Part shown: piece by piece, positions 1 through 64,000 of the stretch
Numbering within the stretch: the stretch's first letter is position 1
How the letters are laid out: every line of letters begins with the position of its first letter
Virus record (IMG/VR): IMGVR_UViG_3300028590_000011
Location: 16,040 to 80,039 of that record
Reading direction: 5' to 3' (one strand)
Source of the DNA: a virus
Length of the DNA: 64,000 bases
The notes under the pieces: model-generated
What the model was told of the DNA's origin: nothing
Database searches by the model: none
The model's input: only the letters and a program-made list of their open reading frames with translations
Position numbers and translations under genes: made by a program

Positions 1-1
1 C

Positions 2-472
2 CCCAAGACATACGCCCCCGGTCCGGGCTCGGAGATCATGCACCGGCAGTTCTGCCACGACAAGACCGAGTGCCAGTTCCCGGACGCCATCGAGAACTGC
101 CCGTACGACTGGACGACCATCAAGACCTTCCAGCAGGAGACGCCGGAGGGGCATCTCATCACCGAGGGCTCCTGGGAGAACCTGATCACCCCGCAGGAGG
201 ACCACTACGGCCCGATGGACCACATCAACGATCTGGAGTTCGTTGGGTCCAACGTCGCGGTGGTCGTCCAGCAGGACCGCACCAACGACGAGCTGAAGGT
301 GCAACAGATCGCGGAGTCGGAGGGCACCTCCACGAGGCACTTGCTGCACCAGCACCGGCTCTGCTTCCAGGCCCAGCGGTCTATCACGGCTGGTTGGGCG
401 TACGTGGACGGTGCCTCTGCTGGCTGCGCCATCCACCCGGACGAGCCCGAGCGCTGTCCGATGTCCTTCTGA
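2..472 (+). CDS. hypothetical protein, 5' truncated by window edge
   Basis: Frame is open from position 2; GC3-rich codon usage; stop overlaps next ATG. Confidence 0.6.
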   Translation, partial: PKTYAPGPGSEIMHRQFCHDKTECQFPDAIENCPYDWTTIKTFQQETPEGHLITEGSWENLITPQEDHYGPMDHINDLEFVGSNVAVVVQQDRTNDELKVQQIAESEGTSTRHLLHQHRLCFQAQRSITAGWAYVDGASAGCAIHPDEPERCPMSF

Positions 473-684
473 TGGATCAGGTCTATATCGATCAGCAGCG
501 AGCGAAGGGGCTCGCTCAGGTTAGACAGATCGCCATCGACGCACGCACAGCACTTGGTCTTCCTGACGCTGATATGCGGCTACTGGCCAAGATGCGTCAA
601 GACCCTCCAGGGACCGTAAGGACTCTGGATGAACGGCGCGCATTCGAGCGTCGGTGGAACTACCTCGTGAGCCTGCGCTCATGA
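472..684 (+). CDS. hypothetical protein (MDQVYIDQQR...)
   Basis: TGATG coupling with upstream gene; followed by a hairpin. Confidence 0.6.
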   Translation: MDQVYIDQQRAKGLAQVRQIAIDARTALGLPDADMRLLAKMRQDPPGTVRTLDERRAFERRWNYLVSLRS

Positions 685-686
685 CC

Positions 687-721
687 CGAGAGGGACCTGT
701 CTGTGGGGCAGGTCCCTCTCG
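687..721 (+). terminator. GC-rich stem-loop, possible terminator or processing site
   Basis: cgagagggacctgtc / ggcaggtccctctcg, 15-bp stem with one G-U pair; weak U tail. Confidence 0.55.
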
Positions 722-766
722 TCTTCCCCAACTGAATAAGTCCATACAGACACAGATGAATAGGAG

Positions 767-1081
767 ATGCACATGTACGTCTTGGAGATCCGGTTCTGCG
801 ACCAGCAGACCGGCGTGGTCGAACTCCGTGGCGATGACCAGGTCGCTCGTGACGCCTGGGCCGAGTTCGCTGACAAGCTCCTGCTCGGGCAGGACTTCGG
901 CGTCGCAACCCCGGGAGGGACCGGCGCACACCCCGTTCAGGTCAGCTTGGTTGGTTACAACCAGCTCGACCCCAACGACCCCGGAGAACTGCACTACTCG
1001 GTGTACAGGACCTGCTCGGACCTGCACCCCAAGAGCGCACCGGAGCCGAAGCTCATCGTTGCGAAGGGAGCACTGCGATGA
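767..1081 (+). CDS. hypothetical protein
   Basis: AGGAG RBS; ATGA overlap with next gene. Confidence 0.65.
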   Translation: MHMYVLEIRFCDQQTGVVELRGDDQVARDAWAEFADKLLLGQDFGVATPGGTGAHPVQVSLVGYNQLDPNDPGELHYSVYRTCSDLHPKSAPEPKLIVAKGALR

Positions 1082-1569
1082 ACAACAACGAGCTGATCGA
1101 AGAGGCCAAGAAGGTTGGCTTCACCTACCACGGCAAGACGCCCAACGGGCACTTGCTGTTCCTCAACGACGAGGGCAAGAGGGTCACCGCCGCTGGAACC
1201 GCGTCGGACTGGCGTTCGCACTTGAACGCTATCGCCGCCATGGAGCGGATCTCCGGCATCAAGAGGATGAAGCCCAACCACGGGAAGCCCCGGAAGAAGG
1301 GCGACACCTCAGGGTTCCTGAACACCATCAGGACAGAATCCGCTGAGCACTGGAGCGAGAAGGTCGGGTCCATCGTGGACGAGTACAAGACCCTCGCTCT
1401 GGAGTTCCGGATCATCTCGTCGGCCGAAGCAGATCGGACCGACTTGAACCGAGCGATGGAGATCATCCGTCGCATGGCTCGTCTGGAGGACGTGCTGACC
1501 GAGTTGCGTCAGCCCATCCCGCAGACGGACCTCCCCGCCAACATCAACCACATGAAGAAGAAGGTGTGA
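1078..1569 (+). CDS. HicA-like N-terminal domain protein with helical C-terminal extension
   Basis: N-terminal helix-GF-strand-GH-strand pattern plus GTASDWRSHLN, resembling actinophage HicA-like proteins. Confidence 0.55.
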   Translation: MNNNELIEEAKKVGFTYHGKTPNGHLLFLNDEGKRVTAAGTASDWRSHLNAIAAMERISGIKRMKPNHGKPRKKGDTSGFLNTIRTESAEHWSEKVGSIVDEYKTLALEFRIISSAEADRTDLNRAMEIIRRMARLEDVLTELRQPIPQTDLPANINHMKKKV

Positions 1570-1570
1570 C

Positions 1571-1831
1571 GTGATCACCGAAGAGGACAAGGGCACGACC
1601 GTCGCAGTGAAGTTCTGCGACGCCACGATCCACGAGGAGACGTACGACCCCACCGCCTGGGGGAACATCTCGGCGGTCGAGGCGTACAACAAGTACGTGA
1701 AGCAGGCGAACGACAACCACACGGTCTTCGCCAAGATCCCGCACATCCTCAACGTCGAGATGAGCGGCAAGGAGCAGTCCTGCTCCGAGCGCTTCACCTG
1801 CACCTGCTCCCGGCAGGCGGTGCCCGCATGA
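1571..1831 (+). CDS. hypothetical protein
   Basis: ORF in tightly packed operon. Confidence 0.6.
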   Translation: MITEEDKGTTVAVKFCDATIHEETYDPTAWGNISAVEAYNKYVKQANDNHTVFAKIPHILNVEMSGKEQSCSERFTCTCSRQAVPA

Positions 1832-2130
1832 GCACCGTCACGGAGGAGCTGTACGTCCCCGAGGACATCGACAAGACCGCGCCGTTCACCATCGCCACCT
1901 CGTACTGCACGGGTCGGACCACAGTGGACTACCGGACCACTGCTCGCTCGGCGGTGGTCCACTACACGCACAAGATCACCTCAGGCGTGCGCTGCGAGGA
2001 CCAGAACATCGCCGGTGACGTTCCCGTTCACATCCGGCTGGTGTCCTACATCAGCCGCTACAAGGACGGCGAGATCCGGCAGCACATCGACTCTGGACCA
2101 CTGATCTGCCCCTGCACGAGCGCCGAGTGA
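1828..2130 (+). CDS. hypothetical protein
   Basis: ATGA overlap. Confidence 0.6.
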   Translation: MSTVTEELYVPEDIDKTAPFTIATSYCTGRTTVDYRTTARSAVVHYTHKITSGVRCEDQNIAGDVPVHIRLVSYISRYKDGEIRQHIDSGPLICPCTSAE

Positions 2131-2232
2131 CCGCTCTCGTCCTCATCATCTCGTTCGCCGTCATGGTTGTAGCGCTCACCTATGGGTGGCTACGCAGCCG
2201 TGGCGGCGAACAGTCGTCTACAGGAGAAGAAC

Positions 2233-2361
2233 ATGGGTGATATCGGAGACAACCCGCGCGAGATCGAGCTCGTGCCGGTGCCGGAGACCTCTCCGCTTCC
2301 GGAGCCGATCAAGCTTCCGGAGCCCGTCAAGGAGCCTGAGCCGGAACCGGTGGCTGCCTGA
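2233..2361 (+). CDS. 42-aa Pro/Glu-rich peptide (MGDIGDNPREIELVPVPE...PEPEPVAA), not in ORF track
   Basis: AGGAG RBS at 2222; TGA overlaps ATG of next gene. Confidence 0.7.
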   Translation: MGDIGDNPREIELVPVPETSPLPEPIKLPEPVKEPEPEPVAA

Positions 2362-3131
2362 TGACCGGAGAGACCTTCAACAACTACCAAGTTGACCGCC
2401 CCGTCCATCTGGGAACGATCAGGGGCTACCGAGCTTGGGGTGTTGACGACCTCGGTCGTCTGACTCCAGCCACACGCGCCGACTACATCTGGAGTCCTGG
2501 CATCAACCGCGCGGTCTGTAAGTGCGGTAACTACGCGAGGAACGTGGCCGCGCGGCACCACAGTTGCGGGTTCTACGCCTACTTCAGTGGCAGCAACGAC
2601 TACGCGAAGACTGGCGACATCCACGGGATCATCGAGGCCTGGGGAACTACCACGGTCGGTGACCGTGGCTTTCGCGCCGAGTACGGCAAGATCCTCGCCT
2701 TCGTGGATCCCGTGGTGGTCTACCGCGTGAAGTGGGTCCACCAGTTCGCCAAGTGGTGCCACCGCAGGGACTACGAAGTCTTCTTCGGGCTCGGCGGGCT
2801 CCTTCTCGGGCTCGGCAGTTTGATCGGAGGCATCTTGTGCATGATCTTCGGGCCAGATTGGTCGACTCAGCTCTGCGGTGTCGGCCTGGCGCTCGGCATC
2901 TTCGGTCTGGTGCACGCGATGCACTCGGATACCTGCGAGTACGAGTCGAAGGACTATCGCAAGATCCAGCTGGTCAAGCACAACTACCCAGATGTGCAGT
3001 GGTTCCGCAACCACCGGGAGATGATCCGCGCCTTCCCAGTCGAGGAGCCATCGGTTCCTGAGGTCACGCCCGAGAACTACTCGGACTTCTGGACCACCAC
3101 TGGCACGCCGAATCAGCGCAAGGACAACTGA
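2361..3131 (+). CDS. membrane protein with Cys/His-rich soluble domain (GYRAW...CKC...HHSCGFYA...WG...GFRAE)
   Basis: Motifs as listed; two hydrophobic segments near the C-terminus. Confidence 0.7.
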   Translation: MTGETFNNYQVDRPVHLGTIRGYRAWGVDDLGRLTPATRADYIWSPGINRAVCKCGNYARNVAARHHSCGFYAYFSGSNDYAKTGDIHGIIEAWGTTTVGDRGFRAEYGKILAFVDPVVVYRVKWVHQFAKWCHRRDYEVFFGLGGLLLGLGSLIGGILCMIFGPDWSTQLCGVGLALGIFGLVHAMHSDTCEYESKDYRKIQLVKHNYPDVQWFRNHREMIRAFPVEEPSVPEVTPENYSDFWTTTGTPNQRKDN

Positions 3132-3158
3132 ATACCCAACCAACAACAGGAGATGAGA

Positions 3159-3920
3159 ATGGCACGAGCAACGACAAAGACCGCCAACCAGGAGCCCACT
3201 CTGGAGCAGCTCCAGGAGGAACTGGCGGCAGCGAAGCGCAAGTTGCGTGAGCAGCGGATGACCACCGTGCAGGTGGCGCAGAAGTACGCGGCGCAGCACA
3301 ACCTCTGCTCCGTGGTGGACCAGGCGCTCACCGAGGCAGGTCTGCTCGGTGGCAGTGTCAGCAAGAAGGTCTCGATGTTGATCCCGGTCGAAGTCGTCAT
3401 GGGCATCGATGGCGATCTGGTCGAGAACATGACCGAGGAGGAGATCAAGCAGGCCATCGCGGAGATGGCCAAGCCCACGTCCGTCAACTGGGGTGGATCC
3501 ATCGGTCCGGTCACCTCGGTGGCCAACGGACGAGTCCGTCGTACCGAGCCTGTCTCCACTTTCGGAGAAGTGCAGGTGCTCAGTGTCGAGGATCCGCCCT
3601 CTCTGACCACCGTGAGCAACGACAACGGCTGGTCGAACCCGCCCAACGGGCACGTCGCGCTGTACACGGCCCCCGAAGGGCGGAAGCTGCACTTCGTCAC
3701 GGCGGTGGAGACCAGTCATCACCGCGCGGTTGCGGTCGAGATCAACGGAATGACCTTCTACACCGTCCGCACTCCGCTGTGTGGTGCCTCGGTGTCGTAC
3801 TACGGCGCTCCGTGGGCCATTGACTCGCCGCGCAAGGTCAGCGTAGGCACGCGCGATGGCATCTGCCAGGGCTGCCGTGACCTCGCGCAGACGCGGTACG
3901 GATGGAGGCTCGGCCGATGA
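3159..3920 (+). CDS. hypothetical protein with N-terminal coiled coil and C-terminal H/C/CxxC putative Zn site
   Basis: AGGAG RBS after CA-rich leader; start 3153 or 3159. Confidence 0.7.
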   Translation: MARATTKTANQEPTLEQLQEELAAAKRKLREQRMTTVQVAQKYAAQHNLCSVVDQALTEAGLLGGSVSKKVSMLIPVEVVMGIDGDLVENMTEEEIKQAIAEMAKPTSVNWGGSIGPVTSVANGRVRRTEPVSTFGEVQVLSVEDPPSLTTVSNDNGWSNPPNGHVALYTAPEGRKLHFVTAVETSHHRAVAVEINGMTFYTVRTPLCGASVSYYGAPWAIDSPRKVSVGTRDGICQGCRDLAQTRYGWRLGR

Positions 3921-4501
3921 CCGGCACCGACGAGGCGGTCGAGACTGCCAAGCAGGCGATGGAGGACCAGCGTCCTCTGAACGCCACGCAGGGTCGCAAC
4001 CTCCAGAGGATCGTGAAGAACGACTTCGAGAGGCTGAAGGCCGAACTGGAGCTCTTCCGGGTCGAGGAGAGGACTCGCCGTGAGCAGGAGATCCGGGAGA
4101 ACTACCGGACCAGCAGAGAGAGCCGAACCACGCTGGAGAACGAGATCCGAGTTCTCAACCGCCAGTACCGGGCGGAAGCGGAGCGCCTCCGAGGCAGAGC
4201 GCGCGAGATGGGTCTCACGGTCAACCAGGGCCTCACAGCTCCGAGCGAAGTCGTGGTCTTCGGCGAGGAGCGCCTCAACCAGGACATCCAAGCGATGTAC
4301 CGCGAGGTCAACGGAGATGTGAACACTGCTCTCCGTACCGCAGAGGCCAAGTTCTACGAGGCCGAGCGGCTCGTGCTCATGGCCACCATCACGACCCAGG
4401 CAGAGAAGATCCTGTCCGGCATCCCCACGTCTCAGCAGCTCATGGCTGAGGCATACGAGCAGCGCGCCAAGCGCAAGGAACTCACAGGAGGAACACAGTG
4501 A
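3917..4501 (+). CDS. coiled-coil hypothetical protein
   Basis: ATGA overlap; E/R-rich heptads. Confidence 0.7.
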   Translation: MTGTDEAVETAKQAMEDQRPLNATQGRNLQRIVKNDFERLKAELELFRVEERTRREQEIRENYRTSRESRTTLENEIRVLNRQYRAEAERLRGRAREMGLTVNQGLTAPSEVVVFGEERLNQDIQAMYREVNGDVNTALRTAEAKFYEAERLVLMATITTQAEKILSGIPTSQQLMAEAYEQRAKRKELTGGTQ

Positions 4502-5241
4502 GCATCTCTCTGGAGAAGCGCACCGAGAACGCCGGGATCAGCCTGGTGAAGGTGATGTCCGAGGCCGCAGCACAGGGTCTGAACGTCGATGACCTCACTG
4601 CGCAGTGCGTGCTGGTCATGGACTTCTCGGGCTCGATGGACTACCGCTACCGCAGCGGTGAGGTCCAGCAGCTCGCAGAGCGGACGCTGGCGCTGTCCCT
4701 GACCGGTCTGGACGACGACGGGAACATCCAGATCCACTTCTTCCACACCAAGGTCTTCCCGGAGATCGAGGTGGACGCGTCGAACTACACCGGCGCGGTG
4801 GACGAGTTCACCCGCAAGAACACCATGGGTGGCACCGCCTACGCTCCCGCGATCCGACAAGTCATCGAGAGCGTCACCGGTGGCAAGACCAAGAAGAAGG
4901 GTCTGTTCCGAAAGGAGACCCCAGCGGCTCCGGACGGTCCGGCCATGCCGACGCTGGTCTTCTTCGTCACGGACGGCGAGCCGAACGACCGGCAGGAGAC
5001 CATCCAGCTCCTGAAGGACGCTTCGGGGCTGCCGATCTTCTGGCAGTTCCTCGGCGTCGGCTACTCCCCGGAGTTCCTGAAGGAGCTCGACACCATGGGC
5101 GGACGTGTCCTCGACAACGTCGGCCTCACCGAGGTGCCCTCGACGGAGTCCATGTCCGACGAGGAGTACTACGAGACGGTCTTGAAGGAGTTCGTCTCGT
5201 CCTGGGTGCCTGCGGCTCGCGCCAAGAGCATCATCGCGTAA
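4498..5241 (+). CDS. von Willebrand factor A domain protein (TerF-associated vWA type)
   Basis: MIDAS motif DFSGSM, GGT, FVTDGEP, and IFWQFLGVG...FLKELD...DNV typical of vWA-TerF-like domains. Confidence 0.85.
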   Translation: MSISLEKRTENAGISLVKVMSEAAAQGLNVDDLTAQCVLVMDFSGSMDYRYRSGEVQQLAERTLALSLTGLDDDGNIQIHFFHTKVFPEIEVDASNYTGAVDEFTRKNTMGGTAYAPAIRQVIESVTGGKTKKKGLFRKETPAAPDGPAMPTLVFFVTDGEPNDRQETIQLLKDASGLPIFWQFLGVGYSPEFLKELDTMGGRVLDNVGLTEVPSTESMSDEEYYETVLKEFVSSWVPAARAKSIIA

Positions 5242-5272
5242 CCCTTCCAACCAACAAGGAGAGCAACACATC

Positions 5273-5527
5273 ATGACGAACACCGCAGTGGAGCAGGGGA
5301 TGCTCTGCATCATGGACAAGACCGGCGACACCCGCATCATGTGGGACCCCCGCAACGCCGACGAGGTCGACATCGCCAAGGCCGCGTTCAAGAAGGCCAA
5401 GGACAAGGGCATGGTCGCCTACGCCGTCGACAACACCACCGGCGAGAAGGTGGACGGCGAGGTCATCCGCGAGTTCGACCCGGCGCGCGGCAAGATCATC
5501 ATGGCCCCGCAGCTCGTCGGCGGATGA
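5273..5527 (+). CDS. ubiquitin-like small protein ending in LVGG
   Basis: 84 aa; apparent beta-beta-alpha-beta-beta-beta pattern; C-terminal di-glycine directly before the stop; strong RBS. Confidence 0.65.
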   Translation: MTNTAVEQGMLCIMDKTGDTRIMWDPRNADEVDIAKAAFKKAKDKGMVAYAVDNTTGEKVDGEVIREFDPARGKIIMAPQLVGG

Positions 5528-5820
5528 CCGACGAGATCACTGAGGAGACCGTCCTGCGGCACATCTGCGAAGGGTGCGGCAAGGACGAGAACCTGACTGT
5601 TGCCGAGGCCTTCGAGGCGGGGTGGGACTACCCACCCCGTCTTGGGGTCTTCGGAGTCGTCTCCCCGCGTACCTGCGGGGAGTGCGGCATCGAGAAGACG
5701 CTCTGGTGGCGAATCCAGACCGGCGAGGTTCGTCCCGACGACCTCAGCTCGGAGGAGATGGAGTTCATCCAACGGGTCGTCAACGAACCCGAGTCCATCC
5801 TCGTGAAGGAGGAGAAGTGA
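5524..5820 (+). CDS. Zn-finger protein (CEGC...CGEC)
   Basis: ATGA overlap with the GG-protein stop; two CxxC motifs. Confidence 0.7.
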   Translation: MTDEITEETVLRHICEGCGKDENLTVAEAFEAGWDYPPRLGVFGVVSPRTCGECGIEKTLWWRIQTGEVRPDDLSSEEMEFIQRVVNEPESILVKEEK

Positions 5821-5821
5821 G

Positions 5822-6661
5822 ATGCCACGCATCAGCCAAGAAGTCGCAGCGGAGGTCGTGGTGGACCTCACCGAGACTGAGCGCGGGATCATCCCGTCCG
5901 ATGAAGTCCAGAAGGTCGTCTGGCAAGGGTGGGCTGACGTGACACCCACCTGGACCCAGTGGACCAACAGCACCACCGTCACCTACCGGATCCAGCAGGA
6001 TCGGGTCTGGAACCGATGGACTGTGGACGACGCCTGGACCGTCATGAACCCGGCGATCAACGGGACCATCACGTACAACACCGCGTTCACCACGACGCAG
6101 GACTACGTGTGGACCAATTGGAACGCCCAGAGCGACACCGTCTACACCCGGACGTACCACCAGATGGACACGGGTCGGACGGCCGAGGAGATCCAGCACC
6201 TGGCGGATCGTCGTCAGGCGCTGAACGAGGCCGAGTCGCGTCGTCGGCTCCGGTATGAGCAGGAGCGCGAGCAGGCTGCTGCTCGGGCCCAGGCCCATGA
6301 CCGGGGCATGGAACTGCTGAAGATGGTCATGTCCCATGAGGAGCTGGCGCTCTTCGAGATCGCGGGCAAGATCCATGTCCGTGGTTCCGAAGGTGGTCTG
6401 TACGAGATCGACACTCAGTACGGAGGCGTGCACGGCAACGTCGTGCAGGTCGATGAACACGGGTGCCAGCTCGGACGGATCTGCGTCGCACCGCAGATGC
6501 GGCTCGACAGCGGCGTGCTGCCGCTCTCGGACGGCTACGTCGGTCAGTACCTGGCGATCAAGCACCAGGAGGCCCTGTTCCGGGCGACCGGCAACTGGTC
6601 TCAACGGCGTACCTGCCAGCAGCCGAACGTCCCGATCCTCGGGGAGCAGCGAGCGGCATGA
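5822..6661 (+). CDS. hypothetical protein: Trp/Thr-rich N-terminus, coiled coil, C-terminal domain with ICVAP and LPLSD motifs
   Basis: AGGAG RBS; sequence composition. Confidence 0.75.
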   Translation: MPRISQEVAAEVVVDLTETERGIIPSDEVQKVVWQGWADVTPTWTQWTNSTTVTYRIQQDRVWNRWTVDDAWTVMNPAINGTITYNTAFTTTQDYVWTNWNAQSDTVYTRTYHQMDTGRTAEEIQHLADRRQALNEAESRRRLRYEQEREQAAARAQAHDRGMELLKMVMSHEELALFEIAGKIHVRGSEGGLYEIDTQYGGVHGNVVQVDEHGCQLGRICVAPQMRLDSGVLPLSDGYVGQYLAIKHQEALFRATGNWSQRRTCQQPNVPILGEQRAA

Positions 6662-6846
6662 GCTACGAGGGTGGAGCGGGGGATGGTCACATCGACATCC
6701 CCCGCTTTGCTCTTGTCCCGCGAGGTAAGCAGCGGGTCAAGGGCCGGGTCCTGTCATACGAAGGGAACGGCTACTTCACCGTTCTCATCCCAGGTGACAT
6801 CAAGGTGTTCATGCACCGTGATCGTCTGATCTTCGCCAACAAGTAG
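6658..6846 (+). CDS. small beta-rich hypothetical protein, possibly SH3-like
   Basis: ATGA overlap. Confidence 0.55.
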   Translation: MSYEGGAGDGHIDIPRFALVPRGKQRVKGRVLSYEGNGYFTVLIPGDIKVFMHRDRLIFANK

Positions 6847-6853
6847 GAGAGAG

Positions 6854-7027
6854 ATGCTCAACCATCCTTTGGCTAAGCACATCTTGTGGGCGGTCGTGCT
6901 GGTCGTCCTTGCCTGCCTCGGCATCGTCGCGTTCGGTGACGAGCAGGCAGTGGAAGTAGCAAGCGGAGTGCTGGCCGGTATCGGCCTCTGCGTCGTACTG
7001 ATCATCTTGATGATCCCAATGTTCTAA
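6854..7027 (+). CDS. small two-TM membrane protein (not in track)
   Basis: AGGAG RBS; MLNHPLAKHILWAVVLVVLACLGIVAFG... Confidence 0.65.
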   Translation: MLNHPLAKHILWAVVLVVLACLGIVAFGDEQAVEVASGVLAGIGLCVVLIILMIPMF

Positions 7028-7035
7028 GGAGAGAA

Positions 7036-7389
7036 GTGAACACCGTACGAATGAATCGAACCGAGCTGCTGGAGCAGCTTCGGGACAACCAGACCAAGCA
7101 CGCGGCTGACTACCGCGAGGCGATGGTGGTCTGGAAGAAGAAGGCAGCCAAGGCTCTGGCGAAGGCTGCCAAGAAGGCGGAGAAGGGCAAGATCACCCTC
7201 AACCCCCTTCAGGACCTCCCCAAGCCCGTCCAGTTCATGGAGGAGTACGACGACGCCATCGCGCGTGTCATGGTCGACACCCGCGAGGAGTTGGAGCTGG
7301 ATGACCACCAGTTCCGGCAGTGGGTCCAGGACAAGTGGGTCTGGCAGCACCAGTTCGCTGCCTCGACCTCTCTCTACAACGGGAGGTGA
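7036..7389 (+). CDS. hypothetical phage protein
   Basis: AAGGAG RBS, GTG start. Confidence 0.7.
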   Translation: MNTVRMNRTELLEQLRDNQTKHAADYREAMVVWKKKAAKALAKAAKKAEKGKITLNPLQDLPKPVQFMEEYDDAIARVMVDTREELELDDHQFRQWVQDKWVWQHQFAASTSLYNGR

Positions 7390-7390
7390 C

Positions 7391-7645
7391 ATGAAGACGC
7401 GGATCATCGGAGCCGTCCTTCTGGGGGCGGCTCTTCTCATCGGTGGCTGCGCCAAGGTGTCGGAGCCGTACAACGACGCTGACCGAGGCAAGACCAACAA
7501 CGACAAAGCGGACATCGTCACCTTCCCGGACGGGTTCTCCAACGTCGCCACCAAGTGCGACCACGGAAACCGTGTGTACGTCATCTACAAGGGCGACTCG
7601 GCCTACGGCTCCGTCGCCGTGGTACCCAACGCGGAGGATTGCTGA
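7391..7645 (+). CDS. lipoprotein
   Basis: Signal peptide MKTRIIGAVLLGAALLIGG-C with lipobox Cys; GGAGG RBS. Confidence 0.75.
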   Translation: MKTRIIGAVLLGAALLIGGCAKVSEPYNDADRGKTNNDKADIVTFPDGFSNVATKCDHGNRVYVIYKGDSAYGSVAVVPNAEDC

Positions 7646-8052
7646 TGGTGAGGAGCGCCCACGGCACCAGGTCTGCTGACTTCGTCAAGGAGCAGGGTTG
7701 GCGGGTCGGTGACCGCATCGTCGGTGGTCCGATCATGGGCGGTCCTAACAAAGACAGGGTGGTGGAGGCTGGGTTAACCATCGTGATCACCGCCATCGGC
7801 GAGGAGATGGTGCTCACGAAGACCGTCAAGAGAGAGCCCAGCCCTTATGGCTACCGCGACCGAGAGATGCCCATGACTTTCACGGAGCGCGACTGGGAGA
7901 AGATCGAACCCTTCTCGATCGAGAAGGCGATCCAGGAACTCAACAGACACGGTCGGAACTCGTTGACCGGGCGCGCGATTGATCTGTTGACCGACGTGTT
8001 GCTGGTGCACACAACTACAGAGGAGAGGAAAGAGCCGATATGGCCGAAGTGA
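7645..8052 (+). CDS. hypothetical protein
   Basis: TGATG coupling. Confidence 0.6.
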   Translation: MVRSAHGTRSADFVKEQGWRVGDRIVGGPIMGGPNKDRVVEAGLTIVITAIGEEMVLTKTVKREPSPYGYRDREMPMTFTERDWEKIEPFSIEKAIQELNRHGRNSLTGRAIDLLTDVLLVHTTTEERKEPIWPK

Positions 8053-8237
8053 CGGAGATGACCGAGGAAGAGCGCCTCGCTGAGTTCGAGACGCTGTGCG
8101 TCGAGTACAAGCTCCAGAAGGATGCGTTGGTGAAGGCGTCCCTGGCCCTCTTGGAGTCCGGAGTGCCGTTCCCCACCGTGCTCCGACTGATGGCTCAGCA
8201 CGGCGCTGTCGACCACGCCCCGAAGGGGATGGCATGA
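8040..8237 (+). CDS. hypothetical protein
   Basis: RBS and gene overlap. Confidence 0.6.
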   Translation: MAEVTEMTEEERLAEFETLCVEYKLQKDALVKASLALLESGVPFPTVLRLMAQHGAVDHAPKGMA

Positions 8238-8425
8238 GTGAGAACACCGCGCTCGCCGTCTACATGACCATGCTCATCCTCACGCTGATCGTCGCTGGCG
8301 TCAGCGCCTTCGCCTACTACAAGAGCAAGGGCGAGATGGGCGGGATCGTGTTCATCCTGGCCGCATGTGCCGCTATCGCGCTGGGTTCGTATCTCATCGA
8401 CGCAGCGGAAAGGGCACTCGCGTGA
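8234..8425 (+). CDS. small two-TM membrane protein
   Basis: ATGA overlap; hydrophobic segments. Confidence 0.65.
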   Translation: MSENTALAVYMTMLILTLIVAGVSAFAYYKSKGEMGGIVFILAACAAIALGSYLIDAAERALA

Positions 8426-8541
8426 TCAACGACATGTTGCAGGTTCTCTGGACCCTGCGCTTCCACATCGGCTTCGGGCTGCTGCTCGTTCTGGGTGGCT
8501 ACCTGTACGCCTGCGGCTCTACCGTGAGGATGGAGGACTGA
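8422..8541 (+). CDS. 39-aa membrane peptide (not in track)
   Basis: GTGA and TGATG couplings on both sides; hydrophobic core. Confidence 0.5.
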   Translation: MINDMLQVLWTLRFHIGFGLLLVLGGYLYACGSTVRMED

Positions 8542-9242
8542 TGGAGGTCCCGGACGGACACTTCAGCTTGCCGATGGCGATGATGTTGGCTCGGTCCAAC
8601 GTCGTCTCTGAGGCTCATGAGATGGACGAGAGGATTCGTCCATTCCCGGAGCAGTACGCCATGGGTCCTGGTTGCTACGGGATCGTGGCGAGTTCCAGGT
8701 CCATGGTCGAGCAGGACTTCACACTCTTGAAGCTGCTCGATCCCGAGGAGCACAAGGACGCCTTCCCGAACTGGGAGGAGCGGTTGCAACGCTCCTACGT
8801 TCTGTGCGAGTGGCTCTCCAACGACGACCCCGAGGGCGACATCGGCTGGTTCAGCCGCGTGAAGCTGGTGGAGATCACCGAGGAACAGTACGCCGAGGTG
8901 AAGACCTGGATCAGGGAAGACGCGCTCCCCGACGAGCCGCCCGACTGGTTGGACGAGGCCTACGCGCTCTACACCGAGCGGCTCTCCAAGATGGCCCCGG
9001 ACGATGTCACCGTGAACGTCCTGTGCGGTGAGTGTGGGTCGCGCAAGGTCGAGATCCACATCTACCACGCCATCCGCAAGGCTGCCCCCGCTGGTCAAGT
9101 CGAGAAGGACGGCAAGACCGTCTTCCTCCCCATGGGTCATCGCGGCTCGTCCGACTGCGTCGCGCAGATCCACCTGCACTGTCAGGACTGCAACGCGCGA
9201 CGCGACCTGGACGACGACGAGATCGGCTTCGACGCCCACTGA
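8541..9242 (+). CDS. hypothetical protein with C-terminal Zn ribbon (CGEC...CQDC)
   Basis: GGAGG RBS before ATG 8541; CxxC pairs. Confidence 0.7.
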   Translation: MEVPDGHFSLPMAMMLARSNVVSEAHEMDERIRPFPEQYAMGPGCYGIVASSRSMVEQDFTLLKLLDPEEHKDAFPNWEERLQRSYVLCEWLSNDDPEGDIGWFSRVKLVEITEEQYAEVKTWIREDALPDEPPDWLDEAYALYTERLSKMAPDDVTVNVLCGECGSRKVEIHIYHAIRKAAPAGQVEKDGKTVFLPMGHRGSSDCVAQIHLHCQDCNARRDLDDDEIGFDAH

Positions 9243-9250
9243 GGGTAGAT

Positions 9251-9274
9251 GTATAGCATGAAATGTGCTATACT
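9251..9274 (+). promoter_or_regulatory. extended -10 promoter (TGcTATACT) inside an inverted repeat GTATAGCA-N7-TGCTATAC
   Basis: Seen directly; AT-rich intergenic patch. Confidence 0.65.
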
Positions 9275-9312
9275 TATCACGTCCCTGCGAGAGCTATGCC
9301 TTCGCACACCAC

Positions 9313-9346
9313 AGCCCCAAGCTAACCCGGCTTGGGGCTTTCTTTA
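9313..9346 (+). terminator. intrinsic terminator or attenuator
   Basis: agccccaagc / gcttggggct stem followed by ttcttt. Confidence 0.7.
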
Positions 9347-9367
9347 TGTCGAAAGGAAGTGACAGAC

Positions 9368-10474
9368 ATGGCTACTGCCACTGTCATTGCGGACGGGCCT
9401 CCGATGACGGAGCCCGTTGCGCACAAGAAGTCCTCCAAGGGCTTCTGGCGTTCCATCGGGGACGCCATCTCCAGCGCGGGTCACCGCGCATGGGAGGCCA
9501 TCAAGTTCGGTGGCCGCAAGACCCTGGAGGGTCTGAAGTTCTTGGGTCGTCAGGCCGTCCGTGGAGCGAAGGCATCTGGAAACCTCGCTCTCCGTGGGGT
9601 TGGCTACCTGGGTGCTGGGATCATGTGGCTGGCGCTGACCATCCTGAACGTCGCCACCGCGCTCGTCGTGGGCGTCGTGATGGTGCTGGCCATGATCATC
9701 GTCGGCGTGCTCATGCTCGCCGGTGTCTTGATCGGCAAGGTGATCGACATCCTCGACTACTGGGTGCTCGGCTCCTTCCGTTGGCTCGCTCTCGGGCGAC
9801 CCGCTCCGTTCAATGAGTTCCTCGCGGACCGTCGCGCTGCTGCGCTGGACAAGAACATGATCCGCATCGAGAAGCTCGGCAACTGGGTCATGCGCAAGTT
9901 CAACCTGCCCACCGCAGAGGACTACACGCGACTCCTGGACGACGACATCGTGGTCGAGGACTACGACTACGACCCGGACGACCCGATCCGCATCAAGCAG
10001 CAGCAGGCGCTGGAGGACAAGGTCGCGGTGCGGTTGCAGGAGGACGTGGACAACAAGACCATGTCCTTCCCCGGTGGTCGAGCCCGCATGGTCGACCACG
10101 ACGACCCGTTCGCGGAGGGCACCGACTACACCGCCAGCATCCCGCTGATGCTCGCACCGGAGAACGAGGGCAAGACCTTCATCGAGTACGACTGGACCTC
10201 CTACGTCCACGACCCGGACTTCCCCGTGATGATCGACATCATGGAGAACACCACGATGGTTCCTTCGGAGAAGGCCTACTGGGTGGGTCGCCGGGAGATG
10301 ATCAAGTACTACAAGGACAACCCGGACGGGCTGGACGAGCACGGTCGGGCGTGGGCGGCGGTCTACCACCGCTACCGCAAGCAGACGGCACTGCCCATGA
10401 AGTACATCCGTACCGGCTTCATGGACATGGTGAACGAGCTGAAGGCCGCTCGCCGGTCCGCTGCCTCGGTCTAG
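9368..10474 (+). CDS. membrane protein with long hydrophobic hairpin and acidic C-terminal domain
   Basis: GAAAGGAAG RBS before ATG 9368; about 60-aa hydrophobic stretch. Confidence 0.75.
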   Translation: MATATVIADGPPMTEPVAHKKSSKGFWRSIGDAISSAGHRAWEAIKFGGRKTLEGLKFLGRQAVRGAKASGNLALRGVGYLGAGIMWLALTILNVATALVVGVVMVLAMIIVGVLMLAGVLIGKVIDILDYWVLGSFRWLALGRPAPFNEFLADRRAAALDKNMIRIEKLGNWVMRKFNLPTAEDYTRLLDDDIVVEDYDYDPDDPIRIKQQQALEDKVAVRLQEDVDNKTMSFPGGRARMVDHDDPFAEGTDYTASIPLMLAPENEGKTFIEYDWTSYVHDPDFPVMIDIMENTTMVPSEKAYWVGRREMIKYYKDNPDGLDEHGRAWAAVYHRYRKQTALPMKYIRTGFMDMVNELKAARRSAASV

Positions 10475-10480
10475 GCGTTC

Positions 10481-10843
10481 ATGAGGCGATCACCAGTCGA
10501 TCCAGATCTGAAACTCGCGCTGAAGCGCATCGCTCGTGAGCGTCGTGGCTACGAGCAGACGATCTGGATCGGCTTCGACAACCGTGATCACCTCGCCACT
10601 CCTGGACCACCGCTGAATCGGGGGGATCTCATCCTCCTCAACACCACGATGAAGTCGCTTTGCTACAAGGCAGTCATGCAGATCTCGATGCCTGAGGTCG
10701 GCCGGGTCAGGGCTACGACAGTCCTGCTCGGCTCTGGAGAGGCCTTCGCGCTGAACGTGTACGACCGTGGTGAGTACTGGGCTGAACCAGATCAGATGGA
10801 TCTGGTTCAGCTCAGTCAGATCAGACTGTGGATCCCCGAGTGA
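10481..10843 (+). CDS. hypothetical protein
   Basis: ORF fills the gap between neighbours. Confidence 0.55.
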   Translation: MRRSPVDPDLKLALKRIARERRGYEQTIWIGFDNRDHLATPGPPLNRGDLILLNTTMKSLCYKAVMQISMPEVGRVRATTVLLGSGEAFALNVYDRGEYWAEPDQMDLVQLSQIRLWIPE

Positions 10844-10912
10844 CCCATTCCTGGGCGCGAGGTCCACCAACTTCCCCAACTCAACAACAACCCAACCAAC
10901 AGGAAGAAGAAG

Positions 10913-11167
10913 ATGGCAACACTCACTCGTTTCACCGCCGACCTCGTCACCCAGGAGGCGCTCTCCGAGCGTCGGGTCGAGATCATCTCGCGTCAGCTGA
11001 CCGAGTACCTCCACACCCTCATCGTGGAGGACGACGACCGCCCGCACCTGGAGGTCGACAAGAACGCCCACGGCCACGTCCACGACACGGCCGATGGTGA
11101 CCGCTGCGGCTACTGCCTGGAGGAGTCCAGGGACTACCGCAACGGCGACTCCGTCGTCAACGCGTGA
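10913..11167 (+). CDS. hypothetical protein with HxHxH and CxxC
   Basis: CA-rich leader plus RBS; GC3-rich. Confidence 0.7.
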   Translation: MATLTRFTADLVTQEALSERRVEIISRQLTEYLHTLIVEDDDRPHLEVDKNAHGHVHDTADGDRCGYCLEESRDYRNGDSVVNA

Positions 11168-11211
11168 CGACAACCTTCCAACAACACACCACAGAGAGAG
11201 ATCAAGACAAC

Positions 11212-12804
11212 ATGCCTTCCATCGAAGCGAACACGTTCACCGACCGCGTCTCCAAGAAGAGCACCCAGGAGACCCTCGCCAAGCTGCGCGAGATCGGCGG
11301 TGGCAAGATCACCGAGGAGTCGGGGATCAAGTACCACAACGGTCGGGAGATCCTCCTGCCCGAGGGGATGGCCCTGAAGACGGCGGCGAAGCTCGTCACC
11401 GCGCAGGCCGTCTCCATGGAGGAGCAGCACGACTTCACGAAGGTCTTCAAGTACCGGCCTCTGGACGGCGCGTACGCGTTGCAGGAGACCCTCCGTGAGA
11501 TCTTCGGCCTGTCCGGCACGGGCAAGGCCATCCACACGATGTTCGGCAGCCAGCCGCCGCAGTACATCAACGTGGAGATCGGCATCGGCGTCGAGGTCCG
11601 GGTCCCCTGGGGCCACATCGACTTCCCGCCGTTCGAGGGCATGTTCATGACCGGGGCGAGCCACGACCCGGACTACGGCCTGCTCTTCCAGGTGACCTGC
11701 CGCGCACCGAAGAAGTACGAGCCCGAGATCGAGGGCCTCTGGCTCGCGGTCGAGGACACCCTGCGCCGCAAGTCCATCTACAAGGGCAAGGCGATCGTCG
11801 GCGTCGGCCGGGTCACGCGGGAGGGCATGGAGAGCCCGAAGTTCCTCAACCCGTTCGCCGTCGACCCCAACACCGTCGCCTACTCGCAGGACGTGCTCAA
11901 CGCCCTGCGGTCGTCGCTGTGGGGCCCGATCCGCACCGCCGAGCTCCAGCGGGCGGCGGGGCTGAAGCTCAACCGCAAGACCCTGCTGTACGGCACCTTC
12001 GGCACCGGCAAGTCGCTGGCCGGTGCACTCACGTCCCGCGCGGCGGTCAACAACGGCTGGACCTTCATCCAGACCAAGACCGGCGACGAGGACCTGGAGA
12101 AGGTCCTGAAGACCGCCGAGCTCTACGCCCCGGCCGTGGTCTTCATCGAGGACATCGACACGCTCATCGAGTCGGACCCCTCGGAGATGGCCAAGCTGCT
12201 GGAGCTGTTCGACGGCATCGGCAGCAAGGACAAGGAGGTCATGGTGCTGATGACCTCCAACTACATCGAGGCGCTCAGCAAGGGCATGACCCGCGTCGGG
12301 CGCATCGACGCGGCGGTCGAGATCGGTGACCTCGACCAGGGCGCCATCCGCAGGCTCATCTCGAACTCCTTCGAGGACACCGAGCCCTACGACGGCAGCG
12401 TGGACCACGGCATCTTCGAGGCCATGTCCAAGCGCCTCAACACCTCGGACTTCAACGTCAAGAAGGGCAGCCAGCTCTCCGACGACGTGGACTTCGAGAA
12501 GGTCCTGGAGTCCATGAAGGGCTACGAGCCCGCCTTCATCATGGGCACGTTCAACCTGGCGAAGTCCAACGCCATCATCCGCACGGAGTCGCTCAACTTC
12601 GAGCTGACCACCGAGGACTTCGTCCTGGCGGCGGACACCCTCCGCAACCAGCACGACACCCACCAGAACGCGGCGGACCGCCCCGCCGTGGACACCTTCG
12701 GGCAGTCGCAGAAGAAGCTCATCGCGGAGACCGTGGCCGAGCAGCTCCAGGGCCACAAGGTGGACCTCAGCGACGAGGGTCAGCTCATCACCCTCGAAGC
12801 CTGA
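11212..12804 (+). CDS. AAA+ ATPase (BCS1-like)
   Basis: Walker A GTFGTGKS, Walker B VVFIEDID, sensor-1 TSN, arginine finger RVGRID; alternative start 11164. Confidence 0.9.
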   Translation: MPSIEANTFTDRVSKKSTQETLAKLREIGGGKITEESGIKYHNGREILLPEGMALKTAAKLVTAQAVSMEEQHDFTKVFKYRPLDGAYALQETLREIFGLSGTGKAIHTMFGSQPPQYINVEIGIGVEVRVPWGHIDFPPFEGMFMTGASHDPDYGLLFQVTCRAPKKYEPEIEGLWLAVEDTLRRKSIYKGKAIVGVGRVTREGMESPKFLNPFAVDPNTVAYSQDVLNALRSSLWGPIRTAELQRAAGLKLNRKTLLYGTFGTGKSLAGALTSRAAVNNGWTFIQTKTGDEDLEKVLKTAELYAPAVVFIEDIDTLIESDPSEMAKLLELFDGIGSKDKEVMVLMTSNYIEALSKGMTRVGRIDAAVEIGDLDQGAIRRLISNSFEDTEPYDGSVDHGIFEAMSKRLNTSDFNVKKGSQLSDDVDFEKVLESMKGYEPAFIMGTFNLAKSNAIIRTESLNFELTTEDFVLAADTLRNQHDTHQNAADRPAVDTFGQSQKKLIAETVAEQLQGHKVDLSDEGQLITLEA

Positions 12805-12840
12805 GGCTTCACCGCAGTACCTGTTGGAAGGGGAAACCTC

Positions 12841-12887
12841 ATTGGGGGCGGGCTTCGGCCTGCCCCCAGTGGGGCCTTTCTGCGTTT
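12841..12887 (+). terminator. stem-loop with cUUCGg loop and pyrimidine tail
   Basis: attgggggcgggc-ttcg-gcctgcccccagt then ggggcctttctgcgttt. Confidence 0.65.
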
Positions 12888-12922
12888 ACCCCCAGACCCA
12901 TAACAAGCACATAGGGAGAGTC

Positions 12923-13237
12923 GTGGACGTACCCGAAGCGTTCTACGCGGAGAACCTCATCACCGCCGAGGTGACTGAGGCAGAGATCAACGAGATCTAC
13001 GAGTGGTCTGAAGAGATCATCAAGGATCTGCGCGAAACTGTGTCGCAGGTGTCCGAACTGAAGCCGGACGAGATCGACATGCAGACCATGGCCATCGAGT
13101 GCCTGAAGCTCGGTTTCCTCGCTGGGACTGTGTTCCAACGGGAGAACGGCCCCGCCCGGGTTTCCATCCCGGTGGAGATGTCCCCGGAGGCCGTGACCGC
13201 CTTCATCAACTTCCTCGTGGAGAGGGTCTCGGAATGA
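12923..13237 (+). CDS. acidic helical hypothetical protein
   Basis: GGGAG RBS, GTG start. Confidence 0.65.
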   Translation: MDVPEAFYAENLITAEVTEAEINEIYEWSEEIIKDLRETVSQVSELKPDEIDMQTMAIECLKLGFLAGTVFQRENGPARVSIPVEMSPEAVTAFINFLVERVSE

Positions 13238-13380
13238 GGGCCATCTGGATTACGGTGACGGCGATGGTGATCCGGTGCATCCGCCGCTTCTTCGCCAACA
13301 CCCCTGCCAACAAGTACGAGCGCATCGTCTTCTCAGCGGTGCGTGACTCAGCAACTGCGTTCGGGAAGGCATACGCATGA
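13234..13380 (+). CDS. small hypothetical protein
   Basis: ATGA overlaps at both ends. Confidence 0.5.
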   Translation: MRAIWITVTAMVIRCIRRFFANTPANKYERIVFSAVRDSATAFGKAYA

Positions 13381-14057
13381 GCGAGCTGACGGATCAGATC
13401 GAGAAGGCTCTCGCCAAGCTCTCCGAGATGAACCCAGGCGAGGTGGTCGATGCCACCGACATCAAGGGCGTGACCGACCAGGACACTATGCCTGGGTTCC
13501 AGGAGTACATCTCCAAGGAGAGCATGAAGACGATGCGTCGTCTCTACCGGCGCTTCGCCGGTTCTCCAGAGTTCGAGTCCTCGCAAGAGGCTCTGGACAA
13601 GACCGAGGACGCCTGCATCAAGGAGTTCTCCAAGTTGTGCGCCTCCTCTCTCGCGGACGGCATCCTCGTCGGTCAGGGCAAGATCGGCCCGGTCCGCAAG
13701 GCTGCCTTCTTCAAGAAGACGGGCGAGGTGTTCGACAAGGAGGGCTTCCGCTCGGAGTCCAACCTCTTCGTGCTCAGCGCTCAGGATGAGTTCGACTTCA
13801 ACGAGGCCATCGAGCGGTACTTCCGGATGTCGATCACCGTTATGGCGTCTTCGACCGGCTTCGCTGGCCCGACGTTGACCATGATCTCTGGCCTCGGCCA
13901 GACGCACCACAAGGTCTGGGATCTGTGGTTGCTGGCTGCCAACTCCACCTGCGTGGGGCTCTACGCCTCTGGGTTGATCATCGGCAAGGAGTGGGCCGAA
14001 CAGGATGTCCTCGCGGGCATCATGAGCGCCACGGCTGCGGTGGAGGAGAGCGAGTGA
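13377..14057 (+). CDS. hypothetical protein
   Basis: Coupled ORF, GC3-rich. Confidence 0.7.
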   Translation: MSELTDQIEKALAKLSEMNPGEVVDATDIKGVTDQDTMPGFQEYISKESMKTMRRLYRRFAGSPEFESSQEALDKTEDACIKEFSKLCASSLADGILVGQGKIGPVRKAAFFKKTGEVFDKEGFRSESNLFVLSAQDEFDFNEAIERYFRMSITVMASSTGFAGPTLTMISGLGQTHHKVWDLWLLAANSTCVGLYASGLIIGKEWAEQDVLAGIMSATAAVEESE

Positions 14058-14296
14058 ACGACACCAACCTCCGCAAGTCGAACGAGATCGGCTACATCGC
14101 CTCGATCACTACCGAGCAGGCGGTGAACTGCGCGCTGAACCTGTGCTCAGCCGCGCTCCGGCACTACAAGGTCGATGAGATCGCGGAGCTGTCGGAGCGG
14201 AAACAACAGAACCTGATCGCCATGGTGAACCGGACGCTGAAGGCGCTCGGCATCAAGGAGATCACCGTCGAATGGAGAGAGGAAGTGTCGGCGTGA
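14054..14296 (+). CDS. hypothetical protein
   Basis: GTGA overlap, GGAGG RBS. Confidence 0.6.
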   Translation: MNDTNLRKSNEIGYIASITTEQAVNCALNLCSAALRHYKVDEIAELSERKQQNLIAMVNRTLKALGIKEITVEWREEVSA

Positions 14297-15072
14297 GCAG
14301 CTTGTACGCGGCGAGCGAGGACTTCAAGAACGAGATCCGTGCGAGGAAAGAACACTGGGTGCATCAGCACCCTGAAGCAACCGATCTACCCGTCCACGTG
14401 TTCCCCTTTAGGGGAGGAGACCGCGTGGGCGAGGCGCTTCTGGCTGATCCTCACAAGCTCATCGATCTGGCACGGGCCATGGCGTTCGGCACCGCTGCCG
14501 ATGAGATCATTCTCCTCGCGGAGACCTACACCACTCCGCTTCCCGAGAACCCCAAGACAGAGATGCCTTGGGAGTCCGGTGAGCTGGAGTTCATGGCCAA
14601 CGAGTACCCCGAGTCTCTGGAGCAGGGGTGGGTCGCTGAGGCGATCACTGTCATGGCCGTGAACCGCGATGGTGTGGCCTACAACGGGATGTTCCCGTTC
14701 CGAGTCGAAGGTGACACGGTCATCTGGGACGAGGAAGCCGAAGCGGGCACAGAGATCCCGATGGATCAGGTCGCAGGCGCGATGCAGATGCTCATGGAGA
14801 TCATGAACTCCCCGCATCTGGTGCAGGCGCTGGAGAACTCGATCGGCAAGGAGCTGATCGACGCCCTGCTGGGGCCTGATGGGGAGAAGGAGATGGTTGC
14901 ACGCGACTTCGCGACCATCTCCTTCTGCATGGAGCAGGGCCTGGCCGACGCAGCGATGCTGGCGGGCAAGCCTGGCACCGAGCGTGTCGAGCTGATCAAG
15001 AAGCTGATGGAGCAGCCCTCCATCAAGGAGAAGTACAAGGCGGTCGTGATCGACCCCGAGGACAACGAGTAG
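14293..15072 (+). CDS. hypothetical protein
   Basis: GTGA overlap. Confidence 0.7.
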   Translation: MSSLYAASEDFKNEIRARKEHWVHQHPEATDLPVHVFPFRGGDRVGEALLADPHKLIDLARAMAFGTAADEIILLAETYTTPLPENPKTEMPWESGELEFMANEYPESLEQGWVAEAITVMAVNRDGVAYNGMFPFRVEGDTVIWDEEAEAGTEIPMDQVAGAMQMLMEIMNSPHLVQALENSIGKELIDALLGPDGEKEMVARDFATISFCMEQGLADAAMLAGKPGTERVELIKKLMEQPSIKEKYKAVVIDPEDNE

Positions 15073-15096
15073 CCCGTCTCTGGACGGGCTTTCTTC
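15071..15096 (+). terminator. intrinsic terminator
   Basis: agcccgtc / gacgggct stem followed by ttctt. Confidence 0.6.
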
Positions 15097-15115
15097 ATAT
15101 CTGGATAGGAGAACA

Positions 15116-15469
15116 GTGGAAACCGAAGACATCCGCGAGGCGATCGAGAAGGTCGAGCGCGAGCACGAGGCGATGACGCAGGACCAGCGGAAGGCGGCTG
15201 CTCAGCGGGCGCTCGATGACCTCGGCATCACTCAGGAGCACCTGGCCGAGTTCGAGTTCATGAAGAAGTGCTACGAGGAGGCGGCGACCGGAGACCAGCT
15301 TCCTCCGGAGATGCTGAAGGTCAGCAGGAACGGTCTGCGTCTCTTCGAGTCCTACATGCAGGCCGAGGCCGTCAGCCACGGGGAGATCAAGGACCTCGAA
15401 TCCTTCACATTCGGGATCATCATGGGTCTCTGCATCGGAGCGGAGATGGTGGAGCGGCGTCATGCCTGA
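15116..15469 (+). CDS. acidic helical hypothetical protein
   Basis: AGGAG RBS. Confidence 0.7.
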   Translation: METEDIREAIEKVEREHEAMTQDQRKAAAQRALDDLGITQEHLAEFEFMKKCYEEAATGDQLPPEMLKVSRNGLRLFESYMQAEAVSHGEIKDLESFTFGIIMGLCIGAEMVERRHA

Positions 15470-15893
15470 CACCTACAGCAACCCGTTCGAGGGGATCAGC
15501 ACGAACTCCACAGCTGAGGAGCTGGAGGCTGCCTCTGCGAAGGCCGAGGAGATGCTGAACAACCTCGACCCGGAGAAGCAGGAGTGGCTGAAGGAGTACG
15601 TCCTGGAGAAGGCCGGTCTGTCCGAAGACGACGCTGGGATGGGTCAGGTCATGATCGAGACCTTTCTCCAAGTCTGGGACGGGCTCAACGAGCCTGGCGC
15701 GGAGACGGAAGACATCTACGGCGTCTCCGAAGGCGCGATGCAGATGTTCCACGCCTTCCTCATCATGCACGGCGCGCACATCGAAGACCTGAAGGGGATG
15801 AGTCTCCACGAGGCCTTCGCAATCGGCGCGGTCATCGGGCTCGCCCATGGGCTTCAGGTCCAGTTGGCCGCAGAAGAGGTCGCGGATGAGTGA
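15462..15893 (+). CDS. acidic helical hypothetical protein
   Basis: Overlapping coupled ORF. Confidence 0.7.
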   Translation: MPDTYSNPFEGISTNSTAEELEAASAKAEEMLNNLDPEKQEWLKEYVLEKAGLSEDDAGMGQVMIETFLQVWDGLNEPGAETEDIYGVSEGAMQMFHAFLIMHGAHIEDLKGMSLHEAFAIGAVIGLAHGLQVQLAAEEVADE

Positions 15894-16185
15894 GTGGCGC
15901 AAGGTGCCGAGCACCGCTCTGGAGCTCATGAACGATGTGCGTCAGCGCATCTGGGATGCCGTCCAGAGAACCAGTGGCCCCGAGGAGATGAGCGAAGCGA
16001 TCGGTCTCGATTACAAGACGGCAGCTGAGCACACCAAGCAGACCCTGCTCGCGCTGTCGGACTGGCTTGCAGGTAAGGAGATGCCTCCCACGGAGGACAA
16101 CGGAATGACCATGTCCGTCATCTACCTGCTGGGTTTCGCTGCCGGACACCGCTACGCGCAGGAGGACGACCACGAGGAGGACTGA
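15886..16185 (+). CDS. hypothetical protein
   Basis: Overlap and GAGG RBS. Confidence 0.65.
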   Translation: MSEWRKVPSTALELMNDVRQRIWDAVQRTSGPEEMSEAIGLDYKTAAEHTKQTLLALSDWLAGKEMPPTEDNGMTMSVIYLLGFAAGHRYAQEDDHEED

Positions 16186-16358
16186 TGCCCAAGCGCAGGA
16201 TGAAGGGCGGTGACGAGCGCGACGCGTTCACACGTTGGCGTCACTACCTCCACTGGCGTCCTGGTGAACGCAAAGCGATCAAGGCTCGCGCCAACAGGCG
16301 TGAGCGACGTACGGAACGTCAGCGACTTGCTGACGACAACAGAAGAGGAGAGCAATGA
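16185..16358 (+). CDS. 57-aa Arg-rich protein (MPKRRMKGGDERDAFTRWRHYLHW...), not in track
   Basis: TGATG and ATGA couplings; GGAGG RBS. Confidence 0.7.
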   Translation: MPKRRMKGGDERDAFTRWRHYLHWRPGERKAIKARANRRERRTERQRLADDNRRGEQ

Positions 16359-16585
16359 GCCTGAACCACGCGGTTGTCGAGGTGTTGCATCACGCACCGG
16401 ACGACAGCCTCACCGACCAGGCCGACATGGTTGTCGGCAAGGTCAAGGACCTGATCCGGAACCCCGAGGTCAGGCGTCAGGTATACATCGAGGCCACCGA
16501 GACAGTCGACGGCCTCTCCATGATGGAGATCCACACCGTGTTGGACTCCCTGATCGAAGTGTTGGGAGATGCAGATGGCGACTAA
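16355..16585 (+). CDS. hypothetical protein
   Basis: AGGAG RBS, overlap. Confidence 0.65.
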   Translation: MSLNHAVVEVLHHAPDDSLTDQADMVVGKVKDLIRNPEVRRQVYIEATETVDGLSMMEIHTVLDSLIEVLGDADGD

Positions 16586-17477
16586 CCGTCGCGCGCCGGA
16601 CCCGAAGGTTGGATACGAGACCTGGACCCCGGCCAACGCTGAGAACGCGCTCAGCAAGAACGAGATCAACCGCAACATCCGCCGCTCGCGGGTGGAGCAG
16701 TACCAGCGGGACATGGAGAACGGGGACTGGAACCCCCACTCCGCACCGATCGTGTTCGACTCCACCGGAAAGCTGATCGACGGTCAGCACCGGCTCACCG
16801 CGCAGGTCAACGCGAACATCACCATCCGCTGGATGGTGGTCCGCGAGGTCCCCCCGGAGACCCAGACGGTGATGGACACCGGCGCTGGTCGCTCGGTGGC
16901 TGACCTGCTGTCCTTCGGCGGGGAGAAGAAGGCTGGTCTCCTCGTTGCTGTTACCCGACTCGTGCATCTGGTGATCGAGAAGGGGATGCAGGGCTCGCGG
17001 TACTCCCAGTCGGCGTCGGAAGTGCTCCGCACTCTGGAGGAGCACCCCGAGATCCGGGTGTCCGTGGACATCTGCGACTGGTTCAACCGCACACGGATGG
17101 TGATGATCACGCCTTCCGTGATCGGGTGCGCGCACTGGATGATCTCCCAGGTGAACGGTCGCGAAGAGGCCGACGCCTTCATCCACCGCATCGGCACGCT
17201 GACCAATGAGAAGGAGGGCTCTCCGGTCCTCGCGCTCGCGCGTCGCGTGAACGAGATCAAGCGCAACCAGCAGCGAGTCCACGGGCGCGACATGCTCAAC
17301 CTCGTCATCAAGGCGTGGAACTACGACGCCGAAGGCAAGCGGGTCGGCAAACTCTCGCTCTACTCCAAGACCGGTGAGTACAAGCTCCTGGAGGTCAAGA
17401 AGCGGCTCGTGCCGCTGGAGGAGCCCGAGGACCACACCGAGGACCAGCAGGACGAGGTCACGGAGGAGTCCGCGTAG
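16575..17477 (+). CDS. ParB/Srx-like (DGQHR-motif) domain protein
   Basis: NR...Y..DM..G.W...IVFD..GKLIDGQHRL.A motif. Confidence 0.75.
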   Translation: MATNRRAPDPKVGYETWTPANAENALSKNEINRNIRRSRVEQYQRDMENGDWNPHSAPIVFDSTGKLIDGQHRLTAQVNANITIRWMVVREVPPETQTVMDTGAGRSVADLLSFGGEKKAGLLVAVTRLVHLVIEKGMQGSRYSQSASEVLRTLEEHPEIRVSVDICDWFNRTRMVMITPSVIGCAHWMISQVNGREEADAFIHRIGTLTNEKEGSPVLALARRVNEIKRNQQRVHGRDMLNLVIKAWNYDAEGKRVGKLSLYSKTGEYKLLEVKKRLVPLEEPEDHTEDQQDEVTEESA

Positions 17478-17486
17478 TACCAACCT

Positions 17487-17520
17487 GAGGGGGCCTCTCC
17501 CCATGGGGAGAGGCCCCCTC
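17487..17520. repeat. perfect 34-bp palindrome
   Basis: gagggggcctctccccatggggagaggccccctc equals its own reverse complement. Confidence 0.95.
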
Positions 17521-17535
17521 GTGCATAGGAGAATC

Positions 17536-17943
17536 ATGAACGACACGATCGATGAGTTGGAGAAGTCCATCGCCACCATGCAACGGCAGATGGCGCTGCT
17601 GAAGCGTCTGCCGATGGAGGACGAGTTCTCGTTGGGAACCGTCATTCGGTACAGGCACTCGGAACGAGCGGACTGGACATACTTCGTCAAGAGCAAGACG
17701 AGCATGTGGTCAAGGCCAACTGTGGTCCAGCACTACTACTGGGGTCAGGTTACGGCCATGATGAAGAACGCCATCGAGGTGGAGATCAGCACTGGCTGGA
17801 ACAACCTTCTCGCTGACCCGAAGCCCACTGTGGAGATCTCTCACGACGGCGCTCGCTTCGTCCTGACCGACACCGTGACTGGCGACACCTGGGAACGCAA
17901 GGGCTCCAAGTGGAAGTTGGTCGAGGAGGATGAGGACGAGTGA
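17536..17943 (+). CDS. hypothetical protein
   Basis: AGGAG RBS before ATG 17536. Confidence 0.7.
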   Translation: MNDTIDELEKSIATMQRQMALLKRLPMEDEFSLGTVIRYRHSERADWTYFVKSKTSMWSRPTVVQHYYWGQVTAMMKNAIEVEISTGWNNLLADPKPTVEISHDGARFVLTDTVTGDTWERKGSKWKLVEEDEDE

Positions 17944-18197
17944 GGTTCGCCGTCACCTTCGGGCAGCGCTACTACAGCGAGGAGCACCCGATCTCACCCG
18001 AGATCAAGGGGAACTCCTACTACGTCATCGAGGCGGATGACGAGATGTCCGCTCGCAAGGAAGCCCACGACATCTTCGATGGTCGCTGGGCCTTCATCTA
18101 CGAGCTGGAGGAGTTCCAGCCGCAGATCGTGAAGTGGGATCTGGAAGAAGTACAACTCAACCAAGGAGAGCAAGATGGACGCACCCAAACTGAATGA
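17940..18197 (+). CDS. hypothetical protein
   Basis: GTGA overlap. Confidence 0.65.
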   Translation: MRFAVTFGQRYYSEEHPISPEIKGNSYYVIEADDEMSARKEAHDIFDGRWAFIYELEEFQPQIVKWDLEEVQLNQGEQDGRTQTE

Positions 18198-18651
18198 GAA
18201 GCTCATCATGGAGATCTGGGACTGGATCTCCTTCAAGGCCGGTACCGATGGTTTCCCGGCCTACAACCAGGGGACCTGGCACACCACGGAGATGTTGATG
18301 GACGAAGTGCTGGAGGTCACGCTCGCCCGCGAGCCGGAGTACCAGCACGGCGTGGCCTCGTACCAGGAGGGCTACTGCGGCACCGCCTGCTGTGTCGCCG
18401 GGTACGCCCTGTTGGAGAACACGAACCCGAAGACCGGGCAACTCCTCGAAGGCACCAAGGTGACCAACGTCGAAGGCGAGGATGTGATCATCAACTACGA
18501 CACTCGTGACTGGTGGGCGCTCGGCGCGCACAAGCTCGGCCTCACCGACGAGGAGGCCACGAGCATCTTCAGCGGAGACAACAAGATCGAGGATGTCCGG
18601 GCCAAGTTCAACAAGGTGCTCGCGGCTCGTGGATCGGCGCTGCGGCTGTGA
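18175..18651 (+). CDS. hypothetical protein, CGTACCVAG-motif paralog 1
   Basis: AAGGAG RBS; motif YCGTACCVAGY. Confidence 0.8.
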   Translation: MDAPKLNEKLIMEIWDWISFKAGTDGFPAYNQGTWHTTEMLMDEVLEVTLAREPEYQHGVASYQEGYCGTACCVAGYALLENTNPKTGQLLEGTKVTNVEGEDVIINYDTRDWWALGAHKLGLTDEEATSIFSGDNKIEDVRAKFNKVLAARGSALRL

Positions 18652-19157
18652 GCGCGCTGCCGAAGATGGACCTGAAGAAGGTCCAAGAGGTCTGGGACTG
18701 GATCGAGTTCAAGGCCGGAGTCGACGGTGAGCCAGCCTGGAACCAGGAGCATTGGGCAACGGTTATCACCACTGACGAGGAAGCGCAGAACAGCCTCCGT
18801 AGCGCTGCACGCGACGAAGTCGTCCGTGTTCACGGAGTGAACCTCTTCGAGGAAGAGTACTGCGGCACGGCCTGCTGCGTCGCTGGCTATGTCCTGAAGG
18901 ACAAGACCGACTTCACGTACGTCAAGGAGAGCGGCTTCCCATCTCCGATTCTGTTGGTGGGCGAGAAGGTCTTCAACGTCGAAGACGAGTACATGATCAT
19001 TGAGGATGAGCGCGACTGGGAGTACTACGCCGCGTTCGCGCTGGGCATCACCTTGGAGGAAGCCAACAAGCTCTTCGGTGGGTGCAACACCGCAGAAGAG
19101 ATCAAGGCGCTCTTCAACGAGTTCCTGGAGAAGCGCGGAGAGGCGATGCGACTGTGA
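18648..19157 (+). CDS. hypothetical protein, CGTACCVAG-motif paralog 2
   Basis: GTGA overlap; end-to-end similarity to the upstream gene. Confidence 0.8.
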   Translation: MSALPKMDLKKVQEVWDWIEFKAGVDGEPAWNQEHWATVITTDEEAQNSLRSAARDEVVRVHGVNLFEEEYCGTACCVAGYVLKDKTDFTYVKESGFPSPILLVGEKVFNVEDEYMIIEDERDWEYYAAFALGITLEEANKLFGGCNTAEEIKALFNEFLEKRGEAMRL

Positions 19158-19315
19158 TCCTCTACCACTACAACAAGGACGATCCGTTCGATACGGACAA
19201 CGTTCTCTGCCGCCACAAGCCGGAGGACGGCGAGACCGTGGGCGTCACTCAGCGGAGTGAGGACGTAACCTGTCCCGACTGCCTGGTGAGGGTTCTCGGG
19301 GAGGCGATCACATGA
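19154..19315 (+). CDS. small putative Zn-binding protein (H...C...CPDC)
   Basis: Coupled ORF. Confidence 0.6.
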   Translation: MILYHYNKDDPFDTDNVLCRHKPEDGETVGVTQRSEDVTCPDCLVRVLGEAIT

Positions 19316-19503
19316 GCAATATCGTTGTGTACAGCGACCGTGGCGTGAACGTCTGGGCGAAGGCGTACGCGTCTCGCGATGAGGCTGTCGCCTTCGCTTC
19401 TCAGATCGAGCCAGAAGTCGTCTTGCAGGACTTTGGCTACAAGCTGGGCGGCGTCTCCGAGAACGGCCTCAGAGTCATCGAGATCTTCGAGGAGCGACCA
19501 TGA
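19312..19503 (+). CDS. hypothetical protein
   Basis: GGAGG RBS, ATGA overlap. Confidence 0.6.
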   Translation: MSNIVVYSDRGVNVWAKAYASRDEAVAFASQIEPEVVLQDFGYKLGGVSENGLRVIEIFEERP

Positions 19504-19793
19504 TGTTCGGGCCGGTGTTGGTCACCGGTGCCGTGCACGACGTGGAGATCGGTTTCTGGGAGATCGGTCGAACTGAAGCTCTGAAGGACCCGACTGCACC
19601 TGACGACGAGGTGCATGTCTACGAGTACAACATCAAGTCCAAGAAGCGCCTCACCGACGAGGTGGAGATCTTCGAGGGTCTGGTGGAGCATCGTTACGGC
19701 GACGGCTGGATGGTGCTGATGTACAAGGTCCTGTCGGATGCCTTGGGTGTGGAGGCGAGTCTGGAACTCTCCACACCCGGTCCTGGCAGCTAG
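19500..19793 (+). CDS. hypothetical protein
   Basis: ATGA overlap; last gene of the + arm. Confidence 0.6.
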   Translation: MMFGPVLVTGAVHDVEIGFWEIGRTEALKDPTAPDDEVHVYEYNIKSKKRLTDEVEIFEGLVEHRYGDGWMVLMYKVLSDALGVEASLELSTPGPGS

Positions 19794-19896
19794 GTAAGAA
19801 CGGGCAGTGGTGCAGGCTGCTGCTGCATGTGATCCAGATCTCTGCCCGTCACCGTGTGACAACTGAATAGGGACCCTCTCTCCGTCCCAAGCCCCA

Positions 19897-19960
19897 AGGG
19901 GGCCTCTCATCTCAGCTTCGGCTGGGGTGGGAGGCCCCCTTCGTGGGCCTTTCTGCGTTT
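19897..19960. terminator. long stem-loop at the convergence of the two arms
   Basis: aagggggcctctcatctcagc-ttcg-gctggggtgggaggcccccttc, then gggcctttctgcgttt. Confidence 0.7.
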
Positions 19961-19968
19961 CTGGACCT

Positions 19969-20334
19969 TTATCCGAAGGAGATGGCCAGATCGCCCTGGT
20001 ACAGGATGTAGCCGAAGCCGTTGAGGATAGTGACCTTCTCAGGCAGTCGCGCGTACGCCCGGAGTCGTCCAGCAGTGGCAGCTGAGTTCACCCCGAAGTG
20101 GGTGATCTGTGTCTGAACCAGCCCGGTGAAGCGAGCGTCCGACAGCGACCAGATGGACCTGTTAGCTGGGTCAGTGAAGGACACCTGCGCGCGGACATAG
20201 CCGCCTCCGGAGATCTCGCAGTTGCCTACGCCCGCCAGTCCGGGGGTGTCGTAGTGCAGGGAGATCCAGGCTCCGTCAGCGACCTCCTGGAGCCATTCGT
20301 GCACCTGGTCGTCGGTGAAGCTGCCGTCCATCAC
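19969..20334 (-). CDS. minor tail protein
   Basis: ISLH...PG..G..EISGGGYVRA..F motif of small tail-tip proteins; position. Confidence 0.7.
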   Translation of the reverse strand: MMDGSFTDDQVHEWLQEVADGAWISLHYDTPGLAGVGNCEISGGGYVRAQVSFTDPANRSIWSLSDARFTGLVQTQITHFGVNSAATAGRLRAYARLPEKVTILNGFGYILYQGDLAISFG

Positions 20335-22532
20335 TGGGTCCCCGGTTCTGCTCGGAAGAAGCGGCCCATGAAGTACACCGGCTCAGGGCCCTGCTCATCA
20401 CAGTAGATCATCACGAACAGCATCCCGGCGTACTCCATGTTCGCGTTGTTCTCGGGGCTGAGCAGGTCGAGTGTATTGCTCAGATCCCACGCCCAGGAGG
20501 TGTCGTCCTCCAGCAGACCAGTGCGTGCAGCGCCCCGAGAGAAGCGGCCAGGAGAGTAGCCAGCGGGCTCGTAGTAGTTGCCCCAACCGATGATCAGGTC
20601 AGAGCCCTCAGCAGGCAGATAGGCGTCGTTGTCGTACGCCGTACCGTCCTCCTGGACACGCTCCCAGGCGTTCTCGAAGAACGGGTTGCCCTGCGCAGCA
20701 CCGTAGTTGGTGGTGATGTTCTGGGGCTTCAGGTACTTGATTCCAGTGGCCTCAGGGTCAGCAGGGAAGCGCGGCATCGCCTGCGGGGAGACACCGTTGT
20801 TGGCGTACACCGAGGCGTGGAAGCGGACCGGCAGGACGTTGCCGTCCTTGTCGTACGCCGCGATCTGGGAGCGCTTGATCGAACCAGCCTGAGACATCCG
20901 GATCGGAATAGCGAGGATGGACTGACCATCTCGCGCGACACCAGACCAGTTCTTGTTCGAGTCGGTCTCGTTGGTGGGGTTGATCCGGACGTAGTAGCCC
21001 TTGTAGGCCGGATTCGACGGTGGGTACTGCCGGGTGTAGTCCTCGTACGGGAACACCGCAGTCGAGGGGAGCTTCTCGTTGAAGAACTCCTTGGAGCCCA
21101 TCGGGACACAGCCAGAGCCCTCACTGTAGCTCCACGGGAGCACCAGGTCCTGGACGGTGTTGGAGTACTTGCCCGTCTGGAGTGCTCGCAACGGCGTCAA
21201 CGCGTCGCGGGTACGCGCCTTCACCTCGTCCACGGTCAACTGGTCGCGGTACTTGGAGTCGAACTCCAGGGTCATGGTGAGACTCATGAAGTCCGCCGAA
21301 GCACTGGTGACGTGGCAGATGAGTCCCTCCGGCAGCCCGAAGAAGTTCTTGACCCGCAGGGTGGTGCCTGCCTGCATCAGCATCCGAGGGCAGATCCGTC
21401 CATCGGCGTAGCGAGGGTCGGTGGAGAGGGTGATCGTGCCGGTGATCCCAGGATCAGAGAAGCGCTGGAGCTGACCCTGCGCGATCTTCTGCGCGGTGAC
21501 CGCGTCCACTCCGTCCTGGAACCTGATCATCGTCTCCTTGGCCCGCAGGTCCGGGTTGTAGAGCGGGTTCTGGTACCGAGGCCACACCTGCGGCTCGTAC
21601 GCGAAGGGGCGGTAGGTGGTGGTCTTCCCATCCGGCGAGACAGTCATCCCCGAGTAGGAGACGCCCGAGTCGTCCACGCCCTGACCGAAGATCACCGAGG
21701 CACGCTGGGTGAAGTCCCTACTCCCGGAGAAGGTGACGCCAGGCGAGCCGAGGACTACCTCGATGATCTCCTCGGAGTCGTCCTCAGGGATCTGACGGAG
21801 GTACAGCTCAGGACAGCGGTAGCCCCGGTTCCGGATCGTCCACTGCGCCCCACCCTCGGCAAACATCACACTCAGCAGGCTCTGTACGTGGCCGGTGAGG
21901 ACCGGCTCCCAGGATCCGGTGGAGCGACTCGTGAAGCCGGTCCAGCGCTGTCCAGTGGCCACACCCCACGGCTTCAGGAAGCTCAGGTACGCCGCATCGT
22001 TGTACTCCGGAACCCTCTGTTCCCACCATGCAGGCCACAGTACGCGGAACTGACCGAGATGGGCAGGATGCTGGGTCTGGTCGAATGCCTGTGCGATCAG
22101 GATCTCGTAGGGGATCGGTCGCTTCGGATAGGAGGGGATGGCCAGGTAGTCATCCAGCGCGTAGAGCGCGCCCTTCAGGTCGATGCTGAAGGTGTTCTCT
22201 CGGCCAGAGATACCGAACTGGTAGGAGACGATGAACCCCTCCCAGCGCCAGTCGATCCCGTAGTCTCCGGTGTTCTGCCAGACGATGTCGATGTCGCTGT
22301 TCGGGGACAGCCAATCGAGGTCGCCCTTGCCGGGGTTGTCGAACAGGGTCACTTGCGGCAGCGAGATCTGCGCCGTCTGGTGAGTGAAGGGGTCACCGAA
22401 GACGGCGCTGGTGAGCACGATGGGCGCACCACGGAAGATGGTGATCTCCTTGCGCTTCCCACTGGGGGTCTTGGCGAAGATCCGGAAGTAGCCGAGGCTC
22501 TGCGACTCGGTGGGGTGGGCAGACAGCGTCAC
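20331..22532 (-). CDS. minor tail protein (baseplate hub/Tal-like)
   Basis: Size and position downstream of the tape measure; GTG start 22532 overlaps upstream stop. Confidence 0.65.
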   Translation of the reverse strand: MTLSAHPTESQSLGYFRIFAKTPSGKRKEITIFRGAPIVLTSAVFGDPFTHQTAQISLPQVTLFDNPGKGDLDWLSPNSDIDIVWQNTGDYGIDWRWEGFIVSYQFGISGRENTFSIDLKGALYALDDYLAIPSYPKRPIPYEILIAQAFDQTQHPAHLGQFRVLWPAWWEQRVPEYNDAAYLSFLKPWGVATGQRWTGFTSRSTGSWEPVLTGHVQSLLSVMFAEGGAQWTIRNRGYRCPELYLRQIPEDDSEEIIEVVLGSPGVTFSGSRDFTQRASVIFGQGVDDSGVSYSGMTVSPDGKTTTYRPFAYEPQVWPRYQNPLYNPDLRAKETMIRFQDGVDAVTAQKIAQGQLQRFSDPGITGTITLSTDPRYADGRICPRMLMQAGTTLRVKNFFGLPEGLICHVTSASADFMSLTMTLEFDSKYRDQLTVDEVKARTRDALTPLRALQTGKYSNTVQDLVLPWSYSEGSGCVPMGSKEFFNEKLPSTAVFPYEDYTRQYPPSNPAYKGYYVRINPTNETDSNKNWSGVARDGQSILAIPIRMSQAGSIKRSQIAAYDKDGNVLPVRFHASVYANNGVSPQAMPRFPADPEATGIKYLKPQNITTNYGAAQGNPFFENAWERVQEDGTAYDNDAYLPAEGSDLIIGWGNYYEPAGYSPGRFSRGAARTGLLEDDTSWAWDLSNTLDLLSPENNANMEYAGMLFVMIYCDEQGPEPVYFMGRFFRAEPGTQ

Positions 22533-23545
22533 TCCGCGCCTCCGTAGCAACGAGAGAGCAGAGCGAACTCGTTCTGCACCTCAACCGGGGTGAGCTGGTT
22601 GGCATAGATGCTCAGGTCGAACAGGGCCATGTCCGCAGTGTGCAGGACATCTCCAGTGCTGCGCCCGAGGACCACGCCGTCGTCCAGGTGAGCCATCCCC
22701 AAGCCGGTGGGAGTGGAGCTGATCCTGATGTCCTCAGGGCCAGAGCCGACGTAGATGGTGACCGTGGGGTAGCCGAAGATCATGGCCAGGAACATCGGTG
22801 CGTTGGAGTTCAGCTCCGGGGTGATCGAGCCCATCCGCACCGGTGCCTTGCTCTCAGTGGCGAAGTACAAGTAGCCGCCCTGCATGGTCACTGAGTGCCA
22901 GGAGTCTCCGATGTCCTCAGCGAAGGACTCACCTTCAGGGGTGGCTCGTCCCGGACACCACAGCCCGTTGTAGGGGACTGCTACGTTGTTGCCGTAGGCC
23001 GAGTTGGGGCTCATCACCATGATTACGGTGTAGCCGGTGGAGCCACCGATGCTGCCCGTGAAGTCCGCCCACATGTGGTTGCGGGTGTCGGAGTCGAAGT
23101 TGAGCGCGGTCTGTACGAAGCGCTCGTCCTTGACTCGGTATTCGTAGTCGTTGACCAACACCGGCGCGTACTCCACCGAGGTCTCCCAAGTGGAGATCCC
23201 ACCAGTCGCGTCCTGGAAAGGTCGCCAGATCAGCGCGTCCTCGTCGTAGTAGTCCGGGTCAGCGATCCACCGGATGAGCGCTCCGGTCTCGATGGCGGTG
23301 CTGTCGTCGCGGAGTGCGATCACCTCGCCGGAGGCCGAGATGAGAGTGTTGCAGCGGATGTCATACGCCGGTACCTCTACAGGCCAGCCCTGCCTGATCC
23401 GGAACTCGTCCATCTCGAACGACTTGGTCTGTAGTGGGTAGAGACCTCCGGGAGCCTCGTTGACCTGAGGAGGCTCGACTGACAGTCGGACCTGGCCACT
23501 GACGATGATCTCCACGGGCTCTGGAGTGAACTCCTTCAGTGCCAT
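22529..23545 (-). CDS. minor tail protein, possibly LamG/ConA-like
   Basis: Position; C-terminal ...IYANQLTPVEV typical of LamG-like ends. Confidence 0.6.
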   Translation of the reverse strand: MALKEFTPEPVEIIVSGQVRLSVEPPQVNEAPGGLYPLQTKSFEMDEFRIRQGWPVEVPAYDIRCNTLISASGEVIALRDDSTAIETGALIRWIADPDYYDEDALIWRPFQDATGGISTWETSVEYAPVLVNDYEYRVKDERFVQTALNFDSDTRNHMWADFTGSIGGSTGYTVIMVMSPNSAYGNNVAVPYNGLWCPGRATPEGESFAEDIGDSWHSVTMQGGYLYFATESKAPVRMGSITPELNSNAPMFLAMIFGYPTVTIYVGSGPEDIRISSTPTGLGMAHLDDGVVLGRSTGDVLHTADMALFDLSIYANQLTPVEVQNEFALLSRCYGGAE

Positions 23546-23982
23546 CAGTTCGCCTCGTTGAAGAACGGCCCCAACGACACCGACAGGGTTCCGGATGGGA
23601 TCATCACTGTGTCACCGGTGTCGATGACATCAGGCTCAGCGAACTTGCCGATCATGTAGATGAAGCCGTCCACGACCGCGTTGCAGATCGCCCAGTACCG
23701 GATGGTGCCCCAGTCCTCCTGAGCCGTGGTGAAGGTCAGGTCCGTCTCGCAGACAGTGATCTGGATAGCGCCCTCGTTGGACCACACCGAGGTCTCGTTG
23801 ACGACCGCCACCCGCTCGTACTCCGGCGCGTCCGGCTCATCCAGCTCAGCACCAGAGAGGAACGGGGTGGGCGCTACGTCCTTGATCAGCGCCACGTAGA
23901 AGATCGGAGGTGGCTCAGCGGTCCGAGAGAAGAAGGTGTTCAGTAGCTCGCCAGCGCCCCACAGGGTGATCTTCCCGCTCAC
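23545..23982 (-). CDS. minor tail protein, similar to 19969-20334
   Basis: YVAL...P...G.E.....YERV...F..A..DWGTI motif. Confidence 0.7.
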   Translation of the reverse strand: MSGKITLWGAGELLNTFFSRTAEPPPIFYVALIKDVAPTPFLSGAELDEPDAPEYERVAVVNETSVWSNEGAIQITVCETDLTFTTAQEDWGTIRYWAICNAVVDGFIYMIGKFAEPDVIDTGDTVMIPSGTLSVSLGPFFNEAN

Positions 23983-24461
23983 TATGCGATCCTCTCACGA
24001 GTCACGTCCGGGTAGCGGGGAACGTTGAACGTCTCGATTGCCATCTGGTTGTGTGTCCAGACATGGCCGCGCGAGAGCACCGAATCCGCGAGCTGACACC
24101 GCCAGTACTCCCGGTACTCGTTGAAGGTCCATCGGATGCGATAGTCCATCTGCTCGAACAGGCTCTGGAGGAACCAGTAGTTGTCCGCCAAGTCAGTCTG
24201 GTCCTCGCCGCCAACCCAGACCGATACGGTCTCCATCACCATGTCCGGAACAGCGTGCACCAGATAGCTACCGCCCAGTACAGGTGACTCAGCGACCGTC
24301 TTGCGCCACGACTTGGCAGACTGCTCGCGGGTCTGGTCAGCGTTGATCCGGAACTTGTCGCCGTCGTTGATGTTGACCCAACGAGAGCCGTAGGACACCT
24401 CGACAGCTAGATAGGACAGCCCCTTGCTCTCAGGGGCGACTACGCCGTACGGGACCTTCAT
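23982..24461 (-). CDS. minor tail protein (distal tail-like)
   Basis: First gene after the tape measure. Confidence 0.6.
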   Translation of the reverse strand: MKVPYGVVAPESKGLSYLAVEVSYGSRWVNINDGDKFRINADQTREQSAKSWRKTVAESPVLGGSYLVHAVPDMVMETVSVWVGGEDQTDLADNYWFLQSLFEQMDYRIRWTFNEYREYWRCQLADSVLSRGHVWTHNQMAIETFNVPRYPDVTRERIA

Positions 24462-27400
24462 CGCTTGCCTCCAAGCGCTGCCTGCGAGAGCGCCTGGATG
24501 CGCTGGCGCTGCTGCATCTGCTGGATGAACTCGGCCGGGTTGTTGGCCGCAACAGTGATGTTGCCCGAGAAAGTCGTGGACCGGTCGATCTGGTACGTGT
24601 TGATGGTGTGCGTGACGATGGGCGTCCCACCAGTCAGGTGAGAAGCCTTGCCCTCAGAGCCGACGTGCATCTTCTGCATGATGTCCGCGATGAACATCGC
24701 ACCCCGGTCGTCCAGGGGCAGCACCATCTCCGGACCCTTCTCACCCACCCCGATGATGTTGGGGTCAGCGAAGATTCCGCCATGGCCATACCAACTGAGC
24801 GGCTCGTGGTTGTCCGGGTTCGGGCTCGTGTAGTGCCGGTAGCCGAGCTTGGCCATCCGATTCAGAGCGTTGGACCAGGAACCTCGCTCGAAGCCGCCAC
24901 CGATCTTGACCTTGCCCGCAGCCCGCTCCACGTTCGGGTACTCGTCCTTCAGCACGTCAGCCAGTGACATCCCGATGGCGACACCAGCAGCGCCGGAGCC
25001 GAGCATGACCGGACCGGTCCCGCCCATGATCTCGAAGTGCAGGTGGGGGCCTGAGGAGTTACCGGTGCTACCCACGCGGCCGATCTGCTGGCCACGGACG
25101 ACCGAATCACCGGGCTTCACACTGATCGCGGAGAGGTGGGCGTACAGGGTCTGTTCGTCAGTCTTGGGGTGGTTGACCCGGATGTGGTTGCCGTATGAGT
25201 AGTTCCAGCGGTTCACCAGCGCGATGACGCCGTCCTTGTAGGAACGGACCGGGTTGCCGTAGTCACCAGAGCCAGGGACGTTGATGTCGCCCGCCCAGCG
25301 AGCCCAGGGGTAGCCACCCTCGTGCTGGTGCCAACCACCGACAGCCGGGATAGTGCCGCCAGCAGCGAAGCCACGGCGAGCCATCTCGTTCATCTTCTTC
25401 ACGGCCTGCGGGCCACCGACCTGGTCCACCCACTCCGGAACCATGATCGCCTCGCCACCAGCCAACGAGAGGGCCCCGTGCTTGGGGGAGAAGAAGTGCA
25501 TGTCGTCACGGCCGATGGAGCGTCCAGGCAGCACACCACCATCGGCGTACTTGCGTCCTCCCGGACCCATGTCGTACTCGAACTTGTTGGTCCGACGACC
25601 CCCACCAGGGTTCTCCACCGGGGTGTACTTGAAGCCGAAGATCTCAGCCAACTGGGTCATGATGTCGTTACCCTCGACACCCAGCTCCGTGCGGAGCTTG
25701 GAGAAGGTACCGAGCACCAGGCGAGCCTGCGTCGCGCTCTTGCCGTTCAGCTCCTTGGTCGCTCGGACCAGGATCTCGGTCATAGAGCCGGAGATCTCCT
25801 CGGCCATCCGGTCCATGTCCTCCTTGGCACGAGCCATGGAGGTAGCGAAGTCAGTACTCATGTTCCGGACTGCGCGACCGTAGTCCTCAGCACCTCGCGA
25901 CATCGAGAGGGAGAAGGCCTTCTGCTGGCGCTCCTGAGCCGTCTCGTAGTCGGTCGCAGAGCGAGACATCGACTTCTGGAAGTCGTCCTCCATCTGCTGC
26001 ATCTGGAGACGGAAGTCCTTGCGGGCTCGCTTGACCGACTTCTCGAAGTCCGCAGTGGCGCGCGTACGAGACAGCTCGTACTGCCGCTGGAACTCCTCCC
26101 AGTCCTTAGAGGATTCGTCGGTGACCAGCTCCCGAGCAGCACCCAGCCGCTCCTTGATGGCGGTGTTGAACTGCTCGATGATCTGTGGGTTGTTGGCGGC
26201 CTCAGCCACGAACCTGGAGAGCTGCTGAGCGTTGTTGCTGTCCGTCAGACCGAGTTGCTGGATTGCATCGTCAGACAGCCCCATCCCGCGCACACGGTCC
26301 AGGTTGCTGCTCTGGTTCCGCATCTGCTCCAGCTGATCCTGGGCGTTGACCAGCATGTAGGAGGCAGACGAAGTGCGCTGCACCCGCATCCGCTCGTAGA
26401 TGTTGTACATCTGCTGAGCAGCCTGCTCGGCCATCAACACAACCTGGTGGTTGTAGTCCTGTTCCTGGCGCAGCCGGGAGGTGTTGAAGTCCTCCTGGCC
26501 CCGTGTCATGGACAGGGTGAACTGGTACTGGCCACGTTCACGAGAGAGGTTGTAGTCCTCTTCAGCCCGACGCCGGGAGAGCTGGTAGTCCTGCTCCTGG
26601 TACATCCGCTGGAGATGGAAGTCAGCCTGCGCACGCCGACGCGAGATGCCGTACTCCTCATCCATCCGCGCGCGCGAACGACCGAAGTCCTCCTGGGCCC
26701 GAGCCTGGGAGACATTGAACTCCCTCTGCTGGTAGAGCAGCTGCTGGAAGTACTGCACCTGCTGCATGGTGTTCTGGATGAAGCCCGCCTGGGCCTCCTC
26801 CATCTTCTCCATCTGGTTCGGGTCACCGGCCATGGTGTTGGCCTGCGTGGCGAACAGATTCGCCTGCTGCTGGTATCCCGCAGAGCGTCCCATGAACGGC
26901 TGCTGGTAGCCGAGGGTCTGCTTGGCCTTGTCCAGGATCGCCTGGTTGAGGATGTACTCCGGATCGTCCGCAGTCATCCCCTGAGCCAGCACGTCGCCGC
27001 TCTGGCGTACGACACCCAGCGGGGTAGCCCCATCGCGCAACAGCCGCGAGTAGGTGCTGTTGATCGCCCGGTACTGGAGGTTTACATCCTCAGGAAGCGC
27101 GAGGGCGCTCTTCACGTCCTGGCTACCCATGAAAGTGGCACCGGTGTAGTTGGTTCGCGCGATCCGATCCCACAAGCCGGTGGACTTACCAGGAGAGGTG
27201 ATCTGGTCGATCATCTTCTGGTAGTCGTCAGCGTTGTACTTGCCTCCACCCATCAGGCCCAGAAGCCCCTGCACAGCAGGGTTGTCCATGTCCGCCTGGG
27301 AAGCGACGAAGGCCTGCTTCAGGTCCTCGAACGTGATCCCGAGCTCGTCCATGTTGGGCTTCAGCTTCATGATCACTTCATCAAGCTTCTGCATCTGGGT

Positions 27401-29887
27401 GGCATAGTCACCCACCAGCTTCACGTCAGTCGCGTCAGCCAGACCAGTAGCGGCACCCTTGGACGCTTCCAGGTCGGCATACTGAGCGTTCGCCTTGTCG
27501 AAGGCTTCCTCAGAGTCGGACTTCCCGAACAGCCCTTCGACCATGTTCTTGGCGTTGGCAGCTGACGCGGTGAAGTTGGTGAACGCGGAGTGCCACTTGG
27601 CTCCGTCAGAGAGCTTGTCGCTGAGCTTGTTGTACTCCTCCAGCATGTCGTCGTAAGACGAGTCGAGCTCAGCCAGGGAGTCGCTCTTGCGCTGCACCGT
27701 ATCGAAGGTCTTAGCGGCTTCCTCGAAGTCGTTGTTGGTCTTCGAGGCATCCATCACCAGACCGACGCCAGCACCGATACCAGCACCCCAAGGGCCAGCC
27801 ATGCCACCCATCAGACCCATGGCCAGGGTGTTCTGGAGACCGGTGTTAGCGCCAGCGCCAGTCATCAGCAGACCAGCACCAGCAGCCATGCCGATGTTGC
27901 CCCAGCCGATCTTGTTGCCGACTGCGCCGATACCGCCACCAATGACGCCCGCGCCCAAGCGCGCGGTGTTGAGCGCAGCCGAGGACATCGCCGCAGCGAG
28001 CGTTCCCGAGGAGCGCGTGAGGTTAGCGAACATCCGGGAGAGAACGCCGCTCTCACGCGAGACAGCAGTAGTAGCGGACGCTCGCGCAGCAGCCGCAGCA
28101 GCCTCACTGGCGTACTGGCCACCGGGCATACGCGGACCTTCGTATCCCTGTCGGGAGTACATCCGCTCGTTGAAGTCGATCCGACCCTGGTTGAACCACT
28201 GGAACGGAGCCGAGCCCAGGAACCGAGGCGAGTCGAACATCCGTATCCGGCGAGTCGGGTCGTTGTAGCCCGCAACACCCAGCGGGGAGTAGATCGGCGC
28301 GAGAAGGTTGCGCATACCCCATGCCGCCACGTTCCCCGGCATAGCCGCAGCGCGCTGCCACAGCGGCGGACCGCCGCCCGGAGGCAGCAGACCAGAGGTG
28401 CCACGCCCCACTACGTTCCCAGCGTTGTAGCCCATCCGCTGTAGCCAAGAACCGTTCGCGGCTACCTGCTGCCCAGTAGTGCCCATCGGTCCAGCACCAC
28501 CGACTGAGCCCATACCCGCTCGTCCCTCCAGGAACCCGCGCATGGGAGAGCCACGTAGCACCATGGCACCAAGGGCGAGCTTGGAGAGCGCACCAGCCAT
28601 CAGCAGCACGCTGCCCGCGAATGCAGCGGCGGCTCCAGCGCCGGTACCGAGGAAGGTCATGAACGCCCCGAAGGGTCCCTGCATGAGTTCGTTCAACCCA
28701 CTGGTGAGCGAGCCGACCCCTTGCAAGATCTTGGTCACCATCTCCGCGAAGGGCTTGCCGATCTCCTCAGCGATGGAGGCGATGTCCGAGCGAATGTTCT
28801 GGAGTTCGTCCACCATCCCCTTCATGGAGGCGGCAGCGCCCTTGCCAGTTGCGTCTGAGTCGAAGCCCATCTGCGACTCACGGATAGCGTCTCGGATACC
28901 ACCACCAGACTGAGACATCAGCGCGGTCATCGTGCGGACGGTTCGCATACCGTCCAGACCCATCCGGTTCAGGTCAGTGATGACCTTGGGGCCACCAGCG
29001 GAGATGGCCTCCATCACCTTGATGATCTGCTCAGAGCCTTCGAGCGACTTGAACTGCTCGACGGTCATGTTGACGAGGTTCGCGTACTTGCTCAGCTCCG
29101 GAGATCCGGTCTGCGCAGCGTAGGCGATGTTGGTCGTCAGCTGAGAGAAGGTGTTGGCGGCGGCGTAGCCGTCCTGACCGGCCTTGGCGAAGGCGGTGGC
29201 CATGCCAGTGACTTGAGTCTGGTTCAGCTCCAGCAGTCGCCCGACCGGGGCGAGTTGTGCGGTGAACTCAGCGAGACCCTGAGCGGAGAGGTTGGTCTGC
29301 TGCGACAGGTAGGTGATCTGGTCGGCGTACTTCTTGGTAACGCCAGAGCCAGCGGTGTTGGTCCCCATGATCTTCTGGAGGTTCAGCACCGAGGTGGCCA
29401 GTCCAGTCGAGGACTCGCCCGTCGCCTTGGACATGGCAACGAAGGTGTCGGAGGTGGCCTTCAGCTCTCGCTGAGTGTTGCGGCCAGTGATCTTGGAGAT
29501 GGTCTCAACGAGCTTGGAGCCCTCGGAGACCGTGGTTCCGTACGTCTTGCGGAGCCCATCCACCGCAGCGGTGTAGGACTCCATCGTCTTCTTCTCAGCA
29601 TCCCGAGAGCGCGTGACGATGGCTGCCTGAGCCTGGAGCCGAGACATCTGCTGCTCGTAGGCGGCATAGGCAGCAGTGGCGCCGGTGATGATCGCTACGT
29701 CAGCAGCAGCGATCCCCACCAGCTTGCGACCAGCAGACTTGCTGAGGTCGTTGATCTTCTTCGTGAGGGAGTCAACCGAAGCAGCCAGGACATCCGTGGC
29801 GGATGCCGACGACTGCATCGCCTGGTCGTACTGCGTGTTGTTCGCTGTGAGTACGACTTCAGCGTCGATCGGCTGATCCATGTTCAC
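24458..29887 (-). CDS. tape measure protein with C-terminal M23 peptidase domain
   Basis: 1809 aa, Ala/Gly-rich and helical; follows the chaperones; YGN...YAHLS...GQQIGRVGSTGNSSGPHLHFEI; VGEKGPE.VLPL C-terminal motif. Confidence 0.92.
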   Translation of the reverse strand: MNMDQPIDAEVVLTANNTQYDQAMQSSASATDVLAASVDSLTKKINDLSKSAGRKLVGIAAADVAIITGATAAYAAYEQQMSRLQAQAAIVTRSRDAEKKTMESYTAAVDGLRKTYGTTVSEGSKLVETISKITGRNTQRELKATSDTFVAMSKATGESSTGLATSVLNLQKIMGTNTAGSGVTKKYADQITYLSQQTNLSAQGLAEFTAQLAPVGRLLELNQTQVTGMATAFAKAGQDGYAAANTFSQLTTNIAYAAQTGSPELSKYANLVNMTVEQFKSLEGSEQIIKVMEAISAGGPKVITDLNRMGLDGMRTVRTMTALMSQSGGGIRDAIRESQMGFDSDATGKGAAASMKGMVDELQNIRSDIASIAEEIGKPFAEMVTKILQGVGSLTSGLNELMQGPFGAFMTFLGTGAGAAAAFAGSVLLMAGALSKLALGAMVLRGSPMRGFLEGRAGMGSVGGAGPMGTTGQQVAANGSWLQRMGYNAGNVVGRGTSGLLPPGGGPPLWQRAAAMPGNVAAWGMRNLLAPIYSPLGVAGYNDPTRRIRMFDSPRFLGSAPFQWFNQGRIDFNERMYSRQGYEGPRMPGGQYASEAAAAAARASATTAVSRESGVLSRMFANLTRSSGTLAAAMSSAALNTARLGAGVIGGGIGAVGNKIGWGNIGMAAGAGLLMTGAGANTGLQNTLAMGLMGGMAGPWGAGIGAGVGLVMDASKTNNDFEEAAKTFDTVQRKSDSLAELDSSYDDMLEEYNKLSDKLSDGAKWHSAFTNFTASAANAKNMVEGLFGKSDSEEAFDKANAQYADLEASKGAATGLADATDVKLVGDYATQMQKLDEVIMKLKPNMDELGITFEDLKQAFVASQADMDNPAVQGLLGLMGGGKYNADDYQKMIDQITSPGKSTGLWDRIARTNYTGATFMGSQDVKSALALPEDVNLQYRAINSTYSRLLRDGATPLGVVRQSGDVLAQGMTADDPEYILNQAILDKAKQTLGYQQPFMGRSAGYQQQANLFATQANTMAGDPNQMEKMEEAQAGFIQNTMQQVQYFQQLLYQQREFNVSQARAQEDFGRSRARMDEEYGISRRRAQADFHLQRMYQEQDYQLSRRRAEEDYNLSRERGQYQFTLSMTRGQEDFNTSRLRQEQDYNHQVVLMAEQAAQQMYNIYERMRVQRTSSASYMLVNAQDQLEQMRNQSSNLDRVRGMGLSDDAIQQLGLTDSNNAQQLSRFVAEAANNPQIIEQFNTAIKERLGAARELVTDESSKDWEEFQRQYELSRTRATADFEKSVKRARKDFRLQMQQMEDDFQKSMSRSATDYETAQERQQKAFSLSMSRGAEDYGRAVRNMSTDFATSMARAKEDMDRMAEEISGSMTEILVRATKELNGKSATQARLVLGTFSKLRTELGVEGNDIMTQLAEIFGFKYTPVENPGGGRRTNKFEYDMGPGGRKYADGGVLPGRSIGRDDMHFFSPKHGALSLAGGEAIMVPEWVDQVGGPQAVKKMNEMARRGFAAGGTIPAVGGWHQHEGGYPWARWAGDINVPGSGDYGNPVRSYKDGVIALVNRWNYSYGNHIRVNHPKTDEQTLYAHLSAISVKPGDSVVRGQQIGRVGSTGNSSGPHLHFEIMGGTGPVMLGSGAAGVAIGMSLADVLKDEYPNVERAAGKVKIGGGFERGSWSNALNRMAKLGYRHYTSPNPDNHEPLSWYGHGGIFADPNIIGVGEKGPEMVLPLDDRGAMFIADIMQKMHVGSEGKASHLTGGTPIVTHTINTYQIDRSTTFSGNITVAANNPAEFIQQMQQRQRIQALSQAALGGKR

Positions 29888-30260
29888 TCCCCTCGGCTAC
29901 GCATCATTCTCGCTCGTTTCTTCGCCATTACGAGCATCTCTGCCTTCAACTGGGGTGTCGTCGGGATCAACTTGACGTTGGTACCCGGCAGAGACTTGGA
30001 CTGCGTGTCCTGGAAAGTCGACTTCTGGTAGCAGCCTTGGCAGAACTCCTCGACCGCTGTGTAGGCGAAGCGGTTCTCCTCCCACTCCCATGGAGCGGTC
30101 CCGCACTGAACACAGCGCAGAGACCGCTCCATAGCGTAGGCGAGCACCTTGGCCCGGTCCTCGGGTTCCCATTCGAGGAACTCCGAGTGTGGGATGCCGT
30201 TCTCGTAGCAGTACGACATCTCCAGACTGAAGGTCGGGTCTGCCCTCAGCCGTTCTCGCT
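29884..30260 (-). CDS. tail assembly chaperone, frameshift extension (gpT-like)
   Basis: The -1 frame is open from the slippery site: QRERLRADPTFSLEMSYCY...; contains CxxC pairs. Confidence 0.75.
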
Positions 30261-30677
30261 GAAAGGGATGTCGATACCTCTGTTGTTCAGTTCGACGGCG
30301 TTGCGGAACAGGACCATCAGGTCACCACGCGACCAGTCCTCCGAAGACCAGATCTCGTTCGCGTCCTCCACCGAGATCTCTGGATCGACAGAGACGGCAG
30401 CGATGAGGGCCGGAGCGAAGGTGTCCATGTTGAAGGACGCGCCCTCAGCACGCTGCTCGGGCTTCGGTGGGTGCTTGGCCACGAGCTTGTCGTAGTTGCG
30501 AGCGCCAATGGCCTGGAACTTCAGCGTGAGCTCCTGAGTCTCCCCGTCCTCATCCTTGATGAAGATGGAGAACTCAGAGGTGGCTCGCGGCTTGTTCTTC
30601 ATCAGATCCAGCGTGGCGCGCTTGGACGCCTCACGCTGCTTCTGCTTGGCCGTGACCTTCTGGGCTTCGTCGGGCAT
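30246..30677 (-). CDS. tail assembly chaperone (gpG-like)
   Basis: Between major tail and tape measure genes; L..KHPP..EQ......FN.DTF.PALIAA motif. Confidence 0.8.
   Translation of the reverse strand: MPDEAQKVTAKQKQREASKRATLDLMKNKPRATSEFSIFIKDEDGETQELTLKFQAIGARNYDKLVAKHPPKPEQRAEGASFNMDTFAPALIAAVSVDPEISVEDANEIWSSEDWSRGDLMVLFRNAVELNNRGIDIPFSENG
30261..30267 (-). other. programmed -1 frameshift slippery site C CCU UUC
   Basis: X XXY YYZ heptamer in frame near the end of the chaperone gene. Confidence 0.75.
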
Positions 30678-30751
30678 GTGCTTCTCCTTGGGCGGTAGGA
30701 GTTGGATGTATTGAGTTGTCAGTCTATCCAGTCCCGGAGGACGGATAGGAG

Positions 30752-31234
30752 TTACGCAGCGACCGTGGCGTCCTCATCGGGCTCCACATTCACCGAGCAA
30801 GACGCGGTGAAGGTGAGGACCGTGTTGGACGACATGTTGGCCATGGTGCGGGAGGTAACCATGACCGGCCAGACCTCCACCTTGTCAGTGGCGATCGGCA
30901 GGTTGTCGGTACCGGTGCCACCGAATCGGGAGATGATGAAGAAGCCACGGGTGCCACGCGGGAGAGTCTCCCAGGCGGTGTCGTCCTCATCGTCGCGGTA
31001 GAAGTCAGCGTCGAAGGTCGCAGCCGAAGTGCCAGCGGTGCTGGTCTCGAACAGCGAGTCGAACGCCGGGGTCGGGACCGTGTTGCCACGGCTCGACGCG
31101 TTCAGCGAGATCGTGAACCCCGTGAGATTCACCGCAGCAGCAACCTGCGCCGCAGTAGGCGCAGAGATGTTGGTGATGGCTCCGTCCGCAGCGAAACCAA
31201 TCCAGGTGTTCTCGTTAGGAATGATGCGAGCCAT
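30752..31234 (-). CDS. major tail (tube) protein
   Basis: APT.A.V...V.L...KVEVWPV motif typical of actinophage major tail proteins; position. Confidence 0.85.
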   Translation of the reverse strand: MARIIPNENTWIGFAADGAITNISAPTAAQVAAAVNLTGFTISLNASSRGNTVPTPAFDSLFETSTAGTSAATFDADFYRDDEDDTAWETLPRGTRGFFIISRFGGTGTDNLPIATDKVEVWPVMVTSRTMANMSSNTVLTFTASCSVNVEPDEDATVAA

Positions 31235-31236
31235 CG

Positions 31237-31446
31237 TTACTCCTCAGTCTTGTCGTTGACATCGAAGAACAAGGGGCTGTTGACGACCTCTACGGGCGCG
31301 TCCTCAGTCGGCTCCTCATCCTTCTCAGTGCTAGTTCCATCATCTACAGCGGTCCAGCCGTTCCTCTCCCACGCGGGGAGCGAAGAAGGAAGGCACTTGC
31401 CCTTCTGGCCGTCCTTCTCGATCTCGATGTACTTCGGCTTAGCCAT
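31237..31446 (-). CDS. small hypothetical protein (W..NGW motif)
   Basis: Start MAKPKY at 31446; directly upstream of major tail gene. Confidence 0.6.
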   Translation of the reverse strand: MAKPKYIEIEKDGQKGKCLPSSLPAWERNGWTAVDDGTSTEKDEEPTEDAPVEVVNSPLFFDVNDKTEE

Positions 31447-31448
31447 GG

Positions 31449-31916
31449 CTATCGTCCCTTCGATACGAGTAGCTCGAACGTGTCTACCTGGGTGAAGTAG
31501 TCGGGGAAGGTGGAGCCGATCCGGTTCACCCTGCCGACAGTCGTGCACGCAAGCTTCTGGATCTTCCAGTCACCAGTGGAGGTGGTGATCAGCTCACGCT
31601 CGATGTTGACGAGAGCGGCGCGCATCTTGTCTGCGAGCGCCTCGACGTGCTTCCGGGACAGTCCTGCGTAGAACACCTCGTAAGGCAGCATCCACTCAGT
31701 GCCAGTGTCCCCGAGTCCCCCGTTGGGTCGCTGAGGCTGACCCGTGAGTGTGCCAACAGACATCCAGGGGATGAAGTTGGAGGTCTCCGCACCCGGCTCT
31801 CCTTGCCAGCCGTATGCATCTTCCGGAGCCTGGTTGTCGCCAACCGGCAGGCCCTCTTCCTTCAGCTCCTGAATGACTCGCGTGGTGACAGGTCCACGCC
31901 TGATGACGCTAGGCAC
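31449..31916 (-). CDS. tail terminator protein
   Basis: Synteny and size. Confidence 0.6.
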   Translation of the reverse strand: MPSVIRRGPVTTRVIQELKEEGLPVGDNQAPEDAYGWQGEPGAETSNFIPWMSVGTLTGQPQRPNGGLGDTGTEWMLPYEVFYAGLSRKHVEALADKMRAALVNIERELITTSTGDWKIQKLACTTVGRVNRIGSTFPDYFTQVDTFELLVSKGR

Positions 31917-32361
31917 CGGCTTCCTCCCTCAAGACCTTCACATTGGCCTCTGCTACATCTCTACCCAGGGTGGCTACCCAGGCATCGAAGGCGGGCCGAA
32001 CAAAGGGCTGTGCAGGTGTACCTGGGTGATTCACCACGCGCGCGTAGACCTGCTGCCCATTGACCTTGAAGGCGAGTACCCCACCGGGCTTCTTGGGCTT
32101 GATCTCGTGCGGACGTGTACCGAACTCCACGTAGGTGGCGTACGGGACATCAGGGCCCACTCGGATGGTGGTCCCCTCGATCCTCACGCCGATCGAATCC
32201 CGGAGCTTCCCGGAGTCCACAGGCACTCGGACCTGCATCTCCACCACGAGGAAGTTGGCTGCCTCGATCAGAGTGCGCTGAGTAGTGGCATCCGCGTCGC
32301 GCCCGGTACGTCGGAGAGCCTCTGCGATCCGGGTGATGTCGGCGCTGGCGATGGCACTCAT
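31909..32361 (-). CDS. HK97 gp10-like tail completion protein
   Basis: PVDSGKLRDSI...YATYVEFGT...HPGTPAQPFVRPA. Confidence 0.85.
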   Translation of the reverse strand: MSAIASADITRIAEALRRTGRDADATTQRTLIEAANFLVVEMQVRVPVDSGKLRDSIGVRIEGTTIRVGPDVPYATYVEFGTRPHEIKPKKPGGVLAFKVNGQQVYARVVNHPGTPAQPFVRPAFDAWVATLGRDVAEANVKVLREEAGA

Positions 32362-32774
32362 CGCTCGACCGCCTTCACGTTGTACCTGCGCGTGGCTCGG
32401 AGCTCACCAGCACGAGCCGAGGAGATGATCTCGAACCGCTTGCCCAGCATCGAGGTGTCCTGTGTGGGCGCGTAGGTGATCACGATCTGATCGTTCTTGC
32501 GCAGGATCGGGGAGTTCCAGGGCAGCGAGAGCTGGACGTTCTGGACCATGATGTCGGTCTCTCCGAGCATCACAGCGCCTGCTCCCTGGATCTCCCAGAT
32601 CCTGCACGGGGAGTCCTCGATGATGAGGGTCCGAGAAGTAGCCGGGATGGTCAGGTCGTCTCCATCCTCGAAGTCCACACGCGTCAGGCGCTCTGCATCG
32701 CAGCGGTACTCCATGACCGCCGTGGCACGAGAGCGCACATAGTTGCGCGCGCGAGGAGAGATGGGAGAGGCCAT
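32358..32774 (-). CDS. head-to-tail stopper
   Basis: Synteny; CRI...QLSLP...NDQIVI pattern. Confidence 0.65.
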   Translation of the reverse strand: MASPISPRARNYVRSRATAVMEYRCDAERLTRVDFEDGDDLTIPATSRTLIIEDSPCRIWEIQGAGAVMLGETDIMVQNVQLSLPWNSPILRKNDQIVITYAPTQDTSMLGKRFEIISSARAGELRATRRYNVKAVER

Positions 32775-32992
32775 CAGATCATTCCTGTTACGGCTCGTCC
32801 GAGCGTGCGAGCGACACCGAGAGTGGGATGTTGCGGACTGAGAGTGCCGATCTTGTTAGCAACCTTCACGGTCGTCAGCTGTCGCCGCGTGACCGCCTTG
32901 CGCGCTCCAGCCTTGTGCTTGGGGTTGACGACCTTGGGCTGGAGTAGCGCCTTGGAGACCTCGCCATGGTCTACTCCGAAGGCGCTGATCAT
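32774..32992 (-). CDS. small basic protein with N-terminal SAFGVDHGEVSKA tag
   Basis: Motif shared with four other head-region ORFs. Confidence 0.75.
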   Translation of the reverse strand: MISAFGVDHGEVSKALLQPKVVNPKHKAGARKAVTRRQLTTVKVANKIGTLSPQHPTLGVARTLGRAVTGMI

Positions 32993-33204
32993 CAGGACGC
33001 CAGGAGACCGGCTGCCCGCAGCGAGGCGAGCAGGGCGTTGACCTTGGCCACCGTGGTCGGCAGGTCAGCACCGCCAGCGAGGTTGGCCACCGCAGCAGCG
33101 GGCTCCAGGTTCAGCGGAGAGTCCGAGTCCGCCAGAGCGAGAGCAATGGGGCGCGGGACCTCCAGAGACCGGAGTGCGTCGTACTTGTCCTTGTCGTATG
33201 CCAT
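32992..33204 (-). CDS. head fibre-like small protein
   Basis: C-terminal AKVNALLASLRAAGLLA motif typical of head fibre proteins. Confidence 0.6.
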   Translation of the reverse strand: MAYDKDKYDALRSLEVPRPIALALADSDSPLNLEPAAAVANLAGGADLPTTVAKVNALLASLRAAGLLAS

Positions 33205-33205
33205 C

Positions 33206-33682
33206 TCAGACTCCTGGGTTCTCTTCCGGGTAGTACTCGGGGAAGTCCTGGCTGCCGTAATCCTGGCGACCAGCGGACTTGTCGTCGTGCATCCCCGTGC
33301 CGAACGCGAAGGGCTTGATCTCTGGGTGCGTCCCCTCGTAGGGGGAGACGCCGCCCACGTCTGGGAACCCCCCTACGAGGGAACTCTTGTGCTGCTCCCG
33401 GAGGGAAGCAGCGAGTTCACGGAACTGCTGGGCTACCGCTCCGAGGTTGATGGAGACGCCATCCGCGCTGTACGACACCTCGCGCGCGTACCGAGCAGCC
33501 AGGGAGTCCGCGATGGCCGCAGCCACGAACTCCAGGGTGCCGTACAGCGGCTTCCACTTGGAGATCATGTAGTTGATCTCCTCGTCCTGCGCGAACCACT
33601 CAGAGTCCGCGCCGGTGTCCTGGATCAGGAACCGGACTACGTCCTTGTCAGTGGCCAGCGAGGGGTCGTATGAGGTGGTCAC
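33206..33682 (-). CDS. head-to-tail adaptor
   Basis: D.VRFLI.DT.......DEEI.Y...AA.IA..LAA.YA motif. Confidence 0.8.
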   Translation of the reverse strand: MTTSYDPSLATDKDVVRFLIQDTGADSEWFAQDEEINYMISKWKPLYGTLEFVAAAIADSLAARYAREVSYSADGVSINLGAVAQQFRELAASLREQHKSSLVGGFPDVGGVSPYEGTHPEIKPFAFGTGMHDDKSAGRQDYGSQDFPEYYPEENPGV

Positions 33683-34020
33683 AGCTTCGTCTCGGTCTTG
33701 TTCTTCTTGCGGCCGGACTTCCAGGTGCTGTAGCCAGCACCGCCCAGCACAGCGGCACCGGTGACAGCAGGCTTCGCTGCCACAGCCTTGCCAGCGAGCT
33801 CAGCGACACGACCGACTCCACGACCGACATCAGCGACGCTCACCTTGGCGTTGGCAGCCTTGCCAGGGATCGCGGTCAGCTTGCCGAGGCGAGCCTTGTT
33901 CCGGGCGTAAGCAGCCTGCTGGTTGGCGCGCACGTTGGCCTTGTGCTGCGCCTTACGACGACCAGCGGGGGTCAGCGCCTTGGAGACTTCTCCATGCTCG
34001 ACCCCGAACGCGCTCTCCAT
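33679..34020 (-). CDS. small basic protein with N-terminal SAFGVEHGEVSKA tag
   Basis: Start MESAFG at 34020, just after the upstream stop. Confidence 0.8.
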   Translation of the reverse strand: MESAFGVEHGEVSKALTPAGRRKAQHKANVRANQQAAYARNKARLGKLTAIPGKAANAKVSVADVGRGVGRVAELAGKAVAAKPAVTGAAVLGGAGYSTWKSGRKKNKTETKL

Positions 34021-34021
34021 G

Positions 34022-34348
34022 TCAGGCCCCCTTCTTCCGGTTGGCGTAGACACCACCGGTCAGACCGACAGCGCCGCCGCCAATGACAGCCTTGCCGGTA
34101 GTCGTGCCCGCGAAGCCCTTGGCGCTGTTGCCAGCGGCACCAGCGAAGGACTTGGCCTTCTGGCCCATGGTCGACTGGAACGCCTTACGAGCGCCACCAG
34201 CAGGCGCGCCAGGCTTCTTCTGAGCACCAGTCATGGACTGCTGCCCCAGCCTCTTCAGGTTGCCGCCCATGGCGCTGACCTTGCCCGTGGGCATGGAGAA
34301 GGCCTTGGAGACCTCACCGTGCTCTACTCCGAATGCGCTCTCAGACAT
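34022..34348 (-). CDS. small basic protein with N-terminal SAFGVEHGEVSKA tag
   Basis: Start MSESAFG at 34348 overlapping the upstream stop. Confidence 0.8.
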   Translation of the reverse strand: MSESAFGVEHGEVSKAFSMPTGKVSAMGGNLKRLGQQSMTGAQKKPGAPAGGARKAFQSTMGQKAKSFAGAAGNSAKGFAGTTTGKAVIGGGAVGLTGGVYANRKKGA

Positions 34349-35051
34349 TGTCGAGGATGCCCTTCCGCTTCTTGTTGGCCTGCTCCACAGCCACCACGCG
34401 GTTGTACTCCTCTTCGGAGATGTCGCTCGCGAGGTAGTCCATGACCTCATCCACGGTGTGCTCCGTGGGGTCGTAGAGGTCTTCCTCAGTGATCACCGGC
34501 TCGTCATCTTCGAGATCCTCGCCCTCAGAGACGACGTTCTGTCGTTCTCCGGATAGAGCAGCGGTCTCTTCAGCAACAGGGTCGTCGCCACTCTCGTCGC
34601 CAGGGACAGTGTCGTCCCCATCGAGAACATCATCAGATCCCTCTGCGTTCTCGTCATCCAGCACCTTCTCCGTCAGGGCGTTGGCGTGAGCCTCGGCCTT
34701 CAGAGCAGCGGCGACATCCTGGTCCTCGTACTTCTTCGCCGGGGTGGTCTCCACCGACGGGAACGTGAGGTCATGCTGCTTCGGCTTGTTGTACGCCGAC
34801 TCACCCAGCGCAGTGCCGAGCTTGGCGTCGATGACTTCCCGAGACCAGACGTGGTGGTGCCAGTGGCGCGGCTGGTCAGCGGGGTCATCGACCACCGCGA
34901 AGAGACGCCGCGTACGGATGAGCAGATCGATACGACCGGTGGCCTCGTCCTGAGGGAACTCTTCCCCCATCGAGTAGTCCTTACCGGCGTACGTGAAGTT
35001 GCGAGCGCAGATGAAGTACACCGCGCCGTTGTTGTAGAGCTGGGACGGCAT
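34341..35051 (-). CDS. capsid-region hypothetical protein with acidic linker and C-terminal helical module
   Basis: Follows major capsid gene; C-terminal TVDEV..YL...E..RV..VE.ANKKRKGIL. Confidence 0.7.
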   Translation of the reverse strand: MPSQLYNNGAVYFICARNFTYAGKDYSMGEEFPQDEATGRIDLLIRTRRLFAVVDDPADQPRHWHHHVWSREVIDAKLGTALGESAYNKPKQHDLTFPSVETTPAKKYEDQDVAAALKAEAHANALTEKVLDDENAEGSDDVLDGDDTVPGDESGDDPVAEETAALSGERQNVVSEGEDLEDDEPVITEEDLYDPTEHTVDEVMDYLASDISEEEYNRVVAVEQANKKRKGILDNV

Positions 35052-35071
35052 CTCTATCTCCTCAGATAGTG

Positions 35072-35105
35072 AGAGGGGGCCAGGGACTACTCCCCAGCCC
35101 CCTCT
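35072..35105 (-). terminator. stem-loop after the major capsid gene
   Basis: agagggggc ... gccccctct inverted repeat. Confidence 0.55.
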
Positions 35106-35121
35106 ACAGGTAACGCGTGGA

Positions 35122-36120
35122 TCAGGCGACAGCGTCCGCGAGGAAGATGCCCATGTCGGGGGAGACGACCTTCATGTCGTAGGTCATCTCGCCCTCGATG
35201 CGGTCCGAGGCGATGTGCTCCATCCGGAAGTTCTTCATCCGGATGCCGTAGCTGTTGCCAGCCAGATAGCCGTTCCAGGTGAAGATGTAGCCCGAAGCAG
35301 GAGTCATCAGCGACGGAGACGACGGCGTGTAGCACAGGAGCGCGCTCTTCGAGTTGCTCATGAAGCTGTACGACGCGGCAGCGTCCTGGGTGTCAGCGTC
35401 GTTGCGCTCAGCGACATCCGTGAAGGAAGCGTACGAGACCAGGATCTTCTCCACGTCGAAGAGCGACGCGAGGAGGTCGGTGGTCACGACACCCTTCTGG
35501 GTGTACTTGATCCGGTCGATGATGTCCGGGTGGTTCTTCAGCGAGGTGATCGCCTCAGCACCGAGGACCAGGGTGTTGGCCTTCCGACCAGACTGGAGGA
35601 CGAAGTCCGTCTGGAGGTTGGCGAACTGCACGATCGGGTCCGACGCGGCGTCGTTCCACTGGAGGAACTGCGAGCCAGACGGAGCGGCAGCAACACCAGC
35701 AAGGTCGGTGCCCCAGACACCGGTCTTGAAGTAGGCGTTGTTCCAGTCCAGGTCACGCTTCAGCAGGAGCTGGTTGGTGACGAACTTGGTCGCGTCCTTG
35801 TCCAGGCTCCAGTTGGAGTCGGCGTTGGCACGGGTCTGGTCGTCCAGGTCCTTGTGGACCGCGTACACCTGCGCGTAGTAGGTGTCCGTGTCGACCTTGT
35901 AGCCGATACCAGCGGACTCGGTACCCGGCGCACGCTTCTGGACATCGGTCCGACGCCAGTCGGACTTGCTGTACTTCCAGAAGAGGTCCGACTGCTTCTG
36001 CACCGGAACTCGCGGGAAGACCTTGTCAGCGATGAACGTCGCAGTGTCCTGCATGTACGCCACGCTGACGTTGGTCAGCGGTGCGTTGACGTGGAGATCG
36101 CTCTGAGTCGGGTTAGGCAT
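35122..36120 (-). CDS. major capsid protein
   Basis: LTNVSVAY.Q...FIADKVFP.VPV.KQS...RAPG...L..HP.I.DRIKY; GpE-like capsid family; synteny. Confidence 0.9.
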   Translation of the reverse strand: MPNPTQSDLHVNAPLTNVSVAYMQDTATFIADKVFPRVPVQKQSDLFWKYSKSDWRRTDVQKRAPGTESAGIGYKVDTDTYYAQVYAVHKDLDDQTRANADSNWSLDKDATKFVTNQLLLKRDLDWNNAYFKTGVWGTDLAGVAAAPSGSQFLQWNDAASDPIVQFANLQTDFVLQSGRKANTLVLGAEAITSLKNHPDIIDRIKYTQKGVVTTDLLASLFDVEKILVSYASFTDVAERNDADTQDAAASYSFMSNSKSALLCYTPSSPSLMTPASGYIFTWNGYLAGNSYGIRMKNFRMEHIASDRIEGEMTYDMKVVSPDMGIFLADAVA

Positions 36121-36135
36121 AGCTCGCTCCTCCTA

Positions 36136-36552
36136 TCAGAGCTGGATCAGAAGGAGAACCGAGATCAGCTCTCCAGCGTTGGCAACGGACGAGACCGCCA
36201 CACCGACGCAGAGACCGCCGCCGCCAGTGGCGTCAGTGGCCTGTCCGTCAGCAGAGACGAAGACCTTCTCGCCAGCGTCGATGGCCTTGTCAGCCACCAC
36301 CTTGCTGACACCTCGGATACCGACAGTGGCAGCGCCACCCGTGACCTGAGGCTTGTTCTGCACGACACCGATCACGCCGGTGTCGTCCGCGTCCGCGAGA
36401 CCGACCTGATGCGCGCCGGTCACCTTCACGAAGTGGTACTGCTTACCACCGTTGGGCGAAGCGCTGCCAGGCTGGCCGGGGACGCCGGTGTACTGCGCCA
36501 GGGTCGCATCCGCGTTAAGCGTGATGGACCGGAGGCTCTCCTCGTACGCCAT
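36136..36552 (-). CDS. capsid decoration/cement protein
   Basis: QYHFVK...IGVVQNKP..G.AATV...GVSKV.A...I.AG..V....DG.A motif; upstream of capsid gene. Confidence 0.75.
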   Translation of the reverse strand: MAYEESLRSITLNADATLAQYTGVPGQPGSASPNGGKQYHFVKVTGAHQVGLADADDTGVIGVVQNKPQVTGGAATVGIRGVSKVVADKAIDAGEKVFVSADGQATDATGGGGLCVGVAVSSVANAGELISVLLLIQL

Positions 36553-36575
36553 GAGATTCCCTACCCTTCCTTATC

Positions 36576-37370
36576 TCAACGTCCCCGCGAAGCGAGGTAC
36601 TCGTCGTATGCCTGCGGGTTGTCGTCCAGGACATTCACGATGTCCGTGGCACCAGCGGACTTGCCGATCGTCTCCGAGGCGTAGGCGGTCACAGTGTCCA
36701 TGACATCGGCGTTGTCGCCGCCGCCCCGGTAGCCGACCTCCTGGAAGAGAGCCTCACCGGCAGTCTCCAGGCACTTGGCGATGACCGCGCAGTCCTCGTA
36801 GCTCATCGTCTCGGCCATCCGATACAGGACCGGGCCGAGCTCCTCACCGGAGACCGGGAGGTTGTAGCTGTCCGCCTTGGAGATGTACTCGCGGGTCAGG
36901 CGCAGGTCACGCTCGGCCTTGGCAGCCTTGGCGATCTCCTGGGTCTGCTTCTCCAGCTCGTCCACTCGGCCGAGCGCCTTGGAGATGATCTTGTCGCGGT
37001 CCTCGTCGCTGAACGCCTTCGACAGCTCTTCGAGCACCGACTGGGCGAATCCGCCCTTGGGGGCCTGGGTCTGGTCGAAGAAAGCCGACTTACCAACGGT
37101 AGCCAGTTCCTTGTCCTCGACGTTCTCCTCCTCCGTCAGGGTGAACTCGTAAGCGTTCCCCTCGGAGTCGTATACGACCTGGCCGTCCTCCAGGGTCTCC
37201 TGGTCCAGGGCCTTGCCGTTCTCATCGAACAGGTCGATCTCTGCGGGCATGTTGTCCTCCTCAGGAGCCCTCTTAGCGATGGTGATCATTGCGTGCTGAT
37301 TGGCACCCTTGTCGACCAGAGAGATCTCATCGATCTCCATGTTGGTCAGGTTCTTAATCGGCTTCGGCAT
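36576..37370 (-). CDS. scaffolding protein with N-terminal EISLVDKGAN protease-like segment
   Basis: Acidic and helical; upstream of decoration and capsid genes; many [IVL]xK[AS] motifs; start 37370-37379. Confidence 0.75.
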   Translation of the reverse strand: MPKPIKNLTNMEIDEISLVDKGANQHAMITIAKRAPEEDNMPAEIDLFDENGKALDQETLEDGQVVYDSEGNAYEFTLTEEENVEDKELATVGKSAFFDQTQAPKGGFAQSVLEELSKAFSDEDRDKIISKALGRVDELEKQTQEIAKAAKAERDLRLTREYISKADSYNLPVSGEELGPVLYRMAETMSYEDCAVIAKCLETAGEALFQEVGYRGGGDNADVMDTVTAYASETIGKSAGATDIVNVLDDNPQAYDEYLASRGR

Positions 37371-37410
37371 CTCCATCAACCTCTGTTCTTAGTCTCGGGT
37401 GTACGTCTAG

Positions 37411-38184
37411 TCAGTCATGAACGATGCCGAAGGCCGACTCGTTCGAGCTCTTCTTGAAGTTCTGGCGACGGCGCTGGTTGATCTTGTGTTGCTGATAGGT
37501 GTGCTGTCCCTTGGCCCCCGCGCCAACAGCGGCAGCAGTTCCAACGAGAGCGGCTCCACCCACGCCAGCGGCTACGGTCTTCTTGGCCTTCGCTGCGCCA
37601 GAGACGATCTTCCCAGCAGACTTAAGTCGTCCACCGGCCTTCAACCCCATCGTCCTGTTCACGCGGTCAGCGGTCTTCAGGTTGCTACCGAGACGCTTGA
37701 AGGACTTCGAGTCGCTGTTATACGCCGCAGCAGTGACACCAGCACCGAGAGCAGCACCAGCGCCAGCTGCGCGCATCACCTTGCGATCTCTGCGCTGAGT
37801 CTGTTCCCGCTGATCGATCGTCTTCCAGTTCCCGAACTTGGAGATCTCGAAGGGGTCGTTCTTCTTCACGGGAGTCCTCTTCCTCGACTCAGCATTGGTG
37901 TACGCGGCGAAGTTGTAGCCGCCCACACCGCCGATGCCACCAGAGACCACACCGATGTTCTTAGCCTGGTCTCCAATCTTGTTGCCGACAGCCTTGACTT
38001 GGTTGTCGGTCCGTCCGGAGTACTTGGGGATCTTGCGCAACATCCCCGGCTTCTTCTTCAGAGCAGCACCAGCACCCAGTAGTCCCAGACCAGTCAGCCC
38101 CAATGTGGAGGTGGTCTGGGAGATGTGTCCTTGGACCTTCTTGCGGCGCTTGATCTCCGCGTCGCTCATGATCCGGTTAGCCAT
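37411..38184 (-). CDS. basic Gly-rich two-module protein with C-terminal SAFGIVHD tag
   Basis: Translated sequence. Confidence 0.75.
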   Translation of the reverse strand: MANRIMSDAEIKRRKKVQGHISQTTSTLGLTGLGLLGAGAALKKKPGMLRKIPKYSGRTDNQVKAVGNKIGDQAKNIGVVSGGIGGVGGYNFAAYTNAESRKRTPVKKNDPFEISKFGNWKTIDQREQTQRRDRKVMRAAGAGAALGAGVTAAAYNSDSKSFKRLGSNLKTADRVNRTMGLKAGGRLKSAGKIVSGAAKAKKTVAAGVGGAALVGTAAAVGAGAKGQHTYQQHKINQRRRQNFKKSSNESAFGIVHD

Positions 38185-39040
38185 GGTCTACCCCGAACGC
38201 GCTCATGGTGTCCGACTTGGAGATGCCGCGCTTCTTCCGGCTGTGGTGCACCGCAGCAGTCGCGCCAGCAGCCCCCAGGCCCAAGGTGATGGCTCCACCG
38301 GACTTGCCGGTGTGTGTCACGGCGAGCGTCCGCTTCATCTTCCCGCCAGGCAGATCCTTGGGGTAGTTGCGGAAGAACTGCCGGAACCGAGGATCGCCAG
38401 CGGTCATCCCCTTCGGGCGGTACTTGTCCTCATGCGCCTTCATCTTCTTGCGCATCCCAGGGTTCGACTTGATCTTCTTCTCGTTCTTCCAGTCGAGGGG
38501 CTTGGTAGCCATCACCCCACCCTGGTATCCGAGCATGGCTCCAGCACCACCGGCGTACGCAGCCGTGGTGTCCTTGCGGTCCATCGCCTTGCCGAACTTC
38601 TCGTTCTTCTTCGCCTGGTGCATGGCACCGGCGTACGACAGTGGCAGGCCCACGCCTACAGCGCCCAGCCAGAGTTTCGACTGCTTGGGGTAGACCTTCG
38701 GCTTGATCGCCCTGCGCGCGACCTTCAGATCGTTCAACTTGCGGTACCCAGCCTTGCGCTCAGCGCGGAGTGCTTCCTTCGCAGCGGGCTTGTGCCGGTT
38801 CAGGGTCGAGTCACCCTTGCGGTTCTCCTGCTGCCACGAGCCCCGAGCAGGTCGCTTCGGGATGGCTGCCTCAGCACGGGCGATCTTCTTGTCCGCAACG
38901 TTCTGTCGTACCGCGATGGTCTTGCGCTCGACCCGAGAGACAGCAGGAACACCCAGCGCCATCGCGCCGCCACCCACAGCAACAGCAGCGCCACCGTGGG
39001 TCTTCTTGTCCTTCTGCTTCCGGAACTCCTCGAAGTCCAT
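38177..39040 (-). CDS. basic Gly-rich two-module protein with C-terminal SAFGVDHG tag
   Basis: Start MDFEEFRK at 39040 with GGAG RBS. Confidence 0.75.
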   Translation of the reverse strand: MDFEEFRKQKDKKTHGGAAVAVGGGAMALGVPAVSRVERKTIAVRQNVADKKIARAEAAIPKRPARGSWQQENRKGDSTLNRHKPAAKEALRAERKAGYRKLNDLKVARRAIKPKVYPKQSKLWLGAVGVGLPLSYAGAMHQAKKNEKFGKAMDRKDTTAAYAGGAGAMLGYQGGVMATKPLDWKNEKKIKSNPGMRKKMKAHEDKYRPKGMTAGDPRFRQFFRNYPKDLPGGKMKRTLAVTHTGKSGGAITLGLGAAGATAAVHHSRKKRGISKSDTMSAFGVDHG

Positions 39041-39041
39041 G

Positions 39042-40007
39042 TCACTCTCCCATCGGTGTACGCATCCCGCGCCCGTGGATGGAGAAGCCGGTGCGCTCAC
39101 CGTTCTTCACCTTGCTCCACAGTTCGGGGTCGTTGATCTGGTAGCCAACCCACCAGCCAACCGGCATCTCCTCAGGGAGACCCAGCGCCTTCTTCTTCTC
39201 CGGGGTCACTACAAAGGACTCGATCATGTCCGACTTGTGCACCGGAGCATCACCGTCGCGTAGGTGCATGTCGCCACCCTTGCGGGACTTGTGCACGTAC
39301 TCGTACGCGGACTTCTCTACCTCGCTGATGGAGATGTAGTCGCCCTGGAGATCGACCACTGGCTCGCCGTTCATCTCCACGATGGAGGCCCAGCCGAAGA
39401 CCTGCTGCTTGTCGGAGTCGACCTTGGAGATCTCACCCTCCCAGCGCACGTCGAACTCATCAGCCTTCTTGGAGACCTGGGACTTCAGCCGGATCATCCC
39501 CTGCTTCGTCCCGCACTTGACCTTGGTCTCGACATGGTTCCCAGCCTTGGTGAGCACCTTGCGCTTCAGGGCACCGGTGGAGATGTGCAACTCCGACTGA
39601 TCCGGGCTGGCCTTGTGGACCCTGGCCTTCTTGGGCTTGCTCGATGCAGAACGTGCGAGCACGCGGTTGGCGACAGCGTCTCCGGCGATGTTAGCCACCT
39701 GGAGACCGAGAGCGCCACCAGCCAGCGCTGCGCCCGTCTTACCAGCCTTGGACGAGATCGGCTTCGGGATCTTCTGACCCGTCGCGTAGATCTTCCGAGA
39801 GAGCTTCCCGCCCTCCTTGAACCGGTCGTCGCGCAGAGCGGCAGCAGTACCAGCCACACCCGCACCGAGGCCAACGATGTTCGAGGCGAGACCCACCTGG
39901 GCCTGTCGCTTCTCGCGCTTGGCCTGAGCGTCCATCTTGGCCACAAGGTCGTCAGCGCCGCCTCCATACAGAAGGTTCGCTACCTCACGGAACGCATCAG
40001 TGCTCAT
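39042..40007 (-). CDS. capsid maturation protease (XkdF-like serine protease) with N-terminal basic Gly-rich module
   Basis: QQVFGWA...DLQGD.I...E.EK.AY...DMH...IES...P.GWWVG......W..VK.GE.TGFSIHG; likely start 40007. Confidence 0.85.
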   Translation of the reverse strand: MSTDAFREVANLLYGGGADDLVAKMDAQAKREKRQAQVGLASNIVGLGAGVAGTAAALRDDRFKEGGKLSRKIYATGQKIPKPISSKAGKTGAALAGGALGLQVANIAGDAVANRVLARSASSKPKKARVHKASPDQSELHISTGALKRKVLTKAGNHVETKVKCGTKQGMIRLKSQVSKKADEFDVRWEGEISKVDSDKQQVFGWASIVEMNGEPVVDLQGDYISISEVEKSAYEYVHKSRKGGDMHLRDGDAPVHKSDMIESFVVTPEKKKALGLPEEMPVGWWVGYQINDPELWSKVKNGERTGFSIHGRGMRTPMGE

Positions 40008-40029
40008 GTTCCTATCGTCCTTCCCTGCG

Positions 40030-42012
40030 CTACTCATCGTGATCACCGAACTCCTCCATCTCCACGTCCGGGAGTGCATCGAACACCGGGAAGAAGAACC
40101 GGTTGTTCGCGGTGCCTACGCGCTGCTTGGTGTCTTCCAGTACGTAGTCGCCTTCGGTGACCCAACTCTCCAGCCCGTTCCGAGTCGGAGCATCAGCCTG
40201 GTAGGTCCTACCCAGCGAGGAGTCATGACCCTCGTCCAAGCGCAGGACCATGAAGGTCAGGTTGTCTGGGTTGACCCCCCACTCCCGAGCCAGTTCGCCG
40301 TAGGTGATCTGGTCAGGCATCTTGTAGTCAGGAACTCCACCTTCAGTGGTGTACCAGTCCAGGTTGATCTTGGTGTTCTCGCCAGTCCAGTCCGGGTCGC
40401 CGTTGGCGTTCCCAGAAGCGATGGCTTCTACCAGAGCGAAGATGTCATCATCCTCGATGAAGGCGTGGTACTTGTTGCCGTCCTCGCCGTACATCTCGAC
40501 CATGCCGCCCGTGTGGTCCTTGATGGACTCGTACTCGTCCATGATCGCCTCATCGAGGCGCTGCACTGCTCGCTCTGCGATCAGCACCTCGTCCGGGCTC
40601 CACACTATGCTGCTGTTGGCGTTCAGGTAGTCGTTGTAGGTGCTCAACTCATGCGGCGTGACGACTGTGTACACGGGGTACTGCTTGCCGTTCTCAGACT
40701 GGATCTTGACCGTAGGCGAGTAGAAGACTCGGTTCCTCGGCTTCTCCAGCGCCTTCAGTCGAACCAGGTCACGGGCCACATCCTCGGTCAGCGCCAGCTT
40801 CTGGAGCGGAGGCATCCCCAATCGGGTCTTGGTCTGCTCCTCGCGACCGAGTGAGACCTTCTCCGCAGTCTTATCGCTCAGCGAGACATGTTCGATCGGA
40901 GTCAGACGGACCTTTCGCTGAGGAGACAGACGAACTTTGCGATCCTCAGAGAGCCGTACCTTCTGCTCCGGCTCCAGCCTGACCTTCTCCTGCTCTCGGA
41001 TCACCGGCTCAGCGTCGCGCACGCGCTGCGCTTCTCCTACCAGGTTGTCCAGGAAGGCCGAAGGCTTGTCCTGGGTCTTGACCGCGAACCGTCCGTCCGA
41101 GGTGCGCTTGTACTCGTCGTCGTACCAGCGATCCGCCTTGGAGACGATCGGGTCTACAACCTTCACCTCGCACCGGCAGTTGGGGTGAACACCGGGAACC
41201 CACATCTCGATCTTGTTGGGCAGCACGAAGCGCTCGCTGACGCCCACTCGCTTGCCGTGCATCGGGCCGCAGATGGCGCAGGTCTTCTCGTCCTTGGCCG
41301 TCAGCCAGACCTTCTCGGCCTCAGCTGAGAGAGCCCCGTGATCCTGCATCCAGAGCCACGCCGTCTGCTTCGCCTGGAGGTCGAGGTTGTGAACCTCCTG
41401 CTTAGCGAACACCTTCAGGCGGCTCCTGATGGAGCGACCGATGTACTCCCTGACCATCTGCTTGGCAGACATAGGCTGCGCGCTGGTGATCTTCTTCTTC
41501 ACGTCCAACGCAACGTAGCCACTCATCTGGCGAGGAGTGAGCCCGTACGCGTCCAGCGCCCGGTCCGCAGCAACGCGGACAGGAAGCTGACGATTGACGA
41601 AGGAGTTGAACCCCTGGAGCAGCGCGTCCTTGGAGGTGGCATCGAAGTACTCACCGATCCGGCGAGTGTGCTGCTCAGCCAGTGCGTAGATAGTCGTCAT
41701 TGGCACATCGCCAGCGCCAGCAGCGCGGTACGCGCGCACGTACGCCTCAGCAGCAGCCGGACCGAGGATCGCGTTCTTCCGACCCAGGAACAGAGCCGAA
41801 GCCTGGTCCAGGAGAGCCACCAGTCGAGATCCAGTGATCTCTGGCTCCTTGGCGATCTGCTCCTTGATGTAGTTGATGACCAGCAACCGGTGCGACATCA
41901 GTGCCGAGTGGATCATCTCCTCCAGGCTGCCGAGGTGCTTCTCGTCTGCACGCTTCAGAGCCCCCACCGCAAGGTCAGGGGCTAGAAGCTCTACATAGGG
42001 AGCAGTGGTCAC
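40030..42012 (-). CDS. MuF-like minor head protein with long C-terminal extension
   Basis: KVWLTAKDEKTCAICGPMHG...HPNCRC. Confidence 0.85.
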   Translation of the reverse strand: MTTAPYVELLAPDLAVGALKRADEKHLGSLEEMIHSALMSHRLLVINYIKEQIAKEPEITGSRLVALLDQASALFLGRKNAILGPAAAEAYVRAYRAAGAGDVPMTTIYALAEQHTRRIGEYFDATSKDALLQGFNSFVNRQLPVRVAADRALDAYGLTPRQMSGYVALDVKKKITSAQPMSAKQMVREYIGRSIRSRLKVFAKQEVHNLDLQAKQTAWLWMQDHGALSAEAEKVWLTAKDEKTCAICGPMHGKRVGVSERFVLPNKIEMWVPGVHPNCRCEVKVVDPIVSKADRWYDDEYKRTSDGRFAVKTQDKPSAFLDNLVGEAQRVRDAEPVIREQEKVRLEPEQKVRLSEDRKVRLSPQRKVRLTPIEHVSLSDKTAEKVSLGREEQTKTRLGMPPLQKLALTEDVARDLVRLKALEKPRNRVFYSPTVKIQSENGKQYPVYTVVTPHELSTYNDYLNANSSIVWSPDEVLIAERAVQRLDEAIMDEYESIKDHTGGMVEMYGEDGNKYHAFIEDDDIFALVEAIASGNANGDPDWTGENTKINLDWYTTEGGVPDYKMPDQITYGELAREWGVNPDNLTFMVLRLDEGHDSSLGRTYQADAPTRNGLESWVTEGDYVLEDTKQRVGTANNRFFFPVFDALPDVEMEEFGDHDE

Positions 42013-45000
42013 TGGGACTTCCGCTTGTCGGCGTACATCTCCATGGTGAGCCTCTCGGCTTCCTTGACAGTGTCAGCCCCGCCGAACACACCGCCACGGA
42101 GGTCTTCCACATCCTCATGCGACTTCACTCGCTGCCGCTCATCGTGCAGAGCCTGAGCGGCGATGTAGAGAGTGTCAGCAGCGTTGTCGTTACCCAAGTC
42201 GGCGTAATACTGAGCAGCCTTCTCGAACTCGCTGATGAGCGTCGACACTCGACCCTGGGGCCGGAGCTTCTCCTCAGCGGTCACAGGAGCGTTTCGGATG
42301 ACGATGTCTCCCGACTCCTGGCGCATGGTCCCCTCAGGGCCCTGTCCGTCCTTCAGCGCGCGCATCCGGTGCACCGTCTCCAGTTGCGCGGTGATCTGCT
42401 TCGGGTCAGAGACCAGTCGGGTCACGACCGGCGAGTTACGCACGACCTGGAGATCACGAAGCAGTTCCACACGGTCCATCGCAGGCAGGTCGTCCGGACC
42501 CTGACCGAGGAAGGTACGCATCTCCTTCAGGACGTTGTACTCGTCCTTCAGCTCAGCCTCGTTCATCTCAGAGAGTGGCTTGTCGTGCCGTACGCCACCC
42601 GAGTCGATCTTCTTCATCTCGGCCATCCGAGCGCTCAGATCAGCACCGGTCTCGTAGGCAGCACCAGAGAAGGCGAAGGGCTTGTCGCCCCAGACCCCAG
42701 CCACATCAGCGCCGTACTCCTTGCGACCGACATGACCAGCAGCCACCTTGTACGCTGCACCAGCCTCACCGAGCCTGACGTTGGCGCTAACTGCGCGCGA
42801 CACCAGCGAGTCGAACTTGGCCTGGTTCTCCGGCTGGGCCAGCTCCTCCGGGGTGAGGTTGAGAAGCTTGGCCTCTTCCTCGTTCGGCTCGATCCGGTCC
42901 TTCAGCACAGCCTGCACAGAGACCGCAGCCTCCGCGTAGTTCTGCGCCGCACGGCGCTCAGCCACCACGCTCTTGACCGACTTCTTCTGCTCACCGGTGG
43001 GGTTGAGCTGGAAGTTCTTCGCATCGAAGGGAGCAGGGCCATCCGGTGAGGGAGCGCCCCGTCGCGGACCACCGCTACCCCGACCACCCTGGTAGTCGGC
43101 CTCAGATGCCGAGAACTTCCCACCAACCATGGTGGGGTTGCGCTTGGCGTTACCGAACAGACCAGCGGCTGCGTAGGTCGGGCGGTTGCGTCCCGGCTCC
43201 ACGTAACCACGGTCGAGCGAGGTCTCCATGCGGTCCATGTGACGACGCGGGACAGCGTTGGCGTCCTTGATGTAGTACGGGAACTGCTCCTGGAGCGCGA
43301 TGAGGGCAGCCTTGTAACCCTCGCCGTTCAGCCGGTACTTGTACTCCTTCTCGGCGGCGAGTTCGTTCATCACGTCGCCCATGAAGTCGTCCGCGTCCTT
43401 GCCCTGCGAGCCCTGAGCGCGCTGAGTAGCGATGAACCGGGCCAGCCGCTCGTCGTGGTCGCTCAGTTCCGGAGACGACTTGAACTCGTCCACGCGGCGG
43501 TTGATCTCGGTCTGGATGTCCTTACGCGGGGCGTACCCGCCCATCTCCTCCATGACCTCGGTCTTGATCGCCTCGCGGATCTCCGGGTTGAGAGACATCC
43601 GATCGACCTGCTCCGACTGCACTGCGTCGAGGAGCTGCTCATAGCGCCGAGTCATCCGGCGAGCTTTGTCGTTGTAGCGACGACCACCGGTGAAGTCCTG
43701 CTCGAACTCCATGGTGAAGACACCCGAACGAGAGACCACCGTGACCTGGCGAGCACCAGACATGAGACCGGTGTAGACATCCTCGGAGGTGAGGCCACCG
43801 ACAGAGCGGTTGCGGATGTACTCCCCGCCCTTCAGACCCTTCAACTTGCGGAGGTTGAAGGGCAGATAGTGGTCGTCTCCATAGCCCACGGCCTGGTCTA
43901 CGACCTTGCCGTCCTTGTCGATGATCACGCCCTCAGACGGAGGGGTGTTGCCCGAAGCGAGCTGGAGGTCGTAGAGCTTCTGGCTCGGAATCCTCCGCGA
44001 CAGGTACTCGACCGCCACCGCCCGACCGTTGGCTCGCTCCTCCCAGGTAGGAGCGCGTCGCTCAGCCGAGATGCGGGCAGCAGCCATCTGCACCGGCGAG
44101 AGTTCCTGCGGGCGCTTCAGGTTGGCCTTCTTACCCTCCGGGGTGTTCCGGTACGGGTCGTTGGCAGTGGCCAACTTCGCATCGCGCATGGCGCGGTCCA
44201 CAGCACCGACGACCACCTTGTCCGGGGTCTTGGAGGTGCCCCGGTAGCGGTAGGCGGTCTTACGCGCCGAAGGGCCGAAGACAGCCTCAGCCTCCGAGCC
44301 ATGGTCACCGACGAACTGAGCCATCCGCGCTGCGAGCTGAACCTTGGACCCAGCCGGAGCGATCTCGCCGACGATCTTGGAGCCAGCGGACAGTCGTCCG
44401 TACAGACGCGCGTTCGAGTCCCGGCCGTCTACCTGCTGGTTCCAGTCCTGCTCGAAGGATCCGAAACCGGAGTCGACAGCGTTGATGCCGCGCATGGTCT
44501 CGTAGCGCTGCTTGGAGCCGTCCGCGCCCAGAGAAGTAGACAGACCGAAGTACGCCCCACCAGCGGTGAGCGCGTTCGGACGCGCATCCAGACCCACCAG
44601 GTCCTCGTGCTTGGGGTCCCACATCTTCGGGTCCGGTCGCGTCGAGGAGGTAGTGACGGTGTACACCTGGCCGTTGTGCTTGTTCCGGATGTGGGCGATC
44701 ACGTCGCTGTCGCCGGGGTTGCGAGAGGACGCGTGAACGGCCCCGAGGAAGTTGGTCAGCTGCCGGTACTGGTCCTGGTAGGCAGCAGCACGACGCGGCG
44801 GGAGACCCTCGACATCCTTGCCATGCGGGAGCCCCATCGACTCAGCCGTACGCCCCTTGATGGGCTTCACCTGAGAAGTGGTCACCTTGGCCCGGAACCG
44901 ACCAGTGCCGGGGTCACGGCTGAAGTCGGACTCCTTGAACCGGTAGCCGTAGTCGTACGGGGTCGCCTTGGAGATCTCCGAGAGAGCCTTGGCGAACTCC

Positions 45001-45278
45001 ACAGCGCCGTCCGTGTCCTTGGCAGCAGCACGCATCGTGGCGCGCTTCAGCACCTCCACGCGCTTGGAGATGACCTTGTTCAGGTGACGCTGGAGAACGG
45101 GCAGATTCTTCTCGATCGTCTCTTCGACCATGTCGTTGGCGACGTGGTAGCAGAACTCGCGAGCCTCTTCCTCGTCCATCTTCATGATGAGGTCGTAGAC
45201 CTTCTGGGCAGCCTTGTAGTTGAAGTCCGGGTTGTCGGACTTGAAGATCGAACCGCGCTCGATCGGCGTGAGAGTCAC
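42009..45278 (-). CDS. large head-associated protein (1089 aa) with degenerate JAB-like domain
   Basis: Between portal and MuF; RDPGTGRF motif; JAB-like segment. Confidence 0.7.
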   Translation of the reverse strand: MTLTPIERGSIFKSDNPDFNYKAAQKVYDLIMKMDEEEAREFCYHVANDMVEETIEKNLPVLQRHLNKVISKRVEVLKRATMRAAAKDTDGAVEFAKALSEISKATPYDYGYRFKESDFSRDPGTGRFRAKVTTSQVKPIKGRTAESMGLPHGKDVEGLPPRRAAAYQDQYRQLTNFLGAVHASSRNPGDSDVIAHIRNKHNGQVYTVTTSSTRPDPKMWDPKHEDLVGLDARPNALTAGGAYFGLSTSLGADGSKQRYETMRGINAVDSGFGSFEQDWNQQVDGRDSNARLYGRLSAGSKIVGEIAPAGSKVQLAARMAQFVGDHGSEAEAVFGPSARKTAYRYRGTSKTPDKVVVGAVDRAMRDAKLATANDPYRNTPEGKKANLKRPQELSPVQMAAARISAERRAPTWEERANGRAVAVEYLSRRIPSQKLYDLQLASGNTPPSEGVIIDKDGKVVDQAVGYGDDHYLPFNLRKLKGLKGGEYIRNRSVGGLTSEDVYTGLMSGARQVTVVSRSGVFTMEFEQDFTGGRRYNDKARRMTRRYEQLLDAVQSEQVDRMSLNPEIREAIKTEVMEEMGGYAPRKDIQTEINRRVDEFKSSPELSDHDERLARFIATQRAQGSQGKDADDFMGDVMNELAAEKEYKYRLNGEGYKAALIALQEQFPYYIKDANAVPRRHMDRMETSLDRGYVEPGRNRPTYAAAGLFGNAKRNPTMVGGKFSASEADYQGGRGSGGPRRGAPSPDGPAPFDAKNFQLNPTGEQKKSVKSVVAERRAAQNYAEAAVSVQAVLKDRIEPNEEEAKLLNLTPEELAQPENQAKFDSLVSRAVSANVRLGEAGAAYKVAAGHVGRKEYGADVAGVWGDKPFAFSGAAYETGADLSARMAEMKKIDSGGVRHDKPLSEMNEAELKDEYNVLKEMRTFLGQGPDDLPAMDRVELLRDLQVVRNSPVVTRLVSDPKQITAQLETVHRMRALKDGQGPEGTMRQESGDIVIRNAPVTAEEKLRPQGRVSTLISEFEKAAQYYADLGNDNAADTLYIAAQALHDERQRVKSHEDVEDLRGGVFGGADTVKEAERLTMEMYADKRKSQ

Positions 45279-47119
45279 TTCTTACCGTCCTTCTTGGGTG
45301 CGGGCTTCTTGGCAGCCTCGCGCTGCTTGATCTTCAACTGCTCCATCGCGCGCTGGTGCTTCTTCTGCTCAACGGCTTCCTGGAGAGTCATCTTCTCCTT
45401 CTCGCGCTTCAGGCCAGAGTCGGCGCTCCGCTCTTGGAGAGCCATCTTCTCCTTCTCGCGAGCGTGCTGCTTCTCAGCGTTGGGGTCCTCAGGCGGCGGC
45501 TGGTTCTGCATAGCCAACTGCTGCTGCTCCTTGGCCTCGTCCATCTGGCCGACCGGGTGCTGACGACGGATCAGCTCCGCGTCCATCTCATCGCTGGCCA
45601 TCTGCTGCTGCATCTCGGGCGTCGGCATGTTCTGGACCTGGTCAGCCTGCTCCGGGCTGTAGCCCTGGGCTGCCATCTCCGCACGCTGCTGGAGACCGAT
45701 GAGACCCATCTGAGAGTCAGCGAACTGCATCGCCTGCTCCTGGACGAGCATCTGCCGCTTGAACTCCTCGGACTCCGGAGTCATCTCCGGGAGGCGAGCG
45801 ATGTCGCGAACGAACTTCTCCAGCTCCGGGTCCGGGAACCACTGCATACCGGCACCAGCCGTAGCCGAGATGAAGCCAGCGAGCTGGTTCAGGTCAGGCG
45901 GGTCGATGTCGGTGGGCTCGAACTTGGGCAGTTCGTCCAGCTTCCAGCCGTTCACTGCGAACAGCTTGGGGACCAGGTGTCGATTCAAGGTGTCCGCGAT
46001 CGACTTCACGATGGCGTTCAGGGCAGCCCGGAAGATGCCCGTCTTGTCAGTGTGCAGTGAGTAGGAGCCGACCTGCTGGTGGCCCACCAGGATGAAGTCC
46101 GCGAGAACGCTCATCAGGATGCGCTGCTCGTACCGCTGGATGATCGAGTTGGTGTCGAACTGACGCGAGCCCGAGGAACTCATCAGCTCGAAGTCGAAGA
46201 GCGGCTGCTTGGTGTCCCGGTCGTACTGGACAGGGAGGACCAGGCCCTCGTTCTCGTCCCTGCGCACGCCACGGACCATCTTACGAAAGGCCTCGACCGT
46301 CTTGGCCTGGTCGGTACCAGGCTGCGCCTTCATGAACTCGGCAGGCACCTTAGCGACCGGCATACCCGCGAGGTCACGCTCGACACCGATGGCCTCGAAC
46401 TCCTCCAGGCGCTTCTTGAAGTACCAGGAGCGGTAGGCGGTGCGGAGCAGGCTGACGCCCTCCGGGTTGCCCTTGGCGATCGAGGTACGGAACAGCAGCG
46501 ACTTCTCGATCGGGATGACAGTGGTCTGGTAGACCGGGGGTGCCATCTGCACCATGGACTTGATCCCGCCCGACTCATCGAAGGACCAGCGGAGCATGGT
46601 CTCCTGCGAGCGAATGGGCATCTTGCGGATGCCGAACTTCCCATCCGTGTGCTTGGAGCGCTTCGACGGGTCCTTCTCCCAGGGTCCGACCCTCTTCTTG
46701 AAGACGATCTCGTGCCAACTCCACCCGTAGGTGAGCATGGAGAGAACCTCACCGATGAAGTCGTCCCAGGAGTGGCTCATGTCGTCCATGCAGGACTCCA
46801 GGAACTCCTTGGCAGCCTCAGCATCCTTGCCGTTCTCCGGAGGCAGGACGTTCCACTCCACCTCGCGGATCAGCTTGTCGATAGCGAACAGCAGCGACCC
46901 CACCATGGAGTCGTTGGTCGACATCTCGCGGTAGACCTTGACTGCCTTGCGACCTCGGAGTGCCGGGAGGAACTCCTCATCGATATAGCCCGCGACGCGC
47001 TTGACACCCGTGACACCCAGCTCCTGGAGCGGGCCAACGTTCTTCGGGACTTCGTCTCCGACGTTGTCGTCATAGCCACGGTCGCCCATCGGCAGGCCCT
47101 CGGGCAGTCGTGTCGTCAT
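45275..47119 (-). CDS. portal protein
   Basis: Follows TerL; YGWSWHEIV...GNPEG.SLLR.AY..WYFK...E.EAIGVERDLAG.P motif (Mu gp29/DUF935-like). Confidence 0.88.
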   Translation of the reverse strand: MTTRLPEGLPMGDRGYDDNVGDEVPKNVGPLQELGVTGVKRVAGYIDEEFLPALRGRKAVKVYREMSTNDSMVGSLLFAIDKLIREVEWNVLPPENGKDAEAAKEFLESCMDDMSHSWDDFIGEVLSMLTYGWSWHEIVFKKRVGPWEKDPSKRSKHTDGKFGIRKMPIRSQETMLRWSFDESGGIKSMVQMAPPVYQTTVIPIEKSLLFRTSIAKGNPEGVSLLRTAYRSWYFKKRLEEFEAIGVERDLAGMPVAKVPAEFMKAQPGTDQAKTVEAFRKMVRGVRRDENEGLVLPVQYDRDTKQPLFDFELMSSSGSRQFDTNSIIQRYEQRILMSVLADFILVGHQQVGSYSLHTDKTGIFRAALNAIVKSIADTLNRHLVPKLFAVNGWKLDELPKFEPTDIDPPDLNQLAGFISATAGAGMQWFPDPELEKFVRDIARLPEMTPESEEFKRQMLVQEQAMQFADSQMGLIGLQQRAEMAAQGYSPEQADQVQNMPTPEMQQQMASDEMDAELIRRQHPVGQMDEAKEQQQLAMQNQPPPEDPNAEKQHAREKEKMALQERSADSGLKREKEKMTLQEAVEQKKHQRAMEQLKIKQREAAKKPAPKKDGKK

Positions 47120-47145
47120 ACTCTCAGTCTCCCTACGTCAACCAC

Positions 47146-48648
47146 TCACACCATGAGGGTGAACTCTTGTTCTGCGGCTGCTGTCTTGTTCTGTACGCCG
47201 CCGATGTTCCAGGACGATCCGGTCCGAGACGAAGCGTGGTTCTGCTCCATCTCCTTCTCCATCCAGTTCGGCTCCTGGCTGTTCGGAAGCACCATCGGCT
47301 GGACCGCAACCGCCCGCCGAGACACCAGGTTCCAGGCTAGAGCCATCGAGCAGACTTCGTCGGGAAGGTGGAACTCCTTGCCCCGCGAGTACACGTCCTC
47401 GACCGAACAGTAGAGGTGGGCCTTGTAGTAGGAGTTGATCCGGGGCGAGACGATCTTGTTGTTCTCCACCGCCGAGATGTACTCGCTCAGCATGTTGTCG
47501 CGCTGAGCACCGGTCATCAGGAAGCCGTACGCACGGTTGTCGATGTAGTCCGCGATCACACCACCGAGACCAGTGGCATCGTGGATGCCCTCCGCGTGGT
47601 ACTTCTTCATCAGCTCGTTGTACCGCCCGATCATCACCGGGTAGGGGCGACGCCGCATCCGGAGCATGTACACCGGGCGCACTGGGAGTGAGGTCGCATC
47701 CAGCACGGTGATGACCGTGAAGTCCTGCGCCTTGGCCCAGTCAGCCGCGATGACGTACTCACGGTCCATCCGATGCTCCTCGAACAGGTACTCCTCGTAG
47801 TCCTTCTGGACCTTCTGCCACAGTGGACGGGGCTCGATGGAGAAGGTCTCCTCCACCTTGTTCGAGTCGAAGGCACGGTTGCCGATGGAAGGCTCACCGA
47901 GCTCGTACTCGACTCGCCACATCTCGGCAGGGATCTCGCGCTTCTTCTGCTCGATGAACGCTGGGTCCAGCCATCCGTCGACCGGGTTGGAGGTCTCCCG
48001 ATAGCACCAGGTGAAGATCGGCAGGTTCTCGTCCTGGAACCGCTGGTACATCGTGGCGAAGGTCTTGTCCGGGTACTGCCACGTCGAGGACATGGTGGTC
48101 TGCGCGGGGACGATCTCGCCCTGCCAGTTCTTCTGGGGCATCGGCTGACCGAGGGCGGCGTCCAGGATGTCCTGGTCCATCTCATCGATCTCATCGAGGA
48201 GTAGGAACGGCGGGTGAGGGCCACGGACGGTCTTCTGGGACGCAGTGAGCGGCCTGATCTTCGCGCCGTTCTTCAACTTGATCAGGGTCATGCTGTCGTC
48301 TTGGACGAGGTACTTGGGAGCGTGCTTGGAGTCCCAAGCATCACGCATGGTCTGGTGGATGTTGTTCGACTGGTTGAGTGAGCCACCCAGGATGTTGACA
48401 TCCGCACCCATGATGGCAGCCTTGGTCAGCCCTAGGATCGAGAGCGTCCGGCTCTTCCCAGCAAGACCACGAGAGCCATGAATAAGGATCATCGGCTCCC
48501 GGCTGAAGTACGCCGTCGCGAAGGCGTCGAAGGGCGCATCGTGGTCTGGACAGACCTTCGTGCGAGGGATCTTGTGGCCCCACAGGGCTTGCGTCAGGTA
48601 CCACAGTTCATCCTCGTTACGTGGTCCGCGCTCCAGGACAATGCTCAC
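47146..48648 (-). CDS. terL: terminase large subunit
   Basis: Walker A-like GSRGLAGKS, Walker B LLLDE, RNase H-like ADWA...DFT, DATGLG, HLPD. Confidence 0.9.
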   Translation of the reverse strand: MSIVLERGPRNEDELWYLTQALWGHKIPRTKVCPDHDAPFDAFATAYFSREPMILIHGSRGLAGKSRTLSILGLTKAAIMGADVNILGGSLNQSNNIHQTMRDAWDSKHAPKYLVQDDSMTLIKLKNGAKIRPLTASQKTVRGPHPPFLLLDEIDEMDQDILDAALGQPMPQKNWQGEIVPAQTTMSSTWQYPDKTFATMYQRFQDENLPIFTWCYRETSNPVDGWLDPAFIEQKKREIPAEMWRVEYELGEPSIGNRAFDSNKVEETFSIEPRPLWQKVQKDYEEYLFEEHRMDREYVIAADWAKAQDFTVITVLDATSLPVRPVYMLRMRRRPYPVMIGRYNELMKKYHAEGIHDATGLGGVIADYIDNRAYGFLMTGAQRDNMLSEYISAVENNKIVSPRINSYYKAHLYCSVEDVYSRGKEFHLPDEVCSMALAWNLVSRRAVAVQPMVLPNSQEPNWMEKEMEQNHASSRTGSSWNIGGVQNKTAAAEQEFTLMV

Positions 48649-48941
48649 GCTGTCTTCTTCGGTAGGAGGTCTACGAGCTTCAAGGGGCCGTCGTCCTGGA
48701 TCTTGACGATCATCGCCCCCATGGGAGAGTCCACCACGTAGAACCAGTCGACATGATGCTGATCAGTACGGGATAGCTCTACGGAGAACCGACCTTCTAC
48801 TAGATCAACCTCAGGCGCTCGTGTTGCCCAAGTGACGCCGTGTTCCACCAGAAAGAGACGGCTCGGTATGAACCGCACACGTCCAGCGATCGGATTCCGG
48901 TTCTGATCTACGAAGCGCCCTGTCACCGTCACTGACTGCAT
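48645..48941 (-). CDS. hypothetical protein resembling the N-terminus of 58564-59067
   Basis: VTVTGRFVD...P.AGRVRF.P...G.FSVEL..TD motif; GGAG RBS. Confidence 0.65.
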   Translation of the reverse strand: MQSVTVTGRFVDQNRNPIAGRVRFIPSRLFLVEHGVTWATRAPEVDLVEGRFSVELSRTDQHHVDWFYVVDSPMGAMIVKIQDDGPLKLVDLLPKKTA

Positions 48942-48956
48942 GTTGTCTCCTAATAG

Positions 48957-48987
48957 CAAAGGGGAGGAAGCTTTCACTTCCTCCCCT
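48957..48987 (-). terminator. terminator-like hairpin after the lysis genes
   Basis: aggggaggaag / cttcctcccct stem with TTT on the - strand. Confidence 0.6.
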
Positions 48988-49011
48988 CCGACTGGCCGGT
49001 CTATCTAGATA

Positions 49012-49095
49012 CTAGATCACATCCGCGACGAGCAGAATGATCAGCACAATGCCGACAACAGCAAGCGCCCAGATGATGGGGTTCCAGTCCCTCAT
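49012..49095 (-). CDS. 27-aa single-TM peptide (not in track)
   Basis: MRDWNPIIWALAVVGIVLIILLVADVI; ATGA overlap with holin; GGAGG RBS. Confidence 0.55.
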   Translation of the reverse strand: MRDWNPIIWALAVVGIVLIILLVADVI

Positions 49096-49355
49096 GGCGT
49101 CTCCTCCTCTTCGATCTCGTCGGGGTCACCCAGCTCTAGCTCTGGGGTGACGTTGACCTTGGCGGTCAGCCCGCCAGTAGCAGCGAGGAAGCCGAAGCCC
49201 GCCAGGAGGCCCTTCAGCCAGGTAGGCGTCGGAGCTTCGATGGCGAGGTAGGCAGCCTGGGTGGCACCGAGACCAGCCCCGACGATCATCAGGCCGATGT
49301 AGATCTTCGACCTCAACTTGGCCGGGATCTGCTGGAGCGCTGTACCGATGTTCAT
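49092..49355 (-). CDS. holin
   Basis: Two TM segments; adjacent to endolysin; IP.KLR..IY...TAK.N pattern. Confidence 0.7.
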   Translation of the reverse strand: MNIGTALQQIPAKLRSKIYIGLMIVGAGLGATQAAYLAIEAPTPTWLKGLLAGFGFLAATGGLTAKVNVTPELELGDPDEIEEEETP

Positions 49356-49876
49356 GACAGGATGACCGCCTTCTGTCCGGGGTTAGCCTTCAGGATGGCC
49401 CGACCGCGAGGAGTGTCCATGAGAGCGCGGGCTCGTTGCTCACACGCACCCATGGGCTTGTTGATCTCGAAGTGCATCTCATCCTTGCGGCCCCGGTACT
49501 GGCCACCCCACCGGATGGTGCCCGCAAAGAAGTGATCCACCCTCTGGATGATGAGCTTCTCCTCAGCATTGGAGAAGGTGTCCTCTCGACCAAGGACGTG
49601 TTGGGTCGCGTTGAGGTCCATAGCGGTTCCGGAACTGTGATTCGACAGAGTGTTCGAGTAACCCCGGACCGGGCGATAGGCATAGCCCCAGTCGTCCAGG
49701 ATGCCCGCGTCCACGTCCTCGATCCGGTTGTCGAACCAGAGCGCGAGATGGATCAGGAGGAACCCAGCCGAGCCGTTGCGCAGCCGGATCTTGCGGCGGT
49801 TGCCGGGGATCTTCCAAGAGACCAGCTTGGGGCTATCCGCCGCCAGCGCAGGCCAGCCGTTCTGTGAGGTGCTCAT
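49352..49876 (-). CDS. endolysin, M15-family Zn peptidase
   Basis: SQNGWP, DDWGYAYR, SNHSSGTAMD, IRWGG, DEMHFEI. Confidence 0.9.
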   Translation of the reverse strand: MSTSQNGWPALAADSPKLVSWKIPGNRRKIRLRNGSAGFLLIHLALWFDNRIEDVDAGILDDWGYAYRPVRGYSNTLSNHSSGTAMDLNATQHVLGREDTFSNAEEKLIIQRVDHFFAGTIRWGGQYRGRKDEMHFEINKPMGACEQRARALMDTPRGRAILKANPGQKAVILS

Positions 49877-49884
49877 CTTGTCTC

Positions 49885-50997
49885 CTACGGGGTCTCGTAC
49901 CAGATCACGCGCACCTCGCCACTGCGCACGCTCGTCTCAATGGACTGGACTACGGAGTAGTCCTCAACGAACACCGACGCCTTGGCCGGGTCCTTGTGAT
50001 ACAGGCCGAAGCCCTTCAAGGTGCGGTTCTCCATCGCCGTCACCATCACAGCAGGGATGTCGAACCACTTCGACTCACCCTTGCCGATGGTGCCGATCTT
50101 GGTGACGTTCTTGCGTACGGGAGCGCCAGGGATACCACCAGGGCCCGTGTACTCGTGCCAGTAGAGATAGACGTTGGCAGTGGCAGCGCCAGTGTCGTTC
50201 TCGCGCTGGATGTAGATCTGCGCCGCGCGGATGTCGGGCGTGCCCTGCTGCCCGATGATGTTGAACGAGCCACCGTACATCCAGATACCAGTCCGGGTCG
50301 GGCTGGTGCCCTGGGTGAGCTTGCCTGAAGAGAACGCGTTCGAGACCAGCGTGCCGGAGTACTGCGGCTGGAAGCGAGCGTCCTTCTTGATGGCGGTCAC
50401 CGAGTCCGTGACGCTCTTGGGAACTACGAAGGCGATGCCGTTGCCCGCTGACCAGTTCCCGTCGAGGTCCTCAGCCCAGATGGTGAAGTAGTGCGTACCA
50501 GCGGTCAGTTGAGAGGCGCGGGTCGCGTTGCGCGGCCAGGTCTTGTATCGCCACGTGCCAGTGTTCTTGTCCGGGTCAGAGCCGCCGTAGCCGTTGAAGT
50601 GCCAGTCGCTCCACGGCTCGTTCGGGTAGTTGCTCGCAGCCGCAGCTGTGTACGTGCCCCCGTACTGAGTAGTAGGAGCAGCACCGTTGTAGGTGCTCAG
50701 CACCCGGAAGCGCTTGATGTCGTTGTCATCGCCAGTCGAGGAACGCGTGCCGATCTTGAAGTACCGGCCGTAGCGCGTGACTGTCTTCCCGGAGACGACC
50801 TCGGTGTACTTGGTCTCGACCAGCTCCACTGAGATCAGCGGCGGAGGCGGCGGGGTCACGTCGTACTCGAACGACTTGGTCCACGTCCCCGAGCGCTTGA
50901 CCCAGACCTCCTTCACAGGAGTCCAGGCACCAGAGCGCTTGACGTACGGACGCGTGATCTGCGTCCATGCGCCCGCGATCTTGTAGTGGATCGTCAT
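49885..50997 (-). CDS. minor tail/virion protein
   Basis: Repeated K.SGAW motifs at N-terminus; beta-rich. Confidence 0.6.
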   Translation of the reverse strand: MTIHYKIAGAWTQITRPYVKRSGAWTPVKEVWVKRSGTWTKSFEYDVTPPPPPLISVELVETKYTEVVSGKTVTRYGRYFKIGTRSSTGDDNDIKRFRVLSTYNGAAPTTQYGGTYTAAAASNYPNEPWSDWHFNGYGGSDPDKNTGTWRYKTWPRNATRASQLTAGTHYFTIWAEDLDGNWSAGNGIAFVVPKSVTDSVTAIKKDARFQPQYSGTLVSNAFSSGKLTQGTSPTRTGIWMYGGSFNIIGQQGTPDIRAAQIYIQRENDTGAATANVYLYWHEYTGPGGIPGAPVRKNVTKIGTIGKGESKWFDIPAVMVTAMENRTLKGFGLYHKDPAKASVFVEDYSVVQSIETSVRSGEVRVIWYETP

Positions 50998-50999
50998 AC

Positions 51000-51320
51000 T
51001 CAGACCTTGAAGAACACGTCGCCGTCAGAGCCGCTGGCGTTGGAGGGCACCACGGTTCCGGACGAGAAGGTGGGCGGGGTGGCGAACGCGGTGACCCAGG
51101 CAGTGCCGTTCCACACCGTGAGCGTGTCGGTGTCCTTCAGGAAGGCGTACTGACCCTCCAGCGGAGCGGTCACCTTGGTGTTGCGGTCAGTGGCGTTGAC
51201 GTACGTCCCGACTAGCCGCTTCTCGATCGCCAGAGCCAGCGCTTGGATATCTCCGGGGATGTCCGGATCGTCAGTGGGCTCGGGGATCGGGAGGCCCTGC
51301 TGCGGTGTGGTGGTTGCCAT
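51000..51320 (-). CDS. minor tail protein
   Basis: TT...GLP.P...D..D.P...ALA; P.EG...L.DT.....WNG..W; P....G.DGD.F motifs. Confidence 0.65.
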   Translation of the reverse strand: MATTTPQQGLPIPEPTDDPDIPGDIQALALAIEKRLVGTYVNATDRNTKVTAPLEGQYAFLKDTDTLTVWNGTAWVTAFATPPTFSSGTVVPSNASGSDGDVFFKV

Positions 51321-51332
51321 GTGCCTATCCTC

Positions 51333-51953
51333 TCAGTTCTTGCGAGCAGCTTCGGGTCCGCCGCCAACCTGGATGGGGTCGCAGATCAGGTTGACATCTC
51401 CACTCGCCGTAACCGTGAAGCCACGCACGTACTGTCCACCGGGGCAGCTGTAGGTGCCAGGGTTGGCCGTACCGGCAGGTCCCTGAGGACCTTCCGGACC
51501 AGCAGGCCCCTGAGGACCTTCCGGACCAGCCGGACCTGTAGGTCCAGCCGGACCCGTAGCGCCAGTAGCGCCGGTCGCACCGACCGAGCCTTCAGTACCG
51601 ATCTGTCCCTCATCGCCCTGGGGGCCGCGCGGGCCGATAGGACCGATCGGTCCCGGAGGTCCCTCAGGCCCGACCGGACCGGGGATCGGCACCAGTTCGT
51701 TGTCAGTGTCGTTGTCCGGGTCGACCTTCTTCAGCTGCGCCAGCTGCTCGCACACAGAGACATAGCCTTGCGAGCAGAGTTGCTCCAGGGTGGCCGTAGC
51801 CGAGTCAGTCTTGGCTCGATCGACCTCTGCCTGGTTCTGTGCCGAGTTCTTCTCCGCAGTTGAATCACGCTCGGTCCACCACAGACCGATGATGGCGACC
51901 ATCGCGAGGATGACACCTACAACGCCGACTGTCTTTCCGCCGTCTGGCTTCAT
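51333..51953 (-). CDS. membrane-anchored collagen-like protein
   Basis: N-terminal TM, coiled coil, Gly-X-Y run, Cys pairs. Confidence 0.8.
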
Positions 51954-52399
51954 CGCATGTCCTCATATGGGCGTGGGTGAGGCCACCAGACAGTAAGAAC
52001 GATGGCTCCGATATTGAGTAGGGTCCGTGCCCCGGATACCCACGTTGCCGGAGCGTCAACCTCAGAGTAATGCTGGGAGCCGACTGCGACTAGCACAAGA
52101 GCGATGGCGATGTAGGTGAACCACAGAAGAAGGTGGATACCTCGCTCGGTGTAGTACCGGTCTCGGTCGAAGGCCATCAGCACCAGCCGGTAGAAGACGC
52201 CGATGGCGGCAACCACCGCGAGTGGATAGTTGATCTCCCGGCACCAGGCCCAGAAGGGTTCGTACTTCTCCCCGAACCCGACAGACTCCGCGATGACAAC
52301 GAGGCCCAGCGACGTGACGCTCACTACCGCTGTCACCACCGCCGCCAACATCACGTACTTGCGCTCAGCTTCAGCCATGCTCGCCTCCCAGGTGGTCAC
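51950..52399 (-). CDS. four-TM membrane protein
   Basis: Hydrophobic segments; coupled. Confidence 0.7.
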
Positions 52400-52632
52400 T
52401 TGTCACCGCCACCCTTCCGAACGATCCGGTCTGCCGCCAGGGCAGATCCGACGATTCCACCGAGCATGAGCGAGGTGCTCTGCCCGTCATAGCTCTGGTT
52501 TGCCATGTCGGCAGCGATGTGGATGAGCAGCGCAACAGCGAACACCGCGACGATGCTGGCTGTGAGCCAGGACGGTAGTCCGTCGTGATCGCGCTTCGGC
52601 GGAGGCGGGGGCGGCTTCTGGTCTTCACTCAC
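52396..52632 (-). CDS. two-TM membrane protein
   Basis: Hydrophobic segments; coupled. Confidence 0.7.
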   Translation of the reverse strand: MSEDQKPPPPPPKRDHDGLPSWLTASIVAVFAVALLIHIAADMANQSYDGQSTSLMLGGIVGSALAADRIVRKGGGDK

Positions 52633-52664
52633 CTGACCCTCTTCCCGTGTCTAGTAGGGCAGGA

Positions 52665-52829
52665 TCAGAGTCCTGTGCCGACGTAGTCGAGCTCGGACCA
52701 GTGGGACGCTCCATCTCCCACCTTTAGTTTCCCGGTGTCGATCTCGAACCCAGGTTCACCCTCCTGGAGGATGGGGTCGTCTAGAGCCCAGTCCGCTGCC
52801 ACCGCGCGCTTGAACCTGATGATCGCCAT
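52665..52829 (-). CDS. 54-aa stand-alone Mtd-N/hyaluronidase-N-like fibre anchor domain
   Basis: GGAGG RBS; I.FKR..AADW...DPIL..GEPGFE.DTGKLKVGDG...W..L.Y. Confidence 0.75.
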   Translation of the reverse strand: MAIIRFKRAVAADWALDDPILQEGEPGFEIDTGKLKVGDGASHWSELDYVGTGL

Positions 52830-52857
52830 AACTCCTCCTACACCCCATCTTCTCCCC

Positions 52858-54684
52858 TCACGCCACGCGCTCCTGGAGCTTCCTGAGGATCTCCCTGGAG
52901 TAGTGAGCGTGGTACATCTCGGTCTGGTGCACATAGTCAGACGCGAACCACTGAGTCTCACCGTTGACGATGCCAGATGCAGAGGGGTTGTAGAGGAATA
53001 CCCGACCGTCAGCGAACTCGTCGCACACGCTCTGGAGGAGAGCGTTGTACGCGTTCTGCTTGGTCAGGTTGAGCTCGGGATAGGTCGTGTAGGCATCCGT
53101 GGGCATGATGCCGAGGGTGTTGGTGACGATCCATGGAGGTGTAGTCGCCTGCACCTGGATGGAGTCGACCCGTAGGACGTGACCACTGGTTCCGGTGTGC
53201 TCGATGACGACCGTATGAGAACCAGTGGGGATGGTGACCGGGATGGTCATCTGCACGAACTTGTAGTCGTTGCCACCGCCCCATCCGGAATCGGTCATCT
53301 GGGCGTTGGTGGTGCCGGTCGTGTAGGTGACGCCATCGAGCTTCACCGTGTAGGTGGATCCCGTCGTGCCGGAGCCGAACCCGACCAACACGAAGTCCCA
53401 CGGGTACGGAGCACCGGTGGCGTTGTTCATCGTGTACGACAGGGTGCTTCCCGGCGTGGTGGTTTGCTTGTAGATACCACCGGTGGTGCCCGTCGAAGTA
53501 CCGTTCGACCAGGTCCCGCCGTAAGTGATCGAGCCATTCTGGCTGGTGATGAAGGCGCTACTGCGTAGCCTCCGGAAGATCGACCGGCAGGCGTGGACAA
53601 CACCGGCCTGGGTCTGCGACGAGTCAACCGCTGCGATGGTGTCGTTACCGATCAGGTCGGTCAGGTACAGCGCGTCAACAGCAGGCAGCGAGGCCCAGGT
53701 CACCGCTCGGGAGATCGCCATCTCCTCACCGGAGACAGCTCTGGTGGAGTAGCTGGCCGTACCGAACACAGCCGTGCAGATGTCCGCTGCCTTCGACCCC
53801 GGCATGGAGTAGTTGCGGCTGTTGGCGCTGCTCCCCATCGCGGACATGATCCGCTCGCCCCACGGGTTCTTGGTGAGGTAGCCCCAGTTGGACTCAGGCT
53901 GCTTCACGTACGCACTGGACGAGGTGGAGTAGACCACCACCGGCTTGGAGGCGAGCGTGCTGGGGATCTTGTCCGAGTACGCCCAACGCGGGCTGACCGG
54001 AGACAGCACCATCAGCACCGCTGCGTAGTGGCTGATCTGGAGGAAGGTGAAGGTGTTGTGCGCCAGCGTCGTCCCAGCAGAGTCGATGATGGAGCCGCCC
54101 CGAGGGATCTGGAGCGCGTTGTTCGCCTTCGACTCCGTCTGTCGAACCGTGTAGCCCGTGGGCGGGGTGTCCATCAGTGCAGCGTTAGCAGCAGTGGACA
54201 GAGTTGGGTAGCTGCCGACACATGCCACCACCATCGAGTCCGAAGAGCAGTAGACCGAGGAGAAGCGCGGCGGGCGGTTGTTCAGTGGCTCGTTGCCGTG
54301 CGGCTTGTGCACGATCGGCAGTGTCGCGTAGCCACCCACGTTGCGGTAGACCGATACCACCACAACCCAGGACTGGTTGGTCGTCCCGGACAAGGTGAAG
54401 GTCTTCACCGTGCTGGAGTCAGCAGCGTTGACTGTCGCCGTATAGGCGTAGAGCGTCACCGAGGTGGAGGTGGACTCGGTGGATCCGATCAGTGTGGTGC
54501 TGCCCGGTGGAGCGACCGTAGCTGTCCCATGCGCCGTCACTGAGTAGACCGCGAAGTCCCCGTTGGACAGACCAGCAGGCAGCGTGACCGTCGCGCTGGC
54601 ACCGGTGGTGCCCGAGTTCTTGGCCGAACCTACATACGAGACGGCGGTCTTGGCGCGAGCCTTGGTAGTAGCTACGGCGCTCAC
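52858..54684 (-). CDS. tail-associated protein with SGNH/GDSL-like esterase domain
   Basis: STSSS, IGND and DYVH (DxxH) blocks; N-terminal beta domain; GTG start overlaps upstream stop. Confidence 0.6.
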   Translation of the reverse strand: MSAVATTKARAKTAVSYVGSAKNSGTTGASATVTLPAGLSNGDFAVYSVTAHGTATVAPPGSTTLIGSTESTSTSVTLYAYTATVNAADSSTVKTFTLSGTTNQSWVVVVSVYRNVGGYATLPIVHKPHGNEPLNNRPPRFSSVYCSSDSMVVACVGSYPTLSTAANAALMDTPPTGYTVRQTESKANNALQIPRGGSIIDSAGTTLAHNTFTFLQISHYAAVLMVLSPVSPRWAYSDKIPSTLASKPVVVYSTSSSAYVKQPESNWGYLTKNPWGERIMSAMGSSANSRNYSMPGSKAADICTAVFGTASYSTRAVSGEEMAISRAVTWASLPAVDALYLTDLIGNDTIAAVDSSQTQAGVVHACRSIFRRLRSSAFITSQNGSITYGGTWSNGTSTGTTGGIYKQTTTPGSTLSYTMNNATGAPYPWDFVLVGFGSGTTGSTYTVKLDGVTYTTGTTNAQMTDSGWGGGNDYKFVQMTIPVTIPTGSHTVVIEHTGTSGHVLRVDSIQVQATTPPWIVTNTLGIMPTDAYTTYPELNLTKQNAYNALLQSVCDEFADGRVFLYNPSASGIVNGETQWFASDYVHQTEMYHAHYSREILRKLQERVA

Positions 54685-57600
54685 TGGGCGTCTCCGAACA
54701 CCACCCACTCATCAGTAGCCCGCTTGTAGGCACCGATGAGCGACCACTGCGCGCGCGTAGCCGCAGACGAGGCGAACCGCAGCGTGACACCGGCACCAGC
54801 CACCAGTGTCGCCTGACCCGTGCTCACCTGGGTCAGGTTCAGCTTCGTCCCGGTCGGGAAGGCCACCGAGGAGTTAGGCGGGATGGTGTAGTTCGCAGCA
54901 GACGCGGAGTTGTGCTCGATGAACCGCTCCGCGTCATCCAGCACGAAGGTGTACGCGCCTGTCTGCACGCTGGGCGCGCGGATGCCCACGCGGTACCTGA
55001 CCGCAGCAGCGATCAGTGCCGGAGTCATCCAGCCAGAGGTGGTGGAGGTGCCCGTCTCCATCGTGCCCTGGGAGATGATGTCCCAGTTGGCAGAAGGACC
55101 GACCATGTCGAACCGGTCAGTAGCCGAGTCGTAGCGCAGGAACCAGCGCCCGTTGGCAGCCGCCACCGCGTTGTAAAGCGTGGCCGCAGAGCCACCGAGG
55201 TAGATGTTCTTGGCCCCGAGCGAGTCGATGTTCAGGGTCGGAGAAGCAGCCGTGTTGCCGTTGGTCAGCACGACCGTGATCAGGTCGCCGTCCGTGTAGG
55301 CGTAGCCACCACCAATGGTCGCAGTCTTGGCGGCAGTGCCGACCGCCGTACCCGAGGTCGTCTCGGTGAAGGACGCGCCAGCGGTAATCCCCAGCGTGGC
55401 CCGAGCCGTGGTCGCGTCAGCATCATCCAGCAGCGTGCGCGCGAAGGAGGACAGGTCGGTTAGCGCCCAGGTCCCCGAACCAGTGGCGTACAGCAGCTTG
55501 TTCGCAGCGGAGGTGAGCGCTGCGATAGCAGTCAGGTCAGCATCCAGCGGCTGCTTCCCGTCAAGCGCCGTCTGGGTAGCAGTAGAGATGGGCTTGGCCG
55601 TGTCAGCAGTGTTGTCGACGTTGGAGAGCCCGACAGCCGTCTTGTTGAGTGTCTGCCAACTCTTGTCTCCACGCAGGTACTGCGAGGTCGTCCCGGCCGC
55701 GAACGCGTCCTCCTTGCCGTCCAGAGCCGTCTGGGTGGCGTCGGAGATGGGCTTGTTCTCGTCCGAGGTGTTGTCAACGTTGGCCAGACCCACGTCACCC
55801 TTGGTCAGGTTGACGACACCCGTGTAGCCGTTAACCGAGGTGACCGAGCCGCCTCCACCGCCACCGGTGTTCGCATCGATGGCCTGCTTGACTCGCTCGG
55901 CCGTCCACACCCGAGCGACAGTGCTCGTCCCAGCCTCAGCTTCAGCCTGGGAAGGAACCGAGTAGGTAGGCAGCGGCTGCCAGGTCTTGTCGCCCCGGTA
56001 GTAGTCCGCCGTAGTACCAGCAGCGACCAGGTCTTCCTTGTCGTCCAGTGCAGCCTGCTGAGCCGTGGAGACCGGCTTGGAGAGATCCGTGGTGTTGTCC
56101 ACGTTCCCCAGACCGATGTCGCCCTTGACCAGGGTGACCGCAGGACCGGTCTTGCCGTTGACCGAGGTGACACCTGTGGTGCCCGAGCGCTCCGAGCGCG
56201 ACACTTCGTACCACTTGGAGTCCACGTCGTTGTACATGAACTCCACGAACAGGAAGGTGTTCAAGGGCGGTGTAACCGGCGCAGCACCGACGAAGACCAT
56301 GTTGGTGGCCCAGGTCAGCGTCTGGTTGTTGCCATCCGAGACCACCTGGACGAGCAACCTGGCCCCGACGACAGGGTTGGTCACCGTCATAGAGGTGACC
56401 GAGCCGGTGCCCACCAGGTTGATCCGGTGCATCGTGTAGGCCTTGGAGTCCAGCGTCACCGCGCCAGCAGCGAAGATGGCAGGAGACGGGTAGTAGCCCG
56501 AGCGGCCCTGCACCATCATCGTGGTAGCAGCGATGTTGCCTAGCGTCCCGTCCCGCTGGATGTAGTCCTGAACGGTGTAGTTCGCGCCGCTCATGAACAG
56601 CAGCTGGAAGTCCCGAGAGATGACACCTCGCGCGCCCGCGTCTGAAGGCCGCTTGCAGGCGATCGGGTACGCCTCGTTGTCAGGCGGCGAGAAGATCGTG
56701 CCCATCTCGCGGATGATCGCCCGACCGATGTTCGTCCCGGAGTTCACGTTGGTGAACTTCGTGGAGATGCCAGCACCGTAGATGTTCGTGCCGTCCCAGA
56801 TCAGCTGCCCGTTGCCGCCGTCCTGGATGAACATCGAGGAGTGTCGCTGCCAGTAGCTCTCGCCAGTGACCACACAGCGGTTGTTACCGACCAGTCGGAT
56901 CGCCGGGGTGTTGTCGACCGTGCCGCCGTTGTAGTTGCAGGAGTTGAACTCGACCGCCGTGATGATGGTCGGGAAGGAGGCGTTGCTGACCTTGATCAGC
57001 TCGGCGGTGGACATGTCCACGTTGTTGTTGGAGAACCCACACGAGGTGAACCGCAGGTTCGCTCCTGCGTCGATGTGCACGAAGACAGAGGCCGTGTTGG
57101 CGACGTGCGCCTCGAAGATGCACTGGTTCCACTGGTTGTGCGCGGAGCCGAAAGGATAGACGTTGTCAGTCGTGCCATCCGGGTCATCGATCACCAGCGC
57201 GTAGCCAGTGGCTCCCGGAGCGTTCGAGCACCGCGAGAAGAAGTTGCCGCCCGAGCCGTTGATCATCCGGGCGTTGCCGGTACCGCAGTTGACCGTGTCC
57301 ACGGAGACGTTGGTTGTGTTCTGCGCGCCATTGAACAGCCAGCCGATACCAGCGGCGTCCTTGATCTTGACGCCGATCAGAGAGGACTGCACGCACTCCA
57401 TCCGCACCAGACCGGTGACATCGCCAGTGTCGTTGCCGTCGATGGTCAGGTCGCGGATACCAGAGGGACGAGAGGCACCGGTGGACCACTTACCCACGCG
57501 CAGGCGCGAGGTGGAGTCGATGGCCCGCAGGCCCTTCTCCGAGGTGTCCGAGGCACCGCTGCCCTTGATCATCACCGCGTTGGGGATGACCAGGTCGCCA

Positions 57601-58448
57601 GTCCAGCCGTAGAGCCCTCCGGAGACATCAAGGACACCGCCACCAGCCACATCAGCAGCGTCCATGGCAGCCTGGAGCGCAACCGTGTCGTCCGCAGGCC
57701 AGCCGAGCGCGCCATAGTCCTCGGGCAGGTACGAGGTAGTGCTGCCTGCACCGTCCTCGCCCTTCAGGTTGCCCCGGAGAGTCCAGACCGCAGTGTCGGT
57801 CTTCTCGTAGTAGTCACCGTTGGTGGTGTTCAGGTAGAAGTCCCCGACCGATCCCGCGCCCGAGGCAGGCGTACCAGCAGCGGCGAACCACTTGGTCCCA
57901 GGTGCACCAGTGGCACCGGTGGGCCCAGCCGTACCAGCAGAGCCCTTGATATTGCCTCGCGCGGTCCAGGTGCTCGCACCGGTCTTCTCGTAGATGTCAT
58001 ACGAGCTGGTGTTGATGTACCAGTCGGTTACGGTTCCCGTCGCTCCACCCGGCGCTCCTGCGCCTGCGAGCCACTTAGACGATGAACCGTTCGCGCCAGC
58101 CGGACCCGTAGGGCCAGTAGCCCCAGTGTCACCGTTGATGTTGCCCTGGCTGGTCCAGACGGTGCTGCTCGTCTTCTTGTAGACATCCCACGTATCTGTC
58201 TTGAAGTACCAGTCCCCGAGATTGCCCAGGCCGCTGGACGGAGCACTGGTGCCACTCAGAATGTCAGAGCTGCCGTCGTTCACCCACGGCAGGGAGTTCC
58301 ACGCGGTAGAGCCGTTGCCGATCTTCAGGCCACGGTTGGTGGTGTCGTACCCCGGCTCACCGTTCTTCAGGACGGGGTTCTTAGAGGTCCAGTTAGTCGC
58401 CGTATCCCGGCGCATCTGGATGTTGGTCACCGTAGTCGCAGTAGCCAT
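54681..58448 (-). CDS. tail fibre/tailspike with pectin-lyase-like beta-helix (putative depolymerase)
   Basis: Mtd-N-like N-terminus; collagen-linked repeats; DYGALG...DDTVALQAA.D...GG motif; GL.NVDNT.D..KP.S.A.Q.ALD repeats. Confidence 0.85.
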   Translation of the reverse strand: MATATTVTNIQMRRDTATNWTSKNPVLKNGEPGYDTTNRGLKIGNGSTAWNSLPWVNDGSSDILSGTSAPSSGLGNLGDWYFKTDTWDVYKKTSSTVWTSQGNINGDTGATGPTGPAGANGSSSKWLAGAGAPGGATGTVTDWYINTSSYDIYEKTGASTWTARGNIKGSAGTAGPTGATGAPGTKWFAAAGTPASGAGSVGDFYLNTTNGDYYEKTDTAVWTLRGNLKGEDGAGSTTSYLPEDYGALGWPADDTVALQAAMDAADVAGGGVLDVSGGLYGWTGDLVIPNAVMIKGSGASDTSEKGLRAIDSTSRLRVGKWSTGASRPSGIRDLTIDGNDTGDVTGLVRMECVQSSLIGVKIKDAAGIGWLFNGAQNTTNVSVDTVNCGTGNARMINGSGGNFFSRCSNAPGATGYALVIDDPDGTTDNVYPFGSAHNQWNQCIFEAHVANTASVFVHIDAGANLRFTSCGFSNNNVDMSTAELIKVSNASFPTIITAVEFNSCNYNGGTVDNTPAIRLVGNNRCVVTGESYWQRHSSMFIQDGGNGQLIWDGTNIYGAGISTKFTNVNSGTNIGRAIIREMGTIFSPPDNEAYPIACKRPSDAGARGVISRDFQLLFMSGANYTVQDYIQRDGTLGNIAATTMMVQGRSGYYPSPAIFAAGAVTLDSKAYTMHRINLVGTGSVTSMTVTNPVVGARLLVQVVSDGNNQTLTWATNMVFVGAAPVTPPLNTFLFVEFMYNDVDSKWYEVSRSERSGTTGVTSVNGKTGPAVTLVKGDIGLGNVDNTTDLSKPVSTAQQAALDDKEDLVAAGTTADYYRGDKTWQPLPTYSVPSQAEAEAGTSTVARVWTAERVKQAIDANTGGGGGGSVTSVNGYTGVVNLTKGDVGLANVDNTSDENKPISDATQTALDGKEDAFAAGTTSQYLRGDKSWQTLNKTAVGLSNVDNTADTAKPISTATQTALDGKQPLDADLTAIAALTSAANKLLYATGSGTWALTDLSSFARTLLDDADATTARATLGITAGASFTETTSGTAVGTAAKTATIGGGYAYTDGDLITVVLTNGNTAASPTLNIDSLGAKNIYLGGSAATLYNAVAAANGRWFLRYDSATDRFDMVGPSANWDIISQGTMETGTSTTSGWMTPALIAAAVRYRVGIRAPSVQTGAYTFVLDDAERFIEHNSASAANYTIPPNSSVAFPTGTKLNLTQVSTGQATLVAGAGVTLRFASSAATRAQWSLIGAYKRATDEWVVFGDAQ

Positions 58449-58564
58449 CAGAGAACTCCTCCATCGAACACCAGACCGTCGTCCATGTTGCCATCTACTG
58501 CGAGCCAGTACTCGATCTCAGCGACCTTGGTCTTCAACGCGATGAACTCAGCCCAACTCACCAT
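58448..58564 (-). CDS. 38-aa peptide ending in a DGG motif (not in track)
   Basis: MVSWAEFIALKTKVAEIEYWLAVDGNMDDGLVFDGGVL; TGATG coupling on both sides. Confidence 0.65.
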   Translation of the reverse strand: MVSWAEFIALKTKVAEIEYWLAVDGNMDDGLVFDGGVL

Positions 58565-59067
58565 CAGGCCTCGCCTCCATCGAGCTCGTAGTCACTGTCG
58601 TACGTCGAGAAGGCGTCTCCTCCGTCGAGGATCGCAGCCAGCATCTCGACCTTGCCGACCAGCTCATCGAACTCTGCTCGCTCCACATCCTGGAGCTCAC
58701 CAGAGGCAGGCGGTACGCGCGTGGCCGTGATCAGGTCTACACCCGGCTCCGTGGCGCTCAGCGGCACCTCGATGTCGTAGCTCTCGCCCTCAGCGTTCTT
58801 GAAGACCTCTACGACCTCGTACGTCCAGTTGATCACCGTCAGGTCGGTGTCGTCGGTGGCAGGCAGTTCCACGGAGAACTCGCCCACAGCATTGAGTAGC
58901 ACCTCGATCGGACCACCAAGAACGGTGACCAGCGCAGGCGCATCGATGATCGCGTCAGGGCGAGGCCTGAAGATGACCTTCCCCTCGACCGGCGTCCCAT
59001 CAATGAGCAGATACTGAGCATGGACAGGCACCAGCTTCCAGTCCTGCTCGAAGTCGTAGAACGCCAT
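58564..59067 (-). CDS. minor tail/fibre adaptor protein with C-terminal DGG motifs
   Basis: G.FSVELPATDD.D....NWTYEV.E motif common in actinophage tail proteins. Confidence 0.7.
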   Translation of the reverse strand: MAFYDFEQDWKLVPVHAQYLLIDGTPVEGKVIFRPRPDAIIDAPALVTVLGGPIEVLLNAVGEFSVELPATDDTDLTVINWTYEVVEVFKNAEGESYDIEVPLSATEPGVDLITATRVPPASGELQDVERAEFDELVGKVEMLAAILDGGDAFSTYDSDYELDGGEA

Positions 59068-59089
59068 GGCTACATGGTCTCATCACTGG

Positions 59090-61429
59090 CTAGGTGAGCT
59101 TGGCAAGAGTGAACCGACTGGCAGCAATGAAGGCGAGCGTCCCGCCCGAGTTCTGGAGCGCCTCGACCTCCAGGATGTCTCCTGCTCCACACGCGTAGAC
59201 CCCAGTGACGTTCACGTAGGTCTGCACCCCGCTGATCGCAGGGACACGCATTCGATCCCCGATGCCACCGTTGCGCAGCAACAGGAGTTGCCGATATCCC
59301 GTCGCGTTGGTCTCGAAGATCCCAGTGACGTTCATGATGTACAGCCCAGCCTGCTGGATGGTGAAGATCCCAGCCGAGTAGGTGAACCAGCTCTGGTCCT
59401 GCCAGTCGTTGAGCAACTCGTTCCAAGAGATCGTGGTCGCGGTGTTGTGCGAGAGGTTCTGGTCCGTCGTGCGGCTACGGATGTTCGCACCGTTGTCGGA
59501 GTACATCTCCTCGCGCGCAGCTGACCGCACCGAGGTCTTGAACGTCCCCGTGCCCACCGAGCCGTTGGAGTTGGCGTCCACCGAGAAGGAGCCGACGTTG
59601 GCTACCAACTTCCCCGGCGTCTCCGAGGTGGAAGGGAAGGTGTTGGTGCTCGGCGCACCTGCTCCAGAGGTAGCCAGCGCGCTGTACTCGGCAGTAGTAA
59701 CACCCACCAAAGGTGCATCCTGCCGGAACATGTTGGCGTTGGAGGGCACCGTGCTGCCCCGACCCACGTAGATGTTCACCCGGTCCGCTTCGCTGTTCAG
59801 CGGGATCCGAGAGGTGTTGACGATCATCTTGGTGCGCTTGGGCTGCGTCACCTTGGTCTTGGGGCTCTGCGTGGTCTCGTACGCGTCGCTGGCGAGGGTG
59901 TTGGAGATCCACTTGGTCTGACTGTTCGCGCCCAACACGTTCTCACTCGTGTAGGTGCGTACTACGTACTCCTGGCCCACCTGATTCAGGGCCTTCCACA
60001 CCGAGCCGTCCCAGAAGAAGCCCCTCAGACCCGCCTCACCGATCGGCCAGTCAGTGTTGGTAAGTCGAGAGCCTGTGCCCGAGTTGAACCCAAAGAAGTT
60101 GCCTCCGCTGCGCGCGGCCACCACGAGGCGTTGCGAGCCCCCGAAGTCAGCCGAGGTGAGGGCAACACCAGCGGGGTTGTAGGGGAACGCGTCTCCGCCC
60201 GGACCAATGTCCCACTCCACCGTCATGGTGGCAGGCGTGGACTCGGTGGAGTTGTTGTACTCGTAGAACCGGAAGCGGATGCCCGAGGTGGTGTTCTGGG
60301 TGATGATCAGCCGGTCGCCATCCGTGCCCAGCCCGCCCCAGTACTGAGTGCTGAGGGACAGAGCTACAGAGTCCTGGACCGCCAGCGTCTCCGCGTTCAG
60401 CCGGTAGACCCGCCAGCCAGAGTTCGAGTAGGTAGAGCCAGTGAGGACGAACAGCTCGCCGCCCTTGTACACGACCCCACCGCTCGCGAAGGACGATGCT
60501 CCGTGCGCGGCCATCCCGAAGATGTTGGTCGTGCCGAGGAAGGTGCCCAGCGAATCCCACTTGGCGACACCGATGGTGGCTGCGATGCCGATGTTGAGGA
60601 AGACCGAGTAGTAGTTCTCCCCGTCCGTGCACAGGCCGTACAGCGCACCAGGAGTAGCGCTCAGGGCCATGGTGTCGTACCCGAAGGTCACTGTGGGCGC
60701 GCTACGGGGTGCTGTGGTGCCTGCGGAGAGCGCGAGTGAACCACCGACCGCAACCTCTACTTCACCACCCAGAGAGCCGCCGGAGGGAATGTCAGGGTCG
60801 TCCGTGGAGATGGTGAGGGTACGCAGCTTCGCCTCACCAGCGATGATGGCCATGCCTTCCCCCGGCACAGCCTTGAAGAACAGCTCCTGGTTCTCGTTCC
60901 AGATGAACAGACCGGGCGTGCCATCGACGTTGCCGATCTTGATCCCGGCCTGCTGGTCCTTGGTGGTCTGGATGGTCGTACCCGTCATGGTCACCGCAGA
61001 CAGGTCCACAGCGTTCAGGGCGTCGACCAACACACCGTTCTGCTGGAGGTGCTCGACCGTCACCTGACCGACCATCAGCTCCCACTGACCGTCAGCGATC
61101 TCCGAGGCACCCACCGAAGCGGCGCGGTAGAGCTTCCTGAGGTCGTCCGTGTCGAACCACAGGTCACCGATGTTCACCGAGATCGGCGGCTCATCACCCA
61201 CGAAGGTGAGCTGTCCACCGACACCGCCCACGACATCCTCGAAGGCGTCGCTGCCCCCATGCAGGGAGGAGCGATACACCTGGATGACTTGTAGGTCAGT
61301 GCGGTAGATCAGCATCCCGTGCCACGGTGCCTCGGGGATGTCTTCCCCGGAGAACATCAGGACAGCGGTGTTGTCCGATGGGAGACGCTGACCAAGCCGC
61401 GATGCCTGTGCCTGGTCGAACGTAGCCAT
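59090..61429 (-). CDS. minor tail protein (propeller-like middle, C1q/TNF-like C-terminus)
   Basis: GDLWFDTDD..KLYRA; C-terminal FTI..AGLY...GDILEV...QNSG. Confidence 0.7.
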   Translation of the reverse strand: MATFDQAQASRLGQRLPSDNTAVLMFSGEDIPEAPWHGMLIYRTDLQVIQVYRSSLHGGSDAFEDVVGGVGGQLTFVGDEPPISVNIGDLWFDTDDLRKLYRAASVGASEIADGQWELMVGQVTVEHLQQNGVLVDALNAVDLSAVTMTGTTIQTTKDQQAGIKIGNVDGTPGLFIWNENQELFFKAVPGEGMAIIAGEAKLRTLTISTDDPDIPSGGSLGGEVEVAVGGSLALSAGTTAPRSAPTVTFGYDTMALSATPGALYGLCTDGENYYSVFLNIGIAATIGVAKWDSLGTFLGTTNIFGMAAHGASSFASGGVVYKGGELFVLTGSTYSNSGWRVYRLNAETLAVQDSVALSLSTQYWGGLGTDGDRLIITQNTTSGIRFRFYEYNNSTESTPATMTVEWDIGPGGDAFPYNPAGVALTSADFGGSQRLVVAARSGGNFFGFNSGTGSRLTNTDWPIGEAGLRGFFWDGSVWKALNQVGQEYVVRTYTSENVLGANSQTKWISNTLASDAYETTQSPKTKVTQPKRTKMIVNTSRIPLNSEADRVNIYVGRGSTVPSNANMFRQDAPLVGVTTAEYSALATSGAGAPSTNTFPSTSETPGKLVANVGSFSVDANSNGSVGTGTFKTSVRSAAREEMYSDNGANIRSRTTDQNLSHNTATTISWNELLNDWQDQSWFTYSAGIFTIQQAGLYIMNVTGIFETNATGYRQLLLLRNGGIGDRMRVPAISGVQTYVNVTGVYACGAGDILEVEALQNSGGTLAFIAASRFTLAKLT

Positions 61430-62124
61430 TAGGTCAGATCAGCGTAGGTAGCGAACCCAGAGCCAGCGTCGCCATCCGGACCCTGCGGGCCTTCCGGACC
61501 CTGAGGACCAACAGGACCCTGCGGACCCTGAGGACCAGCAGGACCAATCGGGCCAGAGCCGATGCGGGTGACTGTGCACGCACCCTCGGAGATGTTCAGC
61601 GCGAGGTCGTCCGAGGACAGACCCTTGACGTTGAGGATCTCCCCACCAGCGATCACCCGATACGGGCAGTGGATCTCCAGGAGCGTGGGCTCACCCGTCA
61701 CAGCAGGAGTGGAGGTCTTCCACACCACACCGTTGGTCGTGGACACCACAGACAGTGTGCGCAGCCCATCAGCCGGGTTAGCAGGCAGATCGAACTCCAC
61801 CCACGCGGAGATGAGATAGTCACCAGCCTCAGGGAAGGTCAGGTTGGTGGCTGAGGTGAACACACTCAGGTCGTCGTAGACCACAGTGCCGAAGGACACC
61901 AATGTGTCCGTGTCCGGGTTCAGCGAGGTCGTGGACGAGACGTTCGCGCGGGCCTGGATCTGGAGGATCTCACCAGTAGGTCCCTGCACACCCTCAGGGC
62001 CCTGCGGACCATCAGGTCCCGGAGGACCAACAGGACCACGAGGGCCGACTGGACCGACACCTGCGAGCACCCCCGTGCGGACCTGGATAGTGCCTCCGTT
62101 GACGAGGCGTACGACATTGGCCAT
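61429..62124 (-). CDS. collagen-like tail fibre protein
   Basis: Two Gly-X-Y runs flanking a C1q-like beta domain. Confidence 0.75.
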   Translation of the reverse strand: MANVVRLVNGGTIQVRTGVLAGVGPVGPRGPVGPPGPDGPQGPEGVQGPTGEILQIQARANVSSTTSLNPDTDTLVSFGTVVYDDLSVFTSATNLTFPEAGDYLISAWVEFDLPANPADGLRTLSVVSTTNGVVWKTSTPAVTGEPTLLEIHCPYRVIAGGEILNVKGLSSDDLALNISEGACTVTRIGSGPIGPAGPQGPQGPVGPQGPEGPQGPDGDAGSGFATYADLT

Positions 62125-62128
62125 GTTC

Positions 62129-62518
62129 TTACTCCGTCATCTGGGTGACGCGCTTGTTGACGGTCACCTGCCCGTAGAGGATGCGAGCGACCTGGAGCCC
62201 GGAGAACTCGTTGCCATCGTCGCAGGTGACGAACAGGTCGTAGTGGTAGACACCCGGCGTGAAGGTCACGGTCTGGGTGCGCGGGATGTGGAGCTGGATG
62301 AGCCCGATGTCCGGTGAGAGGTTGATGCTCGGGATCTCCCCATCAGGGATGTCCGGATCAGTCTCCAGAGTAGCGATGGTCTGGCCAGTCGCTGCCCTGA
62401 TGTCCATGCGACAGGGGTGCACGATGATGACTGGCTCGTCGTAGTTGTCCGTCCAGACAACCTCTGAGGTCCAGTCCTCTCCCTGGTCGATCACCAGGGG
62501 AACTTCAGCTGCGGGCAT
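62129..62518 (-). CDS. BppU-like baseplate/fibre attachment protein
   Basis: IDQGE.W...MDIR...G.IQL.I...QT......Y.YDL......RILYG.V.V. Confidence 0.7.
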   Translation of the reverse strand: MPAAEVPLVIDQGEDWTSEVVWTDNYDEPVIIVHPCRMDIRAATGQTIATLETDPDIPDGEIPSINLSPDIGLIQLHIPRTQTVTFTPGVYHYDLFVTCDDGNEFSGLQVARILYGQVTVNKRVTQMTE

Positions 62519-62551
62519 CGCTCCTCCTCTGCGTCTATCTTCCCGGCGCTG

Positions 62552-63250
62552 TCAACGACGAGCGAAGTCGGCAACGGTCCAGTAAGGATGGTCCGAACCA
62601 TAGGGCCGAGCCTTGATCGGGTAGTACTTCACCAGCCTGAGCTTCTTGTCGTTCCAGGCGATGCCATCCACCCCGCTGACCTTCCACTTCATGTTGTGCG
62701 CGGTGAACAGGTCGTACATGGTGAGGTAGTCCTTGTCCCGGCGCGGAGCCAGGTTGAAGTCACCGGTCACCACCAGCACCCAACCCATGGCCTCGCAGAA
62801 CTCCATCATGTGGTTCAGCCGGATCATGGACTTCACGAACTCCTTGACCACACCCATCGTGGGGCTGTCGTAGGGGTTCACTGCGTTCGGATGGATCTGG
62901 ATGTGCGCGACCGTGATCCCGTTCCACTTGTAGGCGAGCACGGAGAACACACGATCATGGGCGACCTTGGTGGGGTTGGAGTCGTCGCACACCTGGGTCA
63001 TCTGGAAGTGCCTCAACTGCAACCCCTTGCGCAGCATCATCGGACAGTCGGTGGCGTCCCGCATGTCCTTGAACCCGAACATGGGCCAGAGCGCGTGATA
63101 GTCCGTCCGCCTACGGATGAGTGGCCCGAGGTTCGTCCCCTCGCTCCATCCCCAGGAGTGGCACTTCAGCCCAGCAGCTCTGGCTACTGCGCGCCTGCGT
63201 ACCTTGTTGGCGATGTAGACGTTGCCTGCGCCGATCCTCAGTACTGCCAT
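62552..63250 (-). CDS. endonuclease/exonuclease/phosphatase (EEP) family protein
   Basis: N-terminal Asn strand (AGNV), WSE, IH, GDFN, VDGI, SDH motifs; start 63250. Confidence 0.75.
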   Translation of the reverse strand: MAVLRIGAGNVYIANKVRRRAVARAAGLKCHSWGWSEGTNLGPLIRRRTDYHALWPMFGFKDMRDATDCPMMLRKGLQLRHFQMTQVCDDSNPTKVAHDRVFSVLAYKWNGITVAHIQIHPNAVNPYDSPTMGVVKEFVKSMIRLNHMMEFCEAMGWVLVVTGDFNLAPRRDKDYLTMYDLFTAHNMKWKVSGVDGIAWNDKKLRLVKYYPIKARPYGSDHPYWTVADFARR

Positions 63251-63251
63251 G

Positions 63252-64000
63252 TCAACCGTTCCTTGTGTCAGAGTCGTCCACTGCATAGGGCAGGGCGTAG
63301 AGCTCAGCGTCGGTGTAGTCCGACCAGTCCACGTTCCCACCGGTGGCGTACAGCGGGTCAGGGTCAGCTGAGGTTGGAGGTGTGGGGCTCGGAGAAGGCG
63401 TAGGAGCTGTGGTTCCCCCGGTCCCGCTCTTCTTGGTCACGTCGATGTCGTAGAAGCCCGAGATAGGCCTGTGGTTGGAGTTCTGCCTCGGCCACGCCTT
63501 GTAGCGCGCGAACTTGATCCGGCTGTCCGCTGCGTACCGACCAACGGCGTCGACGGTGTTGCGAGTGGTGGGCACCTGCATGTCCGCGTCGTCCCAGATG
63601 GTCATCATCTTGTTGTTGCGGAACAACTTGGTGGGATAGCGCCTCTGGTCGGGATCTACGTTGAGATCTCCTGCCCACGTCACAGGGCCATACTTCGCCC
63701 GGTTCTTGGTAGTGGCGATCAGATCACCGCTGATCTTGTTCAAGCGCGCAGTGGTCTGGTCGGTAGCGATGGGGAAGTGAGTAGCCACATGGGAGAGCAC
63801 GATGCCTTCCCAGGCGTAGGTGACCCAGACGACGTAGCGCCCACCGAACCTGTCTGTGACGCTCCTGTACCTGCCCTGGTTGCGCATCCTGGCATGTCCA
63901 TTGCGCAGCGCTACCTGGTTGGCTCCTGCGCCGATGATGGGTGTGTAGCCGTTGGCTCTGGCGAGAGAGCGCATGATCGCGGCGTTCCCGTTGCCCATGG
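63252..64000 (-). CDS. EEP family protein, probably 5' truncated by window edge
   Basis: ATHF, GDLN, VDAV, SNHRPI motifs; Pro/Thr linker and acidic tail. Confidence 0.7.
   Translation of the reverse strand, partial: MGNGNAAIMRSLARANGYTPIIGAGANQVALRNGHARMRNQGRYRSVTDRFGGRYVVWVTYAWEGIVLSHVATHFPIATDQTTARLNKISGDLIATTKNRAKYGPVTWAGDLNVDPDQRRYPTKLFRNNKMMTIWDDADMQVPTTRNTVDAVGRYAADSRIKFARYKAWPRQNSNHRPISGFYDIDVTKKSGTGGTTAPTPSPSPTPPTSADPDPLYATGGNVDWSDYTDAELYALPYAVDDSDTRNG

Follow-up and report, generated by a model that had tools for sequence, protein, structure and literature searches.

The stretch of DNA analyzed here (the window; 64,000 nt) covers positions 16,040 to 80,039 of IMG/VR record IMGVR_UViG_3300028590_000011, an 80,039-bp, 99%-complete soil phage. 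The sequencing runs that contain this DNA are six soil-metagenome DNA runs, and no RNA run is among those listed. The plus strand of the window carries four open reading frames between positions 4498 and 6661, which a first-pass annotation had described from the letters alone and read as a candidate phage tagging operon of the ubiquitin-like (Ubl) type; all four are present in the sequence as described. The first gene (4498 to 5241) encodes a vWA-TerF-like protein of 247 aa that matches PF10138 (E 6e-45; 154 bits against a cut-off of 29.4) and phrog_5359 (E 8e-56). Its proposed intact MIDAS (DxSxS...T...D) is confirmed by the elements DFSGS, GGT, and TDG. The second gene (5273 to 5527) specifies an 84-aa protein whose end, KIIMAPQLVGG, strong ribosome-binding site, and CA-rich leader were likewise found as reported, with the Shine-Dalgarno sequence AAGGAG at 5256 to 5261, 11 nt before the ATG, and the codons of the terminal Gly83-Gly84 at 5519 to 5524. 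Its stop codon TGA (5525 to 5527) overlaps the start codon of the third gene (5524 to 5820) as ATGA. The latter encodes a 98-aa, four-Cys zinc ribbon (CEGC...CGEC) with a weak, below-cut-off match to Zn_ribbon_TFIIS. The fourth gene (5822 to 6661) encodes a 279-aa protein, hereafter called the partner, in which the motifs HGNV...ICVAP...LPLSD...QYLAI...GN could be verified. No terminator-like site was detected on the plus strand from 2000 to 9313, and the four genes are therefore part of a longer co-oriented block.

The 84-aa protein had been proposed to be beta-grasp-like, and both its predicted structure and its fold matches support this, albeit with weak scores. The AF2 model (pLDDT 79.6) has the order beta-beta-alpha-beta-beta-beta, with strands at residues 9-15, 18-24, 47-52, 59-65, and 74-79 and a helix at residues 29-44, in agreement with the strand and helix order first read from the sequence pattern. 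The top fold matches are all beta-grasp or Ubl proteins, i.e., FAT10, SUMO2, Raf-RBD, UBX, Ufm1, protein L/G, and MoaD, at Foldseek E values of at least 0.02, TM scores of 0.34-0.44, and VIA Z scores of at most 5.0. The tail looks flexible (pLDDT 53 in the monomer model), so that the protein has the C-terminal Gly-Gly on a flexible tail that is a trait of Ubl modifiers. As the last tryptic site is K74, a lysine conjugate would retain IIMAPQLVGG after trypsin digestion instead of diGly. At E values up to 1, neither the window protein nor 101 members of its family matched any Pfam entry, the ubiquitin and ThiS/MoaD families (PF02597 included) among them, and a comparison of the family profile with PDB sequences returned noise only. 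The viral family of the GG protein is large, with 955 clusters. The Gly-Gly end is invariant in all 16 close homologs and terminal in 135 of 150 cluster representatives (the best 150 of the 955 clusters), which bears out the expected conservation. Residues after the GG, from 1 to more than 100, occur in nine of the 150 representatives, GG+1 to GG+5 forms included, and a search for longer homologs yielded no fusion closely related to the window protein. Several other GG-containing or paired systems were considered and rejected: Pup ends in GGQ or GGE and is disordered, the GG of double-glycine leader peptides is internal and stands ahead of the core peptide, and no feature supports a toxin-antitoxin pair.

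By alignments and AF2 modeling, the partner begins with a Trp-rich N-terminal part, continues with a long helix, and ends with a UBC-like Cys domain. The Trp repeats WQGW, WTQW, WNRW, and WTNW lie within residues 34-100 (5921 to 6121), a region modeled with low confidence, and two to five such WxxW motifs are found in almost all partners encoded directly after a GG gene, across GC contents of 0.32-0.69. Coiled-coil-like helices follow at residues 92-116, 121-169, and 172-181 (6095 to 6364), as assigned by DSSP on the AF2 model and by coiled-coil fold matches; the last of these is the counterpart of the first helix of the UBC-like domain. The UBC-like alpha/beta core (6365 to 6607) comprises a four-strand meander (183-221), a loop, and helices at 235-248 and 250-256. 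In the model, residues 120-270 have pLDDT values of >90, and residues 172-256, at the same confidence, follow the UBC-like element order of helix, four-strand antiparallel meander, Cys loop, and crossover helix. Outside the coiled coil, all top fold matches of the partner are UBC-fold proteins and weak, with VIA-align Z scores of 4.8 for Ubc9 (rmsd 3.5, 88 aa), 4.2-4.3 for RWD, 4.0-4.3 for UEV, 3.4 for FANCL, and 3.3 each for BubCD and Cap2; Foldseek against the PDB gave no match below E 1.8. The partner has no match in Pfam, NCBIfam, PADLOC, or PHROG, and its family profile recovered only noise from PDB sequences.

Two residues of this domain, Cys221 (codon at 6482 to 6484) and Asp237 (6530 to 6532), are invariant in the 39 sequences of alignment A3 and in 42 non-redundant locus sequences. 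Cys221 lies 14 residues ahead of helix 235-248, i.e., before the crossover helix as is typical for E2 enzymes, and its catalytic role is putative. The HPN motif of E2 enzymes is absent from the window clade, where HGN stands 15 residues ahead of the Cys; only about 60% of the wider partner family keeps the Asn of this HPN-like site, and the His there is not conserved. Most of the family has a His two residues after the Cys (C.HP), the window clade has H204 of the HGN, and no His is invariant among the 42 non-redundant locus sequences.

The first-pass annotation had also expected the GG gene and the Cys-domain gene to co-occur. By HMM search, 39 of 41 viral loci, which span GC contents of 32-69% and include jumbo phages, have a homolog of the partner's C-terminal domain encoded directly after the GG gene, and the gap between the two genes is -8 to +8 nt in 25 of 29 pairs. 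The pair thus stays together across phages that are otherwise unrelated, and the two genes are usually translationally coupled. No third conserved gene was found within 6 kb in 36 non-redundant loci. When four complete carrier genomes are compared by BLASTP, they share no family other than the GG protein, which suggests that the module is self-contained and relies on a conserved host factor. Partner paralogs outnumber GG genes in three loci (3:1 in L030 and L040, 2:1 in L015), which fits one tag serving several specificity factors. In two jumbo-phage contigs (L038 and L039), Ubl and partner are fused in frame through the sequence PPMQGG-LMVML. Three of the four observations that had been named as speaking against a tagging system, namely, a fold other than beta-grasp, a nonconserved GG, and a lack of co-occurrence with the Cys-domain gene, were looked for, and the data are contrary to each of them, for the fold with weak scores.

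Whether the GG end comes close to the Cys was addressed by complex prediction. The GG protein and its partner reached an ipSAE of 0.78, against 0.01 for the best of three controls; this mark was attained by 58 of 80 solved complexes and by 2 of 110 mismatched pairs. Contact agreement between the runs was at least 95%, partner pLDDT was at least 80, and the model, which was built from unpaired alignments, cannot show a covalent bond. The partner contributes H204, residues 221-226 and 228-238, and helix 240-257 to the interface, and the GG protein contributes its tail (78-84) and residues of its sheet. The tail contacts residues 221-226, so that the Gly-Gly end is placed on the invariant segment that starts at Cys221, as had been suspected. 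In the prediction the tail runs along the strand and loop beginning at this Cys, and the Ubl sheet packs on the next helix, which has Asp237 at its start, much like in a closed E2~Ub conjugate.

The absence of an E1/ThiF gene, first noted for the window, extends to the whole 80,039-bp phage record, in which no ThiF, Prok-JAB, or UQ_con domain was detected; four of five other complete carrier phages also lack ThiF and JAB. We tentatively favor the view that the two genes form a phage tagging module of the Ubl/E2-like kind that has no E1 and whose putative chemistry probably begins with charging by a MoeB/ThiF-type enzyme of the host. Gene 1 (5273 to 5527) would supply the small beta-grasp Ubl with its flexible tail and invariant Gly-Gly end, and gene 2 (5822 to 6661) the WxxW region, the long helix, and the UBC(E2)-like domain with the invariant Cys and Asp. 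A host E1-like adenylyltransferase of the MoeB/ThiF type would activate the Gly-Gly carboxylate, a step that we purely infer from the fact that the phage has no such enzyme of its own. The activated Ubl might then be passed to Cys221 as a thioester and onward to lysines of host or phage targets, which the variable N-terminal region of the partner may select. One shared E1 can serve several proteins of the MoaD/ThiS/TtuB/SAMP type, and for SAMP and TtuB conjugation it suffices without an E2. The phage GG protein resembles these proteins, which act with MoeB, ThiF, TtuC, or UbaA, as a beta-grasp-like protein in the range of 80-100 aa with a PPxxGG tail, but it lacks a PF02597 match, and its obligate neighbor is a UBC-like Cys protein instead of MoaE, ThiG, or an E1. 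Weighing against a tagging function are the weak fold matches (Z at most 5), the missing HPN, and the absence of profile-library matches.

A non-catalytic heterodimer is a possible, if doubtful, alternative, in which a UEV/RWD-like pseudo-E2 would clamp the Ubl together with its GG tail and the complex would use the WxxW region and the coiled coil to serve as adaptor or regulator, the Cys being structural. RWD and UEV are among the best fold matches of the partner, share its predicted alpha-beta4-alpha topology, and reach the same Z as Ubc9; moreover, the phage has no E1, the HPN-like Asn is not universal, the predicted non-covalent interface is strong, and L038 and L039 encode both proteins as a single chain. 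However, UEV and RWD domains have no active Cys, whereas Cys221 lies at the tail interface instead of in the core and does not vary among 42 sequences of unrelated phages, and a terminal GG in 135 of 150 clusters is hard to account for through binding alone. The fusions also bear on a charging route without any E1, for which there is a precedent in the E2 of E2-CBASS, which processes the C terminus of the cGAS and forms first a thioester at its Cys and later an isopeptide bond to Lys (10.1101/2022.05.25.493364). The partner Cys would cut after the GG in a precursor or fusion, form an ATP-free acyl-enzyme, and transfer the Ubl to lysine. The phage pair resembles E2-CBASS (10.1101/2022.05.25.493364; PMC12948482) in having a putative E1-less, E2-fold Cys enzyme and, by prediction, the C-terminal Gly tail of its partner at the Cys, but the substrate of E2-CBASS is a CD-NTase and that of the phage module would be a Ubl. 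The fusions and the GG+1 to GG+5 extensions fit such self-processing better than charging by a host E1, representatives extending past the GG number nine of 150, and a His is available at C.HP in most of the family or as the interface residue H204 in the window clade. Self-charging nevertheless appears unlikely. The E2-CBASS route relies on a catalytic His beside the Cys and on one or more residues beyond the Gly. The window protein, like the other members of the 135 of 150, stops exactly at the GG and thus offers no bond to cleave and no energy source, and the partner family has no invariant His.

As a counter-defense decoy or inhibitor, the pair would mimic Ubl and E2 and thereby jam host Bil, Bub, type II CBASS Cap2, or a MoeB/ThiF-dependent pathway. 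Its phage origin, its patchy distribution over unrelated phages, the known role of bacterial Ubl systems in phage defense (10.1101/2023.09.04.556158), and the presence of Cap2 and Bub E2 parts among the partner fold matches are consistent with this. A decoy is nonetheless quite unlikely: Bil, Bub, and CBASS are sporadic, yet the GG protein is 40-60% identical across hosts of very different GC contents; inhibition would require neither a partner with an invariant Cys nor several partner paralogs; and PADLOC gave no match. Very unlikely is a sulfur relay, in which host MoeB/IscS-type enzymes would thiocarboxylate the Ubl, as happens to MoaD, ThiS, and TtuB, and the sulfur would pass to the partner Cys for a phage-specific thio-modification. 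It draws on the family tail consensus PPxVGG, which resembles the C terminus of MoaD, on a ThiS-family cluster as the nearest named Atlas cluster (weak, 0.75), and on MoaD among the weak fold matches of the GG protein; it conflicts with the lack of a PF02597 match in all 101 members scanned, with a partner unlike MoaE, ThiG, or TtuA, and with the lack of a conserved PP-loop or radical-SAM gene nearby. The most improbable reading is the four-gene system of the first-pass annotation, with the vWA protein and the zinc ribbon as working parts, e.g., receptor and E3-like adaptor. The vWA domain of Rpn10 binds ubiquitin, and spacing in this phage is tight with ATGA coupling, but neither the vWA nor the zinc-ribbon gene has a homolog in any of the 41 related loci, and the block lies within the longer stretch free of terminator-like sites. 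The zinc ribbon has a stand-alone homolog in gp264 of Microbacterium phage Pumpernickel (47% identical), and the gene looks like an insertion because the same junction between GG gene and partner holds an HNH gene in L003. This system is already largely refuted by the missing co-occurrence: the vWA and zinc-ribbon genes are neighbors in this phage only and lie outside the conserved module, and a dedicated four-gene operon is rejected in favor of a conserved unit of two genes, the GG protein and its partner. The partners of L003 and L005 carry CPxC extensions at their N termini; a kinship of the zinc ribbon to these was considered as well, and the sequences are unrelated.

The tagging module that we favor would differ from the closest bacterial systems. 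Operons of the Bil, Bub, and 6E types have the composition Ubl-E1-E2-JAB (Iyer et al. 2006, PMC1779556; Hor et al., 10.1101/2023.09.04.556158; Chambers et al., PMC10557695). Like them, the phage pair belongs to a setting of prokaryote-phage conflict and places a (predicted) beta-grasp protein with a C-terminal Gly beside a (predicted) UBC-fold protein whose Cys is conserved, and the E2-like part of BubCD is among the fold matches of the partner. The bacterial operons always have an E1 and usually a JAB peptidase, both of which the phage module lacks; they serve bacterial defense with Pfam-recognizable parts, whereas the module is phage encoded and has no profile-library match. In the literature searched, Bil, Bub, and type II CBASS are host defenses with their own E1, from which a compact pair of Ubl/E2-like type carried by phages would be distinct, and no description of this Ubl/Cys-partner pair was found. 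Lambda/T1 tail assembly protein I (TAPI), which occurs with the gpK JAB/NlpC protein, is also encoded by phages and Ubl-like, and its C-terminal Gly is conserved (PMC1779556), but it has an extra C-terminal domain and belongs to a tail gene cluster with a JAB/NlpC peptidase; the module lacks a JAB, has no fixed place among tail genes, and pairs its Ubl with a Cys protein.

The module is common to many otherwise unrelated uncultured phages, among which it spreads horizontally. Phages of very different hosts might carry a minimal tagging system made of a Ubl and an E2-like Cys enzyme that brings its own targeting region, with no E1, which would work through a hijacked universal host enzyme of the MoeB/ThiF type or a new route, a generalization that we advance with even more reserve than the tagging function itself. 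If conjugation is true, viruses of bacteria would also use ubiquitin-like tagging, within the host or against it; how far E2-type enzymes depend on E1 would become testable in a minimal two-protein system; and the origin of ubiquitin signaling would gain a new data point. The families represent unexplored sequence space with a clear experimental handle, i.e., two small proteins, one Cys, and one GG.

Both families are almost absent from cultured phages and are without match in Pfam, PHROGs, NCBIfam, and PADLOC. A profile of alignment A1 found no GG-family relatives in 185,579 bacterial and archaeal genomes and thus gave no prophage or host clue. By tblastn, neither the window GG protein nor an L040 partner matched any of 50,697 GenBank phages, Pumpernickel included in the case of the GG protein. 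A BFVD lead to Agrobacterium phage Atu_ph07 was discarded because the GG family is not represented in its genome and the partner profile matches there only weakly, through a coiled coil. With P0085 as the query, tblastn against GenBank phages retrieved a single genome, that of an uncultured 595-kb phage.

The gene of the 84-aa GG protein (5273 to 5527, plus strand) and that of its 279-aa Cys-domain partner (5822 to 6661, plus strand) form a recurrent pair, here called the module. Two IMG/VR scans yielded 41 related viral loci (GC content, 0.32 to 0.69; contigs of up to 436 kb), and HMMs built from our own alignments and run on all of their ORFs placed a homolog of the partner C-terminal domain directly downstream of the GG gene in 39 of them. 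The two exceptions are decayed copies, i.e., L037, which no longer has the GG and whose domain is joined to half of a partner domain, and L042, in which a truncated GG domain is fused to a Zn ribbon. GG stop and partner start are separated by -8 to +8 nt in 25 of 29 nonredundant pairs, often as GTGGCTAG; insertions interrupt the junction in four pairs, namely the Zn-ribbon gene of the window (294 nt), an HNH gene in L003 (327 nt), 377 nt in L024, and 87 nt in L040. The HNH-type gene (L003, 6322 to 6579; CxxC...HH motifs read by eye) lies at the same junction as the Zn-ribbon gene of the window, which suggests a hot spot for insertions. Two GG/partner pairs each are present in L002 and L010, three partner paralogs accompany a single GG gene in L030 and L040, and in-frame GG-partner fusions (...PPMQGG-LMVML...) were found in two contigs of jumbo phages (435 and 231 kb; L038, 5965 to 7071, and L039), with a Thr/Ser/Ala/Val-rich linker in place of the WxxW repeats. 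The GG protein was the sole family common to four complete carrier genomes compared by BLASTP (80 to 107 kb; GC content, 0.35 to 0.66), which is indicative of a module that moves between unrelated phages and of an unusually conserved small protein. Cultured phages almost entirely lack the module.

The source record comprises 80,039 bp (99% complete, 62% GC; bases 16040 to 80039 in the window), and the DNA sequencing runs that contain the stretch are soil metagenomes. All four ORFs that the first-pass annotation had combined into a tagging operon are present on the plus strand as described. A vWA-TerF-like protein (4498 to 5241; PF10138, E = 6e-45; phrog_5359; MIDAS elements DFSGS, GGT, and TDG) precedes the GG gene, which has an AAGGAG Shine-Dalgarno sequence and a CA-rich leader and whose stop is overlapped, as ATGA, by the ATG of a 98-aa zinc ribbon (5524 to 5820; CEGC...CGEC); the partner starts 1 nt past the zinc-ribbon stop. 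No terminator-like site was found on the plus strand between 2000 and 9313, so that the four genes belong to an extended co-oriented block rather than a closed operon. The hairpin at 9313 to 9339, the sole terminator-like one on this strand between 2000 and 9500, closes a run of small co-oriented genes, over 7 kb in length, that includes the module.

The GG protein ends in KIIMAPQLVGG. The terminal GG is present in 15 of 15 close homologs (55 to 93% identity), and 1.84 billion cluster representatives, scanned in full with phmmer, yielded 955 clusters at E values up to 1e-3 and 91 at up to 1e-10, with matches reaching the last residue of the protein in nearly all of them. Among the best 150 representatives, GG is terminal in 135, with the tail [PQ]x[VAQ]GG; the 15 exceptions carry one (n = 5), two (n = 1), or five (n = 1) further residues, a long extension (n = 2, one being a DUF6197 domain), or an xG end (n = 4), or have lost the motif (n = 2). 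A few representatives contain two domains in tandem; in P0074 and P0142 the terminal G(G) is confined to the last domain, a layout that recalls ISG15 and FAT10. None of 101 members matched any Pfam family, and the family was likewise without a match in PHROGs, NCBIfam, PADLOC, and PDB-sequence profiles. In two cluster representatives, DUF6197 (PF19698) is fused to the GG domain, following the GG in P0064 and preceding the domain in P0155, and DUF6197 genes lie within a few kilobases of the module at several loci of high GC content (L005, 3455 to 3814; L007, 338 to 1146; L006, 6910 to 7305); no match was obtained in the phage of the window.

The model of the GG protein (pLDDT, 79.6) comprises strands 9 to 15 and 18 to 24, helix 29 to 44, strands 47 to 52, 59 to 65, and 74 to 79, and a low-confidence tail. 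Its Foldseek and VIA-align matches are weak (E ≥ 0.02, Z ≤ 5.0), and beta-grasp domains make up nearly all of the hits, e.g., FAT10, ubiquitin, SUMO, NEDD8, Ufm1, UBX, Raf-RBD, PB1, protein L/G, and MoaD. The partner is modeled poorly in its N-terminal region and with a pLDDT of >90 over residues 120 to 270, where helices 121 to 169 and 172 to 181 are followed by strands 183 to 187, 193 to 197, 207 to 210, and 216 to 221, a loop, and helices 235 to 248 and 250 to 256. Foldseek returned no partner match in the PDB. The top matches of an exhaustive VIA-align search, over residues 156 to 255, were UBC-fold proteins: Ubc9 (Z = 4.8; rmsd, 3.5 over 88 residues), RWD domains (4.2 to 4.3), the UEVs of VPS37A (4.3) and Vps23 (4.0), FANCL (3.4), and the E2-like part of Bub and the E2 part of Cap2 (both 3.3), values that by the method's own calibration support a common arrangement only. 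An E2-like fold is thus the best lead for the partner, predicted rather than established. N206, C221, P234, and D237 are invariant across 39 partner homologs; in a set of 42 nonredundant sequences that covers all loci, conservation persists at Cys221, Asp237, the first-helix LL, and the AN near the end, the Asn is kept in about 60%, and C.HP is a common motif. By eye, the window-clade motif VHGNVVQVDEHGCQLGRICVAP may resemble the HPN...C signature of E2 enzymes with an inserted hairpin. Two to five WxxW motifs occupy the first ~100 residues of almost all partners directly behind a GG gene, whatever the GC content, and are lacking in the extra paralogs. A CPxC...PC extension precedes this Trp-repeat region in some partners (L003, 6589 to 6700; L005, 6224 to 6330); it was compared with the zinc ribbon of the window and is unrelated.

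Partner residues 150 to 279 and the GG protein, submitted with the alignments of their homologs, gave a predicted complex with an ipSAE of 0.78, versus 0.01 for the best of three controls; 58 of 80 solved complexes attained this mark, as did 2 of 110 mismatched pairs, counts that hold only roughly because our own alignments were used. Contacts agreed to at least 95% between runs, and partner pLDDT was at least 80. The predicted interface involves H204, 221 to 226, 228 to 234, 236 to 238, and helix residues 240 to 257 of the partner and the tail (78 to 84) plus residues 12, 14 to 19, 45 to 53, 62 to 64, 74, and 76 of the GG protein. In the model, tail residues 79 to 81 pair antiparallel with partner residues 222 to 225 and carry Gly83-Gly84 past Cys221; whether the tail comes near the Cys was a question of the first-pass annotation. 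The GG-protein sheet would pack on the helix after Cys221, much as ubiquitin packs against the crossover helix of the E2 in closed E2~Ub. The model supports binding and this tail-Cys geometry, not a bond. The best-kept GG-protein motifs, GDT[KR]..WDP (20 to 26) and EFDP (67 to 70), lie largely off the predicted interface and may serve as structural caps or form another surface for binding.

ThiF, Prok-JAB, and UQ_con had no match in the phage of the window, and of five other complete carriers, four were likewise without ThiF and JAB. The remaining one, a phage of 436 kb, has three genes in a row, for a JAB peptidase, an 89-aa protein with the C terminus ...TPFG, and a ThiF-type E1 (L044, 1489 to 2358, and L043; 335 to 337 kb); this cluster lies about 190 kb from the module and looks like a separate Ubl-like system. 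Lacking a phage E1, the pair must either rely on an activating enzyme of the host or be self-charging, unless it does not conjugate at all. One shared E1-like enzyme (MoeZ, TtuC, or UbaA) serves several GG-ended beta-grasp proteins, and MoaD ends in ...PPVTGG; the conjugation of SAMP and TtuB is not known to involve an E2. A universal host MoeB/ThiF-type enzyme able to adenylate the phage Ubl would explain both why an E1 is missing and why the small protein is so strongly conserved among unrelated phages. A host-E1-dependent tagging module with an E2-like partner is our leading, still tentative, reading; no such pair was described in the literature searched.

A noncatalytic complex of the UEV/RWD type, proteins that are among the partner's fold matches, is possible and clearly less probable. 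Self-charging has a precedent in E2-CBASS, in which an E2 on its own processes the tail of cGAS, forms the thioester, and ligates it (10.1101/2022.05.25.493364). That route requires a residue after the Gly, whereas the window protein stops at GG and such residues are confined to fusions and a few extended forms, and we consider it unlikely. A decoy is slightly less probable still, and a sulfur relay trails just behind it. Least credible is the four-gene system of the first-pass annotation: its core, a Ubl-like GG protein with a Cys partner and no E1, stands, but the vWA and Zn-ribbon proteins have homologs in 0 of 41 loci and drop out as parts. No conserved third gene was found within 6 kb across 36 nonredundant loci. 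A Zn-ribbon homolog, gp264 of Microbacterium phage Pumpernickel (47% identical), stands alone.

Some neighbors recur locally. L003, L010, and L035 each have, at most 6 kb from the module, a homolog of a 546-aa AAA ATPase of the window (11164 to 12804; PF00004, E = 1.6e-13), and the family of a 117-aa protein (7036 to 7389; phrog_34511, unknown function) directly follows the partner gene in L025 and is present in L033. One ~500-aa family is shared 2 to 3 kb downstream of the module by L022, L024, L031, and L037; in the two members scanned against Pfam (L022 and L024), it is the large terminase.

Follow-up and report, generated by a model that had tools for sequence, protein, structure and literature searches.

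To our knowledge, the way in which passenger proteins enter the heads of tailed phages has been worked out in very few cases, chiefly T4 and its giant relatives, and the signals there are N-terminal. In T4, internal proteins start with a short propeptide, the capsid targeting sequence (CTS), which directs them to the prohead core and is cut off by the prohead protease (PMC7411985, PMC3012670). In the heads of giant phages, cargo proteins have N-terminal propeptides and a protease (SPN3US gp245) has a C-terminal propeptide; the prohead protease removes both kinds, which are believed to guide the proteins into the prohead (PMC7411985). Short cargo-loading peptides are also found in encapsulin systems, where they are C-terminal or, in some cargo, N-terminal and load unrelated cargo into an HK97-fold shell (PMC8346489).

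The window analyzed in this study is a stretch of 64,000 nucleotides from a virus (IMGVR_UViG_3300028590_000011:16040-80039), in which an invariant peptide recurs on proteins encoded among the head genes. By analogy, the logic of this locus is that of a removable head-targeting propeptide such as the T4 CTS, and we lean towards reading the peptide as a docking tag of that kind, which would be position-independent and excisable. A degenerate DNA pattern for S-A-F-G-[VI]-x-H matched the window exactly five times, each time on the minus strand (32966-32986, 33994-34014, 34319-34339, 37417-37437, and 38183-38203). They are the only copies of the tag in the whole 80-kb virus record, and 100 dinucleotide-preserving shuffles of the window contained 0 matches to the pattern.

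All five copies of SAFG[VI]xH[GD] were in frame, three after M-x at gene starts and two at gene ends. The three N-tagged proteins are N72 (72 amino acid residues, pI 11.9; 32774..32992), N113 (113 residues, pI 10.9; 33679..34020), and N108 (108 residues, pI 10.7; 34022..34348). All three are basic, and N113 and N108 are also Gly/Ala-rich. Their tags are MI-SAFGVDHG-EVSK/A, ME-SAFGVEHG-EVSK/A, and MSE-SAFGVEHG-EVSK/A, respectively, where the slash marks the putative cut, and their translated leaders are MISAFGVDHGEVSKA (32948-32992), MESAFGVEHGEVSKA (33976-34020), and MSESAFGVEHGEVSKA (34301-34348). The start codons of these genes are 0–8 nt past the stop codon of the upstream gene; SD-like purine runs were found upstream of two of the three starts, and N72 is coupled to the upstream stop. 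The two C-tagged proteins are C257 (257 residues, basic, pI 11.0; 37411..38184), which ends with FKK/SSNE-SAFGIVHD, and C307 (38177..39040), whose actual length is 287 residues from an ATG at 39040 and which is basic and Gly/Ala-rich (pI 10.6) and ends with ISK/SDTM-SAFGVDHG. Their C-terminal tails up to the stop codon are FKKSSNESAFGIVHD (37411-37458) and ISKSDTMSAFGVDHG (38177-38224), respectively.

These translations agree with the initial annotation, in which three open reading frames open with the tag and two close with it, and the start codons chosen there match the gene layout as well as the database gene calls of 113, 257, and 287 residues for N113, C257, and C307. The Lys-containing site that had been reported between tag and protein body is present in the window and general across relatives. 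The tag codons also differ as described, including GCC/GCG/GCA, GGA/GGG/GGC, GTA/GTC/ATC, and CAT/CAC among the copies in the window. That the rest of these proteins is divergent holds in part, as the three small N-tagged proteins are alike over ~30–35 N-terminal residues, beyond the 8-mer.

The five tagged proteins have an odd composition in common, with pI values of 10.6–11.9 and Gly plus Ala contents of 21–38%. No family for any of them was found in Pfam or PHROGs. Queries of the ESM Atlas with C257 and C307 returned viral hypothetical clusters and a weak likeness to helical membrane proteins (TM <0.5). C257 contains four uncharged Gly/Ala-rich segments; such segments are borderline transmembrane-like at most, and hydropathy separates them poorly from controls. 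The N-terminal ~115 residues of C257 belong to a family sited just upstream of the scaffold gene in relatives.

The same peptide was identified in relatives whose capsid proteins were 54–88% identical to that of the window. A motif search in related phages, the check suggested in the initial annotation, showed that it recurs widely and is confined to the structural gene block, and an exhaustive profile search identified 446 tagged protein clusters at 50% identity. Among 88 unique tags, the S, A, F, G, and H residues were invariant and every synonymous codon was used, including both Ser codon families (AGY and TCN), so selection acts on the peptide. In the viral contigs, AFGV[DE]HG was preceded by S in 84 of 147 matches, and the Lys site was present too in 72 of 147. 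In the bacterial genome contigs used as a control, none of 120 matches to AFGV[DE]HG was preceded by S and none was followed by the Lys site.

The tag was N-terminal in 71 cases (61 of which were exactly M-x-S), C-terminal in 9, and classed as internal in 12, 4 of which were dropped because they belonged to unrelated loci. Later searches added dozens of C-terminal and internal copies and polyproteins with 2–3 tags. Several tags in one polyprotein are more than targeting needs, which counts against a docking tag. The copies per complete genome ranged from 1 to 8; the one complete genome with a single tag also counts against that reading. The tagged genes were found in the structural block only, on the coding strand and at many different gene junctions. 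In the family of C257, the tag is at the C-terminus, near the C-terminus with a tail of 12–43 residues, or fused before an N113-like module. Small N-tagged modules are also fused in frame behind other proteins.

Relatives with 61–70% capsid identity mostly lacked the core, yet kept the basic Gly/Ala-rich proteins; the general assembly scheme thus does not depend on the core. In some of these relatives, the basic proteins had a bare N-terminal hydrophobic-S-K only. The phage family is uncultured and of soil type. Among cultured phages, the best capsid identity was 45% (ValentiniPuff, Ottawa, and others), and no family member was found in the phage collection. Neither an SAFG-like tag nor any other common terminal peptide was found in the head regions of the best cultured relatives, and C257 had no match in cultured phages even at E = 1. 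A prophage scan of bacterial and archaeal genome contigs gave single chance matches only and assigned no host, and a full-text literature search for the peptide strings returned nothing relevant.

Tagged proteins fell into at least 55 unrelated sequence groups, nearly all with a pI above 9, and a few contained HNH_3, GNAT-like, or KTSC domains. The pI was above 9 in 118 of 118 N-tagged proteins (median, 11.6), which grouped into 55 sequence clusters, and the median pI of untagged structural proteins was 5.1. Given that almost all are very basic and Gly/Ala-rich, the passengers resemble internal proteins associated with the DNA, or core proteins, more closely than a varied arsenal of effectors. 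Adenovirus makes its very basic, DNA-associated core proteins pVII and pX as precursors, which its virion protease trims. The virus lineage, protease, and sequence motifs of adenovirus are unrelated to those described here, and the likeness is one of basic core-protein precursors trimmed by a protease, as is proposed here.

The genes that surround the tagged ones, all on the minus strand, encode a portal protein (45275..47119; Portal_Mu), a 1089-residue protein between portal and MuF (42009..45278), a MuF-like minor head protein recognized by a domain match (40030..42012), a head maturation protease with an XkdF-type domain (39042..40007; Peptidase_S78_2, PF14550, E = 9e-19), an acidic scaffolding protein (pI 4.3; 36576..37379), a capsid cement/decoration protein (36136..36552; Phage_cement_2), a lambda gpE-like major capsid protein (35122..36120; phrog_1005), and, between the capsid gene and the N-tagged genes, an acidic 236-residue protein (pI 4.2; 34341..35051). 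A tape measure and a major tail protein are encoded as well. Different from MuF-fused polymorphic cargo, the tagged proteins contain no MuF domain, and MuF is a separate, untagged gene. The domain of the protease is its C-terminal ~125 residues, and its N-terminal ~190 residues are basic and Gly/Ala-rich (pI 10.2). A homolog of the protease was found in every relative locus that covers the region.

Downstream of N-terminal tags, the first Lys is 3–7 residues past the core in 78 of 79 cases; P3 is I, V, or F in 78 of 78 of these, and P2 is Ser in 68%. Upstream of C-terminal and internal tags, [VYLIF]-x-K occurs at a distance of 0–4 residues, and internal tags are flanked on both sides. The maturation protease gene is in the same head module, and the short site recurs in the scaffold and other head proteins. 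The scaffold contains the sites IAK/R, LSK/A, ISK/A, IAK/A, and ISK/A and no SAFG core; hydrophobic-[SEA]-K-[AGS] was observed 4 times against 0.29 expected (p<0.0005). These four sites were kept in 14–17 of 17 homologs, and the IAK/R leader site was invariant. Similarly, a conserved hydrophobic-x-Lys site (QVSK/K) parts the N-terminal region of the protease from its domain and precedes the domain in 8 of 8 homologs. VSK/A directly follows the MuF domain, and a conserved ISK/A is near residue 104 of the 1089-residue protein. Because the same site is found in the scaffold, at the protease border, after MuF, and in the 1089-residue protein, hydrophobic-x-Lys is probably where the XkdF-type head protease cuts, and the proteins that bear it are the usual substrate set of a prohead protease. 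In the tail and connector proteins examined, a single hydrophobic-S-K was found, 2–3 residues from the C-terminus of a connector/tail protein; not every occurrence need be a cut site. No literature on XkdF cleavage specificity was found.

We propose a docking, or address, function for the short element [S]-x-[F/W]-G-[V/I]-[D/E]-H-G, which would bring passengers into the assembling prohead of this siphovirus family, while a separate hydrophobic-x-Lys site joins the core to the passenger. After assembly, the XkdF-type head protease would cut the Lys site as it would in the scaffold, and the tag would be removed from the N-terminus, from the C-terminus, or from between two passengers, with internal tags excised as peptides of 11–17 residues. 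The passengers, which are mostly small, would remain with the DNA inside the head, as internal or core proteins, and might be co-ejected. Cutting, encapsidation, and the fate of the passengers are what we infer from the sequences. The initial annotation had proposed an orientation-independent, removable packaging tag, of which the portability, the placement at either end, the restriction to the structural block, and the Lys site common to the scaffold were borne out; packaging and removal are predicted.

Similar to the CTS on IPI-III and Alt of T4, the tag is a short common leader on diverse proteins, many of which are small and basic (PMC7411985, PMC3012670). In both cases the phage carries the genes and expresses them together with those for the head, a prohead-protease site is at the edge of the leader (putatively so here), and the outcome (as proposed here) is proteins inside the head with the DNA. 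Different from the CTS, which is N-terminal only, the tag is N-terminal, C-terminal, or internal, and two of the five copies in the window are C-terminal. The CTS of the myovirus T4 also has another sequence, a Glu-type site, and gp21 as its protease, whereas here SAFGVxHG is found with a putative hydrophobic-x-Lys site and an XkdF-type protease in a siphovirus whose capsid is lambda-E-like and whose scaffold is separate. Moreover, the CTS is experimentally proven, whereas the tag is known from sequence alone. The propeptides of giant phages are 64–130 residues long in the examples given in the source and differ from protein to protein (PMC7411985), whereas one invariant 8-mer is found here at either end. 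By eye, the encapsulin family 1 consensus SDGSLGIGSLKRS (or TVGSL) is loosely like SAFGVDHGEVSKA of the tag, with small and hydrophobic residues around Gly (PMC8346489). However, encapsulin peptides are not excised, whereas excision is proposed for the tag, and the shell here is that of a DNA-packaging tailed phage with a portal, terminase, and maturation protease, whereas encapsulins have no portal, terminase, or tail. A bolder proposal, which we advance tentatively, is that the tag may represent the first counterpart, in a phage, of encapsulin-style loading peptides: an invariant 8-residue address at either end or between proteins that would be read by a procapsid component (capsid protein, scaffold, protease, or portal), be excised by the head protease at Lys sites, and load changeable basic core proteins and occasional enzymes.

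Three candidate relationships of the tag to neighboring proteins were considered. The leader of the scaffold is E-I-S-L-V-D-K-G-A-N...IAK/R here and E-T-S-G-V-D-H-P-A-H...K/S in Ottawa and ValentiniPuff; that the tag is a copy of this leader was not supported by a profile-profile comparison (probability 4%, 5 aligned columns; not significant), although it is kept as a lead. In the multi-tag subclade, a homolog of the acidic 236-residue protein was found in every one of 17 relatives, but in several tag-bearing relatives none was detectable, which speaks against this protein as the receptor. Finally, the stretch MSTDAFREV... at the N-terminus of the protease, considered as a degenerate tag, is not conserved among homologs and was rejected.

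The tight linkage of Lys sites to the core would also fit a propeptide or protease-recognition element only, in which the pro-region keeps basic, possibly DNA-binding or membrane-active proteins harmless until they are trimmed and head entry occurs by other means. The scaffold and the acidic 236-residue protein could, for instance, hold the basic proteins by charge, and distant relatives keep just an N-terminal hydrophobic-S-K on homologous proteins. However, the scaffold, the protease junction, and MuF have the Lys site without the core, which recognition therefore does not require; the core-to-site spacing varies by 0–4 residues, as expected for two separate elements; and an 8-residue peptide cannot mask proteins of 60–500 residues. 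We therefore consider this explanation unlikely, if still worth weighing.

It is less probable again that the peptide docks elsewhere than in the prohead interior, on the portal, the terminase, a host chaperone or protease (as a degron), or a membrane or secretion factor, so that the tagged proteins need not be virion components. Invariance and a terminal position are features that the peptide has in common with many degrons and docking peptides, although its internal copies speak against a strict terminal degron. Some tagged proteins have an HNH_3 nuclease domain, and in relatives a tagged gene adjoins the portal or 1089-residue protein genes or sits between terminase and portal; the flanking site common to the scaffold, however, ties the system to head maturation. 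Uncharged Gly/Ala-rich segments could be membrane-active, but the leader, as read from the sequences, has neither a Sec hydrophobic core nor a Tat twin-arginine motif.

Adenovirus pVIc is a short terminal peptide that is released from a substrate and has a role of its own. Similarly, the released peptide of 11–17 residues might itself be the product, as a protease cofactor or timer or as a small effector, with the flanking proteins as its carriers. The 8-mer is more conserved than all of its surroundings, internal copies are bounded by putative cut sites on both sides, some precursors contain 2–3 copies like peptide precursors, and one copy per genome suffices in some phages. Nevertheless, the carriers form conserved families of strikingly uniform composition, and the peptide is missing from many relatives whose protease is of the same family. 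Moreover, C-terminal cores are followed by 0–3 residues or by tails of 10–43, so the released ends would not be uniform. We give this possibility little credence. That the repeat acts at the DNA level, as a recombination or regulatory site, or that it reflects chance or an annotation artifact, is very nearly negligible as an explanation: the gene junctions at which it is found also harbor regulatory and recombination sequences, but the use of every synonymous codon, with AGY and TCN for Ser, effectively refutes a DNA-level element, all copies are in frame on the coding strand, and no match was found in shuffles or with a reversed-pattern control.

As a docking tag, the signal described here would be unusual in three ways: it is an invariant 8-mer, it is at either terminus or internal, and it has built-in putative excision sites. 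Within this abundant, uncultured phage family it spans protein clusters by the hundreds, and it draws attention to a class of head proteins that are extremely basic and Gly/Ala-rich. Should it be a loading tag, it would provide a first candidate cleavage specificity for XkdF-type head proteases and a small tag for loading proteins into HK97-fold capsids, which, if true, could serve to bring foreign proteins into the capsid of a siphovirus. It would also provide a rule by which the packaged proteome of these phages may be read from their genomes.

The initial annotation had reported five copies of an eight-residue tag, SAFG[VI]xH[GD] (hereafter the core), at the termini of head-region proteins. 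A search with the degenerate pattern S-A-F-G-[VI]-x-H confirmed five in-frame matches, all on the minus strand, and gave none in 100 shuffles. No further copy was found elsewhere in the 80-kb genome of this virus record, which was judged 99% complete and of which the window covers bases 16040-80039. In the three proteins with an N-terminal tag (N108, N113, and N72), the core follows M-x or M-x-x and the start abuts an upstream stop codon. In C307 and C257, the tag forms the last residues of the polypeptide.

All genes discussed here are on the minus strand, and the tagged genes lie within the head module. In transcription order, the portal gene (Portal_Mu; 45275-47119) is the first, followed by the genes for a 1089-aa protein (42009-45278), a MuF-like protein (40030-42012), and the maturation protease (39042-40007), whose XkdF-type domain matched PF14550 with an E-value of 9e-19 and whose start is probably at 40007. 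C307 (38177-39040) directly follows the protease and probably starts with the ATG at 39040, one base past the protease stop, to give 287 aa, with which Atlas and database gene calls concur. C257 (37411-38184) is between C307 and the acidic scaffold (36576-37379), which matched the scaffold part of protease-scaffold proteins in PHROGs. The cement protein (36136-36552), the lambda-E-like capsid protein (35122-36120), an acidic 236-aa protein (34341-35051), N108 (34022-34348), N113 (33679-34020), a 158-aa head-tail protein, a 70-aa ORF, and N72 (32774-32992) follow in this order. Downstream of N72 are genes for neck proteins, the major tail protein, and the tape measure protein (24458-29887), which has 1809 residues, long hydrophobic stretches rich in Gly and Ala, and a Peptidase_M23 domain at residues 1542-1624. 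Genes upstream of the probable terminase encode a 1255-aa protein with a major tropism determinant N-terminal domain (Mtd_N; 54681-58448), two collagen-repeat proteins (51333-51953 and 61429-62124), and an M15 peptidase (49352-49876). Fibre-like and lysis genes thus precede the packaging genes in the window.

To survey the tag, IMG/VR was scanned for AFGV[DE]HG, followed by six-frame analysis of the loci. The scan yielded 119 loci, many with 2-4 copies. The 92 unique tags preceded by Ser comprised 71 N-terminal, 9 C-terminal, and 12 classed as internal; after removal of four loci whose matches were unrelated to the phage family, 88 tags remained, 8 of them internal. The S, A, F, G, and H residues were invariant in 88/88 tags, and 61 of the 71 N-terminal tags read exactly M-x-S. 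As proposed from the window, the tag codons differ: every position uses all synonymous codons, with Ser drawn from both codon families. On viral contigs, AFGV[DE]HG was preceded by Ser in 84/147 cases and followed by a Lys site (hydrophobic-x-Lys, such as VSK-A) in 72/147, whereas none of the 120 single matches on bacterial and archaeal genome contigs had either. The suggested motif search among relatives also held up, as homologs of the window's head or tail proteins are encoded at each tag-bearing locus of sufficient length. Moreover, when a profile of the N-terminal tag was run exhaustively with HMMER against 1.84 billion representative proteins, it matched 446 clusters at an E-value of 0.001 or better, nearly all from residue 1, and a profile of the C-terminal form added about 30 C-terminal or internal tags. 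At the sequence level, the tag is a trait of the phage family, with selection acting on the peptide.

The phylogenetic range was assessed with 80 loci chosen by capsid similarity alone from 534 IMG/VR relatives. At capsid identities of 79% or more, all 17 loci were tagged, with 2-7 tags each; at 61-77%, 11 of 34 loci were tagged, with 1-3 tags each. Complete genomes carried 1 to 8 copies, in every case on the coding strand. In a sister clade, the cores are of a Trp type (SVWGVDHG, SAWGIEHG, and SYWGVEHG), so that the general core form is [S/N]-x-[F/W]-G-[V/I]-x-H. These cores, found at L274 (6650-7105 and 11076), L279 (6294, 6813, and 11068), L280, L284, and L261-L263, keep the same downstream hydrophobic-S-K site and represent a natural F/W swap. 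Remoter relatives retain basic Gly/Ala-rich proteins that lack the core, some of which start only with M-I-V-S-K-R or M-M-S-E-Y-V-S-K-R. No member of the family was found among cultured phages, whose top capsid identity was 45% and in which the tag was absent.

The portable, orientation-independent placement proposed for the tag was borne out by C257-type proteins, which have an N-terminal region of ~115 residues in common and carry the tag in several arrangements. The tag is at the very C-terminus in the window and in L035, near the C-terminus with a tail of 12-43 residues beyond it in L042, L110, L115, and L022, and internal in L057, where an in-frame N113-like module follows. In some proteins, two or three modules are strung together, each opened by ...K-SAFG[VI]EH...K. 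The interleaving of tagged genes with head genes recurred at numerous gene junctions within the structural block of the window and its relatives: terminase/portal, portal/1089-aa gene, protease/scaffold, after the capsid gene, among the neck genes, and, in some relatives, adjoining collagen-like genes.

The protein bodies joined to the tag, or passengers, are basic. All 118 N-tagged database proteins had a pI above 9 (median 11.6), with 19% K+R, 4% D+E, and 29% G+A, and they fell into 55 clusters (BLAST E-value below 1e-5); the median pI of structural homologs without the tag was 5.1. The pI ranged from 10 to 11.4 for C-tagged proteins and from 10.6 to 11.9 for the five of the window, of which C307 has three and C257 four Gly/Ala-rich uncharged segments. 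Recognizable passenger domains are few: an HNH_3 nuclease in a C-terminally tagged protein of about 445 aa, a GNAT-like mini-domain, and a KTSC domain between two tags. For the five of the window, Pfam, PHROGs, and the ESM Atlas added nothing further. A tagged family of ~250-330 aa (L056, L090, and L099, between terminase and portal; database protein P0019) has an H-E-x-x-H motif (AHENQHA) like that of zinc metalloproteases and gave no match in Pfam or PHROG.

The first Lys lies 3-7 residues downstream of 78 of the 79 N-terminal and internal cores. At these 78 sites, P3 is always I, V, or F, Ser occupies P2 in 68%, and Ala, Gly, or Ser predominates at P1'. Upstream of C-terminal and internal cores, [VYLIF]-x-K is immediately adjacent or four residues away, and internal tags have a Lys site on each side, e.g., ...VSK-RDTE-SAFGVEHG-EVSK-L.... 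The varying distance suggests that the core and the Lys site are two separate elements.

Lys sites were also found in head proteins without the core. In the scaffold, four hydrophobic-[SEA]-K-[AGS] sites were counted, compared with 0.29 expected (p<0.0005), and these are kept in 14-17 of 17 homologs. The scaffold N-terminal leader, E-I-D-E-[IV]-S-[LT]-V-D-x-x-A-N...I-A-K-R, is almost invariant in the family (window 37224-37349, minus strand; L002 10817-10942; L001 10688-10813), with I-A-K-R invariant. In 8/8 protease homologs, a Lys site 10-15 residues ahead of the protease domain divides a basic Gly/Ala-rich N-terminal half (~190 residues, pI 10.2) from the acidic XkdF domain (pI 5.2). This half resembles the tagged passengers in being basic and Gly/Ala-rich, and the protease may bring in a passenger of its own. 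MuF has a Lys site, VSK|A, directly past its domain. Just beyond it, residues ~337-398 (about 40819-41004, minus strand) hold approximately six short x-[KH]-V-[RS]-L repeats (EKVRL, QKVRL, RKVRL, RKVRL, EHVSL, and EKVSL). The 1089-aa protein has a conserved hydrophobic-S-K-A site near residue 104; it gave no match in Pfam, PHROG, and PDB sequence searches, is kept by relatives at 30-48% identity with strongly conserved blocks such as DDHYLPFNL and YRYRGT, and is a candidate for a large head protein that is internal or ejected. No Lys site was found in tail and neck proteins except in a 155-aa protein, where it lies at the very C-terminal end. The core-less Lys sites fall where cutting by a prohead protease is expected, and we infer that the XkdF-type protease, of a type for which no paper on cleavage specificity was found, would cut at hydrophobic-x-Lys.

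The architecture combines a conserved core with a spacer of variable length, a protease-type site, and a diverse passenger, encoded by genes co-transcribed with head genes. With such sites beside the core, the tag could be a propeptide without a targeting role, a reading that we consider unlikely. The scaffold, MuF, and the protease would enter the prohead by their own means and share the cut site with the tagged proteins. Given that the core is absent from all three though the cut site is shared, the core most likely serves something other than directing cleavage, for which docking is the simplest candidate.

As for what the core might dock to, the acidic 236-aa protein (pI 4.2) could be a chaperone or partner of the basic passengers; it pairs a conserved domain at its N-terminus with one of ~55 residues at its C-terminus (phrog_29381). 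Its homologs were detected in 17/17 relatives of the multi-tag subclade compared with 1/34 more distant relatives; it follows this subclade, yet was not detected in every tag-bearing genome. The corresponding scaffold leader of two cultured phages, Ottawa and ValentiniPuff, reads E-T-S-G-V-D-H-P-A-H...K-S and has G-V-D-H in common with the core. Profile comparison of the core with the scaffold N-terminal leader was not significant, and this leader weakly matched the C-terminal end of the Peptidase_S78 domain (E = 0.05). Docking of the tag to a partner other than the capsid is judged improbable, and that the peptide released at the Lys sites is itself the active product is more improbable still.

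In T4 internal proteins, the capsid targeting sequence, an N-terminal propeptide of 10-20 residues, attaches to the core of the prohead and is cleaved off by the prohead protease (PMC7411985, PMC3012670); docking of tagged passengers would resemble its use. The tag architecture and the co-transcription with head genes follow the same logic. Similar to encapsulin targeting peptides, which are C-terminal or, in some cargo, N-terminal (PMC8346489), the tag is position independent; the two kinds of sequence look only loosely alike by eye, and in this family a genuine phage capsid forms the shell. New with respect to T4 and giant phages are a single invariant 8-mer at either end or internally, putative excision sites on whichever side borders a passenger, another protease family with a putative Lys-type site, and the setting of a siphovirus with a lambda-E-like capsid.
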